Positions 1 through 64,000 of a stretch of DNA of 64,000 bases are shown here, one piece after another; the stretch's first letter is position 1, and each line of letters opens with the position of its first letter. The DNA comes from Patescibacteria group bacterium (GTDB lineage Bacteria > Patescibacteriota > Kazan-3B-28 > UBA10110), in contig JBAZXK010000001.1 in assembly GCA_041659905.1 (NCBI GenBank), forward strand, positions 122,670 through 186,669. Reading direction: 5' to 3'. The notes beneath the pieces are model-generated. The model saw only the letters and a list, made by a program, of their open reading frames with translations. It did not search any database and was not told the DNA's origin. The position numbers and the translations under genes were made by a program.

Positions 1-1978
1 TAAGCTAGTATCAAAATTTAAACCGGCAGGAGATCAACCGACAGCCATAAAACAACTGGTGGAGGGTTTGCGTAAAGGTTATCAACATCAAACTTTACTC
101 GGGGTGACTGGTTCGGGTAAAACTTTCACAATGGCCAAAGTAGTGGAAGAAATTCAGAGGCCTACTTTAGTGATCGCTCATAATAAAACTTTAGCTGCCC
201 AACTTGCGGCAGAATTTAAAGATTTATTTCCCAATAATGCCGTGCATTATTTTGTGTCTTATTACGATTATTATCAGCCGGAAGCTTATATCCCGAGAAC
301 TGATACCTACATTGCCAAGGACGCATCCATCAATGAAGAAATTGATAAATTACGCCATGCGGCCACTCAATCGTTACTCACCCGTTCGGATGTGCTAATT
401 GTGGCTTCCGTTTCCTGTATTTATGGGTTAGGCTCGCCGGAAGATTATCGGAGCATTGCTATAGAAATCCGGACTAATAAAAAATATATTCGCGAAGCCC
501 TGTTGCGTAAATTAGTGGATAGCCAATATAAACGCAATGATGTTAATTTTGTGCGGGGAACTTTCCGCATTCAAGGAGAAGTGTTGGAAGTTTTCCCGGC
601 TTATAGTGATACGGCCTATCGCATAGAATTTTTGGGCGATACGGTGGAAAAAATTAAGCAGGTAGATTATTTAACCGGCGAAATTTTGGCTAATTTGGAT
701 GTGCTAGAAATTTATCCAGCAAAACACTTTGTGATGCCCCAGGAACGAATTGATCACGCTATTATCCAAATTGAAGAGGAATTGCAGGAGCGGCTCCAGG
801 AACTAAAATCAGCCGATAAATTAGTGGAAGCTCAGCGCTTAGAACAGCGGACTCGTTATGATATTGAAATGCTCCGGGAAGTCGGGTATGTTTCTGGTAT
901 TGAAAATTATTCCCGGTATTTAGCAGGCAGAACGGCTGACGAAATGCCGTCTACTCTGTTGGATTATTTCCCGAAAGATTTCTTGATGTTTATCGATGAG
1001 TCGCATATGACTATTCCCCAGATCCGCGGAATGTACGAAGGCGATCATTCGCGCAAGATGACTCTAATTGAACACGGTTTCCGCCTACCTAGTGCTTACG
1101 ATAATCGTCCCCTCCGCTTCCCCGAGTTTAGTCAGCATATTAACCAAGTAGTGTATGTTTCAGCTACCCCAAATGAATATGAATTAGAATTAAGCCGGCA
1201 AGTAGTGGAACAGGTCGTGCGTCCAACCGGTTTAATTGATCCCGAGGTAGAAGTAAGGCCAATCACTGGCCAAATCGACAATCTGATGCAAGAAATTGGC
1301 CAAGTAGTTGCCAAGGGTTACCGAGTGTTAGTAACCACCCTTACTAAAAAAATGGCGGAAGATTTAACCGATTTTTTGAACGAACAGGGGATCAAAGTCC
1401 AGTATTTACATTCCGATGTGGACACTTTTGATCGCATCGAAATTTTACGGGATCTGCGTTTAGGCAAGTTTGACGTGATCGTCGGTATCAACCTGCTTCG
1501 TGAAGGATTAGATTTGCCGGAGGTGGCGCTGGTCGCTATTCTAGATGCCGATAAAGAAGGATTTTTGCGATCCCGCACCTCGCTGATCCAAACCTTCGGT
1601 CGAGCTTCTCGGAATGTGGAAGGTCGAGTGATTATGTATGCCGATCGGATCACCGGCTCCATGCAAGCGGCAATGGAAGAAGCTGCCCGCCGGCGCGAAA
1701 AACAAATTGCCTACAATCAAGAACATCATATTACCCCTACTTCAATTGTGCGCAAGATTGTCAGTATTGCTTCGGAAGCAGAAACTGAAGCAGCCAAGCA
1801 TGAAGCTGAAGAAAAACGTAAACTAACCAAATTTGCCAAAACTGCTCACAGTGGAGAGATTGAACTGCTAATTGCCGATTTGGAGAATCGGATGGATTTG
1901 GCTTCCAAAAATTTGGATTTTGAAACTGCCATTGAACTTCGCGATGAAATCGATTTTCTCAAAAATCAGATAAAATAA
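1..1978 (+). CDS. uvrB: Excinuclease ABC subunit B (UvrB), 5'-truncated by the window edge
   Basis: Translation upstream of the listed GTG start, in frame from nt 2, reads [23 protein letters not shown], matching the UvrB N-terminus. Walker [11 protein letters not shown], a helicase core, and a C-terminal UvrB/UvrC interaction motif ([10 protein letters not shown]) are present. Confidence 0.93.
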
Positions 1979-2019
1979 AACAGCTTATTAACGAGCTGTT
2001 GTAACTTAACATCCAGGAG

Positions 2020-2205
2020 GTGAAAGAAGTGACAACAGAAGAGCGCATCCAGACATTGGCCGATATGCAGAAAACGGCTGAAAAGGTGAAAGGATGGCCA
2101 TTATGGCGTCAAGCCGTGCTTGGCACTAAGCACTTTACAGACGCAGAACTTAAGGCCTACAAGGCGGGCAAATCCTATGTTGATAGCGAGGACCCTCGCT
2201 CTTAA
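2020..2205 (+). CDS. small hypothetical protein (61 aa; the true start may be GTG at 2029)
   Basis: AGGAGG SD at 2014-2019; ORF followed by a hairpin terminator. Confidence 0.45.
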   Translation: MKEVTTEERIQTLADMQKTAEKVKGWPLWRQAVLGTKHFTDAELKAYKAGKSYVDSEDPRS

Positions 2206-2220
2206 CTTCTAAAACCAACT

Positions 2221-2245
2221 AAACCACCCTAAGGGTGGTTTTTAC
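2221..2245. terminator. bidirectional rho-independent terminator between convergent genes
   Basis: aaaccaccctaagggtggttttt: 6-bp GC stem, 3-nt loop, T-run. The reverse complement also has an A/T run. Confidence 0.7.
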
Positions 2246-3384
2246 TTGCTGGATCGGCCGCCCATCAGGGGCCATTCTTCGAGAATGACAAAAAACACAG
2301 AAGCGACTGGCACGGCCAGAAGCATACCTAAGATGCCCATCAGTTTGGCTCCAATCAGAATGATAATAATGATACTGATAGGGTTTAAACCGACGGTGTG
2401 CTGCATCACCTTAGGCACGAGCAGCTTGTTTTCCAATTCTTGCACTAAAATATAAAAAATAGTTACCATCAAGGCAGTTGTCGGCGAAATAGTGAAGGCG
2501 ATCAAAATGGCCGGCACTGCTGAAATAATCGGTCCGATAATGGGGATAATCTCTAATATTCCCGCCAAAATAGCTAAAGTCAGGGCATAAGGTATATTCA
2601 TCAACCAGAGGCCGACATAAACCAACAGCCCGACGATAATGCCCAAAATGATTTGGCCGCGGAGCCAGCCGCCCAATTTTACGCCAATTTTATGGGCAAT
2701 AGTGATTAAACGAGCTTTTTGTTTAATAGGGAACAAGGAAATAAAAAATTTCTTGATCCCATCTTCATCCAAAACTAGATAAAGAGTTAAAATAAACATC
2801 ACTGCCAATGCCGCCGCTCCGTTGAAGAAGCCGATAGTAGTATTAAAGATGTTTTGCAAAAATCCGCCCAAAAAATTAGATAATGAGTTGAGAGTTTCTT
2901 GGGAAGCATTGAGCCAAGCGTCGTTGCCGAGGTTTTTGAGGCTAGTGATCAAATTGCCGAAAGTCTTGAGATAGTCAGGCAACATAGCGGCCAATTGTTG
3001 GATCTGAATGATCAGTGGCGGCACAATGAAATAAACCACTGCGCTAATGAGAGCCAAGATAAATAAATAAACCATAATCACAGCGATAACTCGCGGACAC
3101 TTACGACGGCATAATTTGTCTATCACCGGAGAAAGGGCCGCTGCGATAATAACCGACACAAAAATAATAGCGATAATGTCGCGCACAAAATACAAAAACC
3201 ACAGCGCCAATAAAACCAGAATAACTTTAAAAATGGAGCCAGTTGATATATCTAGAATAGTTTTTTGATTCATTGTTGTTATAGTGGAAGTAGAGTAAAG
3301 CGAACATGATGCTATCGCCCACATTATACATAATATTGATAAAAAATCATTGGAATTTTTAGAAATTAGTTTATCTGATCCCAT
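2242..3384 (-). CDS. AI-2E family transporter-like (UPF0118/PerM) multi-pass membrane protein
   Basis: 380 aa with about 8 predicted TM helices. Composition and length are typical of the AI-2E/YhhT family. Confidence 0.6.
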   Translation of the reverse strand: MGSDKLISKNSNDFLSILCIMWAIASCSLYSTSTITTMNQKTILDISTGSIFKVILVLLALWFLYFVRDIIAIIFVSVIIAAALSPVIDKLCRRKCPRVIAVIMVYLFILALISAVVYFIVPPLIIQIQQLAAMLPDYLKTFGNLITSLKNLGNDAWLNASQETLNSLSNFLGGFLQNIFNTTIGFFNGAAALAVMFILTLYLVLDEDGIKKFFISLFPIKQKARLITIAHKIGVKLGGWLRGQIILGIIVGLLVYVGLWLMNIPYALTLAILAGILEIIPIIGPIISAVPAILIAFTISPTTALMVTIFYILVQELENKLLVPKVMQHTVGLNPISIIIIILIGAKLMGILGMLLAVPVASVFFVILEEWPLMGGRSSK

Positions 3385-4219
3385 TTATCCTGAATTACTA
3401 AAGCAGATTTTTGATCCTCCGGAGCGATTGTGGGTGTGGGGCAATCCAGAAATTTTAAATAATCCGGCCATAGCCATTGTGGGTTCACGTAAACCGAGCG
3501 ATTATGGTGTCCGGGCAGCTGGGTGGTTAGCCCGGGGATTAAGTCCTCATGCCTATATTATTTCCGGTCTGGCTTATGGCGTTGATACGGTGGCCCTGAC
3601 GGAGGCGGCCGATCCAGGCAAAGCCATAGCGGTGATCGGTTCCGGACTAGACAGAGATAGTTTTTATCCGGCCAGTAATTGGCAATTAGCCCAGCGGATC
3701 GTTGAGCATGGCGGAGCCATTATTTCAGAATATCCCATCGGCACGCCTCCCCTGAAACATCACTTTCCGGCTAGAAATCGGATTATCGCTGGACTGGCGT
3801 TAGGCGTGGTAGCAGTAGAAGCTGGTGAGAAAAGCGGAGCCCTGATCACTACCGATCTGGCTTTGCAATTCAATCGCGATGTGTTTGCTATAGCCGGGAG
3901 CGTCTTTGCTCCACAAGCAGTGGGTACTAATAAGTTAATTAAAGACGGTGCTCAAATTATTACCCAGGTCAGCGATGTGCTAACTAGTTTGGGTATCTCT
4001 GCTGCAGATCTTCCTATCCAGCCAAGGCTGGATTTATCAACTGTCGAACAAACCATCATTAATATATTGGCTACTCAAGCAGAGGGGCTATCAGTGAATG
4101 AGTTAACTAGCCGGGTTCAGCTTGACACCCAGAAAGTCAGTAGTACACTGACGATGATGGAAATTAAAGGAGTGGTGAAGAATCTGGGGGCCGGCAAATT
4201 TACCTGCCTGGTAAGTTAG
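3350..4219 (+). CDS. dprA: DNA processing protein DprA (Smf)
   Basis: IAIVGSRKPS..YG, GLAYGVDT, AVIGSGLD, FPARNRIIAGL, EAGEKSGALITT: Rossmann-like DprA core motifs. Confidence 0.88.
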   Translation: MEFLEISLSDPIYPELLKQIFDPPERLWVWGNPEILNNPAIAIVGSRKPSDYGVRAAGWLARGLSPHAYIISGLAYGVDTVALTEAADPGKAIAVIGSGLDRDSFYPASNWQLAQRIVEHGGAIISEYPIGTPPLKHHFPARNRIIAGLALGVVAVEAGEKSGALITTDLALQFNRDVFAIAGSVFAPQAVGTNKLIKDGAQIITQVSDVLTSLGISAADLPIQPRLDLSTVEQTIINILATQAEGLSVNELTSRVQLDTQKVSSTLTMMEIKGVVKNLGAGKFTCLVS

Positions 4220-4301
4220 TGTAAATATAATTTTGTGTTGGATAGATAAGCAGAAAGACCACTACTTGTGTTTTTAGCAAAAAGTATATATCATAAAATT
4301 A

Positions 4302-6959
4302 ATGAACAGTCAAAAAAACATCTTTTGTGATATTTCTTCTCTTTCAAATGAAAGCGATGTGGAACAATTCTTTGTCATCAGATTATTACAATATCTTGGA
4401 TATTCTGATAATCAAATAAAAACCAAAACATCGCTTGATGAATTTCTTATCGGAAAAGGGGCTAAAAACGAAAAGTATAAACCTGATTATGTTTGTTTTG
4501 TGAACAACAAACCAAAGATTGTAATAGACGCAAAATCCCCCCAAGAAAATATTAATAATTATGTTTACCAAGTATCGGGTTATGCTTTAGCCTTAAATAA
4601 AAAATTCAGAAACGAAAACCCAGTTCGGTATACAGTTTTGACTAATGGAGTGGCATTTGCCCTTTATAATTGGGATGAGGAAGAACCTATATTAATTTGT
4701 AATTTTGAAGATTTTAATGAGAATAGTGTACTCTTTAAAAAACTCATTTCCTTGTTGGATGTAAAACATGTAAAACATTTAGCTGGCAATGTAGACTTCT
4801 CGCTTCAGAATTTTTTGAGTAAACCAACTGTAGAAGAAGTAAAATCATCATTTAATAGATGTCATAATATTATTTGGAAAAAGGAAAAGATCAGTCCAAC
4901 AGATGCTTTTTATGAATTTTCTAAGATAATTTTCGTAAAGCTTAGTGAAGATGCTCGTATACACAGATTAAAGAATGAAAATAAAGAACTTCGACGGACT
5001 GATTTTAAGTTTTCAACAGACTGGCTTGAAGAGCGGGAAATTGAAACAGAAAATCCACTAAGTTCAATTTTGTTTAAAGATATTTATGACAAGCTTCAAG
5101 AGGAGATTGATAAAAATAAAAAGAAACAAATTTTCCTAGAAGGTCAAATAGAGTTAAAAGCCCCAACAATCAAAGAGGTGGTTAGAGTGTTACAAAACTA
5201 CGATCTCTATGCCATAGACGAAGACTTAAATGGCCGTATGTTTGAAACATTCTTAAACGCTACAATCAGAGGTAAGGAATTAGGTCAATACTTCACACCC
5301 AGAAAAGTCGTTAAGTTTATGACTAAGCTCGCAAATCTGAGGATTGTAAGAGAGAACGATAAAAACAAAATTGATAGAGTTCTTGACGCATGTTGTGGTA
5401 GTGGAGGTTTTCTCATTGATGCAATGGCAGACTTAACCAGTAAAGTCGAACTCAATAATAGCCTTATACCATATAAAAACGAACTTTTTACTCAAATAAA
5501 AACTGAGGCTCTTTGGGGAATAGAAGCCAATCCCAAAATTTCTAGGGTGGCCAGAATAAACATGTATGCGCATGGTGATGGTGGAAGTAGGATTTATTGT
5601 GCCGACTCATTAGATAAAAACATTTCTATCACTAAAGGCACTAATCCAATTATTAAGAAAGAATTAGAAGAACTAAAGAAACTTCTCGTGGAAGAAGGGG
5701 TTGAATTTGATGTGGTTCTTACTAATCCACCTTTTAGTATGTCTTACAGCCAAAAAGATAAGGATGAAAAAGAAGTCCTTTTACAATATGCAAATTCAGA
5801 TTATACACAAAATCTGACCTTAAAAAGTGGAACAACGGAACTAAAATCTTCAGTAAAATCGAATGTTTTATTTATTGCTAGGTACAACAGTTTATTGAGA
5901 AAAGGTGGAAAATTACTAATTATTTTGGACAACTCTGTTCTTAACAGTTATTCTCATAAAGAATACAGAGATTATATTAGGAATAATTTCATTATTAAAG
6001 CCATTTTTCAATTACCAACTCATACTTTTGTTAATCAAGAGGCGGGTGGTATCACCTCAATTCTATATCTTGAAAAGAGAATATCAGCAGTACAAGAACA
6101 GCCCCCTGTTTTTGCAAGGGAAATAGAAAATGTAGGTCACAGTACATCAGGGAAAGAATTGTCCGTAGATGATTTTGATAATGTCCTGAAGGAATATAAA
6201 AGATACGAATTAGAGGGGAAACTCTATTTTAAAGGTGAAAAACCATTGAAGGATTATGAACACGATCTACTCTTTCTGGTCCCAGCCGAAAAGATTCCAG
6301 ACAGATTAGATGTCTTTTTTCACCAACCAAGCTATCACAATCTTTTAAGTAAACTTCGCTCTTTGAGCAGTAAAGGCAAATGTGAAATAAAGACCTTGTC
6401 TGATTTTGAAAAAATACCGAACATAGACACAGAAGAAACAGATGATTCAGACGCGATATACAAATATATTGATATCAGCACCATTGATAAGGAGAGAGGT
6501 TTTATTATGGAGGATGATTGCGATGAAGGCACAAGGGAACAACTGCCTGATAGGGCTAAGCTTCTAGTTAGACAAAATGACATAATTTTTTCGAAACCAT
6601 TTAGGTCATTGAAAAAAGTAGCTATTATTCCGTTGTCGTTAGACAAACAATTAGCTAGTAGTGGCTTCTACGGCATTCGTCCTTCAAATCGCGAAGAAGC
6701 TTGTATATTATGGAGTATATTCAAATCAAACTTGATACAAGTCCAGTTGCTTCATTTATCTAGCGGTTATACTCAACGGGAATTAAACGAAGAATATTTG
6801 AAAGAGTATCTTTTAATACCAATAACAAACAAAAAAGATGAACTTGCTAGAGCTATAGAAAATAGTATTTCTGAAGCAACTGATGCTCGTCAAGAAGAAT
6901 TAAAGGCAATTAGAAATATCATCTCTGAACCAGAGAAATCAATAGAGTATATAAATTAA
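4302..6959 (+). CDS. Single-polypeptide Type IIG/IIL (MmeI-like) restriction-modification enzyme: N-terminal PD-(D/E)xK nuclease, gamma-class N6-adenine MTase, C-terminal HsdS-like target-recognition domain
   Basis: KPDYVCF...IVIDAK (PD...D-x-K), GQYFTP, motif I VLDACCGSGGFL, motif IV NPPFS. The C-terminus (AKLLVRQNDIIFSKPF...VAIIP...QLASSGFYGIRP) resembles a type I S-subunit TRD. The gene is markedly AT-richer than its flanks and has no SD. Confidence 0.75.
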   Translation: MNSQKNIFCDISSLSNESDVEQFFVIRLLQYLGYSDNQIKTKTSLDEFLIGKGAKNEKYKPDYVCFVNNKPKIVIDAKSPQENINNYVYQVSGYALALNKKFRNENPVRYTVLTNGVAFALYNWDEEEPILICNFEDFNENSVLFKKLISLLDVKHVKHLAGNVDFSLQNFLSKPTVEEVKSSFNRCHNIIWKKEKISPTDAFYEFSKIIFVKLSEDARIHRLKNENKELRRTDFKFSTDWLEEREIETENPLSSILFKDIYDKLQEEIDKNKKKQIFLEGQIELKAPTIKEVVRVLQNYDLYAIDEDLNGRMFETFLNATIRGKELGQYFTPRKVVKFMTKLANLRIVRENDKNKIDRVLDACCGSGGFLIDAMADLTSKVELNNSLIPYKNELFTQIKTEALWGIEANPKISRVARINMYAHGDGGSRIYCADSLDKNISITKGTNPIIKKELEELKKLLVEEGVEFDVVLTNPPFSMSYSQKDKDEKEVLLQYANSDYTQNLTLKSGTTELKSSVKSNVLFIARYNSLLRKGGKLLIILDNSVLNSYSHKEYRDYIRNNFIIKAIFQLPTHTFVNQEAGGITSILYLEKRISAVQEQPPVFAREIENVGHSTSGKELSVDDFDNVLKEYKRYELEGKLYFKGEKPLKDYEHDLLFLVPAEKIPDRLDVFFHQPSYHNLLSKLRSLSSKGKCEIKTLSDFEKIPNIDTEETDDSDAIYKYIDISTIDKERGFIMEDDCDEGTREQLPDRAKLLVRQNDIIFSKPFRSLKKVAIIPLSLDKQLASSGFYGIRPSNREEACILWSIFKSNLIQVQLLHLSSGYTQRELNEEYLKEYLLIPITNKKDELARAIENSISEATDARQEELKAIRNIISEPEKSIEYIN

Positions 6960-6966
6960 AATTCGT

Positions 6967-9186
6967 ATGTCTGAATCAAAAAAATTAGTAGTAGTGGAAT
7001 CGCCCACCAAGGCGCGCACTATCAGTCATATTTTAGGCAACCGCTACGTGGTAGAGGCATCGATGGGACATTTGCGCGATTTGCCTAAAGCTAAATTAGG
7101 CGTCGATGTAGAACACGATTTTTCCCCTGATTACATTATTCCTACTGCCAGCCGCAAAGTGGTAACTAAATTAAAAAATCTGTATGAACAATACCCGGAT
7201 CTTATTTTAGCAACTGACGAAGACAGGGAAGGCGAAGCGATCGGCTGGCATATCACGCAAGCTCTCGGGATTGATCCGGTAAAAGTTCCGCGAATTGCCT
7301 TCCATGAAATTACTCGGGAGGCGGTTAAAGAAGCGCTGGAACATCCGCGGCAGCTTGATTTTAATTTAGTGGATGCCCAACAGGCCCGCCGCATTTTGGA
7401 TCGATTAGTCGGTTATAAATTATCCCCACTGTTATGGAAAAAAATATTTAGGGGGTTATCGGCTGGCCGAGTGCAATCAGTCACGGTGCGGTTGATTGTC
7501 GACCGCGAACGCGAAATCCAAAAGTTTACTCCAGAAGAATATTGGAAGATCAAAGTTGTCTATCAAGCCAAGCAGGGAAAATTTACTGCCGAGTTGGCTA
7601 CCATTGGTGATCAGCCAGCAGTAGTAAATAATCAAATTACGGCCGACCAGGTTGTGGCCGATCTTAAAGCAAACCCCTCGCAAATTACTAAATTAGTTAC
7701 TGCAGATAGGCTAAGATACCCCGGAGAGCCCTTAACCACCTCTACCTTGCAGCAGCAAGCCGGAACGCGCTTTGGATTCAGTGTTAAAAAAACCATGCTC
7801 TTAGCTCAACAGCTTTATGAAGGAGTCGCTTTGGGTGAAGGCGGTCATGCTGGTTTAATTACTTATATGCGTACTGATTCGGTTAATATTTCTTCGCGAG
7901 TGATTGATGATATTCGCAGTTGGGTGGATCAACAATTCGGCCCGCAATATGTACCGACCAAAGCCTATACGTACAAAAGTAAAAGCAAAACTGCCCAAGA
8001 AGCGCACGAAGCGATCCGTCCATCGGTGCCGTCTCGGACTCCAGACAGCCTATCGCCTTTTCTATCTCCAGATCAGGCCAAGCTGTATCGTTTAATCTGG
8101 GAAAGAACCATGGCTTCCCAAATGGCCCCGGCCATTTTGAGTCAAACTGATGTGATAGTGACATCGACAGATAAAACTTTAACTGCCCAGGGAGTGCAGA
8201 TCAAATTCCCGGGATTCTTTACTGTGCTCACTAAATCGCCGGTGTCAGAAATCACCCTGCCAGCCTTAACCCAAAATGAACCAGTACAGGCCCAGGAAGT
8301 GATGTCAGAACAAAAATTCACCGAACCGCCTGAGCGGTACACCGAGCCAGCTTTAGTTAAAACCTTAGAGAAACTAGGGATTGGCCGGCCGTCCACTTAT
8401 GCACCGACATTAACGACTATTGCTACCCGGGGTTATGTTAAAAAAGAAAAACGCTATTTAATTCCCCAAGAAACTGGTTTTTTGGTGAATGATTTTTTGG
8501 CACAACATTTTCCTGATATTGTTGATGTTCATTTTACCGCCCGGATGGAAGATGATCTAGACGAAATCGCCGACGGCAAACGCAAGTGGCAAGATGTGAT
8601 CAGGGAATTTTATCAGACTTTTGCTAAAATCCTAACCGAGAAGGAAAAAACATTATCCCGGCAAAATGAAGGTGAAAAAACAGACGAGGTGTGCGAAAAA
8701 TGCGGAGGGGCGATGGTGATCAAACGGGGCAGATTTGGTAAATTCATGGCTTGCACCAACTTTCCTAAATGTAAAAACACTAAACCGCTCGATGAAAAAA
8801 GCGGCGCACCAGAGCCGGTAGAAGTCACCGACGTAAAATGCGCTAAATGCGGCAATCCGATGGTGAAGCGCAAAAGCAGATACGGAGATTTTTTGGGCTG
8901 TAGCGGGTATCCGAAATGCGATTATATCCAAAATCTCAATCCTAATAATGGCGAAGTGGGCGGGAGTTGTCCTAAATGCAGTAGCGGTAAGGTCGTAGAA
9001 CGGCGCACCAAGCGAGGAAAGGTTTTTTATGGTTGCAGCGTGTATCCGAAATGCGATTTTGCCAGTTGGGACAGGCCAGTGCCAGAGAAATGCCCAACTT
9101 GTGGCGGTTGGATGGCAGCGTCTAAGACTAAAAAGGCTCCAGTATGCCAGAGTTGTGGTTTTGTCGATAAGGAGATTAAGGCTTAA
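6967..9186 (+). CDS. topA: DNA topoisomerase I with C-terminal C4 zinc-ribbon repeats
   Basis: TOPRIM N-terminus (VVVESPTKARTI, DEDREGE), catalytic region GLITYMRTDS, and at least four CxxC...CxxC zinc ribbons at the C-terminus. Confidence 0.93.
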   Translation: MSESKKLVVVESPTKARTISHILGNRYVVEASMGHLRDLPKAKLGVDVEHDFSPDYIIPTASRKVVTKLKNLYEQYPDLILATDEDREGEAIGWHITQALGIDPVKVPRIAFHEITREAVKEALEHPRQLDFNLVDAQQARRILDRLVGYKLSPLLWKKIFRGLSAGRVQSVTVRLIVDREREIQKFTPEEYWKIKVVYQAKQGKFTAELATIGDQPAVVNNQITADQVVADLKANPSQITKLVTADRLRYPGEPLTTSTLQQQAGTRFGFSVKKTMLLAQQLYEGVALGEGGHAGLITYMRTDSVNISSRVIDDIRSWVDQQFGPQYVPTKAYTYKSKSKTAQEAHEAIRPSVPSRTPDSLSPFLSPDQAKLYRLIWERTMASQMAPAILSQTDVIVTSTDKTLTAQGVQIKFPGFFTVLTKSPVSEITLPALTQNEPVQAQEVMSEQKFTEPPERYTEPALVKTLEKLGIGRPSTYAPTLTTIATRGYVKKEKRYLIPQETGFLVNDFLAQHFPDIVDVHFTARMEDDLDEIADGKRKWQDVIREFYQTFAKILTEKEKTLSRQNEGEKTDEVCEKCGGAMVIKRGRFGKFMACTNFPKCKNTKPLDEKSGAPEPVEVTDVKCAKCGNPMVKRKSRYGDFLGCSGYPKCDYIQNLNPNNGEVGGSCPKCSSGKVVERRTKRGKVFYGCSVYPKCDFASWDRPVPEKCPTCGGWMAASKTKKAPVCQSCGFVDKEIKA

Positions 9187-9226
9187 AGTCTGGATTTTCT
9201 CTGAGTTTTAAGTTATTATACAAGCT

Positions 9227-9676
9227 ATGAAGAAGGGTAAAGATCAGTCTAACCAGGCCAATTCTTTGCCTAAAAGGCTCTTGGCTCCACCTGGGCTCAT
9301 TATGACCGGCAGTGTTTTGTTGCTAGTTTTGGCAGAAAAATATTGGTTTAGAGGAGCCTTAGCTGAAGATCTCCCTTCTGGCGATACGGCAGCCGGTTTT
9401 AACGTTTTTGCTGATCTGATTCAAGAAGCAGCAGGGCCGCTGGTGGGGGTGATCGCCGTTGCGGCGGTGGTAGCCGGAGGAATTATTTATGCTCTTTCCG
9501 GCGGGGAACCAGGGAGAGTTAAAATGGCTAAAAATGTTATTTTATCAGCTATTTACGGCCTGATACTATATATTCTTATGAAATGGTTAATGCAACTTTT
9601 AGGTACTACAGTTACTGATTATTTCTCCGATTTAACTAACATTGCTTGGGTGATGTTTGGTCCTAAGCTTGGCTAA
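9227..9676 (+). CDS. small membrane protein with signal-like N-terminus and two hydrophobic helices (VirB2/TrbC pilin-like topology)
   Basis: Basic N-terminus, then hydrophobic stretches GPLVGVIAVAAVVAGGIIYAL and VILSAIYGLILYILMKWLMQLL separated by a short polar loop. No SD. Confidence 0.45.
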   Translation: MKKGKDQSNQANSLPKRLLAPPGLIMTGSVLLLVLAEKYWFRGALAEDLPSGDTAAGFNVFADLIQEAAGPLVGVIAVAAVVAGGIIYALSGGEPGRVKMAKNVILSAIYGLILYILMKWLMQLLGTTVTDYFSDLTNIAWVMFGPKLG

Positions 9677-9678
9677 TT

Positions 9679-12528
9679 GTGGCGCTAGTGAACGAATTTA
9701 TTGAGATTAAAGGGGCTTGTGAACACAACCTCAAAGGTGTTGATGTTAAACTCCCTCGCAATCAATTTATTGTGATTACTGGATTGTCTGGTTCGGGCAA
9801 AAGCTCGTTAGCTTTTGATACTATTTATGCCGAAGGCCAGCGCCGTTATGTCGAATCGCTGTCTGCTTATGCTCGGCAGTTTTTAGGAGTAATGGAAAAG
9901 CCTAATGTAGAAAGCATTACCGGGTTGTCGCCAGCAATTTCTATCGACCAAAAATCTTCTTCTTCTAACCCTCGGTCAACCGTGGGAACGATTACAGAAA
10001 TCTATGATTATCTCCGTCTGTTGTATGCCCGGATTGGTCTACCACATTGTTATAAATGCGGCGCGGTGGTGGCCAAGCAGACGGTGGACCAAATTGTTGA
10101 TCAGATCCAAAAATTACCTGTAAGCAAATTTGCTCTTCTGGCCCCGATGGTATCTGCCAAAAAAGGCGAAGGGAAAGAAGTTTTACAAAATATTAAAAAA
10201 ACAGGATTTTTAAGGGCGAGAATTGATGGAAAAATGGTAGATTTGGATAGCAAAATCGAATTGGCTAAAACTCAAAATCATACTATTGAAGCTGTGATAG
10301 ACCGGCTAGATCTGGCCCAAATAAATAATAACTCTAATCGCAGTCGCATTACCCAATCCGTAGAAACGGCTGTTCGTTTGGGTGAGGGGACAATTATAGT
10401 TTGGGACATAGAAAAAGATAAAGAATGGTTTTTTTCTGAAAGTTTAGCTTGCCCTAAGTGCAGTGTGAGCATTCCGGAGCTCGAACCCAGAAGTTTCTCT
10501 TTCAATAATCCTAAGGGTGCTTGTCCGGCTTGCACGGGATTAGGCATTACCAAGGAGATCGATCCTGAGCTATTGATTCCGAATAAAAAATTGTCCATCA
10601 ACGAAGGAGCCATCCGGGCAGGAGGTTTTAGTATGAGCAGCGGGACAGGTTGGGTGCAAAAAATTTTGGAAGGAGTCGGGAAAAAGTATGGTTTTAAACT
10701 AGATCGGCCGGTAGAAGAATTTTCGCCCAAAGCTTGGCAAGCGCTTTTGTATGGTACTGGCGAAGAAGAAGTCGTGATACATCATCAAAGTACGCATGGG
10801 CGTCGGCTTAATGAATATGTAGTTAAATTTGAAGGAGTCATTCCTAATTTATTGCGGCGGTATAAAGAAACTGATTCCGATTTTGTGCGAGCTGAAATTG
10901 ATAAGGCCATGATTGAGCGCATTTGTTCGGTCTGTAAGGGCGGCCGCTTGCGCCCAGAATCAGTCGCGGTTACCGTCGGAGACCAATCGATTGTGCAAGT
11001 TTCGGCCATGTCGGTGGAACAGATGGTCAAGTGGTTCGATCAATTGCAATTGAATCAGCAAGAAACTTTTATTTCCCAACAGATCCTCAAAGAGTTGAAA
11101 GAGCGAGTTAGGTTTTTAGAACGAGTCGGTTTAAATTATTTGACCTTAAATCGGAGCGCGACCACTTTGTCGGGCGGAGAAGCCCAACGGATTCGTTTAG
11201 CCACCCAGATTGGTTCTGGCCTGTCGGGTGTGATCTACATTTTAGATGAACCATCAATTGGCTTGCACCAGCATGATAATAATAAATTGATCCAATCATT
11301 AAAAGGTTTACGCGATCTCGGCAATACGGTAATTGTGGTAGAACACGATGCGGAAACTATTTTAGCAGCCGATTACGTGGTGGATATGGGGCCGGGAGCG
11401 GGTGATTTTGGGGGAGAAATTATTGCCGTGGGCACGCCAGGAGAAATTAAGAAAAATCCGAAATCATTAACGGGACAATATTTGTCGGGTCGCAAGAGTA
11501 TTCCTTTACCGGCCCAGCGGCGTAAGAGTAATGGGAAAAAACTGGTGGTCCGTGGTGCCGCCGAATTCAATCTCCAAGACATTGATGTCGAATTTCCTTT
11601 GGGGTTATTAGTAGGAGTGACGGGTTTGTCAGGCTCTGGTAAATCGACTCTCGTGAATGAAATTTTGGCCAAAAAATTGACTAACGTTTTGCATGGAGCT
11701 CATCAACTACCAGGTAAACATCGGGTAGTGGAAGGGATTGATTATATAGACAAGATTATTACGATCGATCAATCGCCGATTGGCCGCAGTCCCCGCAGTA
11801 ATCCGGCGACTTATACCGGGGTATTCACGGATGTGCGCGATCTGTTTGCTAAATTACCGGAGGCCAAAATCCGCGGATATCAACAGGGTAGATTTAGTTT
11901 TAATGTCAAAGGCGGTCGCTGCGAGAATTGCGCCGGCGATGGGGTAATCAAAATTGAGATGCATTTTTTGCCCGATGTGTATGTGACTTGCGATGTCTGT
12001 AAGGGCAAACGCTACAATCATGAAGTATTGGAGATTTGTTTTAACGGAAAGAATATCTCCGAGGTATTGGAAATGACAGTGACTGAAGCGCTGGGTTTCT
12101 TTCAAAACATTCCGGCGATCAGAAATAAACTGAGTGTTCTGCAAGAAGTAGGTTTGGGTTATATCAAGTTGGGCCAACCGGCTACTCAGCTATCCGGAGG
12201 GGAGGCGCAAAGAATTAAATTAGCCGCTGAACTGTCTCGCCGCAGTACTGGAAAAACCCTCTATGTTTTGGATGAACCCACTACCGGACTGCATTTTGAT
12301 GATATTAAACGGCTGCTGGAAGTACTGAATAAATTAGTGGATAAGGGCAACACGGTTTTAGTGATCGAGCACAATATGGATGTCATTAAAACGGTCGACT
12401 GGATTATTGATTTAGGTCCCGAGGGCGGGGATAAAGGCGGCGAAGTTGTCGCCGTAGGCACTCCAGAAGATATTACTAAGGTTAAACAAAGTTACACCGG
12501 CCAGTATCTAAAAAAAGTTTTAGGTTGA
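9679..12528 (+). CDS. uvrA: Excinuclease ABC subunit A (UvrA)
   Basis: Two ABC ATPase modules (GLSGSGKSSLAF, LSGGEAQR x2, GVTGLSGSGKSTL), zinc-finger Cys pairs, and N-terminal EHNLK. Confidence 0.95.
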   Translation: MALVNEFIEIKGACEHNLKGVDVKLPRNQFIVITGLSGSGKSSLAFDTIYAEGQRRYVESLSAYARQFLGVMEKPNVESITGLSPAISIDQKSSSSNPRSTVGTITEIYDYLRLLYARIGLPHCYKCGAVVAKQTVDQIVDQIQKLPVSKFALLAPMVSAKKGEGKEVLQNIKKTGFLRARIDGKMVDLDSKIELAKTQNHTIEAVIDRLDLAQINNNSNRSRITQSVETAVRLGEGTIIVWDIEKDKEWFFSESLACPKCSVSIPELEPRSFSFNNPKGACPACTGLGITKEIDPELLIPNKKLSINEGAIRAGGFSMSSGTGWVQKILEGVGKKYGFKLDRPVEEFSPKAWQALLYGTGEEEVVIHHQSTHGRRLNEYVVKFEGVIPNLLRRYKETDSDFVRAEIDKAMIERICSVCKGGRLRPESVAVTVGDQSIVQVSAMSVEQMVKWFDQLQLNQQETFISQQILKELKERVRFLERVGLNYLTLNRSATTLSGGEAQRIRLATQIGSGLSGVIYILDEPSIGLHQHDNNKLIQSLKGLRDLGNTVIVVEHDAETILAADYVVDMGPGAGDFGGEIIAVGTPGEIKKNPKSLTGQYLSGRKSIPLPAQRRKSNGKKLVVRGAAEFNLQDIDVEFPLGLLVGVTGLSGSGKSTLVNEILAKKLTNVLHGAHQLPGKHRVVEGIDYIDKIITIDQSPIGRSPRSNPATYTGVFTDVRDLFAKLPEAKIRGYQQGRFSFNVKGGRCENCAGDGVIKIEMHFLPDVYVTCDVCKGKRYNHEVLEICFNGKNISEVLEMTVTEALGFFQNIPAIRNKLSVLQEVGLGYIKLGQPATQLSGGEAQRIKLAAELSRRSTGKTLYVLDEPTTGLHFDDIKRLLEVLNKLVDKGNTVLVIEHNMDVIKTVDWIIDLGPEGGDKGGEVVAVGTPEDITKVKQSYTGQYLKKVLG

Positions 12529-12553
12529 TGGTTGCTCAATTAGTTCTAGAAAG

Positions 12554-14494
12554 TTGGTTATGATTCAGGTACGATTTAAACCAGATTTGGGGAAGATGCC
12601 GCGGCAGCCGGGGTGCTATTTGATGTCTGACAAAACTGGCAAAGTAATTTATGTGGGCAAGGCGGTAGATCTCCGCAAACGAGTGGCGTCTTATTGGAAC
12701 AAAACTAACCAGCCGATTAAGACCAGTAAACTGTTGGAAAAAGTAGCCAAACTGAATTTTATGATCACCGATACCGAAACCGAAGCTTTGATTCTAGAAA
12801 ATCAGTTAATCAAAAAGCACATGCCCCAATTCAATATTCTACTGCGGGATGATAAAAGCTATCAGTATATTAGGATTGATCTTAATCAGCCCTATCCGGT
12901 GATTGAGGTGGTGCGCAATCCACGCACAATTAAAAAAGAGGCTCGGGTGCGCTATTTTGGGCCCTATACCAGCGGATTGGCGGTAAAATATACTTTACAG
13001 TTGATCAATAAAATTTTTCCGCTGTGTGCTAATGCGGCCATTTTAAATAAAAATGTGCCAACTTCATGTCATTCTGAGCGTAACGAAGTGAAGTCGAAGA
13101 ATCTACGAGCACCAACTTCGAGATCCCTCGACTGCGCTCGGGATGACAAAAGAAAAGGTGGGGTGAAACCCTGTTTGAATTGGCATCTGGGCAAATGTCT
13201 GGGTGTATGTGTCGGACAAAGTTCCAGTGCCGAATATCATCAAGTGGTGCATGAAGTAATCGATTTTTTGAGCGGTAAGGCCAAAGATTGGCGGAAGTAT
13301 TTGCGAGAGCGGATGGAAGCGGCTGCGGCGGGCAAACGCTTTGAAGACGCGCTGAAGCTCCGCGAACAAATTGCCGCCCTTGATATTATTGTTTCCAAGC
13401 AAAAAGTGGCCCAGCCGGATGAATTGATTAGTCAGGATATTTGGGGCTGGCTGGTAACCTCCGAACAGGCGGTGGTGACTATTTCGAAGATCAGACAAGG
13501 AAAAGTAATCGATTATCAAACATTTGTGTTGCGTTTGCCGATGGAAATCAAGTTAGACGAATTTGTCGGGGAAGCGCTCCGGTCAATTTATTCCGCCACC
13601 CTGGATAACTGGCCGAAAGAAATTTTATTGCCGCATTTGCCTAAAGATAGGGTGGCGTTAGAAAAATGGTTGAGTAATTTAGCCGGTCATACCGTCAGAA
13701 TTGCCGTGCCGCAAAAGGGGATTAAAAAACAATTATCTCTCTTGGTGCAAAAAAATGCCGTAGAACAAGCCAGCGCTAAAGTTGGCGCCAATTTGCAAAT
13801 TAAAACTGCCCTCACCCGGCTGCAAAAGTTATTGCAGATCAAACGCCTCAAGCGGATTGAAGCGTATGACATTTCTCATTTGGGCGGGACGGCCACCGTG
13901 GGTTCTATGGTAGTATTTGTGGATGGCAAACCAGCCAAAGCGCAATATCGGCGGTTTCGGATTAAAACCGTGCGTGGGATTGACGATTATGCGTCTTTGG
14001 GCGAAATGATTTATCGCCGCCTGCGTCCGCGGCGCTTAGCCGACAAACGATTTGCCGAAAATCTGCCCGATTTGATTTTGATTGATGGCGGTAAAGGGCA
14101 ATTAAACACTATCATTCGCCAAACCAATCAAATCAATTTACCTAATCTCCCTAAGATTATAAGTTTAGCTAAACGGGAAGAAGAAATTTTTGCGTCCGAT
14201 CAAGCTACGGGGATTAAATTATCTTTGAGTTCGCCGGAACTGCAACTATTACAACGAATTCGTGACGAAGCCCATCGCTTCGCGATTTCTTACCAAGCTG
14301 TGTTGCATAGCCGGGAGTTACGAGGCACCACCAAGATCCCCGGCATCGGCCCGGCCACGCAGAAAAAACTAGTCAAAGTCTTCGGAAGCTTGCGGGCCGC
14401 CCGCCAGGCCAGTCTAAGTGAGCTAGAAAAAATAGTTGGACAAAAAGCCCGCCTGATCAAAGATAATTTGTCAGATTCTGCCAGAGGTTTATGA
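12554..14494 (+). CDS. uvrC: Excinuclease ABC subunit C (UvrC) carrying an in-frame ~33-codon insertion from a palindromic repeat
   Basis: GIY-YIG (PGCYLM...GKVIYVGKA), Cys-rich region KPCLNWHLGKCLGVCV, and C-terminal RNaseH-like and HhH domains. The extra peptide SCHSERNEVKSKNLRAPTSRSLDCARDDKRKGG is encoded by repeat A1. Confidence 0.92.
   Translation: MVMIQVRFKPDLGKMPRQPGCYLMSDKTGKVIYVGKAVDLRKRVASYWNKTNQPIKTSKLLEKVAKLNFMITDTETEALILENQLIKKHMPQFNILLRDDKSYQYIRIDLNQPYPVIEVVRNPRTIKKEARVRYFGPYTSGLAVKYTLQLINKIFPLCANAAILNKNVPTSCHSERNEVKSKNLRAPTSRSLDCARDDKRKGGVKPCLNWHLGKCLGVCVGQSSSAEYHQVVHEVIDFLSGKAKDWRKYLRERMEAAAAGKRFEDALKLREQIAALDIIVSKQKVAQPDELISQDIWGWLVTSEQAVVTISKIRQGKVIDYQTFVLRLPMEIKLDEFVGEALRSIYSATLDNWPKEILLPHLPKDRVALEKWLSNLAGHTVRIAVPQKGIKKQLSLLVQKNAVEQASAKVGANLQIKTALTRLQKLLQIKRLKRIEAYDISHLGGTATVGSMVVFVDGKPAKAQYRRFRIKTVRGIDDYASLGEMIYRRLRPRRLADKRFAENLPDLILIDGGKGQLNTIIRQTNQINLPNLPKIISLAKREEEIFASDQATGIKLSLSSPELQLLQRIRDEAHRFAISYQAVLHSRELRGTTKIPGIGPATQKKLVKVFGSLRAARQASLSELEKIVGQKARLIKDNLSDSARGL
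13068..13147 (+). repeat. Family-A palindromic mini-repeat copy A1 (terminal IR gtcattctgagcg/cgctcgggatgac), inside uvrC
   Basis: 13-nt terminal inverted repeats flank a palindromic core. The core matches the reverse complement of the copy at 60465-60544 and the copy at 49478-49550. Confidence 0.8.
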
Positions 14495-14501
14495 TAAATC
14501 T

Positions 14502-14777
14502 ATGCATCAACATCAATTAAAATTAGCTGGGTTAGTAGCAGGGGTCATTGTAGTGGTAGGAGTGCTAAGCATACTAGTATTCACTCCGGACGGGATTAGT
14601 GGGATTAGCGCTGATATTGGGGAGAAACCTTCCTTAGAAGGCTATGCTTTGATTTCTAAGCCAGTTTGGGAAGATGCCGTTATTAAATTAAAAAGCTATC
14701 AAGAAGCAGATAACAACACAAGAGAACAAATAATACAAGAGGTATTACAGGTGTTAGAATCGGCCCAGGTCAATTAG
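14502..14777 (+). CDS. small membrane-anchored hypothetical protein
   Basis: N-terminal TM (LAGLVAGVIVVVGVLSILVF); followed by a terminator. Confidence 0.4.
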   Translation: MHQHQLKLAGLVAGVIVVVGVLSILVFTPDGISGISADIGEKPSLEGYALISKPVWEDAVIKLKSYQEADNNTREQIIQEVLQVLESAQVN

Positions 14778-14805
14778 TGTCAAGTTGTAGGAAATAAGCT
14801 GCTAG

Positions 14806-14835
14806 AGCCCCTTTCTGGATGGAAAGGGGATTATT
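14806..14835 (+). terminator. rho-independent terminator
   Basis: cccctttctggatggaaagggg hairpin followed by attattt. Confidence 0.65.
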
Positions 14836-14841
14836 TATATA

Positions 14842-14870
14842 TTGACATAAATTTAGTAATGTGATATAAT
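14842..14870 (+). promoter_or_regulatory. consensus sigma70-type promoter (TTGACA-17-TATAAT) upstream of the 14906 gene
   Basis: TTGACA at 14842-14847, a 17-nt spacer, and TATAAT at 14865-14870. Confidence 0.65.
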
Positions 14871-14905
14871 TTAATTAGTAAAGTCGGTATAATAAATAGT
14901 AAGAG

Positions 14906-16075
14906 ATGGACACAATTAACCCTATCCAATCAGATGCTTCAGCCCAACCCGGAGGAGACGGCTCTCTTTTAAAAAGATTTCTGTCTGAAAGCGAAACTGC
15001 CCAAATGAACATTCTCAAGCCGTTCAAACTGGTTAGTGGGGTTTTGGGTGATCTGCGCGAGCGCGAACGAGAAGTATTGGTTATGCGCTACGGTTTATCT
15101 AATAGTGAAGCCAGTAAGGAAACGCTAGAAAGTATCGGCCGGCGTTTTACTGTGACCCGGGAAAGAGTCCGCCAAATTGAACACGCTGCCTTAAAAAAGG
15201 TGAGCAAGAAATTTTCCGGATCATTGAAACCAATTATTAAAGCTATTGAGAGTTATCTTCTGGCCAATGGTAATATTGCTGAAATGGAACACTTGGCTCA
15301 ATATTTTCATTTGCAGCCAGACAATTTAGATGCTCAGCTTGATGCCAAAGCTTTACGGTTATTAATGGATGCCTATGATAAAGTAGTCCCGCTCAAAAAA
15401 CAACCTTTGTTTAAAGAAGGCTGGGTAGCCAAGACTATCACTCAAGATTTATTAGTTCAAATTGAAGCTCAGGCGCAAAAGACTTTAGAACTCTCCGGTA
15501 AAGCTATATCCGAAACAGAATTAGTGCGGCAAATCAATCAACAATTACCCAATATTGATAGCGCTTTGATCGCCGGGGTTTTCAAAGTCAGCCATAAGCT
15601 AGGCTTAGATCATCAAGGAGCTTGGGGTTTATCGGCTTGGCCGCTGGTGATGCCGCGGCGGATCCGCGATAAAGTGTTTATTGTCTTAGAAGAAGCTGGC
15701 AAACCGCTGCACTTTGAAGACATTACTCGTTTAATCCAAAAAAGATATCCATCCGAGAAAAAAGTATTGAATCGGACTGTTCATAATGAACTGATTGGCG
15801 ACGCTAGATTTGTCCTAGTAGGGCGCGGGATTTATGCCCTGAGAGTCTGGGGATATCAACCCGGAGTCGTGGCGGATGTTATCAAGCAAATATTACAAAA
15901 AGCAGGTCGGCCGCTAACGGTAGGAGAAATAGTGGCGGAAGTGCTGAAGAGCCGACAAGTGAAAAAGAATACTATTATTGCCAACTTACAGAATCACGCC
16001 TTGTTCAAAAAGGTAGCTAAATCTACTTATGTATTGTCGGGTGATCCATCTAACCCCGAACCCCATGTTAATTAA
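14906..16075 (+). CDS. sigma-70 region-4-like HTH protein with a ~280-aa uncharacterized C-terminal domain
   Basis: LREREREVLVMRYGL...ETLESIGRRFTVTRERVRQIEHAALKKV is sigma-70 region 4 with no region 2. It is coupled to the downstream VirD4-like gene by a 12-nt gap. Confidence 0.6.
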   Translation: MDTINPIQSDASAQPGGDGSLLKRFLSESETAQMNILKPFKLVSGVLGDLREREREVLVMRYGLSNSEASKETLESIGRRFTVTRERVRQIEHAALKKVSKKFSGSLKPIIKAIESYLLANGNIAEMEHLAQYFHLQPDNLDAQLDAKALRLLMDAYDKVVPLKKQPLFKEGWVAKTITQDLLVQIEAQAQKTLELSGKAISETELVRQINQQLPNIDSALIAGVFKVSHKLGLDHQGAWGLSAWPLVMPRRIRDKVFIVLEEAGKPLHFEDITRLIQKRYPSEKKVLNRTVHNELIGDARFVLVGRGIYALRVWGYQPGVVADVIKQILQKAGRPLTVGEIVAEVLKSRQVKKNTIIANLQNHALFKKVAKSTYVLSGDPSNPEPHVN

Positions 16076-16087
16076 GGAGACACACTG

Positions 16088-21644
<5,557 letters not shown>

Positions 21645-21756
21645 TCTCATCAACAATAAAATCTGTTAGAATGGGAGTGATAATAATAAAGTTGTCCCGA
21701 TGTCCCGATCCAGTAAGTATCGGGAAGCGGGACACATCTAACGATGTGGAGGGATT

Positions 21757-22527
21757 ATGGATTGGAAGAATAGAGATTACTTCAAGTGGACAATTATTGG
21801 GGCTTTGATCGTTTTCGCGCTTAGTGCCGTAGCGTATGTCTATGCTTATTCGCGGACGATGCAGCCGGCCTCGGCTTTTAGTGTGAGTGCCGAAGGCAAG
21901 GTGGTGATGGTGCCAGATACCGCTAAATTTACCTTTACGGTAGTAACACAGGGCGGTACTGACCCGGTGAAATTACAGAAAGACAACACCACTAAAGTCA
22001 ATGCCATCATCAAATATCTACAAGATCAAGGTATTGATAAAAAAGATATTAAAACAGAAGGATATTATCTAAATCCGCAATATAGCTATCCGGTATGTCG
22101 GGAAGGAGCCTGTCCTCCGCCTAAGATCAATGGTTATGAAGTCAGAAACATCACTTCTGTTAAAACTAAAGATTTAGACAAAGCCGGTGCGCTACTTTCA
22201 GGGGTGACCGAAAAAGGCGCCAACGAAGTTTCTGGTCTCGAATTAACTGTAGATGACAAAACCGCCGTCGAAAATCAAGCTCGGGAAGAGGCGATGAAAA
22301 AAGCCACCGACAAAGCTCGGTCAATGGCTAAAGCCGGTGGATTTAGATTGGGTCGCTTGCTTTCGATTGATGAATATTCTCCAGGCGGTGTAACGCCGAT
22401 GTATGGCTATGGTATGGGGGGAGGAGAAAAAACTATTTCATCCCCGACCCCAGCCGTAGATGTGAACGTGCAACCTGGTTCTCAAGAATTTATCGTGAAT
22501 GTTAATCTGAGATACGAGATCAGGTAA
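21757..22527 (+). CDS. SIMPL/DUF541-domain periplasmic protein with N-terminal TM anchor
   Basis: N-terminal TM; GYEVRNITSV...SGLELTVDD...AREEAMKKATDKAR pattern typical of SIMPL/26-kDa periplasmic immunogenic proteins. Confidence 0.65.
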   Translation: MDWKNRDYFKWTIIGALIVFALSAVAYVYAYSRTMQPASAFSVSAEGKVVMVPDTAKFTFTVVTQGGTDPVKLQKDNTTKVNAIIKYLQDQGIDKKDIKTEGYYLNPQYSYPVCREGACPPPKINGYEVRNITSVKTKDLDKAGALLSGVTEKGANEVSGLELTVDDKTAVENQAREEAMKKATDKARSMAKAGGFRLGRLLSIDEYSPGGVTPMYGYGMGGGEKTISSPTPAVDVNVQPGSQEFIVNVNLRYEIR

Positions 22528-22621
22528 CCAAGCCTCTATAAATTAGATTTACTAGTCCTAGAGTTGATTTTTTCTCTAGAGTCTGTATATTGAAATTACC
22601 AAATTTCTCAAAAAGAGAGAG

Positions 22622-23083
22622 GTGAACCTTGTGAATAAGAATAATAATTACGACGATCCAGCGACAATTGCCGCAACAGTGGCCCCATCGGTGTACCGGA
22701 TCACTACATTTCTTCAAAATCAATCGGGCTGGACTGGAATGGGTCTAGTTCTGCCAATGGAAGCTGCGGGAACATATTTTCCCATCGGTAATATCAATAC
22801 CAGTCTGGCAAGCACGCTCCATGAAGAGTTACTCTCCTATGTCCGGCTTTGCAAGCAGAATTACACTACCATTGATATGCGCAAATCTGAAAATGCCGGA
22901 GAGACTGCCTGGAAGATTATCAATGAAGTTGGTGGATTCCAGGGTATTATTATTCTGGCATTATCTAGCGTTGATGGTTCGGAGAGAGAAGAGTTCTGTC
23001 TGGCACACATTATTTCTGCTCCTGGATATGCTCAGGACTTGTGGAAAGTAGCAGAGCAAGTGTTGCTCGAAGATGGGCAGTAA
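22622..23083 (+). CDS. hypothetical protein (GTG start)
   Basis: ORF with a GAGAGAGG SD-like tract; followed by a terminator. Confidence 0.45.
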   Translation: MNLVNKNNNYDDPATIAATVAPSVYRITTFLQNQSGWTGMGLVLPMEAAGTYFPIGNINTSLASTLHEELLSYVRLCKQNYTTIDMRKSENAGETAWKIINEVGGFQGIIILALSSVDGSEREEFCLAHIISAPGYAQDLWKVAEQVLLEDGQ

Positions 23084-23120
23084 ATTAAAACACAGACTGC
23101 TAAAGCGCTTTGATCGAGGC

Positions 23121-23150
23121 CTGGGAATTACCAGGCCTTTTTTGTATCAT
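23121..23150 (+). terminator. rho-independent terminator
   Basis: aggcctgggaattaccaggcct followed by tttttg. Confidence 0.7.
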
Positions 23151-23184
23151 TGGGAGAGTCAAAACTTCAAGGTATAATAATCTT

Positions 23185-23484
23185 ATGAGTTTAGATGAAA
23201 AAGAAGTCCAGTGGGTGGCCAATTTGGCCAAACTGGAGCTGACTGACGCTGAAAGTGTGCAATATGCCGACCAACTATCAGCCATTTTGGGGTATGTGGC
23301 CGAGTTGCAGTCGGTTGACATCAGTCAAGTTGAGGCCGTCGGGCAAATCACCGGGCTGACTAACCAACTGGCTCAAGATGAAGTGAGGGAGGGTAGTATT
23401 CCGAGAGAAAAACTATTGGTGAATGCGCCAGCGCAAGAAAAAGGCTACATTAAAGTAAAAAGTATTTTTGGCAGAGCCACATAA
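23185..23484 (+). CDS. gatC: Asp/Glu-tRNA amidotransferase subunit C
   Basis: MSLDEKEVQWVANLAKLELTDAE...LSAILGYV is typical GatC. The ORF-track start at 23110 lies inside the terminator hairpin, so the ATG at 23185 is preferred. Confidence 0.85.
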   Translation: MSLDEKEVQWVANLAKLELTDAESVQYADQLSAILGYVAELQSVDISQVEAVGQITGLTNQLAQDEVREGSIPREKLLVNAPAQEKGYIKVKSIFGRAT

Positions 23485-23507
23485 AGAATTAAAAATTGTC
23501 ATCCCGG

Positions 23508-23575
23508 ACCGGATTGCCAGAGGTGAATCAGGATCCGGGATCCAGGCCTAGATTCCGGATCAAGTCCGGAATGAC
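23508..23575. repeat. Family-A-like palindromic mini-repeat copy A2 (gtcatcccggac...gtccggaatgac) in the gatC-gatA spacer
   Basis: Terminal 12-nt inverted repeats and internal ggatccggga/tccggatc palindromes. Confidence 0.7.
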
Positions 23576-23587
23576 ACAGAGTAATAT

Positions 23588-24991
23588 ATGAATATTGCGG
23601 AAGCGAAAAAAATAGATTTAACCCAGTGTTTAGCTGACATTAAATTAGCTCAAAATAAGCTAAATATTTTAATTTCTGTAGCTGATAAACCTAGTAAGCT
23701 GGACAAAGGCATTTTAAATGTACCCTGTTTAATAAAAGACAACATCACAACATTGGATTTTCCGACCACTTGTGCTTCTAAAATACTCAAGGATTTTCAT
23801 TCTCCGTATGAAGCAACTGTGATAACGAAATTGAAACAAGCCGGGGTCTGGGTAGCCGGCAAGGCAAATTTAGACGAATTTGCCATGGGTGCATCGACGG
23901 AAAATTCTGCGTTTGGTCCGACTAAGAATCCAGTGGATATAACTCGAGTGCCGGGGGGCAGTTCGGGCGGTTCTGTGGCCGCTGTGGCGGCAGGAGTGGT
24001 GCCATTTGCCCTCGGGAGCGACACAGCTGGGTCGGTACGCCAGCCAGCAGCTTTTTGCGGTGTAGTGGGCATTAAACCCACCTATGGCCGTGTTAGTCGC
24101 TATGGATTAGTGGCGATGGCGAGTTCTCTGGATCAGATCAGCCCTGTGGCTAATACAGTCGAAGACTGTGCTTTAGTTTTACAAACGATTGCCGGTAAGG
24201 ATGAACTAGATGCAACTTCTTTAGATGCCCCCGTGCCTAATTATGTACAAGAAATTAAACAGGATATTAAAGGACTCCGGATCGGCGTTCCAGCTGAATG
24301 TTTTGATACCGGCATTGATGCAAACATTTGTACGGCTGTGCAATCCGCTATCCAGCACATGAAATCTTTGGGAGCGGAAATTATTGATATTAATTTGCCT
24401 TACACCAAGCAAGCGTTAGCTACTTATTATATTATTCAACCGGCAGAAGTATCGGCTAATTTAGCGCGTTACGACGGAGTAAAATATGGATTGTCCGCGG
24501 GTGGTGATGACAAAATAGAAACCATTACTGAAATGTATCGAAAAACTCGGGCGGCGGGATTTGGCCCGGAAGTAAAGCGGAGAATTATGTTGGGCACTTA
24601 TGCCACTTCGGCCGGATTTCGCGATGCTTATTATGATCGAGCCCGCAAAGTTGCGACATTGATCAAACAAGATTTTGACGAAGCTTTCAAAAAAGTGGAT
24701 GTAATTATCACGCCAACCACCCCCACTACTGCCTTTAAATTAGGCGAAAAAGTGAACGATCCCTTGGCGATGTATATGGCGGATTTGTTAACCGTATCCG
24801 CTAATATTGTCGGCATTCCTGCCATCTCCGTTCCTTGTGGCATGATTGAGGGCTTGCCGGTGGGTTTGCAAGTTATGGGGCCTCAATTAAGCGAGAGTTT
24901 AATTATGCGAACGGCTTACGCTTTTGAGCAATCCACTCAGGATATGCCGTGGCGCCAAGAACTAATTATTAAACAACAAAGCTGGCGATGA
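23588..24991 (+). CDS. gatA: Glu-tRNA(Gln)/Asp-tRNA(Asn) amidotransferase subunit A
   Basis: Amidase signature GGSSGGS and [11 protein letters not shown]. Confidence 0.93.
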
Positions 24992-25395
24992 CAATATGGT
25001 ATTTATTGATTATCTTAGTGGTCGGTTTAGCATTGCTGTGGCTAGTTACCCGAGGATTAAAATCGCGGCGAGGGTTATCTCACCAGGATCAGGCCTTAGT
25101 AACCGCTAAATGGCGGGAGGTGGAGAAATTGATGGAACAAGGTCGCAGCAAAGAAGCTATCTTCGATGCCGATAAACTGCTAGATTTTATTTTTCGTAAG
25201 ATGAATTTTTCTGGAGAAACTTTTGCTGATCGCCTGAAAGCGGCGGAAAAATTTCTACCCAATTATCAAGATATTTGGGGAGCCCATAAATTAAGAAATA
25301 AACTCGCTCACGAAATAGATTTTCAACCTTCTCTTCACGAAGCCCAGCAAGCTATCGCTACTTTTGCGCGGGCTATCCGAAAATTAAATAGTTAG
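24988..25395 (+). CDS. membrane-anchored hypothetical protein inserted between gatA and gatB
   Basis: N-terminal TM plus a helical cytoplasmic domain. Start overlaps the gatA stop (ATGA) and the stop abuts the gatB start. Confidence 0.55.
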
Positions 25396-25397
25396 TC

Positions 25398-26789
25398 ATG
25401 GATAAATTAGTTCCTACAATTGGTCTGGAAATTCATGTGCAATTGGCGACTAAAAGCAAAATGTTTTGCCGGTGTGATAATAATGCGGAAGGCAAAGCCC
25501 CGAATACCGTGGTTTGTCCGGTGTGTATGGGGTTTCCGGGCACTCTGCCGGTAACCAATGTCGTGGCGGTGGAGTGGGGAGCGAAAGCGGCGCTCGCTTT
25601 GGGTTGCCAAATCAATGCTTTCCAACGCTTTGATCGTAAAAATTATTTCTATCCCGATTTGCCCAAGGGCTATCAAATCTCGCAATTTTTCTTCCCGGTA
25701 GGCGAGAATGGTAAAATTACTATTGATTATCTGCCGGAAACCGGCCAGGACAAGGCAGAATTTACTACGAGAATCAAACGCGTGCATTTAGAAGAAGATG
25801 CCGGCAAGTTAGTCCATGCCAAAGACAGCACCTTGGTTGATTTTAACCGCTGCGGCACGCCGCTTTTAGAAATCGTGACGGAGCCGGATATTCATAGTCC
25901 TAGGGAAGCCAAAGCCTTTATCCAGGAACTGCAAAGAATCGTGCGAGCGCTGGGAATCTCACAGGCGGATATGGAAAAAGGTCATTTGCGCGTAGATGCA
26001 AACATTTCCATGGCGCCAATTGGTAGTAAAACTTTAGGTACCCTGGTCGAATTAAAAAATATGAATTCTTTTCGTTTTGTTGAAAAAGCTCTCGACTATG
26101 AAGTGAACAGACAAACAGAAGTGATTCAAGGAGGCGGGAAAATCATTAAAGAAACGCGGGGATGGGACGAAAAGAATAACACCACTCTGGCCCAGCGCAG
26201 CAAGGAAGAATTCAACGATTATCGCTATTTCCCGGAACCGGATTTGCCTCCCATTGTGTTGATGGAGCTGGACATTAAAAAATGGCAGACTGAACTAGTT
26301 AATTTGCCGGCGGCTTTGCGCCAAGCGGCAGCAGAAAAAGGATTGTCCTATGGCAGGACAGTTGAATTGCAAGAAGCTGGCCAATTGGCGCGCTTGATCA
26401 ATTTATTACAAGTTGATGATATTAATTCCACACTAGCAGCTAATTGGATAGCCAAAACATGGACGGATGATAATCAACTGATCAATTTTTTGCAGACTAT
26501 CGAGCAACATAGTTTATCTACCGGTGAAGCCAATCAATTATACGGTTTAGCGAACAAATCCGGTCAACTTCCAGGAGAGTTAGTTGGTCAAATTGAAAAG
26601 ATTGATACCGCTACGATTGAAAAGGCGGTAGCTGAAGTGTTGGCGGTACACCCGGAGGCAGTGGTGGAATATAAAGCTGGAGAGAAAAAGGTAGTTGGGT
26701 TTTTGATGGGTCAAATTATGGCTCAATTACACGGAAAAGGTGACGCTGGGAGCATAAAATCTGTTTTAGAGGCTAAATTGACGGAATAG
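25398..26789 (+). CDS. gatB: Glu-tRNA(Gln)/Asp-tRNA(Asn) amidotransferase subunit B
   Basis: PTIGLEIHVQL, CPVCMGFPGTLP, and C-terminal GatB/YqeY domain. Confidence 0.93.
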   Translation: MDKLVPTIGLEIHVQLATKSKMFCRCDNNAEGKAPNTVVCPVCMGFPGTLPVTNVVAVEWGAKAALALGCQINAFQRFDRKNYFYPDLPKGYQISQFFFPVGENGKITIDYLPETGQDKAEFTTRIKRVHLEEDAGKLVHAKDSTLVDFNRCGTPLLEIVTEPDIHSPREAKAFIQELQRIVRALGISQADMEKGHLRVDANISMAPIGSKTLGTLVELKNMNSFRFVEKALDYEVNRQTEVIQGGGKIIKETRGWDEKNNTTLAQRSKEEFNDYRYFPEPDLPPIVLMELDIKKWQTELVNLPAALRQAAAEKGLSYGRTVELQEAGQLARLINLLQVDDINSTLAANWIAKTWTDDNQLINFLQTIEQHSLSTGEANQLYGLANKSGQLPGELVGQIEKIDTATIEKAVAEVLAVHPEAVVEYKAGEKKVVGFLMGQIMAQLHGKGDAGSIKSVLEAKLTE

Positions 26790-26835
26790 ATCATTTGTGG
26801 TATAATTAAAGGGAGTCAAAAAGGAGGGAACTTTA

Positions 26836-27240
26836 TTGGCTAATTTAGAAAAGATGGCTTCTGGAAACGAAAATCCTTACCATTCTCCGATCACTCCTGA
26901 ATTTTCTGGATCAAAAGAACCAGCGGGCAATAACGGGTTGGTTTCGGAATCACAAACAGAAATATCTCGACATGAAGCTGCCCCAATCGATATAGATGGA
27001 GAAAATGTTTTCCCGGAAGATGAAACGATCCAAGAGGGAATCCATTCAGATGACGCAGACGAACGGGAAATGGCCAAAACATTAGCCACCCGTTTTCATA
27101 AAAACAAAACCAGCCGGCTAGATTTAGATGTAGAACAATTATTTATATTGAGTGAAGCTGGTCTAATCGATATAACGCCACAGAAAATGACAGATTTGTT
27201 GACTAAACTAAAACATCAAGAAGAAGATCTGTTAAACTAA
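26836..27240 (+). CDS. acidic hypothetical protein
   Basis: ORF with AAGGAGGG SD. D/E-rich, with no recognizable motifs. Confidence 0.45.
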   Translation: MANLEKMASGNENPYHSPITPEFSGSKEPAGNNGLVSESQTEISRHEAAPIDIDGENVFPEDETIQEGIHSDDADEREMAKTLATRFHKNKTSRLDLDVEQLFILSEAGLIDITPQKMTDLLTKLKHQEEDLLN

Positions 27241-27265
27241 AAGTAGGGATTAACTAAAACAAAAA

Positions 27266-29713
27266 ATGCTCTGGGGAGTAGTTATCACCATTCTAATTTT
27301 AGCCGGACTTGCTGTAGGCGGGTATTTTTTATCGAAGAATCGTAAGCAAAGCTCTGTCCGCCAACAGGCAGCTGCCGCTCTGAAAAGAAAACTCTTTCGG
27401 ATTACTGTTCCCAAGGGCGATCCGGAAACAGACAAAGCCAAAGAACTCAAAGACCTGATCGCCCCAGTCGAGGTGTTATTGCGCAACTTGCATGCGATGC
27501 AAGAAACTTTGCGCGGCGAGTACCTTACCCTAGAAATATTAGCTACCCAAGGATTTATCTCATTCTATGCCAGCGTACCGGGCGCACTGGCATCGTTATT
27601 GGAGAGACAAATTACAGCTCAGTATTCTGAAGCCACAGTGGAAGAAGTGGACGATCCCAATATTTTCCCTAAACAATGCGCTACCGCCGCTGTGCAGCTA
27701 GCTTTGAAGAAAGACTTCGTTTTTCCTATTCGAACTTACAAAACTTTCGAGACTGATACGCTCAATGCGCTGACTAATGCTTTGAGTAAATTAAACGAGA
27801 GCGCCGAGGGGGCCGGAGTGCAGATTTTAGTTCGTCCGGTGGACGATAAATGGCAAAAGAAGGGACAATTTGTCGCTAGCCAAATGAAGGCAGGCAAATT
27901 TTCTGATGATTCGTTGGCTCAAGGCGTGCTGAAGGGGATTGGAGGATTGTTAGTGCCCGGGGCAAGTAAAACCAACGATAAATCCAAACCAGAAGAGCTT
28001 AAACCGCTGACATCGGCCCAAGAAAAAATTATTCAAACGATTGGCGAAAAAGCGGCTCAGCCAGGTTTTGAAGTAGTCATCCGGTTAGTCACAGCCGCAG
28101 CTACTCCCGAAAATGCCAAAATTAACTTAAATAATATCCTGAGTAGTTTTAGCCAATTTACTTCCGAGACCAACAGATTTACTATCGCCAAGTTGCCAGA
28201 AGAAAAAGTGATGACACAGTTTATTTTCCGGTTATTCAGTTTAGGTAAGCCGGATATTCTCAACACCGAGGAAGTGGCCTCACTCTGGCATTTGCCGACA
28301 GCCCGGCTAGAAACGCCAAATATCCGCTGGATGCGCGCCAAGAAACTACCGCCGCCCAGTAACTTACCAAAAGAGGGGATTACCTTAGGAAAAAGCGTCT
28401 ATCGGGGAGTAGAAGCGATCATTAAAATGGAAGATGATGATCGGCGCCGGCATATCTATTGCATTGGTAAAACCGGGACGGGGAAAACTACTTGGATGCA
28501 GAATTTAGCTTACCAAGATATTATGGCCGGCAAGGGCGTCTGTGTCGTAGATCCGCATGGCGATATGGCTGATTGGTTGCTGGCGCGTATTCCGAAAGAA
28601 CGTGTGGATGACGTGATCTTGTTTTATCCTCCTGATCTTGATCGTCCCATGGGACTCAATATGTTAGAAGCCAAAACTTCTGCGCAAAAACAGGAAGTCG
28701 TTGCCCAATTGATTGCTATTTTCTATAAATTATTCGATCCTACTGGCAGCAATCAAATCATCGGCCCGATGTTCGAGCATTACATGCGTAATGCCATGCT
28801 CGCTCTCTTGGCGGATGACGAAAACGGAACTACTCTCGTAGAAATCCCGCGCATGTTCACAGACACCGAATTTCGCAATCAAAAGCTGGCTAAAGTGACA
28901 GATCCGGTGGTTAAACAATTCTGGTTGCAAGAATATGCCCAATCGCAACGCGGTCAGCAGTCGGCGGATATGTTGAGCTATGTGGTTAGCAAAATCGGCC
29001 GGTTTATCAGTAACGATATGATGCGGAATATTGTCGGGCAGACTAAGTCGGCCTTTGATCTGCGCGATATTATGGATAATAAGAAAATTCTGCTAATCAA
29101 TTTGGCCAAAGGCCTGACGGGAGATATCAACAGCAACCTGCTCGGATTTATTTTGGTGTCTAAGATTCAGATGGCCGCTTTATCACGGGCAGATATTCCG
29201 GAAAGTGAGCGCCAAGATTTTTATTTGTATATTGATGAGTTCCAAAATGTAACCACGGATTCAATTTCCATTATCTTATCAGAAGCCCGCAAATATCATT
29301 TAAATTTAATCGTCGCGCATCAGTTTGTGGCACAGTTGGATGAAAAGATCCGTGAGGCGGTTTTGGGAAATGTGGGGACTATGGTAAGCTTTACTATTGG
29401 CGCTACGGATGTGGAGGTGGTCGGCAAGCAATTTGCCCCGGAAGTGAGCGCCAATGACCTGATTAACATCGAAAATCGCAACGCCTATATTAAATTATTG
29501 ATTGATGGGGCAGTCAGCAAGCCATTTAACTTAACTGCGCTGCCGCCGATGGGGGAGGCCAGACCAAAAGTGGCGCAAGCCCTGAAGAATTTGTCCCGCT
29601 TGAAATATGGCCGGGATCGGAGAATAGTAGAGACAGAAATTATCCGGCGTAATCAGCTTCCGCCCAAATCAGCTAATCCACCTAAAACAGGGGATAAACC
29701 TACTTCTGTCTAA
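27266..29713 (+). CDS. membrane-anchored VirD4/TraG/TrwB-like ATPase, paralog 2
   Basis: N-terminal TM; Walker A CIGKTGTGKT, DPHGD, LYIDEFQNV. Same architecture as the CDS at 16088-18979. Confidence 0.7.
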   Translation: MLWGVVITILILAGLAVGGYFLSKNRKQSSVRQQAAAALKRKLFRITVPKGDPETDKAKELKDLIAPVEVLLRNLHAMQETLRGEYLTLEILATQGFISFYASVPGALASLLERQITAQYSEATVEEVDDPNIFPKQCATAAVQLALKKDFVFPIRTYKTFETDTLNALTNALSKLNESAEGAGVQILVRPVDDKWQKKGQFVASQMKAGKFSDDSLAQGVLKGIGGLLVPGASKTNDKSKPEELKPLTSAQEKIIQTIGEKAAQPGFEVVIRLVTAAATPENAKINLNNILSSFSQFTSETNRFTIAKLPEEKVMTQFIFRLFSLGKPDILNTEEVASLWHLPTARLETPNIRWMRAKKLPPPSNLPKEGITLGKSVYRGVEAIIKMEDDDRRRHIYCIGKTGTGKTTWMQNLAYQDIMAGKGVCVVDPHGDMADWLLARIPKERVDDVILFYPPDLDRPMGLNMLEAKTSAQKQEVVAQLIAIFYKLFDPTGSNQIIGPMFEHYMRNAMLALLADDENGTTLVEIPRMFTDTEFRNQKLAKVTDPVVKQFWLQEYAQSQRGQQSADMLSYVVSKIGRFISNDMMRNIVGQTKSAFDLRDIMDNKKILLINLAKGLTGDINSNLLGFILVSKIQMAALSRADIPESERQDFYLYIDEFQNVTTDSISIILSEARKYHLNLIVAHQFVAQLDEKIREAVLGNVGTMVSFTIGATDVEVVGKQFAPEVSANDLINIENRNAYIKLLIDGAVSKPFNLTALPPMGEARPKVAQALKNLSRLKYGRDRRIVETEIIRRNQLPPKSANPPKTGDKPTSV

Positions 29714-29790
29714 GTAAAAATATTGCCAAAAATCACCTAAGGGTGTATAATTATATAGTCTGAGAGCATAAAAATAAACATTTTAAAGAT

Positions 29791-30324
29791 ATGACTGCCA
29801 ACAAACAGCTCGAAAAACTGAGGGGACTCGTAGAAACAGCTTCGGCTAATATTGCCGCCGCAAAACAGATTTTAGCAGATTTATTAGGAACTTCGGTTTC
29901 GGAATTGGATTATCAAAATAAGGCTGGCGGTTTGAATACGGACGGCAAAGTGATCGAGGGCGTCTTTGACGGCCAGTATATGATCGATAAAGAAGGCAAG
30001 AAGTACCCAGTGCCGGCTAACTATGCTAGCAAGTCTAAATTAGTGGCTGGAGACGTGCTGAAGCTAACTATTGCAGACGATGGTTCGTTTATTTATAAAC
30101 AAATCGGGCCAATAGCCCGCAAGAAGATTATCGGCACTTTACTGCATGAAAATGATGAATACAAAGTGGTCGCGGGCGGAAAATCGTACAAGGTGCTCTT
30201 AGCTTCGGTCACTTACTTTAAATTGAATCCGGGAGATGAATTAACGATTTTAGTGCCCGAAAAAGATGATACAGAATGGGCGGCGATCGAAAGTGCCATT
30301 ATCGAACCGACTAAAACCGCCTAA
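29791..30324 (+). CDS. hypothetical protein
   Basis: 177-aa ORF downstream of VirD4-like paralog 2; followed by a structured noncoding region. Confidence 0.45.
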   Translation: MTANKQLEKLRGLVETASANIAAAKQILADLLGTSVSELDYQNKAGGLNTDGKVIEGVFDGQYMIDKEGKKYPVPANYASKSKLVAGDVLKLTIADDGSFIYKQIGPIARKKIIGTLLHENDEYKVVAGGKSYKVLLASVTYFKLNPGDELTILVPEKDDTEWAAIESAIIEPTKTA

Positions 30325-30623
30325 GCCCGTAATAGATATCAAATAGACCTAATGTCGCACAAGATACATTGTGCGACATGTTAGATTCATTCCCCCTTTC
30401 TTTATTTTGGGTAAGTAGATTATGATGTGATTGAATAAATCGATGGGACTTAGCAGCCTGATCGGAATAGCGAAATCCGATCAGGCGCGCCCTTCGCCCT
30501 TGAACCTTGTACGCGGTTTGGCAGTACAAATAAAAACTTAGCCTCGGTAGGGAGAAGGGAGGCCCTGTATCCCCCCTTACTCCCTCCGAGGTGCCCCTAA
30601 CTAAACAAAGCCACCCCCACCCA

Positions 30624-30665
30624 AATAATGGGGCCCTGTCGCATCCTTTGCGACAGGGTGTTTTT
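30624..30665 (+). terminator. rho-independent terminator ending a structured GC-rich noncoding region
   Basis: ggggccctgtcgcatcctttgcgacagggtgttttt. Confidence 0.6.
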
Positions 30666-30734
30666 AAAATCAAAACTTGACGGTATACATCATGTATATT
30701 ACTGTTAAAAAATTTTAGATAACCGGAAAACGGA

Positions 30735-31502
30735 TTACCAATTAAAGTCAGGTTGTTCTAAAGGATTTTGGTTGTCGGTATAAAATTGGTTGGCGGGAGC
30801 CGCCGGAATAATCACATTCCCCCATTCCGTGTCAAAAAGTGGAACGGGATTTATGGCAGTGCGACTATCCTGCTTCGACTCGGAAGCGAGGCGAGCTTTT
30901 TTAATTAAATCTACTTGAAAATGCAAATGCGGATTGACTGTACCAGTTTTGCCTAAATGGCCGAGTAGATCCCCTACTTTAACCTGTTGGTTTTTCTTCA
31001 CGGAAATATTTTGCAGATGACCGTAAGTAATCTGGTAACCATCACCAGAATCGATAATTACAGTATTTCCAATTTTTTTACCGGCGAAAATGACTTTTCC
31101 GGTAGAAGCAGAAACCACTTCTATCCCCTCTCTCCCGGCAAAATCAATCCCATTATGGCGGTCGCCCCATTCGGGATATTTCACATTGTAAGGCTGTTTA
31201 ATGGCCTCTAACGCCCCGAACCAGCCATAAACGAACCAAGTATCGGTTTCGGGATTTCCAGCTACAAATTGGCTATTCTGAATGCCGAATTTAATTTCGC
31301 TTATGCCTGCAGTCCAAACTATTCCAGGGGTCTGATCATCTACACTACTCCAACGAGAAGCTGTGTTAAAAGGCAAGGATAGTTCCAGTAGAGGTAATTC
31401 TGTTATTGCATTAATTTGGCTGGCCTGGGAAGGTAAAACAAAATTGGGCCAGAAAACTATGCCCAAAGCTAGCCAAAATGTAACTAACAGCCGTTTATTC
31501 AT
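30735..31502 (-). CDS. M23 family (LytM-type) metallopeptidase, secreted
   Basis: Signal peptide; HNGIDFAG (HxxxD) and HLHFQV (HxH) motifs. Confidence 0.85.
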   Translation of the reverse strand: MNKRLLVTFWLALGIVFWPNFVLPSQASQINAITELPLLELSLPFNTASRWSSVDDQTPGIVWTAGISEIKFGIQNSQFVAGNPETDTWFVYGWFGALEAIKQPYNVKYPEWGDRHNGIDFAGREGIEVVSASTGKVIFAGKKIGNTVIIDSGDGYQITYGHLQNISVKKNQQVKVGDLLGHLGKTGTVNPHLHFQVDLIKKARLASESKQDSRTAINPVPLFDTEWGNVIIPAAPANQFYTDNQNPLEQPDFNW

Positions 31503-31520
31503 AAGAAGCTACCTTATCAG

Positions 31521-31539
31521 AAAACCAGCTCCCAGTCAA
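31521..31539 (-). promoter_or_regulatory. conserved promoter module TTGACT-GGGAGCnGGTTTT (copy 1 of 3) upstream of the M23 peptidase
   Basis: Minus strand reads TTGACTGGGAGCTGGTTTT. The same 18-19-mer lies upstream of the two paralogs at 47561-47578 and 48575-48592. Confidence 0.55.
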
Positions 31540-31627
31540 TGAAAATATTGATATTTCCGCCAAATTGTTTTATTATCTGTTTATCACTGATTCTTGACAG
31601 CAAAATTTTTTGAAGGAGTGTGACGAA

Positions 31628-31780
31628 ATGTTCACGCAAAATAATCCTGACCAATTCGAACCTGGCAGGCCAAAAGGTCACAAAAACTTGTCACCCTGCC
31701 GCTCGTCCGGCTGTATGACCGATATTCTTGGGATATTTGTGCTTTTACTGCTAATACTAGCAGCGATACTGCTGGGATGA
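31628..31780 (+). CDS. small protein (50 aa) with C-terminal TM helix; first of a three-gene small-protein operon
   Basis: AAGGAG SD 8 nt upstream. Translation: MFTQNNPDQFEPGRPKGHKNLSPCRSSGCMTDILGIFVLLLLILAAILLG. Not in the supplied ORF track because it is under 60 aa. Confidence 0.5.
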   Translation: MFTQNNPDQFEPGRPKGHKNLSPCRSSGCMTDILGIFVLLLLILAAILLG

Positions 31781-31794
31781 AAAGGAGACGGTGA

Positions 31795-31995
31795 ATGGAC
31801 ATTGTTCATATTGGTATTATTGCCGCGATGGCGATCGTGATCATCTGGGGGTTCGGTTGGTATTTGCTTATAAAAGCAAAACAGCGGAAATCAATCAAGG
31901 ACGCCAACGCGAGGCAGTGCAAATACAAAATCAACCCCGAACCTGGAGCCAAGCCTCCCGAACCTTTTCCTAAACAAATCCGCCAGAAGGAGTGA
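31795..31995 (+). CDS. small membrane protein (66 aa, N-terminal TM)
   Basis: AAAGGAGA SD; hydrophobic N-terminus HIGIIAAMAIVIIWGFGWYLLI followed by a basic tail. Confidence 0.5.
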   Translation: MDIVHIGIIAAMAIVIIWGFGWYLLIKAKQRKSIKDANARQCKYKINPEPGAKPPEPFPKQIRQKE

Positions 31996-32002
31996 TGATT
32001 TT

Positions 32003-32239
32003 ATGTCGCAAGATCAAAACGCGAATGCGACCAAAAAACAACACATTGAGGTTTTTCATGGTGACCATGTGGAAAGCGAAGCCAATCACTGGATAAAAAA
32101 TAATCCACAATGGTTTGCTAAGGATATTAGCCTGAGCCATACAGTTAGCTCCACCATGGAGACGACAGACTTGAACGTTCCCTATACTGTAGTAGAATCT
32201 AGTCCCGTATTGGCTATTCTATTTGAGTCTGTCGAATAG
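32003..32239 (+). CDS. small soluble hypothetical protein (78 aa)
   Basis: AAGGAG SD; followed by the terminator at 32274-32299. Confidence 0.5.
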   Translation: MSQDQNANATKKQHIEVFHGDHVESEANHWIKNNPQWFAKDISLSHTVSSTMETTDLNVPYTVVESSPVLAILFESVE

Positions 32240-32273
32240 AAAGCAATGTCCCAAAAACGCTTATTTTCTTTCC

Positions 32274-32299
32274 AGGCCCACACTATGTGGGCTTTTTAT
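32274..32299 (+). terminator. rho-independent terminator
   Basis: ggcccacactatgtgggc followed by tttttatttt. Confidence 0.65.
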
Positions 32300-35200
32300 T
32301 TTAACAACTGAATAACTTTTTTTAAGGAAGATAACCAGTGTTCGCCTAAAGCCGATAAAGGAATTTTGATAGTTTTTTCGGTTATTTTCCCATTCAAATT
32401 ACTAATAGCGTTCAGAATGTTGCTGTCTTTCACTACCGTATTTAAAATGACACTGATAATCTGTTCGGGGGTTCGTCTAATCCCCGCTTCGTTGCGCGAT
32501 AACATCGAGACAACTTTTTGGGTTTCTAATGCCGTGATTTTCAAATCGATCAATTCGAACAGATTCAACACTTCTTTTGGCAGTTTGCCGAATTTGACTT
32601 CTAACTCTGCGGCGGCGTCTTTTAATTCGTTGATCGTTTCGACTAAAGCCAATTGTTGATAGGTTTTGATCCGCTGAGCCTCATTGTCGATATAGGTAGC
32701 CGGGAGATAGGCCGAAATGGGCAAATCTACTGTGATGGTATCTACTCGCGGTTTGTAGCCGGTTTTTAATTCTTCAATCGCTCGGTTAAGGAGTTTAGTG
32801 TACATCGTTAACCCAATGGCGCTGATATGGCCATGCTGTTTTTTCGACAGCACTCCGCCAGCTCCCCGGATCTGCAAATCCCGGAGGGCTATCTGATACC
32901 CGCTCCCTAGTTCTGTGTGTCCTGCAATGGTTCTAAGCCGTTCCAGGGCCTTTCCGGCCAGCTTCCCGGGATGGTAATAGAAATAGGCGTGAGCCTGAAC
33001 TTTACCGCGCCCGATCCGGCCGCGCAGCTGGTGCAATTGAGATAGGCCGAAATGGCTAGAATTATCTACGATCAATGTATTTACATTCGGATTATCTAGC
33101 CCGTTTTCGATAATAGTGCTGGCCACTAAAACATCATATTTGCCGGCGCTAAAATCTTCCATAATTTTTGCGAGTAGGCGTTCCGGCATTTGTCCATGGG
33201 CATATACAAACCGCACTTCCGGCAAAACTTCCTCAAGTTTATTAGTCATTGAGGCGATGGTTGCCACGCGGTTATGCACAAAATAAATCTGTCCGCCGCG
33301 TTTAATTTCCTGTAAAACCGCATCCTTCACCGCATCCATATCAAAAGGCGCCACCGTAGTTTGAATAGGCAGGCGATTAACCGGCGGAGTGTCGATCGTA
33401 CTAATATCGCGGATGCCGGATAGGGCCAAGTTAAGCGTGCGCGGAATCGGGGTAGCCGTCATACTTAAAACATCCACTTCCGCTCGCATCATTTTTAACT
33501 TTTCTTTATGGCGGACACCAAAGCGCTGTTCCTCGTCGACAATAATCAATCCTAGGTTGGCAAATTTAACATCTTTTGAAAGCAACCGATGGGTGCCGAT
33601 CACAATATCGATTTCGCGAGTCTTTAATCCTACTAAGACGCGTTTTTGTTCAGTTTGTGAGCGGAAACGGCTCAGCGCAGCAATGTTAACGCCAAAAGGC
33701 GCTAATCGTTCCGTAAATGTTTTTAAATGCTGTTCTACTAAAATGGTAGTAGGAGCCAAGAAGGCCACTTGGAATCCGGAAGTAACTGCTTTAAAGGCGG
33801 CCCGGATAGCTACTTCCGTTTTACCAAAGCCCACATCGGCTACCAGTAACCGGTCCATCGGTTTAGACTGTTCCATATCACCCAAAATTTCTTGGATAAC
33901 TTGTTCTTGGTCGGGGGTTTCTTGATAAGAAAAAGAATCGGATAAAGCCTTTTCCCAAAACTCCGGACTGTCGAAAGAAATCCCCTCTTTCAGCGCCCGT
34001 TTGGCGTACAAATCTAGTAGTTCTTTCGCAAACTCTTGGGATTCTTTGCGGATCTGGCTGACTAAGCGTTTCCAACTTTGCGAATTCAGTTTGGATAAAG
34101 TCGGTTTTTCGCCGGCCGGTGAAATATACTTACTGATCTTATCGATCTGATCCATCGGGGCATAGATTTTATCTGCCCCCGCATATTTAATGATTAAATA
34201 TTCTCGGGCGACGCCGTTTACCGTCATTGTCGAGATATCAATGAGCTTACCGATACCATAATCGACATGCACTACGTAATCGCCTTTTTCAATTTGGGCT
34301 AAAAAGGCCAGCTGTCGTTTTTTTGGTGTCGGTTTGGTAGTAGCAGATTTTTCCACAATCGGAGAAAAAATTTCTTTATCAGTCAATAAGATAGTTTTTA
34401 AAGACGGACTCATAAATCCGTCGACATGCAAAGCCGGGGTGATGATTACCGACTGATCAGAAATTTCGCGATCAAATTTAATATCATTATCAGTTAGGGC
34501 GGGTAAGATCTGAGCTTCTTTGTTGGTGGTAAGAATAATTTGCCAACCCTCGTCGGTATATTTAGTTACCTCATGAATTAGTCGGTTTAAATCATTGGCG
34601 AATAAGGGGGCTTCAGTTAGATCAAACCGGACTGAGTTTTTTTCGTCAGCGGCTATATTAACAAGATGCCAGGCCGCCAAACCCTCGAGTTGTTTACTGA
34701 TAGTGGTTAAAATACCGTTGTCGCGTTGACTGTCATTGCTTTGGTAAAGCTCATATAATAATTGGAATAACTCGTCAGCTTGATCGAAAACTAAAATATA
34801 ATCTGTCGAATGAGCTTCGATCACATCCAGTAAATAATTGCTCATCTTTTCATTTTTCAATGAGGATACGGTAATTTCGGTGCGGGCCGATCCAGTTTTG
34901 TTATTTACTGGGTCAAAATCGACGATACTGGTGATAGTATCTCCGGAAAATTCTAAGCGCACCGGGGAAGCAAAGTTAACCGGATAAATATCTAAAATTC
35001 CACCCCGCATGGCAATTTCTCCCGCCTGAAAAACTTTTTGCTGGCGATCGTAACCGGCAGCAATGAGGGCAGCTAGGATTTCTTCTGGGTTTTTATTTTG
35101 ATTAATTTCGAGAGTGAGAATCTGTGCCGGATTAGTCAGAGGTTCGATCAGCGCCTGCACGGAGAAGATGAACAAACCGGGTTCGCCATTTTTTAAGGCA

Positions 35201-35613
35201 TGGGCGGTCAGGGTGCGATTTTGAAAATTATGAATATATTGTTGACGATTGATTTGTTCTGATTTTAGATCCGGATAACCATAAACGGGACGATCGGTTA
35301 ATTGTTGGAGCCCTCGTTCGATGGCGATCTGATCGCTCTCATTTTTGACAATGTAGATAACTTTTTTTGGACAATCGGTCAGAGTGCGCGACAACAAAAA
35401 CAACTTCCCTAAATTAGTCAGGCCAGTGATATAAACTTTGTCTTTGCGCGAACGGCTAATTAAGGATTTGTACGCTTCTAGACTACTGAATTTTTGGGCG
35501 AGAGCAGAGAGAATCGGATCCACTTCCTTATTGACCTTTATGTTATTATATGGTATAATTAAGAGATAGTTCTTTGAATTTTTTGCTGTGGTATAATTAT
35601 CTGTTTGTTCCAA
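32296..35613 (-). CDS. mfd: Transcription-repair coupling factor Mfd (true start is possibly the GTG near 35521)
   Basis: UvrB-homology N-terminus, CarD-like domain, and DEAD-box helicase motifs (GFGKTEVA, DEEQRFG). Alignment logic suggests about 30 N-terminal residues of the listed ORF are non-coding. Confidence 0.9.
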   Translation of the reverse strand: MEQTDNYTTAKNSKNYLLIIPYNNIKVNKEVDPILSALAQKFSSLEAYKSLISRSRKDKVYITGLTNLGKLFLLSRTLTDCPKKVIYIVKNESDQIAIERGLQQLTDRPVYGYPDLKSEQINRQQYIHNFQNRTLTAHALKNGEPGLFIFSVQALIEPLTNPAQILTLEINQNKNPEEILAALIAAGYDRQQKVFQAGEIAMRGGILDIYPVNFASPVRLEFSGDTITSIVDFDPVNNKTGSARTEITVSSLKNEKMSNYLLDVIEAHSTDYILVFDQADELFQLLYELYQSNDSQRDNGILTTISKQLEGLAAWHLVNIAADEKNSVRFDLTEAPLFANDLNRLIHEVTKYTDEGWQIILTTNKEAQILPALTDNDIKFDREISDQSVIITPALHVDGFMSPSLKTILLTDKEIFSPIVEKSATTKPTPKKRQLAFLAQIEKGDYVVHVDYGIGKLIDISTMTVNGVAREYLIIKYAGADKIYAPMDQIDKISKYISPAGEKPTLSKLNSQSWKRLVSQIRKESQEFAKELLDLYAKRALKEGISFDSPEFWEKALSDSFSYQETPDQEQVIQEILGDMEQSKPMDRLLVADVGFGKTEVAIRAAFKAVTSGFQVAFLAPTTILVEQHLKTFTERLAPFGVNIAALSRFRSQTEQKRVLVGLKTREIDIVIGTHRLLSKDVKFANLGLIIVDEEQRFGVRHKEKLKMMRAEVDVLSMTATPIPRTLNLALSGIRDISTIDTPPVNRLPIQTTVAPFDMDAVKDAVLQEIKRGGQIYFVHNRVATIASMTNKLEEVLPEVRFVYAHGQMPERLLAKIMEDFSAGKYDVLVASTIIENGLDNPNVNTLIVDNSSHFGLSQLHQLRGRIGRGKVQAHAYFYYHPGKLAGKALERLRTIAGHTELGSGYQIALRDLQIRGAGGVLSKKQHGHISAIGLTMYTKLLNRAIEELKTGYKPRVDTITVDLPISAYLPATYIDNEAQRIKTYQQLALVETINELKDAAAELEVKFGKLPKEVLNLFELIDLKITALETQKVVSMLSRNEAGIRRTPEQIISVILNTVVKDSNILNAISNLNGKITEKTIKIPLSALGEHWLSSLKKVIQLLK

Positions 35614-35876
35614 ATGAGCAGCAGATATAGAAGTTGGCAGAATCTTGCTTGCGACTTTTTCTCACCCTACCCTCCTTGGGTGGATCGTCGCAGGCAGGAT
35701 TCTCCCGGCTTCTTTCGTGGCGCCCCAACCCAAATATTTTTTTTGGGGTTTGGCAAAAAGCTTTACAGCTCGGCACCATGGATACTTGGGGGGAAAGGAG
35801 TTAGGAGGGCGCTAGTCGTCCCTCTTAGCTTACAAAGTATTCCTTGCTTTGTAATCCTGGCCTCGTCCAGGATCTT

Positions 35877-36446
35877 TTAATAATTTAGAAAATTTTTATT
35901 AATAATTTCGATGGCTGCTGGGATGGCAACTTTTATTTGTTTTAATTGCTCAGCTGTGAATTTCCCTAGCACATGTGCGCTGGTCAAACTCCGCTCTAAA
36001 CTAGCTGCACGTGCAGCGCTAGTTCCAGCGGCTGCCCTAGCTCTTATCGGAAATCCAATACCGATCTTAAGGCGGGCAATTTGATCGGTTTTTAAATTAT
36101 CTATAACTGATTGCAGGCCGCGATGTCCCCCGCTGCTTCCCTCGGCTCTATAGCGCAACTTGCCGGCTTCCATATCCAGGTCATCCATAATTACTAATAT
36201 GTTCTCTGGAGGAATGCCGTGCTTTCGAGAAACAGCTTGCACAACTGTGCCGGAGTTATTCATAAAAGTTTGGGGTTTAAGTAATTCCCAATCAGCGGAT
36301 TTAGTAAAAAGAGCATTATATTTTTTGCTGGTTTTGAATTCTAGTCCCAGTTCTTTCGCCAATGCATCCGCTACCATAAATCCAATATTATGGCGAGTTT
36401 TGGCGTATTGGTTCCCTGGATTACCTAATCCGACTATCAGTTTCAC
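35877..36446 (-). CDS. pth: Peptidyl-tRNA hydrolase
   Basis: LIVGLGNPGNQYAKTRHNIGF N-terminus. Confidence 0.9.
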   Translation of the reverse strand: MKLIVGLGNPGNQYAKTRHNIGFMVADALAKELGLEFKTSKKYNALFTKSADWELLKPQTFMNNSGTVVQAVSRKHGIPPENILVIMDDLDMEAGKLRYRAEGSSGGHRGLQSVIDNLKTDQIARLKIGIGFPIRARAAAGTSAARAASLERSLTSAHVLGKFTAEQLKQIKVAIPAAIEIINKNFLNY

Positions 36447-36655
36447 TTTTCGTCTTGAGCTTCTTTGAGTTTTTTATATTCTTCGCTGATTCTTAAACTA
36501 TCTTGAGCACTTTTTTCCCTTGCTTCGCGTTGACCGCTAGCATTAGTTTTGTCATACGTATCCTGATTTTCTCGTACACGATTGGTACGAGCCGTTGATT
36601 CTACTTTGCGTCCGTGGGGAACAGGAAAAAGACCCCTCTCTATGCGCATTTCCAT
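36443..36655 (-). CDS. small basic hypothetical protein, translationally coupled to pth
   Basis: Stop overlaps the pth start. Confidence 0.35.
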   Translation of the reverse strand: MEMRIERGLFPVPHGRKVESTARTNRVRENQDTYDKTNASGQREAREKSAQDSLRISEEYKKLKEAQDEK

Positions 36656-36672
36656 TTGAAGAGAATAACCAA

Positions 36673-36921
36673 TTAGGCTTTATAAACTTCAGTGCCTTCC
36701 TTAGTGGGCTGGTCAGCTTTGATGCCTACTATATCACCTTTATTGGCTGAGTCAACCGGAGCCTTTTCAATCTGGATAGAATTGATAGTTTGGGTGGTTT
36801 CATCGCCACCTTTAACAAACTTAACGGCATCGCCCACTTTAAGCGTGTCCCGTAATTCAATTATCGCTACTCCGATCTTGTCGTAGTAGTGAGTGACGGT
36901 ACCAATCAATTGGTTAGCCAT
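36673..36921 (-). CDS. small beta-barrel protein resembling EF-Tu domain 2 (translation-factor-like)
   Basis: GGAGGAGG SD 5 nt before ATG at 36921. Translation: GTVTHYYDKIGVAIIEL...GDAVKFVKGGDETTQTINSIQIEKAPVDSANKGDIVGI. Confidence 0.45.
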   Translation of the reverse strand: MANQLIGTVTHYYDKIGVAIIELRDTLKVGDAVKFVKGGDETTQTINSIQIEKAPVDSANKGDIVGIKADQPTKEGTEVYKA

Positions 36922-36981
36922 TTTACCTCCTCCCATGGGTTAGGATATGACGAATATATTATAGCACAGGCTTGAGGTTGA

Positions 36982-38343
36982 TTATGCCATATCTGATGTG
37001 GAGGATTTGATGATTTCCCAGCGGATAGGAGCGCCGGTCATGGGATATTTAATGCGCAGCTTCTTTCCAAGATAGCGCAAATAAGAGAAATGTAATTCTT
37101 CGGGGTAGTTTACTTTTAATTTAATGGTAGGCGGATTTACAGCGATCTGACTAGAAAAGTAAATTTTTGGCGGTTTGCGCCGACCTTTTGGTGGGTTAGC
37201 CGCATAAGCGTCGCTGATAATATTATTCAAAGTTTTACTGGGAATTCTAGTATTTAAAGATTCCCAGACTTGCATAATGGCGCCGATAACTTTATCGGTC
37301 CGTTGGCCAGTGAGGGCGGAAATATATACACGCGGCATCCAGGTAAGAAAATTAAATTTATCGTCCAGATAAACATCAAATTCGGCAGTTACTCGGGGGT
37401 TCTTTTCGATCGCATCCCATTTGTTAACTACCAGAATGACGCCTTTCTTTTCTTCTTCAATAATCTGAGCGACATGAAGATCTTGCGCTAGTACTCCTTC
37501 GGCAGCATCGATAACTAACAAAACTAGATCAGCAGCTTGAACCGCTTTAATCACCAATAAAGAGCTGAATTTTTCGATGCCCCGATCAATTTTACCGCGC
37601 CGCCGCAGTCCGGCGGTATCGGTCAGTTCTAGGTCGATTTTTCCCGTGTCCACCACTGTTCTTACAATATCTCGGGTAGTGCCGGGCAGGTCGCTGACAA
37701 GAGCTAACCGTTTCTTGGCTAACTGATTGATTAAAGTAGATTTGCCTGTATTCGGCCGTCCCACGATCGCCACCTTCACTGTCGGCGTAGCCATAGTATT
37801 CCGAGCGGATGGCGATATTTTTGGTTTAGGCAACTTGGTTAATTGGGCAACCACCAAATCCAGAGTGTCTCCGACGCCTTTGCCAGAAATGGCTGAGATC
37901 AGAATAGGTTCACCCAACCCGAGTTTGTAAAATTCATGCAGGGCATTGTCATATTTATTCCCTTCAGCTTTATTGACGACTAGCACTACGGGTTTGCTCA
38001 ATTTACGAATCAATTCAGCGGCTTTCAAATCTTCAGTTTGTTGGCCAGTCTGAGCGTCAACCATAAAAATAATTAAATCAGCCCCTTCTAGGGCAACTTT
38101 AGTTTGCAGAAAAATATCTTTTTCTAATTCCGATTTGGCGTCCAGCTCAACACCGGCGGTATCGGCAATAATAAAAGTCATTCCATTCCAAGTAGTGTTT
38201 TCGTAGAGAACATCGCGCGTGGTGCCGGGGATGTCGCTTAAAATCGCCCGATTTTGTCCGATAATTTTATTAAACAAAGTGGACTTGCCCACATTCGGCC
38301 GTCCCACGATCGCCACCACATAATTTGATGTAATATTATTCAC
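36982..38343 (-). CDS. der: Ribosome-associated GTPase Der/EngA (tandem GTPase domains + KH-like)
   Basis: GRPNVGKSTLFN and GRPNTGKSTLIN G1 motifs, DTAG x2, NKxD. Confidence 0.92.
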   Translation of the reverse strand: MNNITSNYVVAIVGRPNVGKSTLFNKIIGQNRAILSDIPGTTRDVLYENTTWNGMTFIIADTAGVELDAKSELEKDIFLQTKVALEGADLIIFMVDAQTGQQTEDLKAAELIRKLSKPVVLVVNKAEGNKYDNALHEFYKLGLGEPILISAISGKGVGDTLDLVVAQLTKLPKPKISPSARNTMATPTVKVAIVGRPNTGKSTLINQLAKKRLALVSDLPGTTRDIVRTVVDTGKIDLELTDTAGLRRRGKIDRGIEKFSSLLVIKAVQAADLVLLVIDAAEGVLAQDLHVAQIIEEEKKGVILVVNKWDAIEKNPRVTAEFDVYLDDKFNFLTWMPRVYISALTGQRTDKVIGAIMQVWESLNTRIPSKTLNNIISDAYAANPPKGRRKPPKIYFSSQIAVNPPTIKLKVNYPEELHFSYLRYLGKKLRIKYPMTGAPIRWEIIKSSTSDMA

Positions 38344-38377
38344 TAGATTTATTTTAACTTATTTAACTGCGATGCCC

Positions 38378-38602
38378 TCACTTGCGTGAGGGCCGATTGT
38401 TGTCAGTTCTCTGTTCGAGCAGATTCATGCCTGTGACCAGACATATAATTGCTATGGTCCATGCCGCATAGTAACTAACCCACGGCCTTACTGAGCTAGC
38501 AGGATCCCAGATGAATTCTCCTACTATCATCACGCCAAGACCTAGAATAATGCCGCATACAATCAGGAAATATCCGATAACTGAAACTGAACGTTTTTTC
38601 AT
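38378..38602 (-). CDS. small membrane protein (2 TM)
   Basis: 74-aa ORF with two predicted TM helices (VSVIGYFLIVCGIILGLGVMIVGEFI; AAWTIAIICLVTGMNLL). Confidence 0.4.
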   Translation of the reverse strand: MKKRSVSVIGYFLIVCGIILGLGVMIVGEFIWDPASSVRPWVSYYAAWTIAIICLVTGMNLLEQRTDNNRPSRK

Positions 38603-38669
38603 AAGGTGCGCACTCCTGTGTCAGAATAATCCCAATCTATCAGAATACTAGCTCCTGTAAAGAGTTTTC

Positions 38670-38720
38670 CATCCCCCTAAATGCTAGACGCTATCCCCAG
38701 ATGCTACCCTACAGGGGTTC
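38670..38720. repeat. Family-B tail-type GC-rich element (copy B4)
   Basis: ccccctaaatgctagacgctatccccagatgctaccc, compare 44274-44320 ccccttaaatactagatgttaacccctagatgctgtg. Confidence 0.55.
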
Positions 38721-39629
38721 GATCCAGTTGTAGGCTTTTAAAGCCCAGTCTAGTAAATTCTTTCCTTCGGTAAATCTATCTGGACTATTTAGAAGTACAA
38801 CGATAACAGTCTGATTGCTCTCTCCCTTGGCAGCGACGACCAGCGATTCGCCAGCGTTATCGGTGGTGCCGGTTTTTACTCCGATGATATTCATATACTG
38901 TCCGACTAATTTATTGGTGTTAGTTAAATTATGTTGCAATTTTCCATAAATATCGGTAACGGTAGTTTTTTTAACCGCTACAATATCGCGAAAAGTTTCA
39001 TTACTGAGGGCGATACCGGTTAATCTAGCCAGATCCCGAGCGCAAGAATAATGATCTGGTTCATCAGCTCCCCAGGTGTTAGTAAAATGAGTACCGGTTA
39101 ATTTTAACGAAGCTGCCAGCGCGTTCATAGCGACAACAAACTGTTCTTCACTGCCGAAAGTTCCTTCCGCTAAAGCGTAGGCGGCGTCGTTAGCTGACTC
39201 GATTAAAGCGCCTCGCAAGAGATTATCTATGCTCATTTTTTCCCCGACTACTAAATACATCCGCGAGCCGCTGACCTCGTTAGCCGCTTCTGATACGGTG
39301 TAGACTTCATCCAAATTTGATTTACTGTTTAATACCACTAATGCAGTCATTATTTTAGTGATACTCGCAATCGCCATTTGTTTATCGGGATCTTTGGCGT
39401 AAAGAATCTTACCGGTATCTAGATCCATTAGGACAGCGGAAGTAGAATCGATCACCGGATCGGGGTAAAGGACATCCCGGACCGGTTCCGTATGTAAAAA
39501 TTGAGCCGCTAGAGTATGTAAAGAATACGCTTGCGGATCCGTCAGAATCCCCCAAAGATTGTCTTTCATCACGGCAGTGGAGCCAGTGAGGTAATTCAAG
39601 ATAACTAATAATATGGCAACTGTTTTCAT
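38709..39629 (-). CDS. dacA: D-alanyl-D-alanine carboxypeptidase (PBP5/DacA-type serine peptidase), secreted
   Basis: SITKIMTA (SxxK) after a signal peptide MKTVAILLV. The track start at 39701 is extended into repeat B1. The ATG at 39629 is preceded by AAGGGGAGGA supplied by that repeat. Confidence 0.8.
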   Translation of the reverse strand: MKTVAILLVILNYLTGSTAVMKDNLWGILTDPQAYSLHTLAAQFLHTEPVRDVLYPDPVIDSTSAVLMDLDTGKILYAKDPDKQMAIASITKIMTALVVLNSKSNLDEVYTVSEAANEVSGSRMYLVVGEKMSIDNLLRGALIESANDAAYALAEGTFGSEEQFVVAMNALAASLKLTGTHFTNTWGADEPDHYSCARDLARLTGIALSNETFRDIVAVKKTTVTDIYGKLQHNLTNTNKLVGQYMNIIGVKTGTTDNAGESLVVAAKGESNQTVIVVLLNSPDRFTEGKNLLDWALKAYNWIEPL

Positions 39630-39637
39630 ATTTATGG

Positions 39638-39725
39638 TTCCTCCCCTTACGGAGGGGAGGTTAGGTGGGGAGTGTTTATCTAAACTCCCACCTCCCCTCA
39701 CCCCTCCTCGGGCAGGAGGGGAAGA
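39638..39725. repeat. Family-B GC-rich triple-hairpin element (copy B1) in the dacA-aspS spacer, donating the dacA SD
   Basis: cctccccttacggaggggagg, ggtggggagtgtttatctaaactcccacc, and cccctcctcgggcaggagggg. Shares GGAGGTTAGG(A/T)GGGGAG with B2 and B3. Confidence 0.8.
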
Positions 39726-39734
39726 TCATAGCGG

Positions 39735-41111
39735 TTACTTAATAACTTTTAAGCCTAATTCTTTTAATGTAGCAGCGTCAACTTCGCGCGGGGCGTCCAT
39801 CATCGGATCGCGGGCTTTGTCAGTTTTGGGGAAAGCGATCACTTCTCTAATATTCGGTTCGTTAGCTAAAATCATCACCAAGCGATCAATGCCGGGGGCG
39901 ATCCCTCCATGAGGCGGAGCGCCGTATTTAAAAGCCTCCAACATATGGCCGAATTTAGATTGAATTTCTTCCTCGGATAATCCTAAAATCGAAAATACTT
40001 TGGTAAGAGTTTTGGGATCGTGGATTCTAATACTGCCAGAGGCAATTTCGAATCCGTTTAAGACAAAATCATAAGAACAACTGATCACTTTTTCCGGCTC
40101 GCTGTCCAAAAGGTCTTCCTGTCCTTCTTTAAAAGCAGTGAAAGGATGGTGGGAAGAATCTAACTTGCCGGTTTTAGTGTTTTTCTCAAAGAGAGGAAAA
40201 TCTATAATCCAGGCAAACGCTAATTCATCGGGATCGTTTTTGTCTTTGCGTAAATCCGGCTTATCGGTTTTGTATTTTTTCATCGCCTCAGCGTAAGTTA
40301 ATCTAGGCCAGGGCGTTTTAGTAATTTCTTTTTCCGGAACCACTTTTTCGATCAGGCCGGTAAATAATTCTTCGGTTAACTTTAAGATGTCCTCTTCTTC
40401 GACAAACGACATCTCTAAATCTAATTGGGTGAACTCAGGCTGGCGGTCGCCGCGGTTGTCTTCGTCCCGCATGCACTTGGCAATTTGGTAATATTTATCC
40501 AGCCCGGCTACCATCAAAAGCTGCTTGTATTGCTGGGGGCTTTGTGGGAGAGCGTAGAACTTGCCAGGATAGATTCTAGAGGGCACCAGATAGTCCCTAG
40601 CCCCTTCTGGTGTGGCCGAAGTGATGATGGGAGTTTCTATTTCGGTAAATCCACGTTCATTAAGAAAAGTGCGCATATAAGTAATAACCTGATGGCGCAA
40701 AAGAAGGTTATTTTTCATCCGTTCGTGACGCAAATCCAAATAACGGTATTTCAGGCGGAGCTCTTCGTCAGTCACTTTTTCTTGATCGATTTCGAAGGGC
40801 GGCATTTCCGCCGCGTTGATGATTTGTAAGTCGTCTGCCTGTACTTCAATTTCGCCGGTTTCTAGTTTGGGATTACGATATTTTTCTCCCCGTTTGACCA
40901 CTTTGCCGGTAATAGCTATCACAAATTCTGGTTTGATGTCTTTAACTAAGTTGGCTTTATTCTCATCAAAAACTACCTGGATGAGGCCAGTCACATCCCG
41001 GAGGTCCATAAACACAATTTGGCCCATGTTGCGGATGCTATGGACCCAACCTTTGAGTGTGATAACTTCCCCAGTGTGTTTTAATGCTTCCTTGGCTAAA
41101 ACTCGTTCCAT
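39735..41111 (-). CDS. aspS: Class II aminoacyl-tRNA ligase of the short archaeal/eukaryal AspRS/AsnRS type; likely non-discriminating aspartate--tRNA ligase, given the GatCAB operon
   Basis: 458 aa, N-terminal OB fold, class II motifs (FRNPKLETGEIE; GGIAPGIDRLVMIL motif 3). Lacks the bacterial GAD insertion. Confidence 0.75.
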   Translation of the reverse strand: MERVLAKEALKHTGEVITLKGWVHSIRNMGQIVFMDLRDVTGLIQVVFDENKANLVKDIKPEFVIAITGKVVKRGEKYRNPKLETGEIEVQADDLQIINAAEMPPFEIDQEKVTDEELRLKYRYLDLRHERMKNNLLLRHQVITYMRTFLNERGFTEIETPIITSATPEGARDYLVPSRIYPGKFYALPQSPQQYKQLLMVAGLDKYYQIAKCMRDEDNRGDRQPEFTQLDLEMSFVEEEDILKLTEELFTGLIEKVVPEKEITKTPWPRLTYAEAMKKYKTDKPDLRKDKNDPDELAFAWIIDFPLFEKNTKTGKLDSSHHPFTAFKEGQEDLLDSEPEKVISCSYDFVLNGFEIASGSIRIHDPKTLTKVFSILGLSEEEIQSKFGHMLEAFKYGAPPHGGIAPGIDRLVMILANEPNIREVIAFPKTDKARDPMMDAPREVDAATLKELGLKVIK

Positions 41112-41216
41112 ACCGATTATTTTTACTTTTTAATCATAACATATACAAAGCTACCCATATCTGTTAGGATAATTTATCACGATGCTATTCTTCACCAAGA
41201 AGGAGGTGAATGTACT

Positions 41217-41603
41217 TTGGTAAAAACATATCCTATTCCAGGCTTTATGATCGGAATAGTGAATGCTCCCCTGGGCGAGATAAATAATCTCTATCCAGCC
41301 TTGCGGCAAAGGATCAGATTAACTGAAAATTTCTGTGACCCAGATTTGCCAGACGAAGTCCAAACAGCTCTGCGAGGAATGGAAGTAAGCGGTGTCTTCT
41401 TTGGCGAATCTCTCATGGAAGAGGTTGCGGAAGTAGCTGAATTTCCGGGAGTAGTAGCCACAGTATATGCCACAGAGGTCCAAGAGAATCTGGCAACAGT
41501 CGGTAAAACTCGGGAAGCCACCATGCTTGGCGAGAAAATCCAAACCCCGGTAGACATGCTTCTGCTCACATCGGAAATGTTCGAGCTCATTTATCCGTCG
41601 TGA
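41217..41603 (+). CDS. hypothetical protein (TTG start)
   Basis: AGGAGG SD 10 nt upstream. Confidence 0.4.
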   Translation: MVKTYPIPGFMIGIVNAPLGEINNLYPALRQRIRLTENFCDPDLPDEVQTALRGMEVSGVFFGESLMEEVAEVAEFPGVVATVYATEVQENLATVGKTREATMLGEKIQTPVDMLLLTSEMFELIYPS

Positions 41604-41679
41604 AAAACCGTATCCCTTGTTCTTACCTTGCATTAACAGAAAACGCCCCATCCCGGGGCGTTGCCTTAAGTTTTATAAG

Positions 41680-41967
41680 TTACTTGCCGATGAACATGCG
41701 GGAGAGTGAATTAAAGATGTTTTGTAGCACCGGAAGAATGCCAGGAAACACTACTACCAACAGAATCAGCCATAACCAGTTGCGTTTGATGAGATTCCAC
41801 ATAAATCCAGCGACAGCAAAAAAGATGATCGCCGAAACAACCCACTGATACTGCACCGGGAATACCGAAATAAATTGATTATAGATGGTAAAAATCCGCT
41901 CAAAGATCCCGGCAGTAGCTTCTTCGGTAACTTTATTGGCTATAACATTGACAATTTCGTTTTCCAT
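41680..41967 (-). CDS. small membrane hypothetical protein
   Basis: 95-aa ORF with a long hydrophobic C-terminal region (VVSAIIFFAVAGFMWNLI...WLWLILLVVVFPGILPVL). Confidence 0.4.
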   Translation of the reverse strand: MENEIVNVIANKVTEEATAGIFERIFTIYNQFISVFPVQYQWVVSAIIFFAVAGFMWNLIKRNWLWLILLVVVFPGILPVLQNIFNSLSRMFIGK

Positions 41968-42082
41968 ATTAAAAAGTTAGCACTAACACTTTCATTTAAC
42001 CAGAAAACTTAAATAATTAAAACATACCCGCCGGTTAGGGCGGGTAAAATTGATTTCAGCCAAGCAATGTTTTTGTTTACAT

Positions 42083-43138
42083 CTAACTTTTATGATTATT
42101 CATAGTGACTTCAACTTGGTCAACGTCAGCTTTTTTGAGCAGCTCTAGTGCTGCTTCAAGTTCACAATCATTGTTTGGAAGATGGGCAGTTAAATCTAGA
42201 TCAATCTGCCACCCATGTGTATAGGGACCCCAGATATAGCAGAAAGTTATATGACTTTCCAGAGACTGATTATTTCTAATTAAGGGGATATAACCAGTCA
42301 TAAGCTTTTTGAGGTATTTAAAACCGAAATCGTCTTTTGGTAGTCCTTCTGGATTATTTACACTAACCTCATAGCTTGAAGCTAGTTTCTTGAGAAGTCT
42401 AAACAATTTGTCCTGACAAACCATCGAGTTAAAGGCACCAGTACTTCTCTCGGTCGCTCTTAGATGGACAACACCGAAATACTCCTTAAGAACTATGACC
42501 GCTTTTAAGGGCAAAGACACTTTTAGGCTATCTCTAATAACCGCCAAAGGCAGATTATTTTGGGCTGCCCAGTAATTCCAGGCTTCGGCAACCAAGAATA
42601 TATCCTTTGAACTGATAGAATAATAAACTTGGGTGTTTCCCCATTCGTTAGTGTCAAGCTGGATTGGCGAGGAAGTAGAATCAAACCCCTTTTGTTTGCA
42701 GATTTTTTCCAGATATTCAACAGTAGTTGGGATATTAACTCTACAGATTTTTTTGTAAGGACTGACCCAAATTGTCAGGTAACCCCTAAAATTAGCTTTT
42801 TCCACATCCCGTAAAAAATATTTTATTGGGAGAGGATATTTGCGCTTGCTCACATATTGGAATTCATGTTTCCGATTCCATGGTTTCCGGCGGCTCCAAG
42901 TTTTTCCGATATAAACAGTGGGTTTAAAGATTGCCCCACAGGGGGAGGAGGGTATTTCTATCCAATATGTTACTCTGCCGTTGTCTAATCGAGCGCTCAA
43001 GCCGAACCAACGGGCGTAGTGCCCATAATCATAGGTCATGCGGTAGCGGGTGGCGATCATTTGCCAATCACTAGAGTTGGCTTCAATTGTCAAAACCTGC
43101 TTCCGATAGGGACGTGGATGATAAGGTTTAGTAGGCAT
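42083..43138 (-). CDS. hypothetical protein (351 aa, Trp/Tyr-rich, no recognizable motifs)
   Basis: Long ORF with a coherent frame. Confidence 0.5.
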   Translation of the reverse strand: MPTKPYHPRPYRKQVLTIEANSSDWQMIATRYRMTYDYGHYARWFGLSARLDNGRVTYWIEIPSSPCGAIFKPTVYIGKTWSRRKPWNRKHEFQYVSKRKYPLPIKYFLRDVEKANFRGYLTIWVSPYKKICRVNIPTTVEYLEKICKQKGFDSTSSPIQLDTNEWGNTQVYYSISSKDIFLVAEAWNYWAAQNNLPLAVIRDSLKVSLPLKAVIVLKEYFGVVHLRATERSTGAFNSMVCQDKLFRLLKKLASSYEVSVNNPEGLPKDDFGFKYLKKLMTGYIPLIRNNQSLESHITFCYIWGPYTHGWQIDLDLTAHLPNNDCELEAALELLKKADVDQVEVTMNNHKS

Positions 43139-43215
43139 TTAGCCAACTCCTTTATGTTTTTGTAATATGTCAAAACAGCAATGACAGTTTAGGGTATCAA
43201 AAGCGAGCAGCTGGG

Positions 43216-44184
43216 TCAATTTTTGGATTCTTGGCCGAGTCCGTAAATTATCCAATATAGCAACATAATAGCTGCCAGAGTTTTAGCTAATTGATTGGAA
43301 CCGGGTAATTCTAGGGTAGAATATTTTAATTTAGTGGCGACGATCTTCTCTTCTAATTTAATCAGGCTATGTTGAATAAAATCAGGTTCGGTAGTGTCTT
43401 CAAAAAGCAGTACAAAATATTTTGTCGATGTTTTTGGCGGAAATCCCTGCACGTCATTTCCCATTGCCTCAGCTATAGTGCCTGTAAAGCAAGGCATAGT
43501 CGCAAAAATGTTCAACAAGGATTTAAAAAGATGAGCCAAGCCAATATATGTATTAGAACTGTAAATTAGCAAATGGGTATCCGCTACTAGATCGGCCACT
43601 TTATGACCCAATTTCGGCAGATACATATTTTCGATTTCAGTAACCGCTGCCAATATGTTTTGCCGAGCTTTGGACGATAATACTCCGGCGTTAATAAGAA
43701 TCTGGACAAGAACAGCTAACATTATGCCCCCGTTCATTTTTCCGTTGGTCGGAGCGCGTAATTCGGAGATAGTTTTATCAATGAGAACGAATGGCAAGTT
43801 GTGTTCGCGAGCAAACACCTCTAATTCGCCGCCAGTGGTGATGGCCACCACCTGAGCATGAGCCGCAGAGGCCATTTTGGTGGCCGATAAGACCTCTGGC
43901 CGTTTACCGCAGAGCGATATGGCTATCACCAAGGTTTTAGGGGTAATTCTAGCAGGTAAACCATAACCCGTGTGAATACGAATAGGAACGGTAGTATCAT
44001 TTTCGAACAGATTCTTGACAATTTCGGCTGTGGCAGCATTGTAGCTAAAAGCCGTGATAATAATCTGATCAATATTCTTATCTTTAGATAATTGAATAGA
44101 TTCAGCCATCCGAAATCCCCGCTCGAATTGCTGCGGGTATTTTTTAATTAGATCGTAGATATCCGATTGATTCCAGATTTTCAT
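43216..44184 (-). CDS. SIS-domain bifunctional phosphoglucose/phosphomannose isomerase (archaeal-type PGI/PMI)
   Basis: SIS fold features: LVIAISLCGKRPEV, VVAITTGGEL. Length is about 320 aa. Confidence 0.65.
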   Translation of the reverse strand: MKIWNQSDIYDLIKKYPQQFERGFRMAESIQLSKDKNIDQIIITAFSYNAATAEIVKNLFENDTTVPIRIHTGYGLPARITPKTLVIAISLCGKRPEVLSATKMASAAHAQVVAITTGGELEVFAREHNLPFVLIDKTISELRAPTNGKMNGGIMLAVLVQILINAGVLSSKARQNILAAVTEIENMYLPKLGHKVADLVADTHLLIYSSNTYIGLAHLFKSLLNIFATMPCFTGTIAEAMGNDVQGFPPKTSTKYFVLLFEDTTEPDFIQHSLIKLEEKIVATKLKYSTLELPGSNQLAKTLAAIMLLYWIIYGLGQESKN

Positions 44185-44211
44185 TTAGTTAAAGCGTTTG
44201 AAAGTGATAGA

Positions 44212-44320
44212 TTCCTCCCCTTACGGAGGGCCTGCCTGCCGGTAGGCAGGGAGGTTAGGAGGGGAGTTAACACTAAACCCCTACCCCTTAAATACTAGAT
44301 GTTAACCCCTAGATGCTGTG
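44212..44320. repeat. Family-B GC-rich composite element (copy B2: head + tail modules)
   Basis: cctccccttacggagggcctgcctgccggtaggcagggaggttaggaggggag, followed by the tail module shared with B4. Confidence 0.75.
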
Positions 44321-44324
44321 CGGT

Positions 44325-45188
44325 TTACTTGGCTAAAGCGCGGAGTAATCTAATGTCTTGAATGTCCAGTCTGGGATCCCCCGTCCGGGGAGTTTCCAGA
44401 ATCAGTGGACGTTCCCTGATGATTGGATTAGTCAGTAAGGCCCTAATTCCTTCTTCGCCGATAAACCCTTTGCCGATATTCTCGTGCCGGTCTTTTTTAG
44501 AGCCCAGATCAAACATGGCGTCGTTCATATGGATAAAGGCAAGATGTTCAAGACCTATTAGTTTATCAAATTTATCGAGCATCTGGGAAACATCTTTGGG
44601 AGTACGCAAATCTATCCCGGAAACAAACATGTGACAGGTATCTAAGCAGAATCCAAATCTTTTTTTAGTTTTTAAGCCTTTCCAGATAGCTCCTAGCTCT
44701 TCGATAGTATCCCCGATCTTATTCCCCGCCCCGGCATCACTCTCAATAATCAGCCGAACCGGCCATTTTTCATCAGTTAATTCAGCTAAACGATTAAGAG
44801 TGGCAACAGCGTTTTTGATACCCGGCTTATCCCCGTCTTGATTACTGCCGCAGTGAAAATTATAACCGTCGGCACCGATTTGATAAGCGATCTTAGCCTC
44901 TTCTTTGAGTTTTTTGAGGCTGAGATTGCGCAAAACATCTCGGTTGCTGGCCGGGTTGGGTAAATACGCGGCATGGACTAAAACTTTCTCTACGCCCGAG
45001 CGATGCCAGGCCGTCCTGAAATCGGCTGCCTCCTGATCGGTGATTTCCGGTGTTTCCCATCTTTGGGGTGGGCCTACGAAAATTTGAATAACATCGCAAT
45101 CTAATAATTCAGCTTCTGCAAATGCGCCAGGCAGCCCGCCGGCGATAGACACCTGGTAACCAGCTTTGATTTTATTCCCCATTGTCAT
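44325..45188 (-). CDS. nfo: Endonuclease IV (AP endonuclease family 2)
   Basis: Metal-binding motifs HAAYLPN, HCGS, ESDAG, LDTCHMF, HMND. Confidence 0.9.
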   Translation of the reverse strand: MTMGNKIKAGYQVSIAGGLPGAFAEAELLDCDVIQIFVGPPQRWETPEITDQEAADFRTAWHRSGVEKVLVHAAYLPNPASNRDVLRNLSLKKLKEEAKIAYQIGADGYNFHCGSNQDGDKPGIKNAVATLNRLAELTDEKWPVRLIIESDAGAGNKIGDTIEELGAIWKGLKTKKRFGFCLDTCHMFVSGIDLRTPKDVSQMLDKFDKLIGLEHLAFIHMNDAMFDLGSKKDRHENIGKGFIGEEGIRALLTNPIIRERPLILETPRTGDPRLDIQDIRLLRALAK

Positions 45189-45441
45189 TAGTTAAAGGAG
45201 ACACTATTTCTACTTCTTTTTCTATGTGCTCTTTAATAGAATTCACAGGATCTTTTTTCTTATCTAATCCTATACCGGGTATTATTGCTGGCAATTGCCA
45301 TATATTCGGGTCACTCTCTACTTCGGTTTTTATGGAACCATCCGAAGCTATCTCGCATCGGCCCGGTTTTCCTGTGACCCATACGCAATCATCGCTTGGG
45401 TTGTTCTGATCGGGCTGGTGTGGTGGCCCTTCCATGTTCAT
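45172..45441 (-). CDS. small hypothetical protein overlapping the nfo start
   Basis: Stop overlaps the nfo start by 17 nt. Confidence 0.35.
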   Translation of the reverse strand: MNMEGPPHQPDQNNPSDDCVWVTGKPGRCEIASDGSIKTEVESDPNIWQLPAIIPGIGLDKKKDPVNSIKEHIEKEVEIVSPLTNDNGE

Positions 45442-45499
45442 ACCTTTAGTTTACCAAAATAAATCGGGCCGATATTGTATTATATAAACGCATCCTAAT

Positions 45500-45574
45500 G
45501 GCGCTATCGTCTAGTGGTTAGGACGCCAGGTTCTCATCCTGGTAACCGGAGTTCGAATCTCCGTGGCGCTACCA
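45500..45574 (+). tRNA. tRNA-Glu (anticodon CUC)
   Basis: Cloverleaf: acceptor GGCGCTA/TGGCGCT, anticodon stem CCAGG/CCTGG with loop TTCTCAT, T-arm CGGAG-TTCGAAT-CTCCG, encoded CCA. Confidence 0.85.
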
Positions 45575-45610
45575 CTCCTATCTTAATTATAAGAAACTAG
45601 CCGTAAATCA

Positions 45611-45643
45611 AAACCGCCTCTTTGTGAAGCGGTTTTGATTTTA
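45611..45643. terminator. bidirectional hairpin terminator
   Basis: aaaaccgcctctttgtgaagcggttttgatttt. Confidence 0.65.
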
Positions 45644-45657
45644 TATCGAAATCGGAG

Positions 45658-45855
45658 TTACTTCTTCTTTAGGATTGGCAAACCAGTACGAGAGCTCTCT
45701 ACTACTTTATAAAGAGCGGGAACTTCATTTTGGGCACCAACGCCAGCAACTTTTGCAAAGTAATAAATCATCTGTTTGCGTCCACCTTTAAGGGTGACGT
45801 TCTTGCCGTGCAAGAAATAGGTTTTGCCCTTACTGTTGCGATAGCTAAAAGACAT
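45658..45855 (-). CDS. small conserved hypothetical protein (65 aa)
   Basis: SFSYRNSKGKTYFLHGK..GGRK.IYYFAK pattern resembles a widespread small protein family of unknown function. Confidence 0.45.
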   Translation of the reverse strand: MSFSYRNSKGKTYFLHGKNVTLKGGRKQMIYYFAKVAGVGAQNEVPALYKVVESSRTGLPILKKK

Positions 45856-45948
45856 ACGACCTCCTGATTAACCAATATATTACTACTTAAATTGTAACAC
45901 CTTAGCCCTCCTATGTGTAGGAGAAAGTTTTCCCCATTGTCAAAGGGA

Positions 45949-46458
45949 CTATAAAGTAGCTTCTCCGGGCTGCCAATCAGCTGGGCACATTTTCCCAGTC
46001 TGGAGAGCGGCCAAAACTCGTAACAACTCTTGAGTGCTGCGGCCGACATTCTCACTTATGGTCATGCTATATCTGATATTACCTTCAGGATCGATAACAA
46101 CCGTACCGCGCAGAGCAGTTCCCTCACTTTCTATAAGAAGGTTGTAATCTCGGCTAGTCCGTTTATGGAAATCACTCAAAAGGACAATATCCAGCCCGCC
46201 CAATTCTTCCGCCCATTTCTGATGGGCATATACACTATCCACACTGATTCCCAGCACGACACTGTTAACTTTCTTAAAATCGTCAGCCTGACTGTTTAAG
46301 CTAGTAATCTCGGTGGGACAGACATAAGTAAAATCGCCGGGATAGAAAAATAGCACTATCCACTTACCCTTGAACTCTTTTAGACTGTAATCTTTAACTT
46401 TGTTTTTGAAATATCCCTTAAGGATAAAATCGGGCGCCTTGTCTCCTATTTGTAACAT
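45949..46458 (-). CDS. Peroxiredoxin (AhpC/TSA family)
   Basis: DFTYVCPTEI peroxidatic Cys motif and C-terminal CPADWQPGE. Confidence 0.88.
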   Translation of the reverse strand: MLQIGDKAPDFILKGYFKNKVKDYSLKEFKGKWIVLFFYPGDFTYVCPTEITSLNSQADDFKKVNSVVLGISVDSVYAHQKWAEELGGLDIVLLSDFHKRTSRDYNLLIESEGTALRGTVVIDPEGNIRYSMTISENVGRSTQELLRVLAALQTGKMCPADWQPGEATL

Positions 46459-46601
46459 GTCTCACCTCTAGATTAACCTATTAATTATCTGCGATAGTCC
46501 TCCATAGCTCGCAGAGCGAAGGACGGAACTCTATATCATAGTATCAGGTCAGGTTTTGTCAAAACTAAAAACTCGCCCTAGGTAGGGCGAGCAACTATGA
46601 A

Positions 46602-47498
46602 TCAATCAACTAGCCGTAGATCTGGCCAGCCGGCCTGCCAGTCGGTTCTTAATTCTGCAGTAAGATATCTTTCGGCCTCAAAAATCGATGGCTCTGCATT
46701 GTTTGCAAAGTATTCTGTCAAAATTACATCTACATCACTGAAGAAGTGATCTCTTTGCCTAGCGGGAAGTTCTTTTGTGTTATGGCAGTATTGTCTCCAT
46801 GCCCTATCATCATAGAGTCGGTCCAACGGCAGCCACTGCCACATCTGTCGGTTAAAGGGTAGCAACTGAAGATCTTTAGTAAGTTCTGCAGAAGAAGGAA
46901 CAATAAAATTGTCGCTCACTTCCAAAGATCCCAAGGGACTGCCCAAGACATGGTAAATTATACCGGTTATCATTACATTTTTTGTATAATCACTATATCC
47001 TGCTGGCAATTCCTCAAAAGTGGGGTAATAATTAAGCAAATCCTTGTCACTGATCGCTGTATTAACTACACAATGGGGCACTGTGGCATTAGGGATTACT
47101 ACCATGCGAAAATCCGCATATTGCAACGCAGGAAATGATACACCGTTATGATTGGAATTGCGAACAAATAACTCAGGATTTCCGTTGAGTTTGGTGTAAT
47201 ATCTCTGAGTTGGAGGCTTGATTGCCCCTGACTCCAACGAGATAACACTAAGTGCGCTAACTAGGATTAAACATATCAATAATACAGTGCTGTCGCGGAA
47301 CAAAACCCAAGCAAGCTCTAACAGAAGATACGGACGATCTTCTCTGTCGGTTGTACCAAGAGAATTAACAGCGCCAGAAATCCGGCGGATTTCGTTGGGG
47401 AGTATGCGGCGCGCTATGACAATCGTAATAATAACGACCGTAATAGCACCCAGCCACGATAATACCCAGTAACTCCAAAATAGGACATCGCTATTCAT
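46602..47498 (-). CDS. membrane-anchored hypothetical protein, paralog 1 of tandem pair
   Basis: N-terminal TM helices. Shares WQWLPLDRLYDDRAWRQY / FQWLPWERFRDNQQWYAKE and other blocks with the CDS at 47741-48490. Confidence 0.6.
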   Translation of the reverse strand: MNSDVLFWSYWVLSWLGAITVVIITIVIARRILPNEIRRISGAVNSLGTTDREDRPYLLLELAWVLFRDSTVLLICLILVSALSVISLESGAIKPPTQRYYTKLNGNPELFVRNSNHNGVSFPALQYADFRMVVIPNATVPHCVVNTAISDKDLLNYYPTFEELPAGYSDYTKNVMITGIIYHVLGSPLGSLEVSDNFIVPSSAELTKDLQLLPFNRQMWQWLPLDRLYDDRAWRQYCHNTKELPARQRDHFFSDVDVILTEYFANNAEPSIFEAERYLTAELRTDWQAGWPDLRLVD

Positions 47499-47513
47499 AG
47501 CGTGCCTCCTTAA

Positions 47514-47578
47514 TTTTCAATAGTGTCAGGCGCATTTACCTGTAGGGTCAGAATAGCAGAAAAACCGCTCCCAGTCAA
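47514..47578 (-). promoter_or_regulatory. conserved promoter (TTGACT-GGGAGCGGTTTT..TATTCT) plus conserved 5'-UTR hairpin for paralog 1
   Basis: Minus strand: TTGACTgggagcggtttttctgcTATTCT, then cugcaggNaaaugcgccugacacuauugaaaauu, about 90% identical to the copy at 48524-48592. Confidence 0.6.
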
Positions 47579-47740
47579 GGTTTTGTATATATTACGTTGT
47601 TTCAGGCTAGATCTGAGATCTTAAATTTCTATATTGGAGGGGCACCACTCAGCCAGTTGATAGAACACCTCAATCCCAATTAAAAACCCGCCCGTTAAGG
47701 CGAGGTTTTCTTCTATACTGCTAGTAGTGATGTGCAAATA

Positions 47741-48490
47741 TTACCAGTTATTGCTCTTACTCACGAGCGTAAAATCTGGCATATACCAATCGTGCCTCAA
47801 GCTTGTTATGATAGCCTGCTTGGCGGCTTCAGTGGTGGGTTGGGTAATTGTTGTGCCAAGATAATCTTGGAATGCCACTGTTGCTTGATTGAAGAACATA
47901 TTTTCTTGAATAACCACGAGGTCATTGTTGTGTTCTTCCTTGGCGTACCATTGTTGATTATCTCGAAATCGTTCCCAAGGCAACCACTGAAAACCACTGC
48001 GCTGGTGTTCCTCTAAAGCAAGAGAAACAAAGGAGTCATCTCCTTCAAGGAGTCGCTGGGAAAATGGTTTGAAAGTAACTATTATCTCGGCATAGTAAGG
48101 ATCTTCTGATGTCCCTTCGAGGAGAAATCTGCGAGTCACTTCAACCGTGGCATAGCGCTTAATGTAATGGTCCGGCTCTATGGGGTTAGATATCATTACC
48201 CCTTGGCTGTTCCTTTGATAAACATAACCGAGTACCGTTGATGTGTCAGCAATAGATAGAGGAGCTGCTGAAGATAAGGGTAGCCCGATAATAGGGATGG
48301 CCTTAGTAGAATTATCAGGTTGGAACAAAGAAAGTGAACCACCGAACAGTAGTGCATATCCCCATAATCCAGTCAGTGCAAACATTAGGCCTCGCCAACC
48401 CCGATCGCGCATTACCACACCAATAATAATGAATACCACTGGCATTATCCATAGGATGTAGAAAAAACTAAATTCTATGTTTTCGAGCAT
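47741..48490 (-). CDS. membrane-anchored hypothetical protein, paralog 2 of tandem pair
   Basis: Same architecture as the CDS at 46602-47498, with an AAGGAG SD. Confidence 0.6.
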   Translation of the reverse strand: MLENIEFSFFYILWIMPVVFIIIGVVMRDRGWRGLMFALTGLWGYALLFGGSLSLFQPDNSTKAIPIIGLPLSSAAPLSIADTSTVLGYVYQRNSQGVMISNPIEPDHYIKRYATVEVTRRFLLEGTSEDPYYAEIIVTFKPFSQRLLEGDDSFVSLALEEHQRSGFQWLPWERFRDNQQWYAKEEHNNDLVVIQENMFFNQATVAFQDYLGTTITQPTTEAAKQAIITSLRHDWYMPDFTLVSKSNNW

Positions 48491-48523
48491 GAATTGACTC
48501 CTTGCGTTTTATGCCCGCTGGGC

Positions 48524-48592
48524 AAAATTTTCAATAGTGTCAGGCGCATTTGCCTGCAGAGTTAGAATAGTATAAAACCCGCTCCCAGTCAA
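48524..48592 (-). promoter_or_regulatory. conserved promoter module plus 5'-UTR hairpin for paralog 2
   Basis: Minus strand: TTGACTgggagcgggttttatacTATTCT...gcaggcaaatgcgcctgacactattgaaaatt. Confidence 0.6.
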
Positions 48593-48709
48593 TATTTTAA
48601 TGTAACTTCTCCTTCCAGGCCAGAGGCGATTTTGCTCGGAGGGTAATATTATTCTTCGCCTGCCCGTGCCGGACTTGAGCGGCCAGGGAGTGAAATCGAG
48701 AAGTACTTT

Positions 48710-49462
48710 TTAGAGCTTATTTATTGGTAAAACAACCTCACGGATTTTGATTTTGGTGGGGAGAGCGGAAGTGGGGTTAAATTTTAAGAGTTGGTTAATA
48801 GTCAGGGGTATAGAAACCAGGCCAGTAGCCGGGTGTACGGAATAGGGGCTTCGGATCATCCCGTTTTTATGAATAATTTGTTCATCGAGTAAGATTGACT
48901 TGGCGGTAGTTTTGTCGGTGGAGCTGGTGGTAATAATCGGATTTTTCTTTAGAATAATTTTATAAAATTCGCCAGCATGTTTTGTTTGTAAGATTGTTTC
49001 CAATTCTGCTGCAAATTGTCTAATCTGTTTCCTGAATTTCAGCCAGTCCGGCTTCACATCACCTAGGCTCCACATAAAGTGAAATCCCCGATTACCGGAG
49101 AACTTCAGTAGATATTCAATGCCCTTTTTATCCAATAATTTCGCCATTTCGTAAGCGGCCAATTTAACCAAATCAAACATTTTATCTGTGCGCGCATCCA
49201 AATCCATCACAAACCAAACATCTTTTTCTCCTAATAGATGCGGATGGAATGAATAAGTGTGTAATTTCGCCCAAGCGATAATGTCTTTCGGACTATTTAG
49301 AGTAATCCAGCCGGATTTATCCGGTAGACCTTTGGCGCCATGCCGGCGATATAAAATATTCTTGTCAAAAACCTGTTGGACAGCGATTTTTCGATTCCGC
49401 AAAAATGGCCATGCTGCTGGCACCGCTTTTCCCCAATAATCTACTAACCAAGGTATCGGCAT
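48710..49462 (-). CDS. LigD-type primase-polymerase domain protein (AEP family, NHEJ polymerase)
   Basis: VWFVMDLDA (DxD) and FSGNRGFHF (SGxRGxH) motifs. The track start at 49552 (TTG) lies inside repeat A3; the ATG at 49462 (MPIPWLV) is preferred. Confidence 0.7.
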   Translation of the reverse strand: MPIPWLVDYWGKAVPAAWPFLRNRKIAVQQVFDKNILYRRHGAKGLPDKSGWITLNSPKDIIAWAKLHTYSFHPHLLGEKDVWFVMDLDARTDKMFDLVKLAAYEMAKLLDKKGIEYLLKFSGNRGFHFMWSLGDVKPDWLKFRKQIRQFAAELETILQTKHAGEFYKIILKKNPIITTSSTDKTTAKSILLDEQIIHKNGMIRSPYSVHPATGLVSIPLTINQLLKFNPTSALPTKIKIREVVLPINKL

Positions 49463-49477
49463 AACTCTTCTCTTTTT

Positions 49478-49550
49478 GTCATCCTGAGCGGAACAACAGT
49501 GGAGTCGAAGGATCTCCTCCACTAGATTCCTCGACCTCGCTCGGAATGAC
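49478..49550 (+). repeat. Family-A palindromic mini-repeat copy A3 between the ligase and polymerase genes
   Basis: gtcatcctgagcg...cgctcggaatgac termini; core gtggagtcgaaggatct...agattcctcgac. Confidence 0.8.
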
Positions 49551-49561
49551 AATAATAGATA

Positions 49562-50593
49562 TCAGTTCTCTTTAATAACTAATCTAGATGGTTTATCCAC
49601 TCGCAATCCCATATATACCGGTTGGCGCAGGATATTGTCTTTAGTCCATTCGCCAAAGGCAAATTCCCCCACCAGCCGCGGTTTGAGCCAGATAACAGTT
49701 TCATTTCTGGTTACCATACTCCCTCCCCTCCTAACCTCCTCGCCTAGCCGGCGAGGCTGGCCCTCTGCAGGGGAGGATTTTTTGGAGATGTCGACAAATG
49801 GAGATTTGGTGGATTTAAGTTTTAAGAATTTCTGCTTGAGCTCGCCACGCTCTGTATCAGTAAAACCAGTGCCGACTTTTCCGGCATAAACTAACTTCTT
49901 ACCCCGGTAATAACCCACCAAAACCGCTCCGAAAGTAGTTTTAGTCTTACCCTGACCGGGAGTGTAGGCCCCGATGACAAATTCCTGTTGGTTGTGGGTT
50001 TTGATCTTCACCCAATCACCGCTCCGCCTACCTTCTTGGTAGCGACTATCTATTCTTTTACCGATAATGCCCTCCCAGTGTTTTTGCTTAGCTTTTTTAA
50101 AAAGAGAGATGCCGTCGCTAGATAATGGTGCTAAATAATATAAAACCCCGAGTATGTAGGGTGGGTGAGGCTTGAATAGTAATCTAAGCTTTTCTTTACG
50201 CTCCAGCAGAGATTTAGTTTCCCAATTCTTGCCGTCATAATTTAGCAAATCAAAGGCCAAGTAGGCTGCCGGAACCCTTTTAGTCAGCTTGGCAATTTCA
50301 TGAGGATCGGTTTGACCAATGCGCGGCTGCAGAGCCTGAAAGCTACTAATACCTTTGCGAAAAGCGGTGATCTCACCATCTAGCACCAACTGTTTGGGAG
50401 ATAATTTCTTAATGGCTGCAACAATTTCCGGAAATTGTTTTGCCTTGTCTTTATTGTTTCGCGTCAGCAGTCTAACTTTTTCTCCGGTTTTAATTGCAAT
50501 AATCCGCATCCCGTCAATTTTATGCTCAAAAACCCACTCCTTGCTCTTGAAGGGTTTATCAACCAACCGGCAAAGCATCGGAGCGTATTTCAT
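49562..50593 (-). CDS. ATP-dependent DNA ligase (LigD/LigC-like ligase domain) carrying an in-frame family-B repeat insertion near the C-terminus
   Basis: Adenylation motif EHKIDGMR, OB-fold tail ...WLKPRLVGEFAFGEWT..LRQPVYMGLRVDK. The peptide SPAEGQPRRLGEEVRRGGS is encoded by repeat B3. Confidence 0.85.
   Translation of the reverse strand: MKYAPMLCRLVDKPFKSKEWVFEHKIDGMRIIAIKTGEKVRLLTRNNKDKAKQFPEIVAAIKKLSPKQLVLDGEITAFRKGISSFQALQPRIGQTDPHEIAKLTKRVPAAYLAFDLLNYDGKNWETKSLLERKEKLRLLFKPHPPYILGVLYYLAPLSSDGISLFKKAKQKHWEGIIGKRIDSRYQEGRRSGDWVKIKTHNQQEFVIGAYTPGQGKTKTTFGAVLVGYYRGKKLVYAGKVGTGFTDTERGELKQKFLKLKSTKSPFVDISKKSSPAEGQPRRLGEEVRRGGSMVTRNETVIWLKPRLVGEFAFGEWTKDNILRQPVYMGLRVDKPSRLVIKEN
49719..49785 (-). 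repeat. Family-B GC-rich element copy B3 inside the ATP-dependent ligase ORF
   Basis: The reverse complement reads cctcccctgcagagggccagcctcgccggctaggcgaggaggttaggaggggaggg. Compare B2 gagggcc-[hairpin]-aggttaggaggggag. Confidence 0.75.
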
Positions 50594-50649
50594 ATCTTCG
50601 CACCTTCATTATACAGAATACAGACAAAACAAAGCGAGAAGAATTACGT

Positions 50650-50676
50650 AATTAAATATATATTTAAATAAATACT
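50650..50676. repeat. degenerate copy of the AT-palindrome (taaatatatatttaaataaatactt) upstream of the ligase promoter
   Basis: Similar to the perfect 24-nt palindromes at 53116-53139 and 59021-59044. Confidence 0.45.
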
Positions 50677-50706
50677 TAGCTTTACACTAAAAAAGCCAGC
50701 GGCAGG

Positions 50707-52323
50707 TTAGTCTTTCGGAAGAGTGCCGGTGCAGGTAATGTCAGCACCTGGCAAATCTTCTTTTAGCTGGTCGCAATCCTCCGTAGTTACTCCCCGTCCA
50801 GACAGTTTTAATGTGGATAGTTGTTTCAAATTAAATAATGGGGAAATATCTAACGCTGGCAATAAACTGCTGGTTCCTGACGGTAAACGCAAACAGCCAG
50901 GGCCGGACTCTCTCAGGTCAACCGCTTTTAATTTAGCGGAATAAAGAAAAGATCGGATAGAGGTGAGGGGTGATCCCCGGAATGAAACGGTATTCATCTG
51001 CGGGAAAGGCAAATCTTTAACTTCTAACTGGTCGTTCATATTAGGAGCTAGGCTGGCAGTAAAATCCAGACCCACGGGGCTCTTTAAGCAATCAGCGAAC
51101 AAATATCGCAGTTTCTTAAACCAGAGCGTCGCTGAAATAGAATCGAGATCATTGCCACTGACATCTAGCCACAACAGGTTGTGCAGATTCTCGACTACAT
51201 CCAATTCAGTGGCATTGGTAGATGACATCGACAAAATCTGGATATTTTCCAGCGGTTTTAGGGCAGAAAAATCAACGTGTCCAAAATTATCCACGGCTTG
51301 CACATTGCCGATAGTCAGAATGCGCAACTTGCTTAGCGCTGATATGGGAAATAAGTTAACTTTCGGGGTAAATGTATAAATTAGTTTTTGACTCACTTCA
51401 AACCCGGCCGCAGCGCTATCGGCATACGGCATCCACGAGTAGCTGCCATACCCCCCGACATTGCCGCCCTGATTTATGCTGGAGCCTTGGGCGCTCACAG
51501 AAGGGATTTGCAGCGCTTCCAGGCAAGTCAGATTTTTGATAGCAGCGAGAGCGCTATAATTGTTGTCGCGAAAATCTCCGGGAATTTTTACCCTGGATTG
51601 TTCCTTTACTCTATAAGAATTTTTATTTACAAAAACCGGTAATATCGATGGGCCACTGTAATTTTTAAGAGAGAGATCTCCTGCTTTGGGAAGTAAATTA
51701 CCTAGATCTGTTCCAGGCCCGAATGGCAAAAAGGTCTGCGGATATTCGGACACCTCAGCCGGGATATAAAATATTTCCGAAACCGTATCGCCAGAAGAAC
51801 TCCTAGCTCCCGATGTTAGTTTAATAGTGTCATTAGGATAATATTCGCCGTAACCTTTGTTATCGGGCAATTCATAGAAAGCTCGGCAGGCCGGATAATA
51901 TACCCTTTCCGTGGACGAAGTTTCCGTGATCTCGCCGGTTATGGGATCAGTAATTTTTTTGGTATGAGTTTCTTCTTTCCAATAAGATTTCTTTTTGCAA
52001 TTCTCCCACCACACCGCTGCCGAAAACTTTATTTTACTGGGGCCGTCTAGACCGATTAATCTCTTACTAAACAGGCCGTCTTCTTTAAATTGCCCCGACA
52101 AATCCGTGAGTTCCGTGCTCATTTCGTGATGAAGCAGAGGATTGTATTTAACGTATTCGGTAGCGTAATCCGAATTAGAGCATAATAATTTTTTGTTTTC
52201 GGCTAAGCGTTGATAAAGCCAGGAATTTAAAATCTTTTCCTGCGTGATCGGCGGTTTAATGGAACAACCCGATAAAATAATCAGGAAAGTTACTGTCACT
52301 ACGGCTGGCCACCACTTCTTCAC
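50707..52323 (-). CDS. leucine-rich-repeat lipoprotein (secreted/surface)
   Basis: Signal peptide with lipobox LSGCS. LRR consensus LxxLxxLxLxxN repeated (LENIQILSMSS, LHNLLWLDVSGNDL, LKQLSTLKLSG). Confidence 0.7.
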   Translation of the reverse strand: MKKWWPAVVTVTFLIILSGCSIKPPITQEKILNSWLYQRLAENKKLLCSNSDYATEYVKYNPLLHHEMSTELTDLSGQFKEDGLFSKRLIGLDGPSKIKFSAAVWWENCKKKSYWKEETHTKKITDPITGEITETSSTERVYYPACRAFYELPDNKGYGEYYPNDTIKLTSGARSSSGDTVSEIFYIPAEVSEYPQTFLPFGPGTDLGNLLPKAGDLSLKNYSGPSILPVFVNKNSYRVKEQSRVKIPGDFRDNNYSALAAIKNLTCLEALQIPSVSAQGSSINQGGNVGGYGSYSWMPYADSAAAGFEVSQKLIYTFTPKVNLFPISALSKLRILTIGNVQAVDNFGHVDFSALKPLENIQILSMSSTNATELDVVENLHNLLWLDVSGNDLDSISATLWFKKLRYLFADCLKSPVGLDFTASLAPNMNDQLEVKDLPFPQMNTVSFRGSPLTSIRSFLYSAKLKAVDLRESGPGCLRLPSGTSSLLPALDISPLFNLKQLSTLKLSGRGVTTEDCDQLKEDLPGADITCTGTLPKD

Positions 52324-52355
52324 CGTTTTATTATACAGATTAAACCCGCGCTCTT

Positions 52356-52967
52356 CTACTGGGCAGCGCCGGCGCCAATTCGAATTGAAGCAGTGGCTGC
52401 CTCAAGAGTGCGGGCCAATTTATCTACAATAGGGTTGTTCAATCGGGAGCGCAAAATAGCCAGCACTTTTTGGCAAAACCAGAATCGTTCCTGCGGTGTC
52501 ACGCTAGGATTAAGTTTATACCACAAGGATTCGCCCTCTTCCAAATAAGAGGTGGTGATAGATTGGATAAAATGAATTTTATCGGCTGCGCAAATCATTA
52601 AAGCCTCCGGGCTAGCAACGGTCAATTGATCGAGATATTTTAATTTGCGCTCTCGCCAGGTTAATTTAAAATTCGACCGCCGGTGGGCGGTCTCTAATAC
52701 GCTTACTTCCTGGACAATTTGGCAGATGAGTTGGCTAAAGTCGCGGCAAATATCGGCTTGGCTGTAAACAGCTGGGTCCACATCTTCTAAAACATCGTGC
52801 AGTAATCCGGCCACAATAGTATTTTCGTCATCAGTATAGCGTGATAATAAAATGGCCACCGCATAAGGGTGGACCACATAAGGAAACTGCTCGGCTTTTC
52901 GGGATTCACCTTGGTGAATCTCATTTATTTTAGTGATAGCTTTTTGGACTAATGGAGTGATTTTCAT
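52356..52967 (-). CDS. HD-domain phosphohydrolase
   Basis: HD motif: VVHPYAVAILL...AGLLHDVLED. Confidence 0.75.
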   Translation of the reverse strand: MKITPLVQKAITKINEIHQGESRKAEQFPYVVHPYAVAILLSRYTDDENTIVAGLLHDVLEDVDPAVYSQADICRDFSQLICQIVQEVSVLETAHRRSNFKLTWRERKLKYLDQLTVASPEALMICAADKIHFIQSITTSYLEEGESLWYKLNPSVTPQERFWFCQKVLAILRSRLNNPIVDKLARTLEAATASIRIGAGAAQ

Positions 52968-53115
52968 AAAATCACATGTTTATTGCCCGCATTGTACTGC
53001 TACCACAATAGAATACAAGGGAAACCGTCCGGAAAGGCTATCTAACTCCTCATCCGGTACTTTTTACCACCATTTTCAACGGCTCAACCTATTGAGCCGT
53101 TCAGTTGTTCAAAAG

Positions 53116-53139
53116 AAGTATATATTTAAATATATACTT
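53116..53139. promoter_or_regulatory. perfect 24-nt AT palindrome AAGTATATATTTAAATATATACTT (copy 1) next to a minus-strand terminator hairpin (53157-53179)
   Basis: Exact copy at 59021-59044 with about 57 nt of identical flank. The hairpin stem shows compensatory changes between the copies. Confidence 0.6.
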
Positions 53140-53156
53140 CGGTATGTAATTAAAAA

Positions 53157-53179
53157 GCAAGGCCGTGGTGGTCTTGCTT
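53157..53179 (-). terminator. rho-independent terminator (minus strand) of the upstream small-ORF/lipoprotein transcript
   Basis: Minus strand: gcaagaccaccacggccttgc followed by ttttt. Confidence 0.6.
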
Positions 53180-53210
53180 GTGGTTCAATCTCAAAGGTTT
53201 AGAGACAATG

Positions 53211-53375
53211 GCTAGGGATCTGCCTCGCCAGCGGCTGTGCTGGTTTGAATAGATACGGGCGGATCATGTCTTACTAAACAAGTGGGTGGAAAGAATATCC
53301 CTATCACAGTGATAACTGCCAGCACAACAATGATAATTAGGGACCCCCATTCGCCCCAAAAACGCTTAAATAACA
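53211..53375 (-). CDS. small membrane peptide (54 aa)
   Basis: Strong SD AAAGGAGGAA 8 nt upstream. Translation: MLFKRFWGEWGSLIIIVVLAVITVIGIFF.... Not in the ORF track because it is under 60 aa. Confidence 0.5.
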
Positions 53376-53457
53376 TTTTAAAGTTCCTCCTTTGCTAGGA
53401 TACTTAAAGCATAGCAAAAAAAATGCCTAAAACAATCTAGGAGCTACTTTTAAGAAG

Positions 53458-53862
53458 TTACTTGGATGGCTTGCATTCAGCGCAACAATCCGGGATCATG
53501 GCTTCCGGGAAACCTTCATCTTGCATTTTTGAACAAGGAATTTCTCCATTCCCGTCCAAGACAATTCTCCAGCCAGCAGCTTCTTTAACGGCAAACCAGT
53601 AACCGCCGCCGGAACCGTTCTCATCCTGATACATCACTCCGCCCCGCGCATGATCACCGGTATTTTGCAATACGGTAATAACAGTTTTATCTGCCGGCCA
53701 GTTGGCTTTAGTCGCCAGGGCTTGTTTGATGGCGTCTAGATCCATCTGGCTAGTAGTATTGCCGATCCCATTCATGGACTGGTCTTTTGGTTTAACGGCG
53801 CACCCAGACAGAGCCAGTAGGCCTATAGTTACAATCAATAGAGGCAATGCGTATTTATTCAT
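53458..53862 (-). CDS. lipoprotein, hypothetical
   Basis: Signal peptide with lipobox LSGCA. Confidence 0.55.
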   Translation of the reverse strand: MNKYALPLLIVTIGLLALSGCAVKPKDQSMNGIGNTTSQMDLDAIKQALATKANWPADKTVITVLQNTGDHARGGVMYQDENGSGGGYWFAVKEAAGWRIVLDGNGEIPCSKMQDEGFPEAMIPDCCAECKPSK

Positions 53863-53871
53863 ATTGTTACT

Positions 53872-54405
53872 TTATATACCTAATTTGACTTTTTGTAATA
53901 TGGAACTTTCATTGTAATCGGTTCTCTCAAAAACAACGGCTTGTGCTTTTATCTTGGTTATGAGTTCGTCCAAGGCCACCCACTCAACCGTGCTTTTAGC
54001 ATTTTCCCACTGTAATTTTTCGTCTTTGATTTGAGGGTTCTCAATATTACCTTCATATTTACAGAGGAAATAGACTGTGGTCTTTTCGATATCCGCCTTC
54101 TCCCAATTGGTAAAGTTGCTGACGATGGAACCGAGATAACTTTCGATCTTTACTTTTACGCCGAATTCTTCTGCTAACCCTATGGTAACCATTTCCTCAA
54201 GAGATTTATCAGGCTCGACGGTCTGACGCATCAGCGAATAAATATCCAGTGAGCCGCGGACTCCTGAAAAATGATGGCACAATACCTGATTTTTATCATT
54301 CATTACGACCGCCCCTACCGAAAGCTGGAACGGCTGAGATGCTTCGCCTATAAAATAATGGTGTATCTTTTGCATGGCATCATTATAAAAGATTAGCGGT
54401 TTCAA
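53872..54405 (-). CDS. NUDIX-fold-like protein with degenerate Nudix box
   Basis: GAVVMNDKNQVL... and ...IGLAEEFGV resemble the Nudix box (RE replaced by IG). Confidence 0.35.
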   Translation of the reverse strand: MKPLIFYNDAMQKIHHYFIGEASQPFQLSVGAVVMNDKNQVLCHHFSGVRGSLDIYSLMRQTVEPDKSLEEMVTIGLAEEFGVKVKIESYLGSIVSNFTNWEKADIEKTTVYFLCKYEGNIENPQIKDEKLQWENAKSTVEWVALDELITKIKAQAVVFERTDYNESSILQKVKLGI

Positions 54406-54472
54406 AGCCAGAAGACAGTTTGAAGTATAAAAAAACCGCCGGAATGGCGGTTATGAATTCGAGAGGCTAAAA

Positions 54473-55030
54473 TCACTCTTCTGTTTTGAGCGTTAAACTT
54501 TCTGGGTTTATCGGGTCTTCTATGTCAAACCCCTTCTCTCTTAAAAATTTCTCCGCATGTCCAATCTGCTCAAACTCTCTTTCGGTAAAATCTAATTCAT
54601 CTTTTCTGCGCCATAACATTTTGTAAATATCATGCAATAAACCCGTTCTCTTCTTGCCCACACCCTGCATAACAACCCCATCTCTTATCTTCAGTCCTTT
54701 TCGCACCAGCATTTGCCGTTGTTTTTCTTCTTTCATCCACCTGTCGATTCTTAGAACCTGTCTTTGTTTAGATTTTTTTGCTTTCTCGGCCCGAAATTTC
54801 CACTCTTGATATTTAGTACCACTCCTTTTATTGCCAAAGCTATCGGTCTTATCTGGATTTGAAATGTCTAGAGTGATTACTCCGATGTCATAGGTCAATC
54901 TATCTCTTTGTAAGAGCGCATTGTCGAGATCGGAAGGCGGGAAAGTTGGTATAAAATTAGCTGACATATCATCGGGATCATTGGTTACAGCCGCATTTGA
55001 ACTGCTGTACACTTTTTTTGGTGCACCCAT
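54473..55030 (-). CDS. basic hypothetical protein
   Basis: 185-aa Lys/Arg-rich ORF (…KAKKSKQRQVLRIDRWMKEEKQRQ…) with no recognizable motifs. Confidence 0.4.
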   Translation of the reverse strand: MGAPKKVYSSSNAAVTNDPDDMSANFIPTFPPSDLDNALLQRDRLTYDIGVITLDISNPDKTDSFGNKRSGTKYQEWKFRAEKAKKSKQRQVLRIDRWMKEEKQRQMLVRKGLKIRDGVVMQGVGKKRTGLLHDIYKMLWRRKDELDFTEREFEQIGHAEKFLREKGFDIEDPINPESLTLKTEE

Positions 55031-55215
55031 TAGTTTGATCTCTCCTTTATTTCAAGATTACGAGAATACTCAAGAATACTACAAACCTATAAGTTTTCAT
55101 ATACTTTCTGACAACAATCTAAATCCAAAACTGGCTTAATATACCTAGTGCCAATGTTCTCTTAGAACTTTATTGTAGAACTCAAAGACAAACAAGCCGA
55201 CGATCATTATAAACC

Positions 55216-57081
55216 TTAACTCTTGCCCATGAACCCGCCCGACTGATGGTTCCACAGGGCTGAATATAAGCCTTCCTCTTTCATTAGTTGCTCATGAGTT
55301 CCATCTTGAGAAATCTTTCCCTTGTCTAAAACGACTATTCGATCTAAATGCCTAATTGTCGACAATCGGTGAGCAATAACAATGACTGTCTTCCCTTTCA
55401 TCAACTCCTTCAATCCATCTTGAATATATTTCTCCGATTCGGAGTCAAGCGAGCTAGTTGCTTCATCCAGCACCAAGATAGGCGCTTTTTTTAAGATGGC
55501 TCGAGCGATGGCAATCCGTTGCCGCTGACCGCCGCTCAGCTTGATGCCTCGTTCACCCACCAGAGTATTGTATCCGTTTGGCAGGGTAACAATAAACTCA
55601 TGCGCCCGCGCCAATTTAGCTGCTTTCATCACTTCTGCCTTAGTCGCCTTGTCATTACTGTAAGCAATGTTTTCCATCAGCGACCGATGAAACAGCATTG
55701 GTTCTTGTGGGACATAAGCAATAGCCCTGCGCAATGATTCTTGTGTCACCTGACTAATGTCTTGCCCGTCAATCTTGATTGCACCAGATTGTAAATTCAC
55801 AAATCGTAACAACAACTTGGTAATCGTCGTTTTGCCGCTACCGCTCGGCCCAATCAGCCCCACTTTTTGCTTACCAAGCACATCCAAACTAAAATCTTTC
55901 AGGAACAATTTTTTCTTCTCTGAGTCATCGGTATACCGAAAGTTGGCCGACTCGAAGCTAATCTTGGCGTCCTCTAACCTCAAAGCACGCGCATTTGGCA
56001 CATCTTCGACTGTTGGAGGATGCAAGAACATTTGGGTAAACTCGGCCGCCTCACCCAAAGAAGATTCGATATGGCGATAAATCCGATTAATCTCCCAAAA
56101 GACTCTCGTCACCTGCATATAATAAGAAAATACCACCACAATCGTTCCGGCCTGCAGTGATAGTTTATGCACAAAATAGATCGCCAAAACTAAACCCAGT
56201 ACATTAGTCACAACGTAGATAGGTGATAATATCAAATCTATTTTTAGATTATGGTGATCCGCCGCCCGCTTAAACTTAGCCGCAAAATCATCGGCATACT
56301 TGCCGAAAGTCGTGGACTCCCGTTTCTCCTTGGCAAACGACTTAATCCCCAGTATGTTAGTCATTGCGTCAGACAGTCGGCCAGCCATCTTACTGCTAGC
56401 TTCGTGGCGTAATGCCACTAACCGAGCCCGATGCCGAATCTTTGGAATACTGATAGTCAGCGTTATTAGTAGCGCGAAGATCAACGCCAACGGAATCCAG
56501 GGAGAATACCCCCACATCACCACTATCGCAAATATCATCGGGATAAAACTTGTCCCGATATTCATTGACAATGTGTCGGTAAAAATTTCGAAATTCCTGG
56601 CGTAAGCTAAGCTTTTTTTGGTTAACGAGCCAACAAAGTTGTCAGTATAAAATTCATAATCTCGATTGACCAGTTTGCGAAAAGCCTCTCGGCTCAGTGT
56701 GTTTAACCCTTTTGCCTCAACGGCAATTAGAGAATACACCCCAATCCTCCAGAGCATTTCACCTAACATCCACAAGCCGCCAAATAATATAACCAGGTTC
56801 AAAACCGCCCCCAGAGAAATCTCATTCTGCTGGACTAAAATGTTGATGATGCGGCCAATAATAAGCGGCGGAATAAAGAATACAAAAATATTCCCTATGG
56901 CTGGCGCAAACAAAGCCACTACCGTGTGCCACGGATGCTGTTTATATTGACGCCCATAGTCATTTAGCACCTGACGTACCGCTGCAGTTGAAACTACCTC
57001 TTTATCCATAGCTAACATTAACCCCCCGCTGATTTTATTCGATCCTTCAATTATAATATCTCGACTGATTATATCCAGCAT
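55216..57081 (-). CDS. ABC transporter, fused permease/ATPase (type I exporter, MsbA-like)
   Basis: Six TM helices, then Walker A GPSGSGKTT, signature LSGGQRQRIAIARA, and Walker B LVLDEATSSLD. Confidence 0.9.
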   Translation of the reverse strand: MLDIISRDIIIEGSNKISGGLMLAMDKEVVSTAAVRQVLNDYGRQYKQHPWHTVVALFAPAIGNIFVFFIPPLIIGRIINILVQQNEISLGAVLNLVILFGGLWMLGEMLWRIGVYSLIAVEAKGLNTLSREAFRKLVNRDYEFYTDNFVGSLTKKSLAYARNFEIFTDTLSMNIGTSFIPMIFAIVVMWGYSPWIPLALIFALLITLTISIPKIRHRARLVALRHEASSKMAGRLSDAMTNILGIKSFAKEKRESTTFGKYADDFAAKFKRAADHHNLKIDLILSPIYVVTNVLGLVLAIYFVHKLSLQAGTIVVVFSYYMQVTRVFWEINRIYRHIESSLGEAAEFTQMFLHPPTVEDVPNARALRLEDAKISFESANFRYTDDSEKKKLFLKDFSLDVLGKQKVGLIGPSGSGKTTITKLLLRFVNLQSGAIKIDGQDISQVTQESLRRAIAYVPQEPMLFHRSLMENIAYSNDKATKAEVMKAAKLARAHEFIVTLPNGYNTLVGERGIKLSGGQRQRIAIARAILKKAPILVLDEATSSLDSESEKYIQDGLKELMKGKTVIVIAHRLSTIRHLDRIVVLDKGKISQDGTHEQLMKEEGLYSALWNHQSGGFMGKS

Positions 57082-57242
57082 GATTATTTATCAGATCTAG
57101 TTGAGTGGGCTAGTTATTTAACTCAGACGCCTTCTGGCTGACCTTCTCGAGCTAGAACTTTTAGAAGAGCAAGCCCAGATTGACCATTCGCATTCTAGCG
57201 TATACTATTGTGTATAAATCCAGACACAGAGAGGAACTTGAC

Positions 57243-58304
57243 ATGAAAGCTAGAAAGCAAATCCAAATTAGTGGTATCGGCACTATTATTTCTCCGCCTT
57301 TTTGGGTAAATCCTGATTTCAGGAACATAACCTACACGGGGGGAGAAAAGTGTCTGTACAATCACACAGTCCCTTGCAATGAAGGGATGGTCTTCGACCA
57401 ATCCGATCGCGTTGTGCGCATAAGCTACGACGGCGAGATTCAACCGCTCTGCGAAAGACCCAACTTCGACGGAGTTTATGGTTCAGGTTGGGCCACGACG
57501 AATATCAATGCGGTAATCATTAACCACAAAGATAACTTCAGTCTTGTCTCGTTCGATGGGACGACAAAGCCTCTCTACAGCAGCTCGGGTAGATTAAGAT
57601 TTTCTCCCCTGCGCGCCTGTAGTAAAGGGCCTATCTTTCACTTTTTCTCTTGCCCCGAAAAAGAGAAAAACGATGAAAGATGGGAGTTTGTATTTGTTTC
57701 CTTCGAGGGTGAAAGCAATACGCTCTATGAAGGTCCGAGATGTTTCAGTAATGTGGTTGACCAGGGATTACTGATATGTACTGAGAGCAACCCTTACCAA
57801 AACTCCGGCTCTGTCCTACTGATCGAACCAGATGGAACGCAACGAGAAATTTTTAAACCCCCGGTTGGAGAAAACTGGTTAGCCCCTTCCTATGGTTTCA
57901 GCTGGAGCGGCATTCATGCTGTTTATAACAATCACTACCATCTTATCCCATTCGACGGCAGGAAACCCGCCTCTTACTCTGGGCGTTACCAGTCTTTTGG
58001 GGGATGCCCAAAAGGACTCGTTGTGTTTCTCCCTAATCGACTACTGGTTGTTCCTTTTGAAGAAGATCAGCCCCGACCTGTCTGGCAATTTGACAGCCCA
58101 GGGGAAGCACTTGGAAGTTGTAATGCAGGAATATTCATCCAGCAGGAAGACGATATCCTTCTTGCACCATACGACTTATCGACACCAAAGACTATCGTCA
58201 AGGGTCTGCCAAACAAGGATGCCATACATTTGGATATCAGACCAACATACAAAGGACTGCTTATTATGCACGGAGTCAGTTCAACTATGATCGAGGTCAA
58301 ATAG
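57243..58304 (+). CDS. repeat-containing hypothetical protein (seven or more ~45-aa repeats with the FDG...LY motif; possible beta-propeller)
   Basis: Recurring RISYDGEIQPL, LVSFDGTTKPLY, FVSFEGESNTLY, LIEPDGTQREIF, LIPFDGRKPASY. GAGAGGA SD before ATG 57243. GC-richer than the flanks. Confidence 0.5.
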   Translation: MKARKQIQISGIGTIISPPFWVNPDFRNITYTGGEKCLYNHTVPCNEGMVFDQSDRVVRISYDGEIQPLCERPNFDGVYGSGWATTNINAVIINHKDNFSLVSFDGTTKPLYSSSGRLRFSPLRACSKGPIFHFFSCPEKEKNDERWEFVFVSFEGESNTLYEGPRCFSNVVDQGLLICTESNPYQNSGSVLLIEPDGTQREIFKPPVGENWLAPSYGFSWSGIHAVYNNHYHLIPFDGRKPASYSGRYQSFGGCPKGLVVFLPNRLLVVPFEEDQPRPVWQFDSPGEALGSCNAGIFIQQEDDILLAPYDLSTPKTIVKGLPNKDAIHLDIRPTYKGLLIMHGVSSTMIEVK

Positions 58305-58333
58305 ATCTTGGTTGTCACCTTATTCGAAAACTA

Positions 58334-58366
58334 GATACCCCGTCTATACGCCGGGGTATTTAAATA
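58334..58366. terminator. bidirectional terminator between convergent genes
   Basis: ataccccgtctatacgccggggtattt. Confidence 0.6.
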
Positions 58367-58409
58367 TCTCATCTGGCTGGCCTCCTCGAGCGCTAATATT
58401 CGGACATAC

Positions 58410-58946
58410 TTATGCTTCTGCAACCTTGTTTGCGAGATTCTCTACCACCTCTACATTTGGCAAATGTTTGAGAAAAGCGGTAGAAACTCGCAATTTTGAT
58501 ATTTGTTTTCCACCGCCGACAATGATGGTTTCTTTTTCCATCAGACGACTGTCGATTAGGATCTTCCACGATTCCGGAAGACCGACAGGCGTAATGCTGC
58601 CATACTCCATACCAGTTTCCTGAATTACCTCTTCAAGAGGAGCCATGGAAACCGTTTTTGCGTCCAGCAGTTCACAGACCAGACCATTGAGATCGGCGCG
58701 ATAACCGACTGGAACCAGAACAGCGGCCGTCGTTATTGTTTCTCCGCGCTTTCCTCGTACAACGATGCAGTTCGCCCCATCTTCTAAGCTCACATCATAG
58801 TGATCAGCCAGCGCCACCCCATTCATGTATTGCGGGTCAATCTGCCCAACCAAGACACCAGGAGAATCTGCCGCAGCTCTATATACCGATTCGCTAACGA
58901 GTTCGGAGTGATCTTTGATGGGCTGGAAATCTAAATGTTCTTTCAT
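58410..58946 (-). CDS. YbaK/ProX-like aminoacyl-tRNA deacylase domain protein
   Basis: Length and pattern (…AAVLVPVGYRADLNGL…IVGGG…) fit the YbaK/ProRS-associated domain. Confidence 0.55.
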   Translation of the reverse strand: MKEHLDFQPIKDHSELVSESVYRAAADSPGVLVGQIDPQYMNGVALADHYDVSLEDGANCIVVRGKRGETITTAAVLVPVGYRADLNGLVCELLDAKTVSMAPLEEVIQETGMEYGSITPVGLPESWKILIDSRLMEKETIIVGGGKQISKLRVSTAFLKHLPNVEVVENLANKVAEA

Positions 58947-59020
58947 GTTTCAATTATATCGCTTACAGCGATCTCACTAAGCGATACGAGTTTTATTGAA
59001 CTTCTTTAGGACCCAAAAAG

Positions 59021-59044
59021 AAGTATATATTTAAATATATACTT
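59021..59044. promoter_or_regulatory. perfect 24-nt AT palindrome AAGTATATATTTAAATATATACTT (copy 2) next to the terminator hairpin 59061-59080
   Basis: Identical to 53116-53139. The hairpin caagactgtgcagtcttg preserves its stem through compensatory substitutions. Confidence 0.6.
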
Positions 59045-59217
59045 AGGTATGTAATTAAAAAGCAAGACTGTGCAGTCTTGATAGTATACCAAAAAACACC
59101 CTCTAATGGGGTGTTTGTTTGATATAGTCCCGCAGGGCGGGCATCAGTAAGTCAAGTTAAGAGAAGGTGCTAAAAGGTTCGAAAACTTTGTGATTTTATT
59201 ATACTTCCACTCTGTAC

Positions 59218-59427
59218 TCAAAGAAAGCTATTCACGGCAATAAGTATAAGCCCGATGAGAAGTAGCACCAGCGCAGCAAGTATTATCATACAATTTCTAC
59301 CCACAATATTGTTATAGTCCCAGCGATCTTTTTCAATTCTCGCGTTAACTATAACAAATGTGGCAGCGCACATTCCCACCGCCGTAACAAAACCTATAAC
59401 GGCTAGGACAATACCGATTATTAACAT
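59218..59427 (-). CDS. small membrane protein (2 TM)
   Basis: AAGGAG SD. Confidence 0.45.
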   Translation of the reverse strand: MLIIGIVLAVIGFVTAVGMCAATFVIVNARIEKDRWDYNNIVGRNCMIILAALVLLLIGLILIAVNSFL

Positions 59428-59557
59428 CTGTTAGCTCCTTATCAAAGGGCACCTAGGCCCCGTGGAATGGTTTGATTATATTCTAATATCAAAATCTCCG
59501 CAACCGAAGCGGATAAATGTATTGGCTGGGGAGGTAGGGCTTCTGTTCTCTGACACA

Positions 59558-59839
59558 CTAAAACGGCCTGGAAATCTTCGCCTCGTCTACTTTGACCTTG
59601 TGGGAAGTGACCAGAGCCTCCAAGTGCTCTCGAAACGCCTGCATGGATATGTTGCCCTGGCATGCGTTTGAGAGTGCCAAAAAGCCCTCATCCTTCGTCA
59701 GACTTAAGCCGAGAGCCAGCACACCCATGTTGAATCCAAGCTGAACCTTCAACTCTTCTGATAAATCATCCCATTTCTCCACCTGCGTGAAGCGGAGCAC
59801 CTGCTCACACGCGTGGGTAACGAACTCCTCATGTGTCAT
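59558..59839 (-). CDS. hypothetical protein (93 aa)
   Basis: AAGGAG SD 6 nt upstream. Confidence 0.45.
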   Translation of the reverse strand: MTHEEFVTHACEQVLRFTQVEKWDDLSEELKVQLGFNMGVLALGLSLTKDEGFLALSNACQGNISMQAFREHLEALVTSHKVKVDEAKISRPF

Positions 59840-59924
59840 CTGTATCTCCTTAATGCTCTTCGCGGGATTATAACTATAGTTTCTATCTAACTTAGCTTAT
59901 CGTGCGGGATAACCTACCACGAAT

Positions 59925-59998
59925 TGGCTGGGACGGTAGGGGTCGAACCTACGATCACGGGGCCAGAACCCGTTGCCTTACCACTTGGCTACGTCCCA
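59925..59998 (-). tRNA. tRNA-Gln (anticodon CUG) with U1:A72 and G73
   Basis: Minus strand: TGGGACG...anticodon stem ACGGG/CCCGT, loop TTCTGGC, T-arm GTAGG-TTCGACC-CCTAC, CGTCCCA-G-CCA. U1-A72 and G73 are GlnRS identity features. Confidence 0.85.
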
Positions 59999-60113
59999 TT
60001 AAATCGCTACGCGATTAATTTATCCAATGTCACCAATGTAACACCAATTACCAATGAATCTGGCCAGGGGCTACGTCCCATTGATGTTTTAGGGGATTCT
60101 TCCGAACTTTATC

Positions 60114-60428
60114 TTATTTAGCGAAACTCACCACCACTATGGCCGCTATTATAGCCAACCAGGCTACTGTCAGCAAGAGTAAGGTAATAGCCTTACTCCA
60201 ATCCTTTTTATTGAGCGCGAGATATAATGGGTAACCCAATACGGATCCAGCTGATAGCACGGCTACGATCATAAAAATGAGCGGCATGGCCAGCATACCC
60301 ATAAAATCAGGTGCTTCACCAAACCAAGCCTCGCCGTGTGTCATCAATTGTGCCCACAACCATACCACTACAAATGCCGCGACGGCCTGCGCCAAACTGA
60401 ACCAGACTAACTCTTTGATGTGCTTCAT
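60114..60428 (-). CDS. small membrane protein (3 TM); track start extended into repeat A4
   Basis: ATG at 60428 (MKHIKELVWFSLAQAV). The upstream part of the track ORF is a translation of the repeat. Confidence 0.5.
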   Translation of the reverse strand: MKHIKELVWFSLAQAVAAFVVVWLWAQLMTHGEAWFGEAPDFMGMLAMPLIFMIVAVLSAGSVLGYPLYLALNKKDWSKAITLLLLTVAWLAIIAAIVVVSFAK

Positions 60429-60464
60429 TTGATTGATGTTAATGATATTTGTTACATTATCCCT

Positions 60465-60544
60465 GTCATCCCGACCATAGTGGAGGGATCTCGGCGCTTG
60501 TGTCTCGAGATTCTTCGACTCCACTTCGTTCCGCTCAGAATGAC
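60465..60544 (-). repeat. Family-A palindromic mini-repeat copy A4
   Basis: The reverse-complement core aacgaagtggagtcgaagaatct...cgagatccctcc matches the A1 core almost base for base. Right terminus is cgctcagaatgac. Confidence 0.8.
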
Positions 60545-60554
60545 AGATGTAGGG

Positions 60555-61682
60555 TTATTTGTTGACTAGTTGTTTGTAGAGTTTTTCGGTTTCATGCACC
60601 ATGGTAGTAACGGTGAATTTATGCAGAGTTTCATCCCCGCCCACCGTCAACTTTTTTTGTAATTTCTTGTCATTTAATAACTTCATAATCGTTACTGCTA
60701 ACTTCTTCGAGTCGCCAGGAGTGACCAAAATGCCATTCCGATTATGCGTGATGATTTCTTGGATGCCACCGACTTTGGTGGCAATGACTGGGATATGCGC
60801 TTTCATCGCCTCTAAAATCGAGATACCGAAAGCTTCCGACTTAGAGCACAGCACAAAAACTGTGAAGGTTTTTAAGATTGCTTCAATCCGCGGTAAGGCG
60901 CCAGTGAAAATAACTGCCGATTCTACTCTGAGCTTTTTAGCCAGGGTCTGCAGCCAATTTTGCAACGGACCGGCTCCCACAATCACCAGTTTGGCAGTGG
61001 GGATTTTTTTAAGAATATAGGGCATAATGCGCAGTAGGGTGGCGGTATCTTTTTGAATATTTAAACTGCCGATAGTGCCAATCACGACATCTTTTTTACA
61101 TAAATTATACTTTTCTAACAACTTACATTCATCGTCCGCTCGACCATCATTGATAATGGCGATACCGTTATAAATCACTTTGATTTTATTTGGCTTAGTA
61201 ATATTGGTGGCAATCAAAAAATCTGCTACTGCCTGAGAAACAGCGATAGTCATATCTGTCCATCTATCCAACATCCTGAGTGAACGAATATGCGCCCAAT
61301 GCAAGAGCGGATTGTCTAATTTAAAATCTTCTGTCCAGGTATGTTCGGTATAAACCACCTTAATAGGAAGATCGCGCACCGCCAACCGCGCCAGTAACCC
61401 TGCCCGCTGTCCATGAGCGTGCAAAATATCCGGGTCATACTTAGTTAACAGTTTTCTGATGGCACTCACCGCTGCCATATCTGAGCGGGATCGCATCGGA
61501 ACAAGAAAGGTATTGATATGCAGCCGGTTTAACTCATCAGCTAAAGGTCCTTGCGGCAAGATCACTGACACGCTAAATTCTTTGGGATCCAAATTGCCAA
61601 CCAGTGATAATAAATGCCGCGGGGCGCCAGTAATGGCACTTTCAGCAATGACATAAATGATACTAATCTTTTTTTTAGCCAT
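60555..61682 (-). CDS. Glycosyltransferase family 4 (GT4, RfaG-like)
   Basis: EAFGISILEAMKAHIPVIATKVGGIQEII..NGILV, the E-x7-E GT4 signature. Confidence 0.85.
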   Translation of the reverse strand: MAKKKISIIYVIAESAITGAPRHLLSLVGNLDPKEFSVSVILPQGPLADELNRLHINTFLVPMRSRSDMAAVSAIRKLLTKYDPDILHAHGQRAGLLARLAVRDLPIKVVYTEHTWTEDFKLDNPLLHWAHIRSLRMLDRWTDMTIAVSQAVADFLIATNITKPNKIKVIYNGIAIINDGRADDECKLLEKYNLCKKDVVIGTIGSLNIQKDTATLLRIMPYILKKIPTAKLVIVGAGPLQNWLQTLAKKLRVESAVIFTGALPRIEAILKTFTVFVLCSKSEAFGISILEAMKAHIPVIATKVGGIQEIITHNRNGILVTPGDSKKLAVTIMKLLNDKKLQKKLTVGGDETLHKFTVTTMVHETEKLYKQLVNK

Positions 61683-62985
61683 TGAGTTTAGTGATTGCTG
61701 TTTCTAAACGCTTTAAAGATTCTACTTTGCCTAATGTGGCCAATAATTCTACCGGGCTGGGGCTGCCGGCTAGTCCCGACAAGGCTACTCTTAAGGGCCA
61801 AAATAAGTCTCCTTTTAAAATCCCCTCCGCTGCTATTGTAGCATCTAGAATTTGTTGAAGCTTGTTGATTTCCCAAGACGATTTGCCTGTGGCTGCCAAG
61901 ACTTTATAGGCAATTTGCAATCCTTGGCCAGTGAGAGCCGGGGTGCTTTTGCTAAAAACCAGCAAATTTTTATCATACGCGGGAGTTTGATAAAAATAAT
62001 CTGTTAAATCCGGCAGTTCTGCTAAGAATTGCACTCGTTCTTGCAATAAATGCAGTACTTTTTTGTGGAAAGTAGGCGTACCCGTAAAAGGAATGAATTT
62101 TTTGGCTAATCGGTAATATTCATCAAAAGGCAGCTCTGCTAAGTAGTGGTGGTTAATGTGGTTGAGGTATTTTAAATCAAAAACGGCACCGGCTTTTTGC
62201 ACTCGGGACAGATCGAAAGCCTGAGTAAGCTCATCTAAGTTAAAAAATTCTCTGGCGCCCGGATCGGACCAGCCCAACTGAGCCAAGAAATTAATCAGAG
62301 TGATCGGCAAATAGCCTTTAGTGATATAATCGGCAAAATTCGTATCCCCCGAACGCTTACTCATCTTGGTCCGATCAGGATTGAGGATCATCGGCAAATG
62401 AGCATATTTGGGTATGTCCGCCCCGAAAGCCTGAAACAATAAAATATGTTTGGGCGTATTAGACAGATGATCTTCACCCCTAATCACATGGCTGATCTGC
62501 ATCTGCCAATCGTCAATGACATTCACAAAATGAAACACAAAATCTCCATTGCTTTTAGCGATGACAAAATCGTCAAAACTATTCGCCTCGAATTCAACTT
62601 TTCCTCTAATTAAATCGTCTACGATAATTTGTCCGCTGGTGGGAGTGCGGAAGTAATAAGCCCCATCTTTGAGGTAGGCTTTATCTTCTTTGATCAGTTG
62701 CTTTAAATATTTTTTATAGAAAGAATTTCTCTTTGACTGTTTATATTCTTCGTCCCAATGCAAGCCGACCCATTTGAGTCCGGCCTTAATGTCTTTTTCA
62801 AAAATTGTTTGGCTGCGCTCTTTATCGGTATCTTCGATGCGTAAGATTACGGTTCCATTATGTTTTTTGGCAAACAGATAATTAAATAAGGCCGTGCGTA
62901 CACTGCCGATATGCAACGCCCCGGTCGGGCTAGGCGCAAACCTCACCCTGACGGCCTTCTGATTGCCAACACTTATATCCTCCAT
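61675..62985 (-). CDS. gltX: Glutamate--tRNA ligase (short form; likely non-discriminating given GatCAB)
   Basis: HIGH motif (PSPTGALHIGSVRTA) and KMSKRS motif. Confidence 0.85.
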   Translation of the reverse strand: MEDISVGNQKAVRVRFAPSPTGALHIGSVRTALFNYLFAKKHNGTVILRIEDTDKERSQTIFEKDIKAGLKWVGLHWDEEYKQSKRNSFYKKYLKQLIKEDKAYLKDGAYYFRTPTSGQIIVDDLIRGKVEFEANSFDDFVIAKSNGDFVFHFVNVIDDWQMQISHVIRGEDHLSNTPKHILLFQAFGADIPKYAHLPMILNPDRTKMSKRSGDTNFADYITKGYLPITLINFLAQLGWSDPGAREFFNLDELTQAFDLSRVQKAGAVFDLKYLNHINHHYLAELPFDEYYRLAKKFIPFTGTPTFHKKVLHLLQERVQFLAELPDLTDYFYQTPAYDKNLLVFSKSTPALTGQGLQIAYKVLAATGKSSWEINKLQQILDATIAAEGILKGDLFWPLRVALSGLAGSPSPVELLATLGKVESLKRLETAITKLNG

Positions 62986-63044
62986 GCTTCTATTGTAACA
63001 AAAACCAGAGCATGATGATGCCCCACTTTAAAATACTGCTTTAA

Positions 63045-63920
63045 TTATTTGTTGAGTTGTGCTAACTTAAATTTCACAACTTTTTTCATAAAATCCAGAG
63101 TGGCGATTTTGATCCTGGTTCGGCGCCACGGTTGCGTCAAATATCGCCAAAACCACTCTAATCCCCTCTTTTGCAACCAAAGCGGAGCCCGTTTGGCTGG
63201 TTTAGCCTCCCCTGCCGGCGCATTAATGGCGATTCCTCCGGCGATAAAATCTAAGGCTCCACCGATACCGATAGCTATTGTGTCGGTAAATTCCCCTGCG
63301 TGATTTTTTATCCACTGGAGTTGCTTGGGAGCAGTCAAAGCCAAAAAGATAAATTTTGGTTGAGCCGATTTGATCTGATGAATCACCTGCTCTTCGCTGT
63401 CATAAGGCGGACCTGCCATCACTCCGGCAATCTGCAAATTAGGATAGAGCCACTGCAAACATTTAGCAGCTTCATTACCGACACCGGGAGCTCCTCCCAC
63501 TAAAAATATTTTCCAATTCCGTTCTGCTGCCAATTTACTTATTTCCCACACCATATCGGCTCCTGTCACGCGCTCGGGAATGATATCGGTCAATGCGGCC
63601 GGTTTAATGATTATATTTATCCCTGAACAGAGCCATTGCCAATAGGCCTGCACGAGAGCCAATGGGCGCCACTTACTCAAAGGCAAGGCCAGATACTTAG
63701 CCGCCCAGAGTACGCCCACGCCATCCGGCAGAGCTAAATCGGCGGCATTAACCACATCGCGAAAATCGGTATCTGTTTGCGATTGCATCACAAATTCCGG
63801 ATTCGGCGTCACAATATAATGACTCCGGCCATCATTAGCCAGCTGTACAATATAATCCAACGCTTCCACGGCAGTGAAAGTATCTATTTTGATACCCAAA
63901 ATGTCTATAATTTTCCGCAT
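63045..63920 (-). CDS. WecB/TagA/CpsF-family (GT26) glycosyltransferase
   Basis: ILGIKIDTFT..EAL..I.......YIVTPNPEFV...ADLALPDGVGVLWAAK is the family signature. Confidence 0.7.
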   Translation of the reverse strand: MRKIIDILGIKIDTFTAVEALDYIVQLANDGRSHYIVTPNPEFVMQSQTDTDFRDVVNAADLALPDGVGVLWAAKYLALPLSKWRPLALVQAYWQWLCSGINIIIKPAALTDIIPERVTGADMVWEISKLAAERNWKIFLVGGAPGVGNEAAKCLQWLYPNLQIAGVMAGPPYDSEEQVIHQIKSAQPKFIFLALTAPKQLQWIKNHAGEFTDTIAIGIGGALDFIAGGIAINAPAGEAKPAKRAPLWLQKRGLEWFWRYLTQPWRRTRIKIATLDFMKKVVKFKLAQLNK

Positions 63921-64000
63921 GCCTTCAGTTCTTCTTTGATTAATTTTATCATTCCGGCTTTAAATTTGTCTTTGCTAAATTTTTGGGCCTGTGCCGAAAT
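63905..64000 (-). CDS. 3' end of an unidentified gene running off the window; overlaps the start of the GT26 gene
   Basis: Open frame ...KFKAGMIKLIKEELKACGKL* with no stop until 63905. Confidence 0.35.
   Translation of the reverse strand: MSAQAQKFSKDKFKAGMIKLIKEELKACGKL

Follow-up and report, generated by a model that had tools for sequence, protein, structure and literature searches.

Rickettsia palindromic elements (RPEs) are interspersed palindromic repeats of about 150 bp that insert in frame into unrelated housekeeping genes and are translated as extra surface segments (PMC10969869). Other described systems combine short repeats with a gene. REP/REPIN elements are short hairpin repeats, including inverted doublets that form longer hairpins, with a conserved 5' GTAG tetranucleotide next to the palindrome, and they flank a single-copy or low-copy gene for a Y1 (HUH) RAYT transposase with whose lineage the repeat sequence co-varies. 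MITEs are short non-coding copies that share both termini with a longer autonomous element, and Vsr-like/EDxHD homing endonuclease genes (I-Bth0305I; split-intein "fractured genes") are embedded in group I introns or inteins and home to one allele (PMC3239194, PMC2677866, PMC3424549). Here we describe a short GC-rich hairpin repeat, family B, that lies in frame inside a DNA-repair ligase gene of an uncultured Patescibacteria bacterium (GCA_041659905.1), and that belongs to a family found across many bacterial phyla whose full-length copies carry a small DUF559 nuclease gene, which may be what moves these repeats.

The window analysed is a 64-kb stretch of contig JBAZXK010000001.1 (positions 122,670 to 186,669). 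The core sequence GGAGGTTAGGWGGGGAG occurs exactly three times in it, at 39656-39672(+), 44250-44266(+) and 49723-49739(-). When up to 3 mismatches were allowed, a fourth match with 3 mismatches was found at 20019, which looks like chance; shuffled sequences gave a mean of 0.18 matches and none reached 4. The head sequence TCCTCCCCTTACGGAGGG is exact at 39639 and 44213. All copies fold far better than shuffled sequences, e.g., -35.9 kcal/mol (z -3.8) for the sense RNA of the copy in the ligase gene (B3) and -49.3 kcal/mol (z -3.3) for the copy upstream of dacA (B1). A scan of the window for GC-rich islands was uninformative, except that it flagged B3 as the strongest-folding GC-rich island lying inside a single ORF.

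The host gene of B3 (49562-50593, - strand) encodes a LigD-type ATP-dependent (NHEJ) DNA ligase of 343 aa, whose orthologues are 311-318 aa, with Pfam domains DNA_ligase_A_M (5-198) and DNA_ligase_A_C (218-334). B3 (49716-49777, - strand) is a solo copy of the alpha-type unit (TCCTCCCCT...GGAGGTTAGGAGGGGAGGGAGTAT) on the coding strand, translated as aa 273-293, of which aa 273-292 read SSPAEGQPRRLGEEVRRGGS, without a frameshift. It accounts for most of a 25-codon insertion relative to orthologues. The 25-aa gap is seen in all 18 orthologues in our alignment other than one near-identical protein that carries the insert, and the segment is absent even from an orthologue that is 73% identical; codon-level comparison with loci L064 and L065 agrees. 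The insert is present in two assemblies that are 99.97% identical. The original prediction placed the segment between the adenylation and OB-fold domains, but it lies inside the OB/C-terminal domain. AlphaFold models it as a disordered loop in an otherwise confident domain: the only segments with pLDDT below 50 are 143-146 and 271-297, the flanks are above 90, and the alignment with PDB 1vs0 breaks between query residues 269 and 300. B3 landed in a variable surface loop, in one of the four reading frames of the unit that have no stop codon, and survives as a 20-25-residue Gly/Arg/Pro/Glu-rich loop in a ligase that we infer still works. The ligase of L065, a related Patescibacteria locus syntenic with the window, carries its own independent in-frame copy of the family exactly in the 143-146 loop. 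B3 also contains a nested inner hairpin, CCTCGCC-GGCTA-GGCGAGG (49738-49756, - strand); B2 and locus L031 have a different hairpin sequence (CCTGCCT..AGGCAGG) at the same position, and B1 has none.

B1 (39638-39723, + strand) is a complete miniature three-hairpin element between the class II aaRS gene and dacA, composed of an alpha hairpin plus core (39638-39672), a central stem-loop (39673-39690), and a C-arm plus beta hairpin (39691-39723). B2 (44212-44266, + strand) is an alpha-type copy between the AP_endonuc_2 and SIS/PGI_C genes, with the nested hairpin CCTGCCTGCCGGTAGGCAGG (44231-44250) and no beta hairpin. Both copies are absent from the orthologous spacers of the syntenic loci L065 and L066; the spacer corresponding to B2 is 2 nt in L065 and holds unrelated repeats in L066. 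The prediction that such copies are sometimes co-opted is only plausible in sequence. The dacA ATG (39629-39627, - strand), which gives a product of 306 aa matching the L065 and L066 orthologues, is preceded 10 nt upstream by GGAGG (39644-39640), the reverse complement of the left arm of B1. However, in the mRNA this GGAGG is paired in the head hairpin, and across 206 elements start codons are not enriched just beyond the element ends (5.6% against 6.7% at random positions), so that supply of a Shine-Dalgarno sequence is not a general property of the family.

The repeat is not lineage-specific. A genome scan clustered hits in Patescibacteria MAGs, the family is multi-copy in related Patescibacteria MAGs and in many other phyla, and the same hairpin-plus-core unit occurs in Chloroflexota, Nitrospirota, Planctomycetota, Bacteroidota, Proteobacteria and others; at least 22 of 52 hits in other phyla carry the upstream hairpin arm. 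Viral contigs gave one hit, which lacks a hairpin and is regarded as chance. On metagenome contigs the family also sits in frame inside IleRS, pyruvate kinase, Fpg, LipB and a GT2 glycosyltransferase, with Pfam domains on both sides of the insert, although absence from orthologues was established only for the ligases. A database-wide search for the element-coded peptide, using a concatenated query, found only one protein. Four near-identical Doudnabacteria contigs compared for presence/absence polymorphism were identical and therefore gave no information, and a covariance model was dropped because variable loop lengths misaligned the arms.

We next explain the gene-bearing form. When ORFs from about 190 loci were clustered, a DUF559 ORF was found lying between alpha and beta in L053/L159, L111, L126, L148 and L170, while L139 keeps alpha, a DUF559 remnant and beta, and thus represents a truncated intermediate. 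The full-length form is about 0.42-0.46 kb and runs as follows: an alpha hairpin (TTCCTCCCCT-loop-AGGGGAGG), TTA, a G-rich arm (GGWGGGG), a DUF559 (Vsr/PD-(D/E)xK-like) endonuclease gene of roughly 120 aa, a C-rich arm, and a beta hairpin (CCCCTCCT-loop-AGGAGGGGAA). The core motif sits where the Shine-Dalgarno of the nuclease gene would be, and the TAA between the C-arm and the beta hairpin is the stop codon of the gene in the two Patescibacteria copies read (L053/L189). Short three-hairpin copies, such as B1, align to both ends of the gene-bearing copies, in the case of B1 with a gap of about 335 nt. Beta loops are the reverse complement of the loop of their alpha partner, with an identity of 0.78 against 0.51 +/- 0.02 for shuffled partners. 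The nuclease matches PF04480 at E 1e-27 to 1e-31 and 3hrl at E 4.6e-15, and D54, E65, D67 and H71 are invariant in the alignment. The loci used to discover this link had been selected for containing the motif. Of homologues chosen by protein similarity alone, six of six were flanked by family hairpins with lineage-specific arms: two Patescibacteria lineages, Thermodesulfovibrionia, Nostocaceae, Bacteroidota and a 1.3-Mb contig. This test has only six cases, two of which (Nostocaceae and Bacteroidota) have variant arrangements.

The family behaves in proteins like RPEs, but its units are 35-115 nt and GC-rich, occur in many phyla rather than one genus, and have a gene-bearing full-length form, which RPEs appear to lack. 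We see no sequence relation to RPEs, although no RPE sequences were compared, and, because length, composition and host differ, we do not file the family as an RPE. It resembles REP/REPIN systems in its hairpins and in the covariation of repeat arms with the flanked gene, but the gene is DUF559 rather than a Y1 HUH transposase and lies inside one element unit rather than between separate REPs, and the termini are TTCCTCCCC / GGAGGGGAA with no GTAG head. As in MITEs, short non-coding copies (40-115 nt) with inverted-repeat-like ends share both termini with a longer coding copy, and a deletion intermediate exists; however, the full-length form is only about 0.45 kb and the cargo has no transposase domain. 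The nuclease shares its fold group and small size with the Vsr-like/EDxHD homing endonucleases, and in both cases the gene is embedded in another selfish element, but here that element is a multi-copy palindromic repeat and no splicing is involved. In literature searches restricted to open-access papers, nothing linking DUF559 to hairpin repeats was found, and searches for the core motif returned only eukaryotic primer sequences.

Taking these results together, that family B is a mobile or selfish repeat, as originally predicted, is strongly supported. With moderate confidence, we read its members as miniature, non-coding derivatives of a widespread DUF559-associated palindromic selfish element, B1 being a complete miniature that has lost the gene, and B2 and B3 being solo alpha units. 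We infer that the nuclease acts on the element ends and is responsible for spread, possibly by nicking the folded hairpins, whose mirrored arms would give T.G and C.A mismatches when alpha pairs with beta, and that insertion itself is completed by host repair. This part remains inference: a PD-(D/E)xK nuclease alone is not a known transposase, so that the insertion chemistry is unexplained, and no DUF559 gene lies in the window or in the 11-kb locus L067, which overlaps the window entirely, so that a cognate nuclease in the source genome has not been shown. No clear target-site duplication was found in the flanks, which look like (A/G)ATT...AAT(T) and may be a duplication of a palindromic target or may simply extend the inverted repeat. 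A less likely alternative, which we cannot dismiss, is that the repeats spread by some other means, such as an unidentified transposase or replication/repair template switching at hairpins, and that DUF559 is a free-standing homing endonuclease gene whose target is the central stem, the gene-bearing copies being invaded repeats rather than parents of the miniatures. The gene always occupies the loop of the central stem, DUF559 belongs to the fold group that contains the EDxHD homing endonucleases, a proven homing family (PMC3424549, PMC3239194), miniatures greatly outnumber gene-bearing copies, and the L139 remnant fits the invade-decay-lose cycle of homing endonuclease genes. This view, however, leaves without any agent the dispersal of miniatures to new, non-homologous sites, including five or more different genes, and covariation of the repeat arms with the DUF559 lineage is expected of a cognate enzyme-substrate pair, although it does not exclude homing.

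It is very unlikely that the copies are host cis-regulatory RNA structures selected in place, such as terminators, attenuators, mRNA stabilisers or SD-sequestering hairpins, rather than mobile DNA. The strong hairpins, the intergenic position of most copies, the GGAGG before dacA, and the location of the G-arm at Shine-Dalgarno distance from the DUF559 ATG in gene-bearing copies are in line with such roles. However, no T-run follows B1 or B2 on the transcribed strand and a terminator scan did not flag them on the - strand; only tRNAs passed the Rfam gathering score in the window, and permissive scans of B1 and B3 gave only sub-threshold generic hairpin hits; and copies occur in both orientations and inside coding regions and are absent from orthologous spacers, in addition to the lack of start-codon enrichment. 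That the ligase segment is an ancestral or functional low-complexity linker resembling B1 and B2 by chance is refuted by the orthologue alignment. The peptide is indeed low-complexity and loops at this position vary a little in length among ligases, but the segment shares the 17-nt exact core, the flanking head and the GGGAGTAT end with intergenic copies here and in other genomes.

These findings would extend protein-coding palindromic repeats, best known from Rickettsia, to the streamlined genomes of Patescibacteria and to several other phyla, would give such repeats a candidate parent, and supply natural experiments of loop insertion into ligase, IleRS, pyruvate kinase, Fpg and LipB. DUF559 is a large unexplained family, with 21,708 cluster representatives at E<=1e-3 in a 1.84-billion-protein library, and the alpha and beta hairpins provide it with a concrete candidate substrate. 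More tentatively, the small free-standing DUF559 endonucleases, which form tens of thousands of 50%-identity clusters with no assigned function, may be the mobilising enzymes of a previously unrecognised class of nuclease-only selfish elements, whose hairpin termini and miniature derivatives would make up a large share of the GC-rich palindromic repeats in Patescibacteria, Chloroflexota, Nitrospirota, Cyanobacteria and others and would routinely write new loops into essential proteins. The repeats also explain a class of annotation and assembly artefacts, including short hypothetical ORFs reading PPLxKGRLGGV, false N-termini, and contig breaks next to the repeats.

Several further points of the original prediction were revised. 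The genome, regarded there as AT-rich, is 43-45% GC and thus not strongly so. Of the proposed degenerate relatives, a GC-rich hairpin at 30541-30592(+), with a DNA fold of -16.7 kcal/mol (z -3.85), and a sequence in the pth-mfd spacer at 35783-35822(+), where GGAGTTAGGAGGGCG followed by a small hairpin was recognised only by eye, share only short motifs (TACTCCCTCC; GGAGTTAGGAGGG) with the family and are plausible but unproven relatives; TACTCCCTCC lies within the 30541-30592 hairpin. The proposed tail-only copy B4 (38674-38698, + strand), downstream of dacA, resembles only the sequence that follows B2 (44285-44309, + strand), and because this tail motif is absent from all 196 related loci, the two constitute a separate local two-copy repeat that is not part of family B.

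The 17-nt core GGAGGTTAGGWGGGGAG is present exactly at 39656-39672(+) in the copy B1, at 44250-44266(+) in the copy B2, and at 49723-49739(-) in the copy B3; even when three mismatches were allowed, shuffles of the window gave 0.18 matches on average, and none of 100 shuffles reached the 4 matches observed. The head TCCTCCCCTTACGGAGGG is exact at 39639 and 44213. Because all genes in this part of the window are on the minus strand, B3 is in the sense orientation within ORF 49562-50593, which is a 343-aa LigD-type ATP-dependent ligase with Pfam DNA_ligase_A_M at 5-198 and DNA_ligase_A_C at 218-334, and it reads SSPAEGQPRRLGEEVRRGGS at residues 273-292. The copies fold much better than shuffled sequence: B3 sense RNA gives -35.9 kcal/mol (z -3.8) and B1 gives -49.3 kcal/mol (z -3.3), and the DNA folds agree. 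Four details of the original prediction need correction. The insert is inside the OB/C-terminal domain and not between the adenylation and OB-fold segments; B4, which had been listed as a tail-only copy, shares only a local tail motif with the sequence next to B2, and that motif is absent from all 196 related loci fetched; the genome, which had been called AT-rich, is 43-45% GC and thus not strongly AT-rich; and the two proposed degenerate relatives share only short motifs with the family.

We next explain the ligase copy in more detail. The source is a Patescibacteria MAG, and an NCBI protein (P0001, contig JBAYKS010000004.1) is 100% identical to the window ligase, its contig matching window 49608-60593 at 99.97%; two near-identical assemblies therefore carry the insert. 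This contig ends at window 49608, inside the ligase gene, 46 nt from the stop and close to two repeat families, which suggests an assembly break at repeats and is why P0001 is annotated as partial. Orthologues at 58-73% identity are 311-318 aa long, and in a 20-sequence alignment all 18 orthologues other than the near-identical P0001 lack 25 residues, ISKKSSPAEGQPRRLGEEVRRGGSM; codon-level comparison with the fetched orthologous genes agrees. The M. tuberculosis LigD ligase domain (1vs0) aligns to residues 13-269 and 300-341, and has 9 residues where the window protein has 30. An AlphaFold2 model has a mean pLDDT of 84.9, and only two segments, residues 143-146 and 271-297, fall below 50, whereas the flanking OB strands are above 90. 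One orthologue, P0006 (locus L065), has its own 15-20-residue insertion, SSPPTPPLGKGRIGRGLW, in the loop that corresponds to residues 143-146, and its DNA, CCCCACCTACA-CCTCCCCTTGGTAAGGGGAGG-ATTGGGAGGGGAT, is the same repeat family. The same gene was therefore hit twice, independently, in the two loops that the model marks as unstructured.

For the other two sites, we compared the window with L065 and a further locus, L066, both of which are syntenic with it and share the order LRR protein, ligase, PrimPol, AhpC, AP endonuclease 2, PGI_C, class II aaRS, Peptidase_S11, Der. Their aaRS-dacA and AP-endonuclease-PGI spacers do not contain family B; one spacer is 2 nt long, and the others hold a different GC-rich repeat of the GTCATYCCGAGC...GTCGAGGRAYC type. 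L066 belongs to a MAG that has family B elsewhere. The repeat is therefore gained and lost site by site. A second GC-rich hairpin repeat, GTCATTCCGAGCGAGGTCGAGGAATC, probably the family A of the original prediction, is found in the window at 49518-49550, just after the ligase stop, where it creates a false N-terminus, MSFRARSRNL..., for ORF 48710-49552; the real PrimPol start is probably M31. Related copies fill the orthologous spacers of L065 and L066, and one is in frame in an IleRS (locus L100), read as CHSERSEESQGDPSPAHRRTQDD.

Patescibacteria loci show two unit types: alpha, TTCCTCCCCT-loop-AGGGGAGG-TTA-GGWGGGGAG, and beta, CCCCTCCT-loop-AGGAGGGG-TTA-GGGGAGG when read on the opposite strand. 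B1 is a complete three-hairpin miniature composed of alpha, a central stem-loop, a C-arm and a beta hairpin, whereas B2 and B3 are solo alpha units. B3 is of the subtype that ends in GGGAGTAT(A), which is also seen in the loci L003, L009, L027 and L031. B2, B3 and L031 carry a second hairpin nested between the head and the core, CCTGCCT/AGGCAGG in B2 and L031 and CCTCGCC/GGCGAGG in B3, and B1 lacks it. The nested mini-hairpin CCTGCCTGCCGGTAGGCWGG (window 44231-44250; L031 4590-4640) also occurs at about 1390-1420 of L190, a Thermodesulfovibrionia locus, next to family elements, and the inner hairpin may therefore be a widespread mini-element in its own right. In 60 alpha-beta pairs with loops of equal length, the beta loop is the reverse complement of its partner's alpha loop, with an identity of 0.78 against 0.51 +/- 0.02 for shuffled partners. 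The stem arms are mirrored (CCTCCCC against CCCCTCC), and the two ends therefore behave as inverted repeats, yet each folds perfectly on its own.

The family is not confined to this lineage. A scan of the genome collection for the exact core returned 63 loci, of which 11 are in two Patescibacteria MAGs and 52 are from other genomes, mostly as single hits per genome. Of those 52, at least 22 have the complementary arm CCTCCC(C) a few bases upstream of the core, whereas chance pairing would give about 1% by our own estimate; they come from Anaerolineae, Dehalococcoidia, Nitrospirota, Nitrospinota, Planctomycetota, Elusimicrobiota, Clostridia, Chitinophagales, Gelidibacter, Hyphomicrobium, Devosia and Vibrio jasicida. 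Several of these genomes hold further copies within the 8 kb fetched; for example, a Dehalococcoidia chromosome has three. The contigs range from 33 to 65% GC, and most show the same three-hairpin layout with lineage-specific central stems. In the loci L069, L073, L085, L088, L123, L133, L166 and L169, on contigs of 55-57% GC, we noticed a circularly permuted arrangement in which beta and alpha hairpins lie side by side inside a long outer stem, GAACCACCCCACC...GGTGGGGTGGTTC, and this could represent tandem junctions or a three-way-junction variant of the element. No Rfam family matches, and no paper in the open-access library searched prints the core motif in a bacterial context.

In-frame copies are recurrent. 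Of 206 elements found by hairpin patterns, 11 lie at least 70 codons deep inside long open frames; two of these are probably spurious frames in high-GC DNA, and one is the L065 ligase. Pfam confirms real hosts with domains on both sides of the insert. In the IleRS of L100 the inserted peptide VPPLPEGRLGGVG lies between the catalytic and anticodon-binding domains; in a pyruvate kinase (locus L107) the insert splits the barrel domain into two matched stretches; in Fpg/MutM (L184) the N-domain is stretched by about 60 residues; in LipB (L070) the whole three-hairpin element is read as IPPLCKGRLGGVDLPPLTPPYKGGE; and the remaining host is a GT2 glycosyltransferase (L136). When the unit was read by hand, four of its six frames could be free of stop codons, depending on the loop. 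This is the behaviour described for Rickettsia palindromic elements (PMC10969869).

We clustered all ORFs of about 190 loci, and apart from common housekeeping families this produced one small family present in six loci, two of which are the same sequence. It is DUF559 (PF04480, E 1e-27 to 1e-31). In each case the ATG follows the alpha hairpin, TTAGG and the G-arm by 5-40 nt, the stop is at or next to the C-arm, and the beta hairpin follows directly. In the Patescibacteria copies the G-arm GGAGGGGA sits 5-7 nt before the ATG, and the stop codon is the TAA of CTCCCC-TAA-CCCCTCC, so that several of these proteins end in LP. Where gene callers extended DUF559 ORFs, as in the cluster representatives P0256, P0276, P0303, P0245 and P0270, the N-terminal extension reads PPLxKGRLGGV and the C-terminus reads PPL(A/T)PPxKGGE; these are the translated alpha and beta hairpins and are useful as a protein-level signature of the element. 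One locus, L139, retains alpha, a 35-residue DUF559 remnant and beta within 182 nt. B1 and three other miniatures align to the first 48 or so and the last 50 or so bases of two gene-bearing Patescibacteria copies, with a gap of about 335 nt that removes the ORF.

Because those loci had been selected for the motif, we ran an independent test, in which a search with the protein alone found 2,492 hits from Patescibacteria, Nitrospirota, Nostocales, Planctomycetota and Bacteroidota, and DNA was then fetched for the six homologues that were on record. All six are flanked by family hairpins, although the arrangement varies. L189 (Patescibacteria) and L190 (Thermodesulfovibrionia) have the canonical alpha before the ATG and beta at or after the stop, and L193 (Doudnabacteria) has the canonical layout with variant arms TCTCCCC/GGGGAGA. 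L198, a 1.3-Mb contig, has alpha directly before the ATG and a second alpha after the stop, with the C-arm and beta hairpin about 190 nt downstream. L191 (Nostocaceae) has full palindromes of a variant type (CCCCTCTCC/GGAGAGGGG-TTAGGGGTGAGG) on each side, and L197 (Bacteroidota) has direct repeats containing CCTCCCCTTGTCAGGGGAGG on each side. The nuclease keeps D54, E65, D67 and H71 invariant, and its nearest solved structure is an uncharacterised "endonuclease-like protein", 3hrl; NCBIfam and PADLOC give no function. The family has 21,708 cluster representatives at E<=1e-3 in a 1.84-billion-protein library, and DUF559 is classed with Vsr and with the EDxHD homing endonucleases (PMC3424549; PMC3239194; PMC2677866).

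The best-supported reading is that family B consists of miniature derivatives of a DUF559-associated palindromic selfish element, and that B3 is one such copy that landed in frame in a tolerant loop of the NHEJ ligase. That DUF559 is the agent of spread is inferred, and the main alternative is that it is a homing endonuclease gene targeting the central stem of repeats that move by other means; no DUF559 gene lies in the window or in L067, a locus that overlaps the window entirely, and no clear target-site duplication was found in the flanks of the elements. How insertion is completed is likewise an inference; a hydrolytic nuclease would need host repair to finish the job. If alpha pairs with beta, the mirrored arms would create T.G and C.A mismatches, which is the substrate class of Vsr, but this is only our speculation. 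The finding itself is real, and the insertion of a palindromic repeat in frame in a protein is an already known kind of event; what is new is the setting, Patescibacteria and many other phyla, and the DUF559 gene-bearing form, which we could not find described in the open-access literature searched.

The original prediction also held that B1 supplies the Shine-Dalgarno sequence of dacA. As a statement on sequence this is correct, because GGAGG lies 10 nt before the ATG, and the orthologues draw their purine tracts from other repeats. However, the motif is paired within the head hairpin, and element ends are not generally followed by start codons (5.6% against 6.7% at random positions). Co-option is possible at this one site but is not a property of the family.

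The window contains further repeats. An AT-rich palindrome, AAGTATATATTTAAATATATACTT, with a shared 57-nt context, is present in three intergenic copies of 68-95% identity at 50649-50705, 53111-53167 and 59016-59072, and it may be an operator, a terminator or another repeat family. An 82-nt inverted repeat, 82% complementary, has arms 47 kb apart at 13067-13148 and 60464-60545; both arms appear to lie inside long ORFs, so this may be a conserved motif of paralogous genes. A 73-nt direct repeat of 88% identity, at 47512-47584 and 48526-48598 (also 31515-31539), lies upstream of two neighbouring minus-strand genes and contains a promoter-like TTGACT-17-TATTCT, which suggests a duplicated promoter/leader module.
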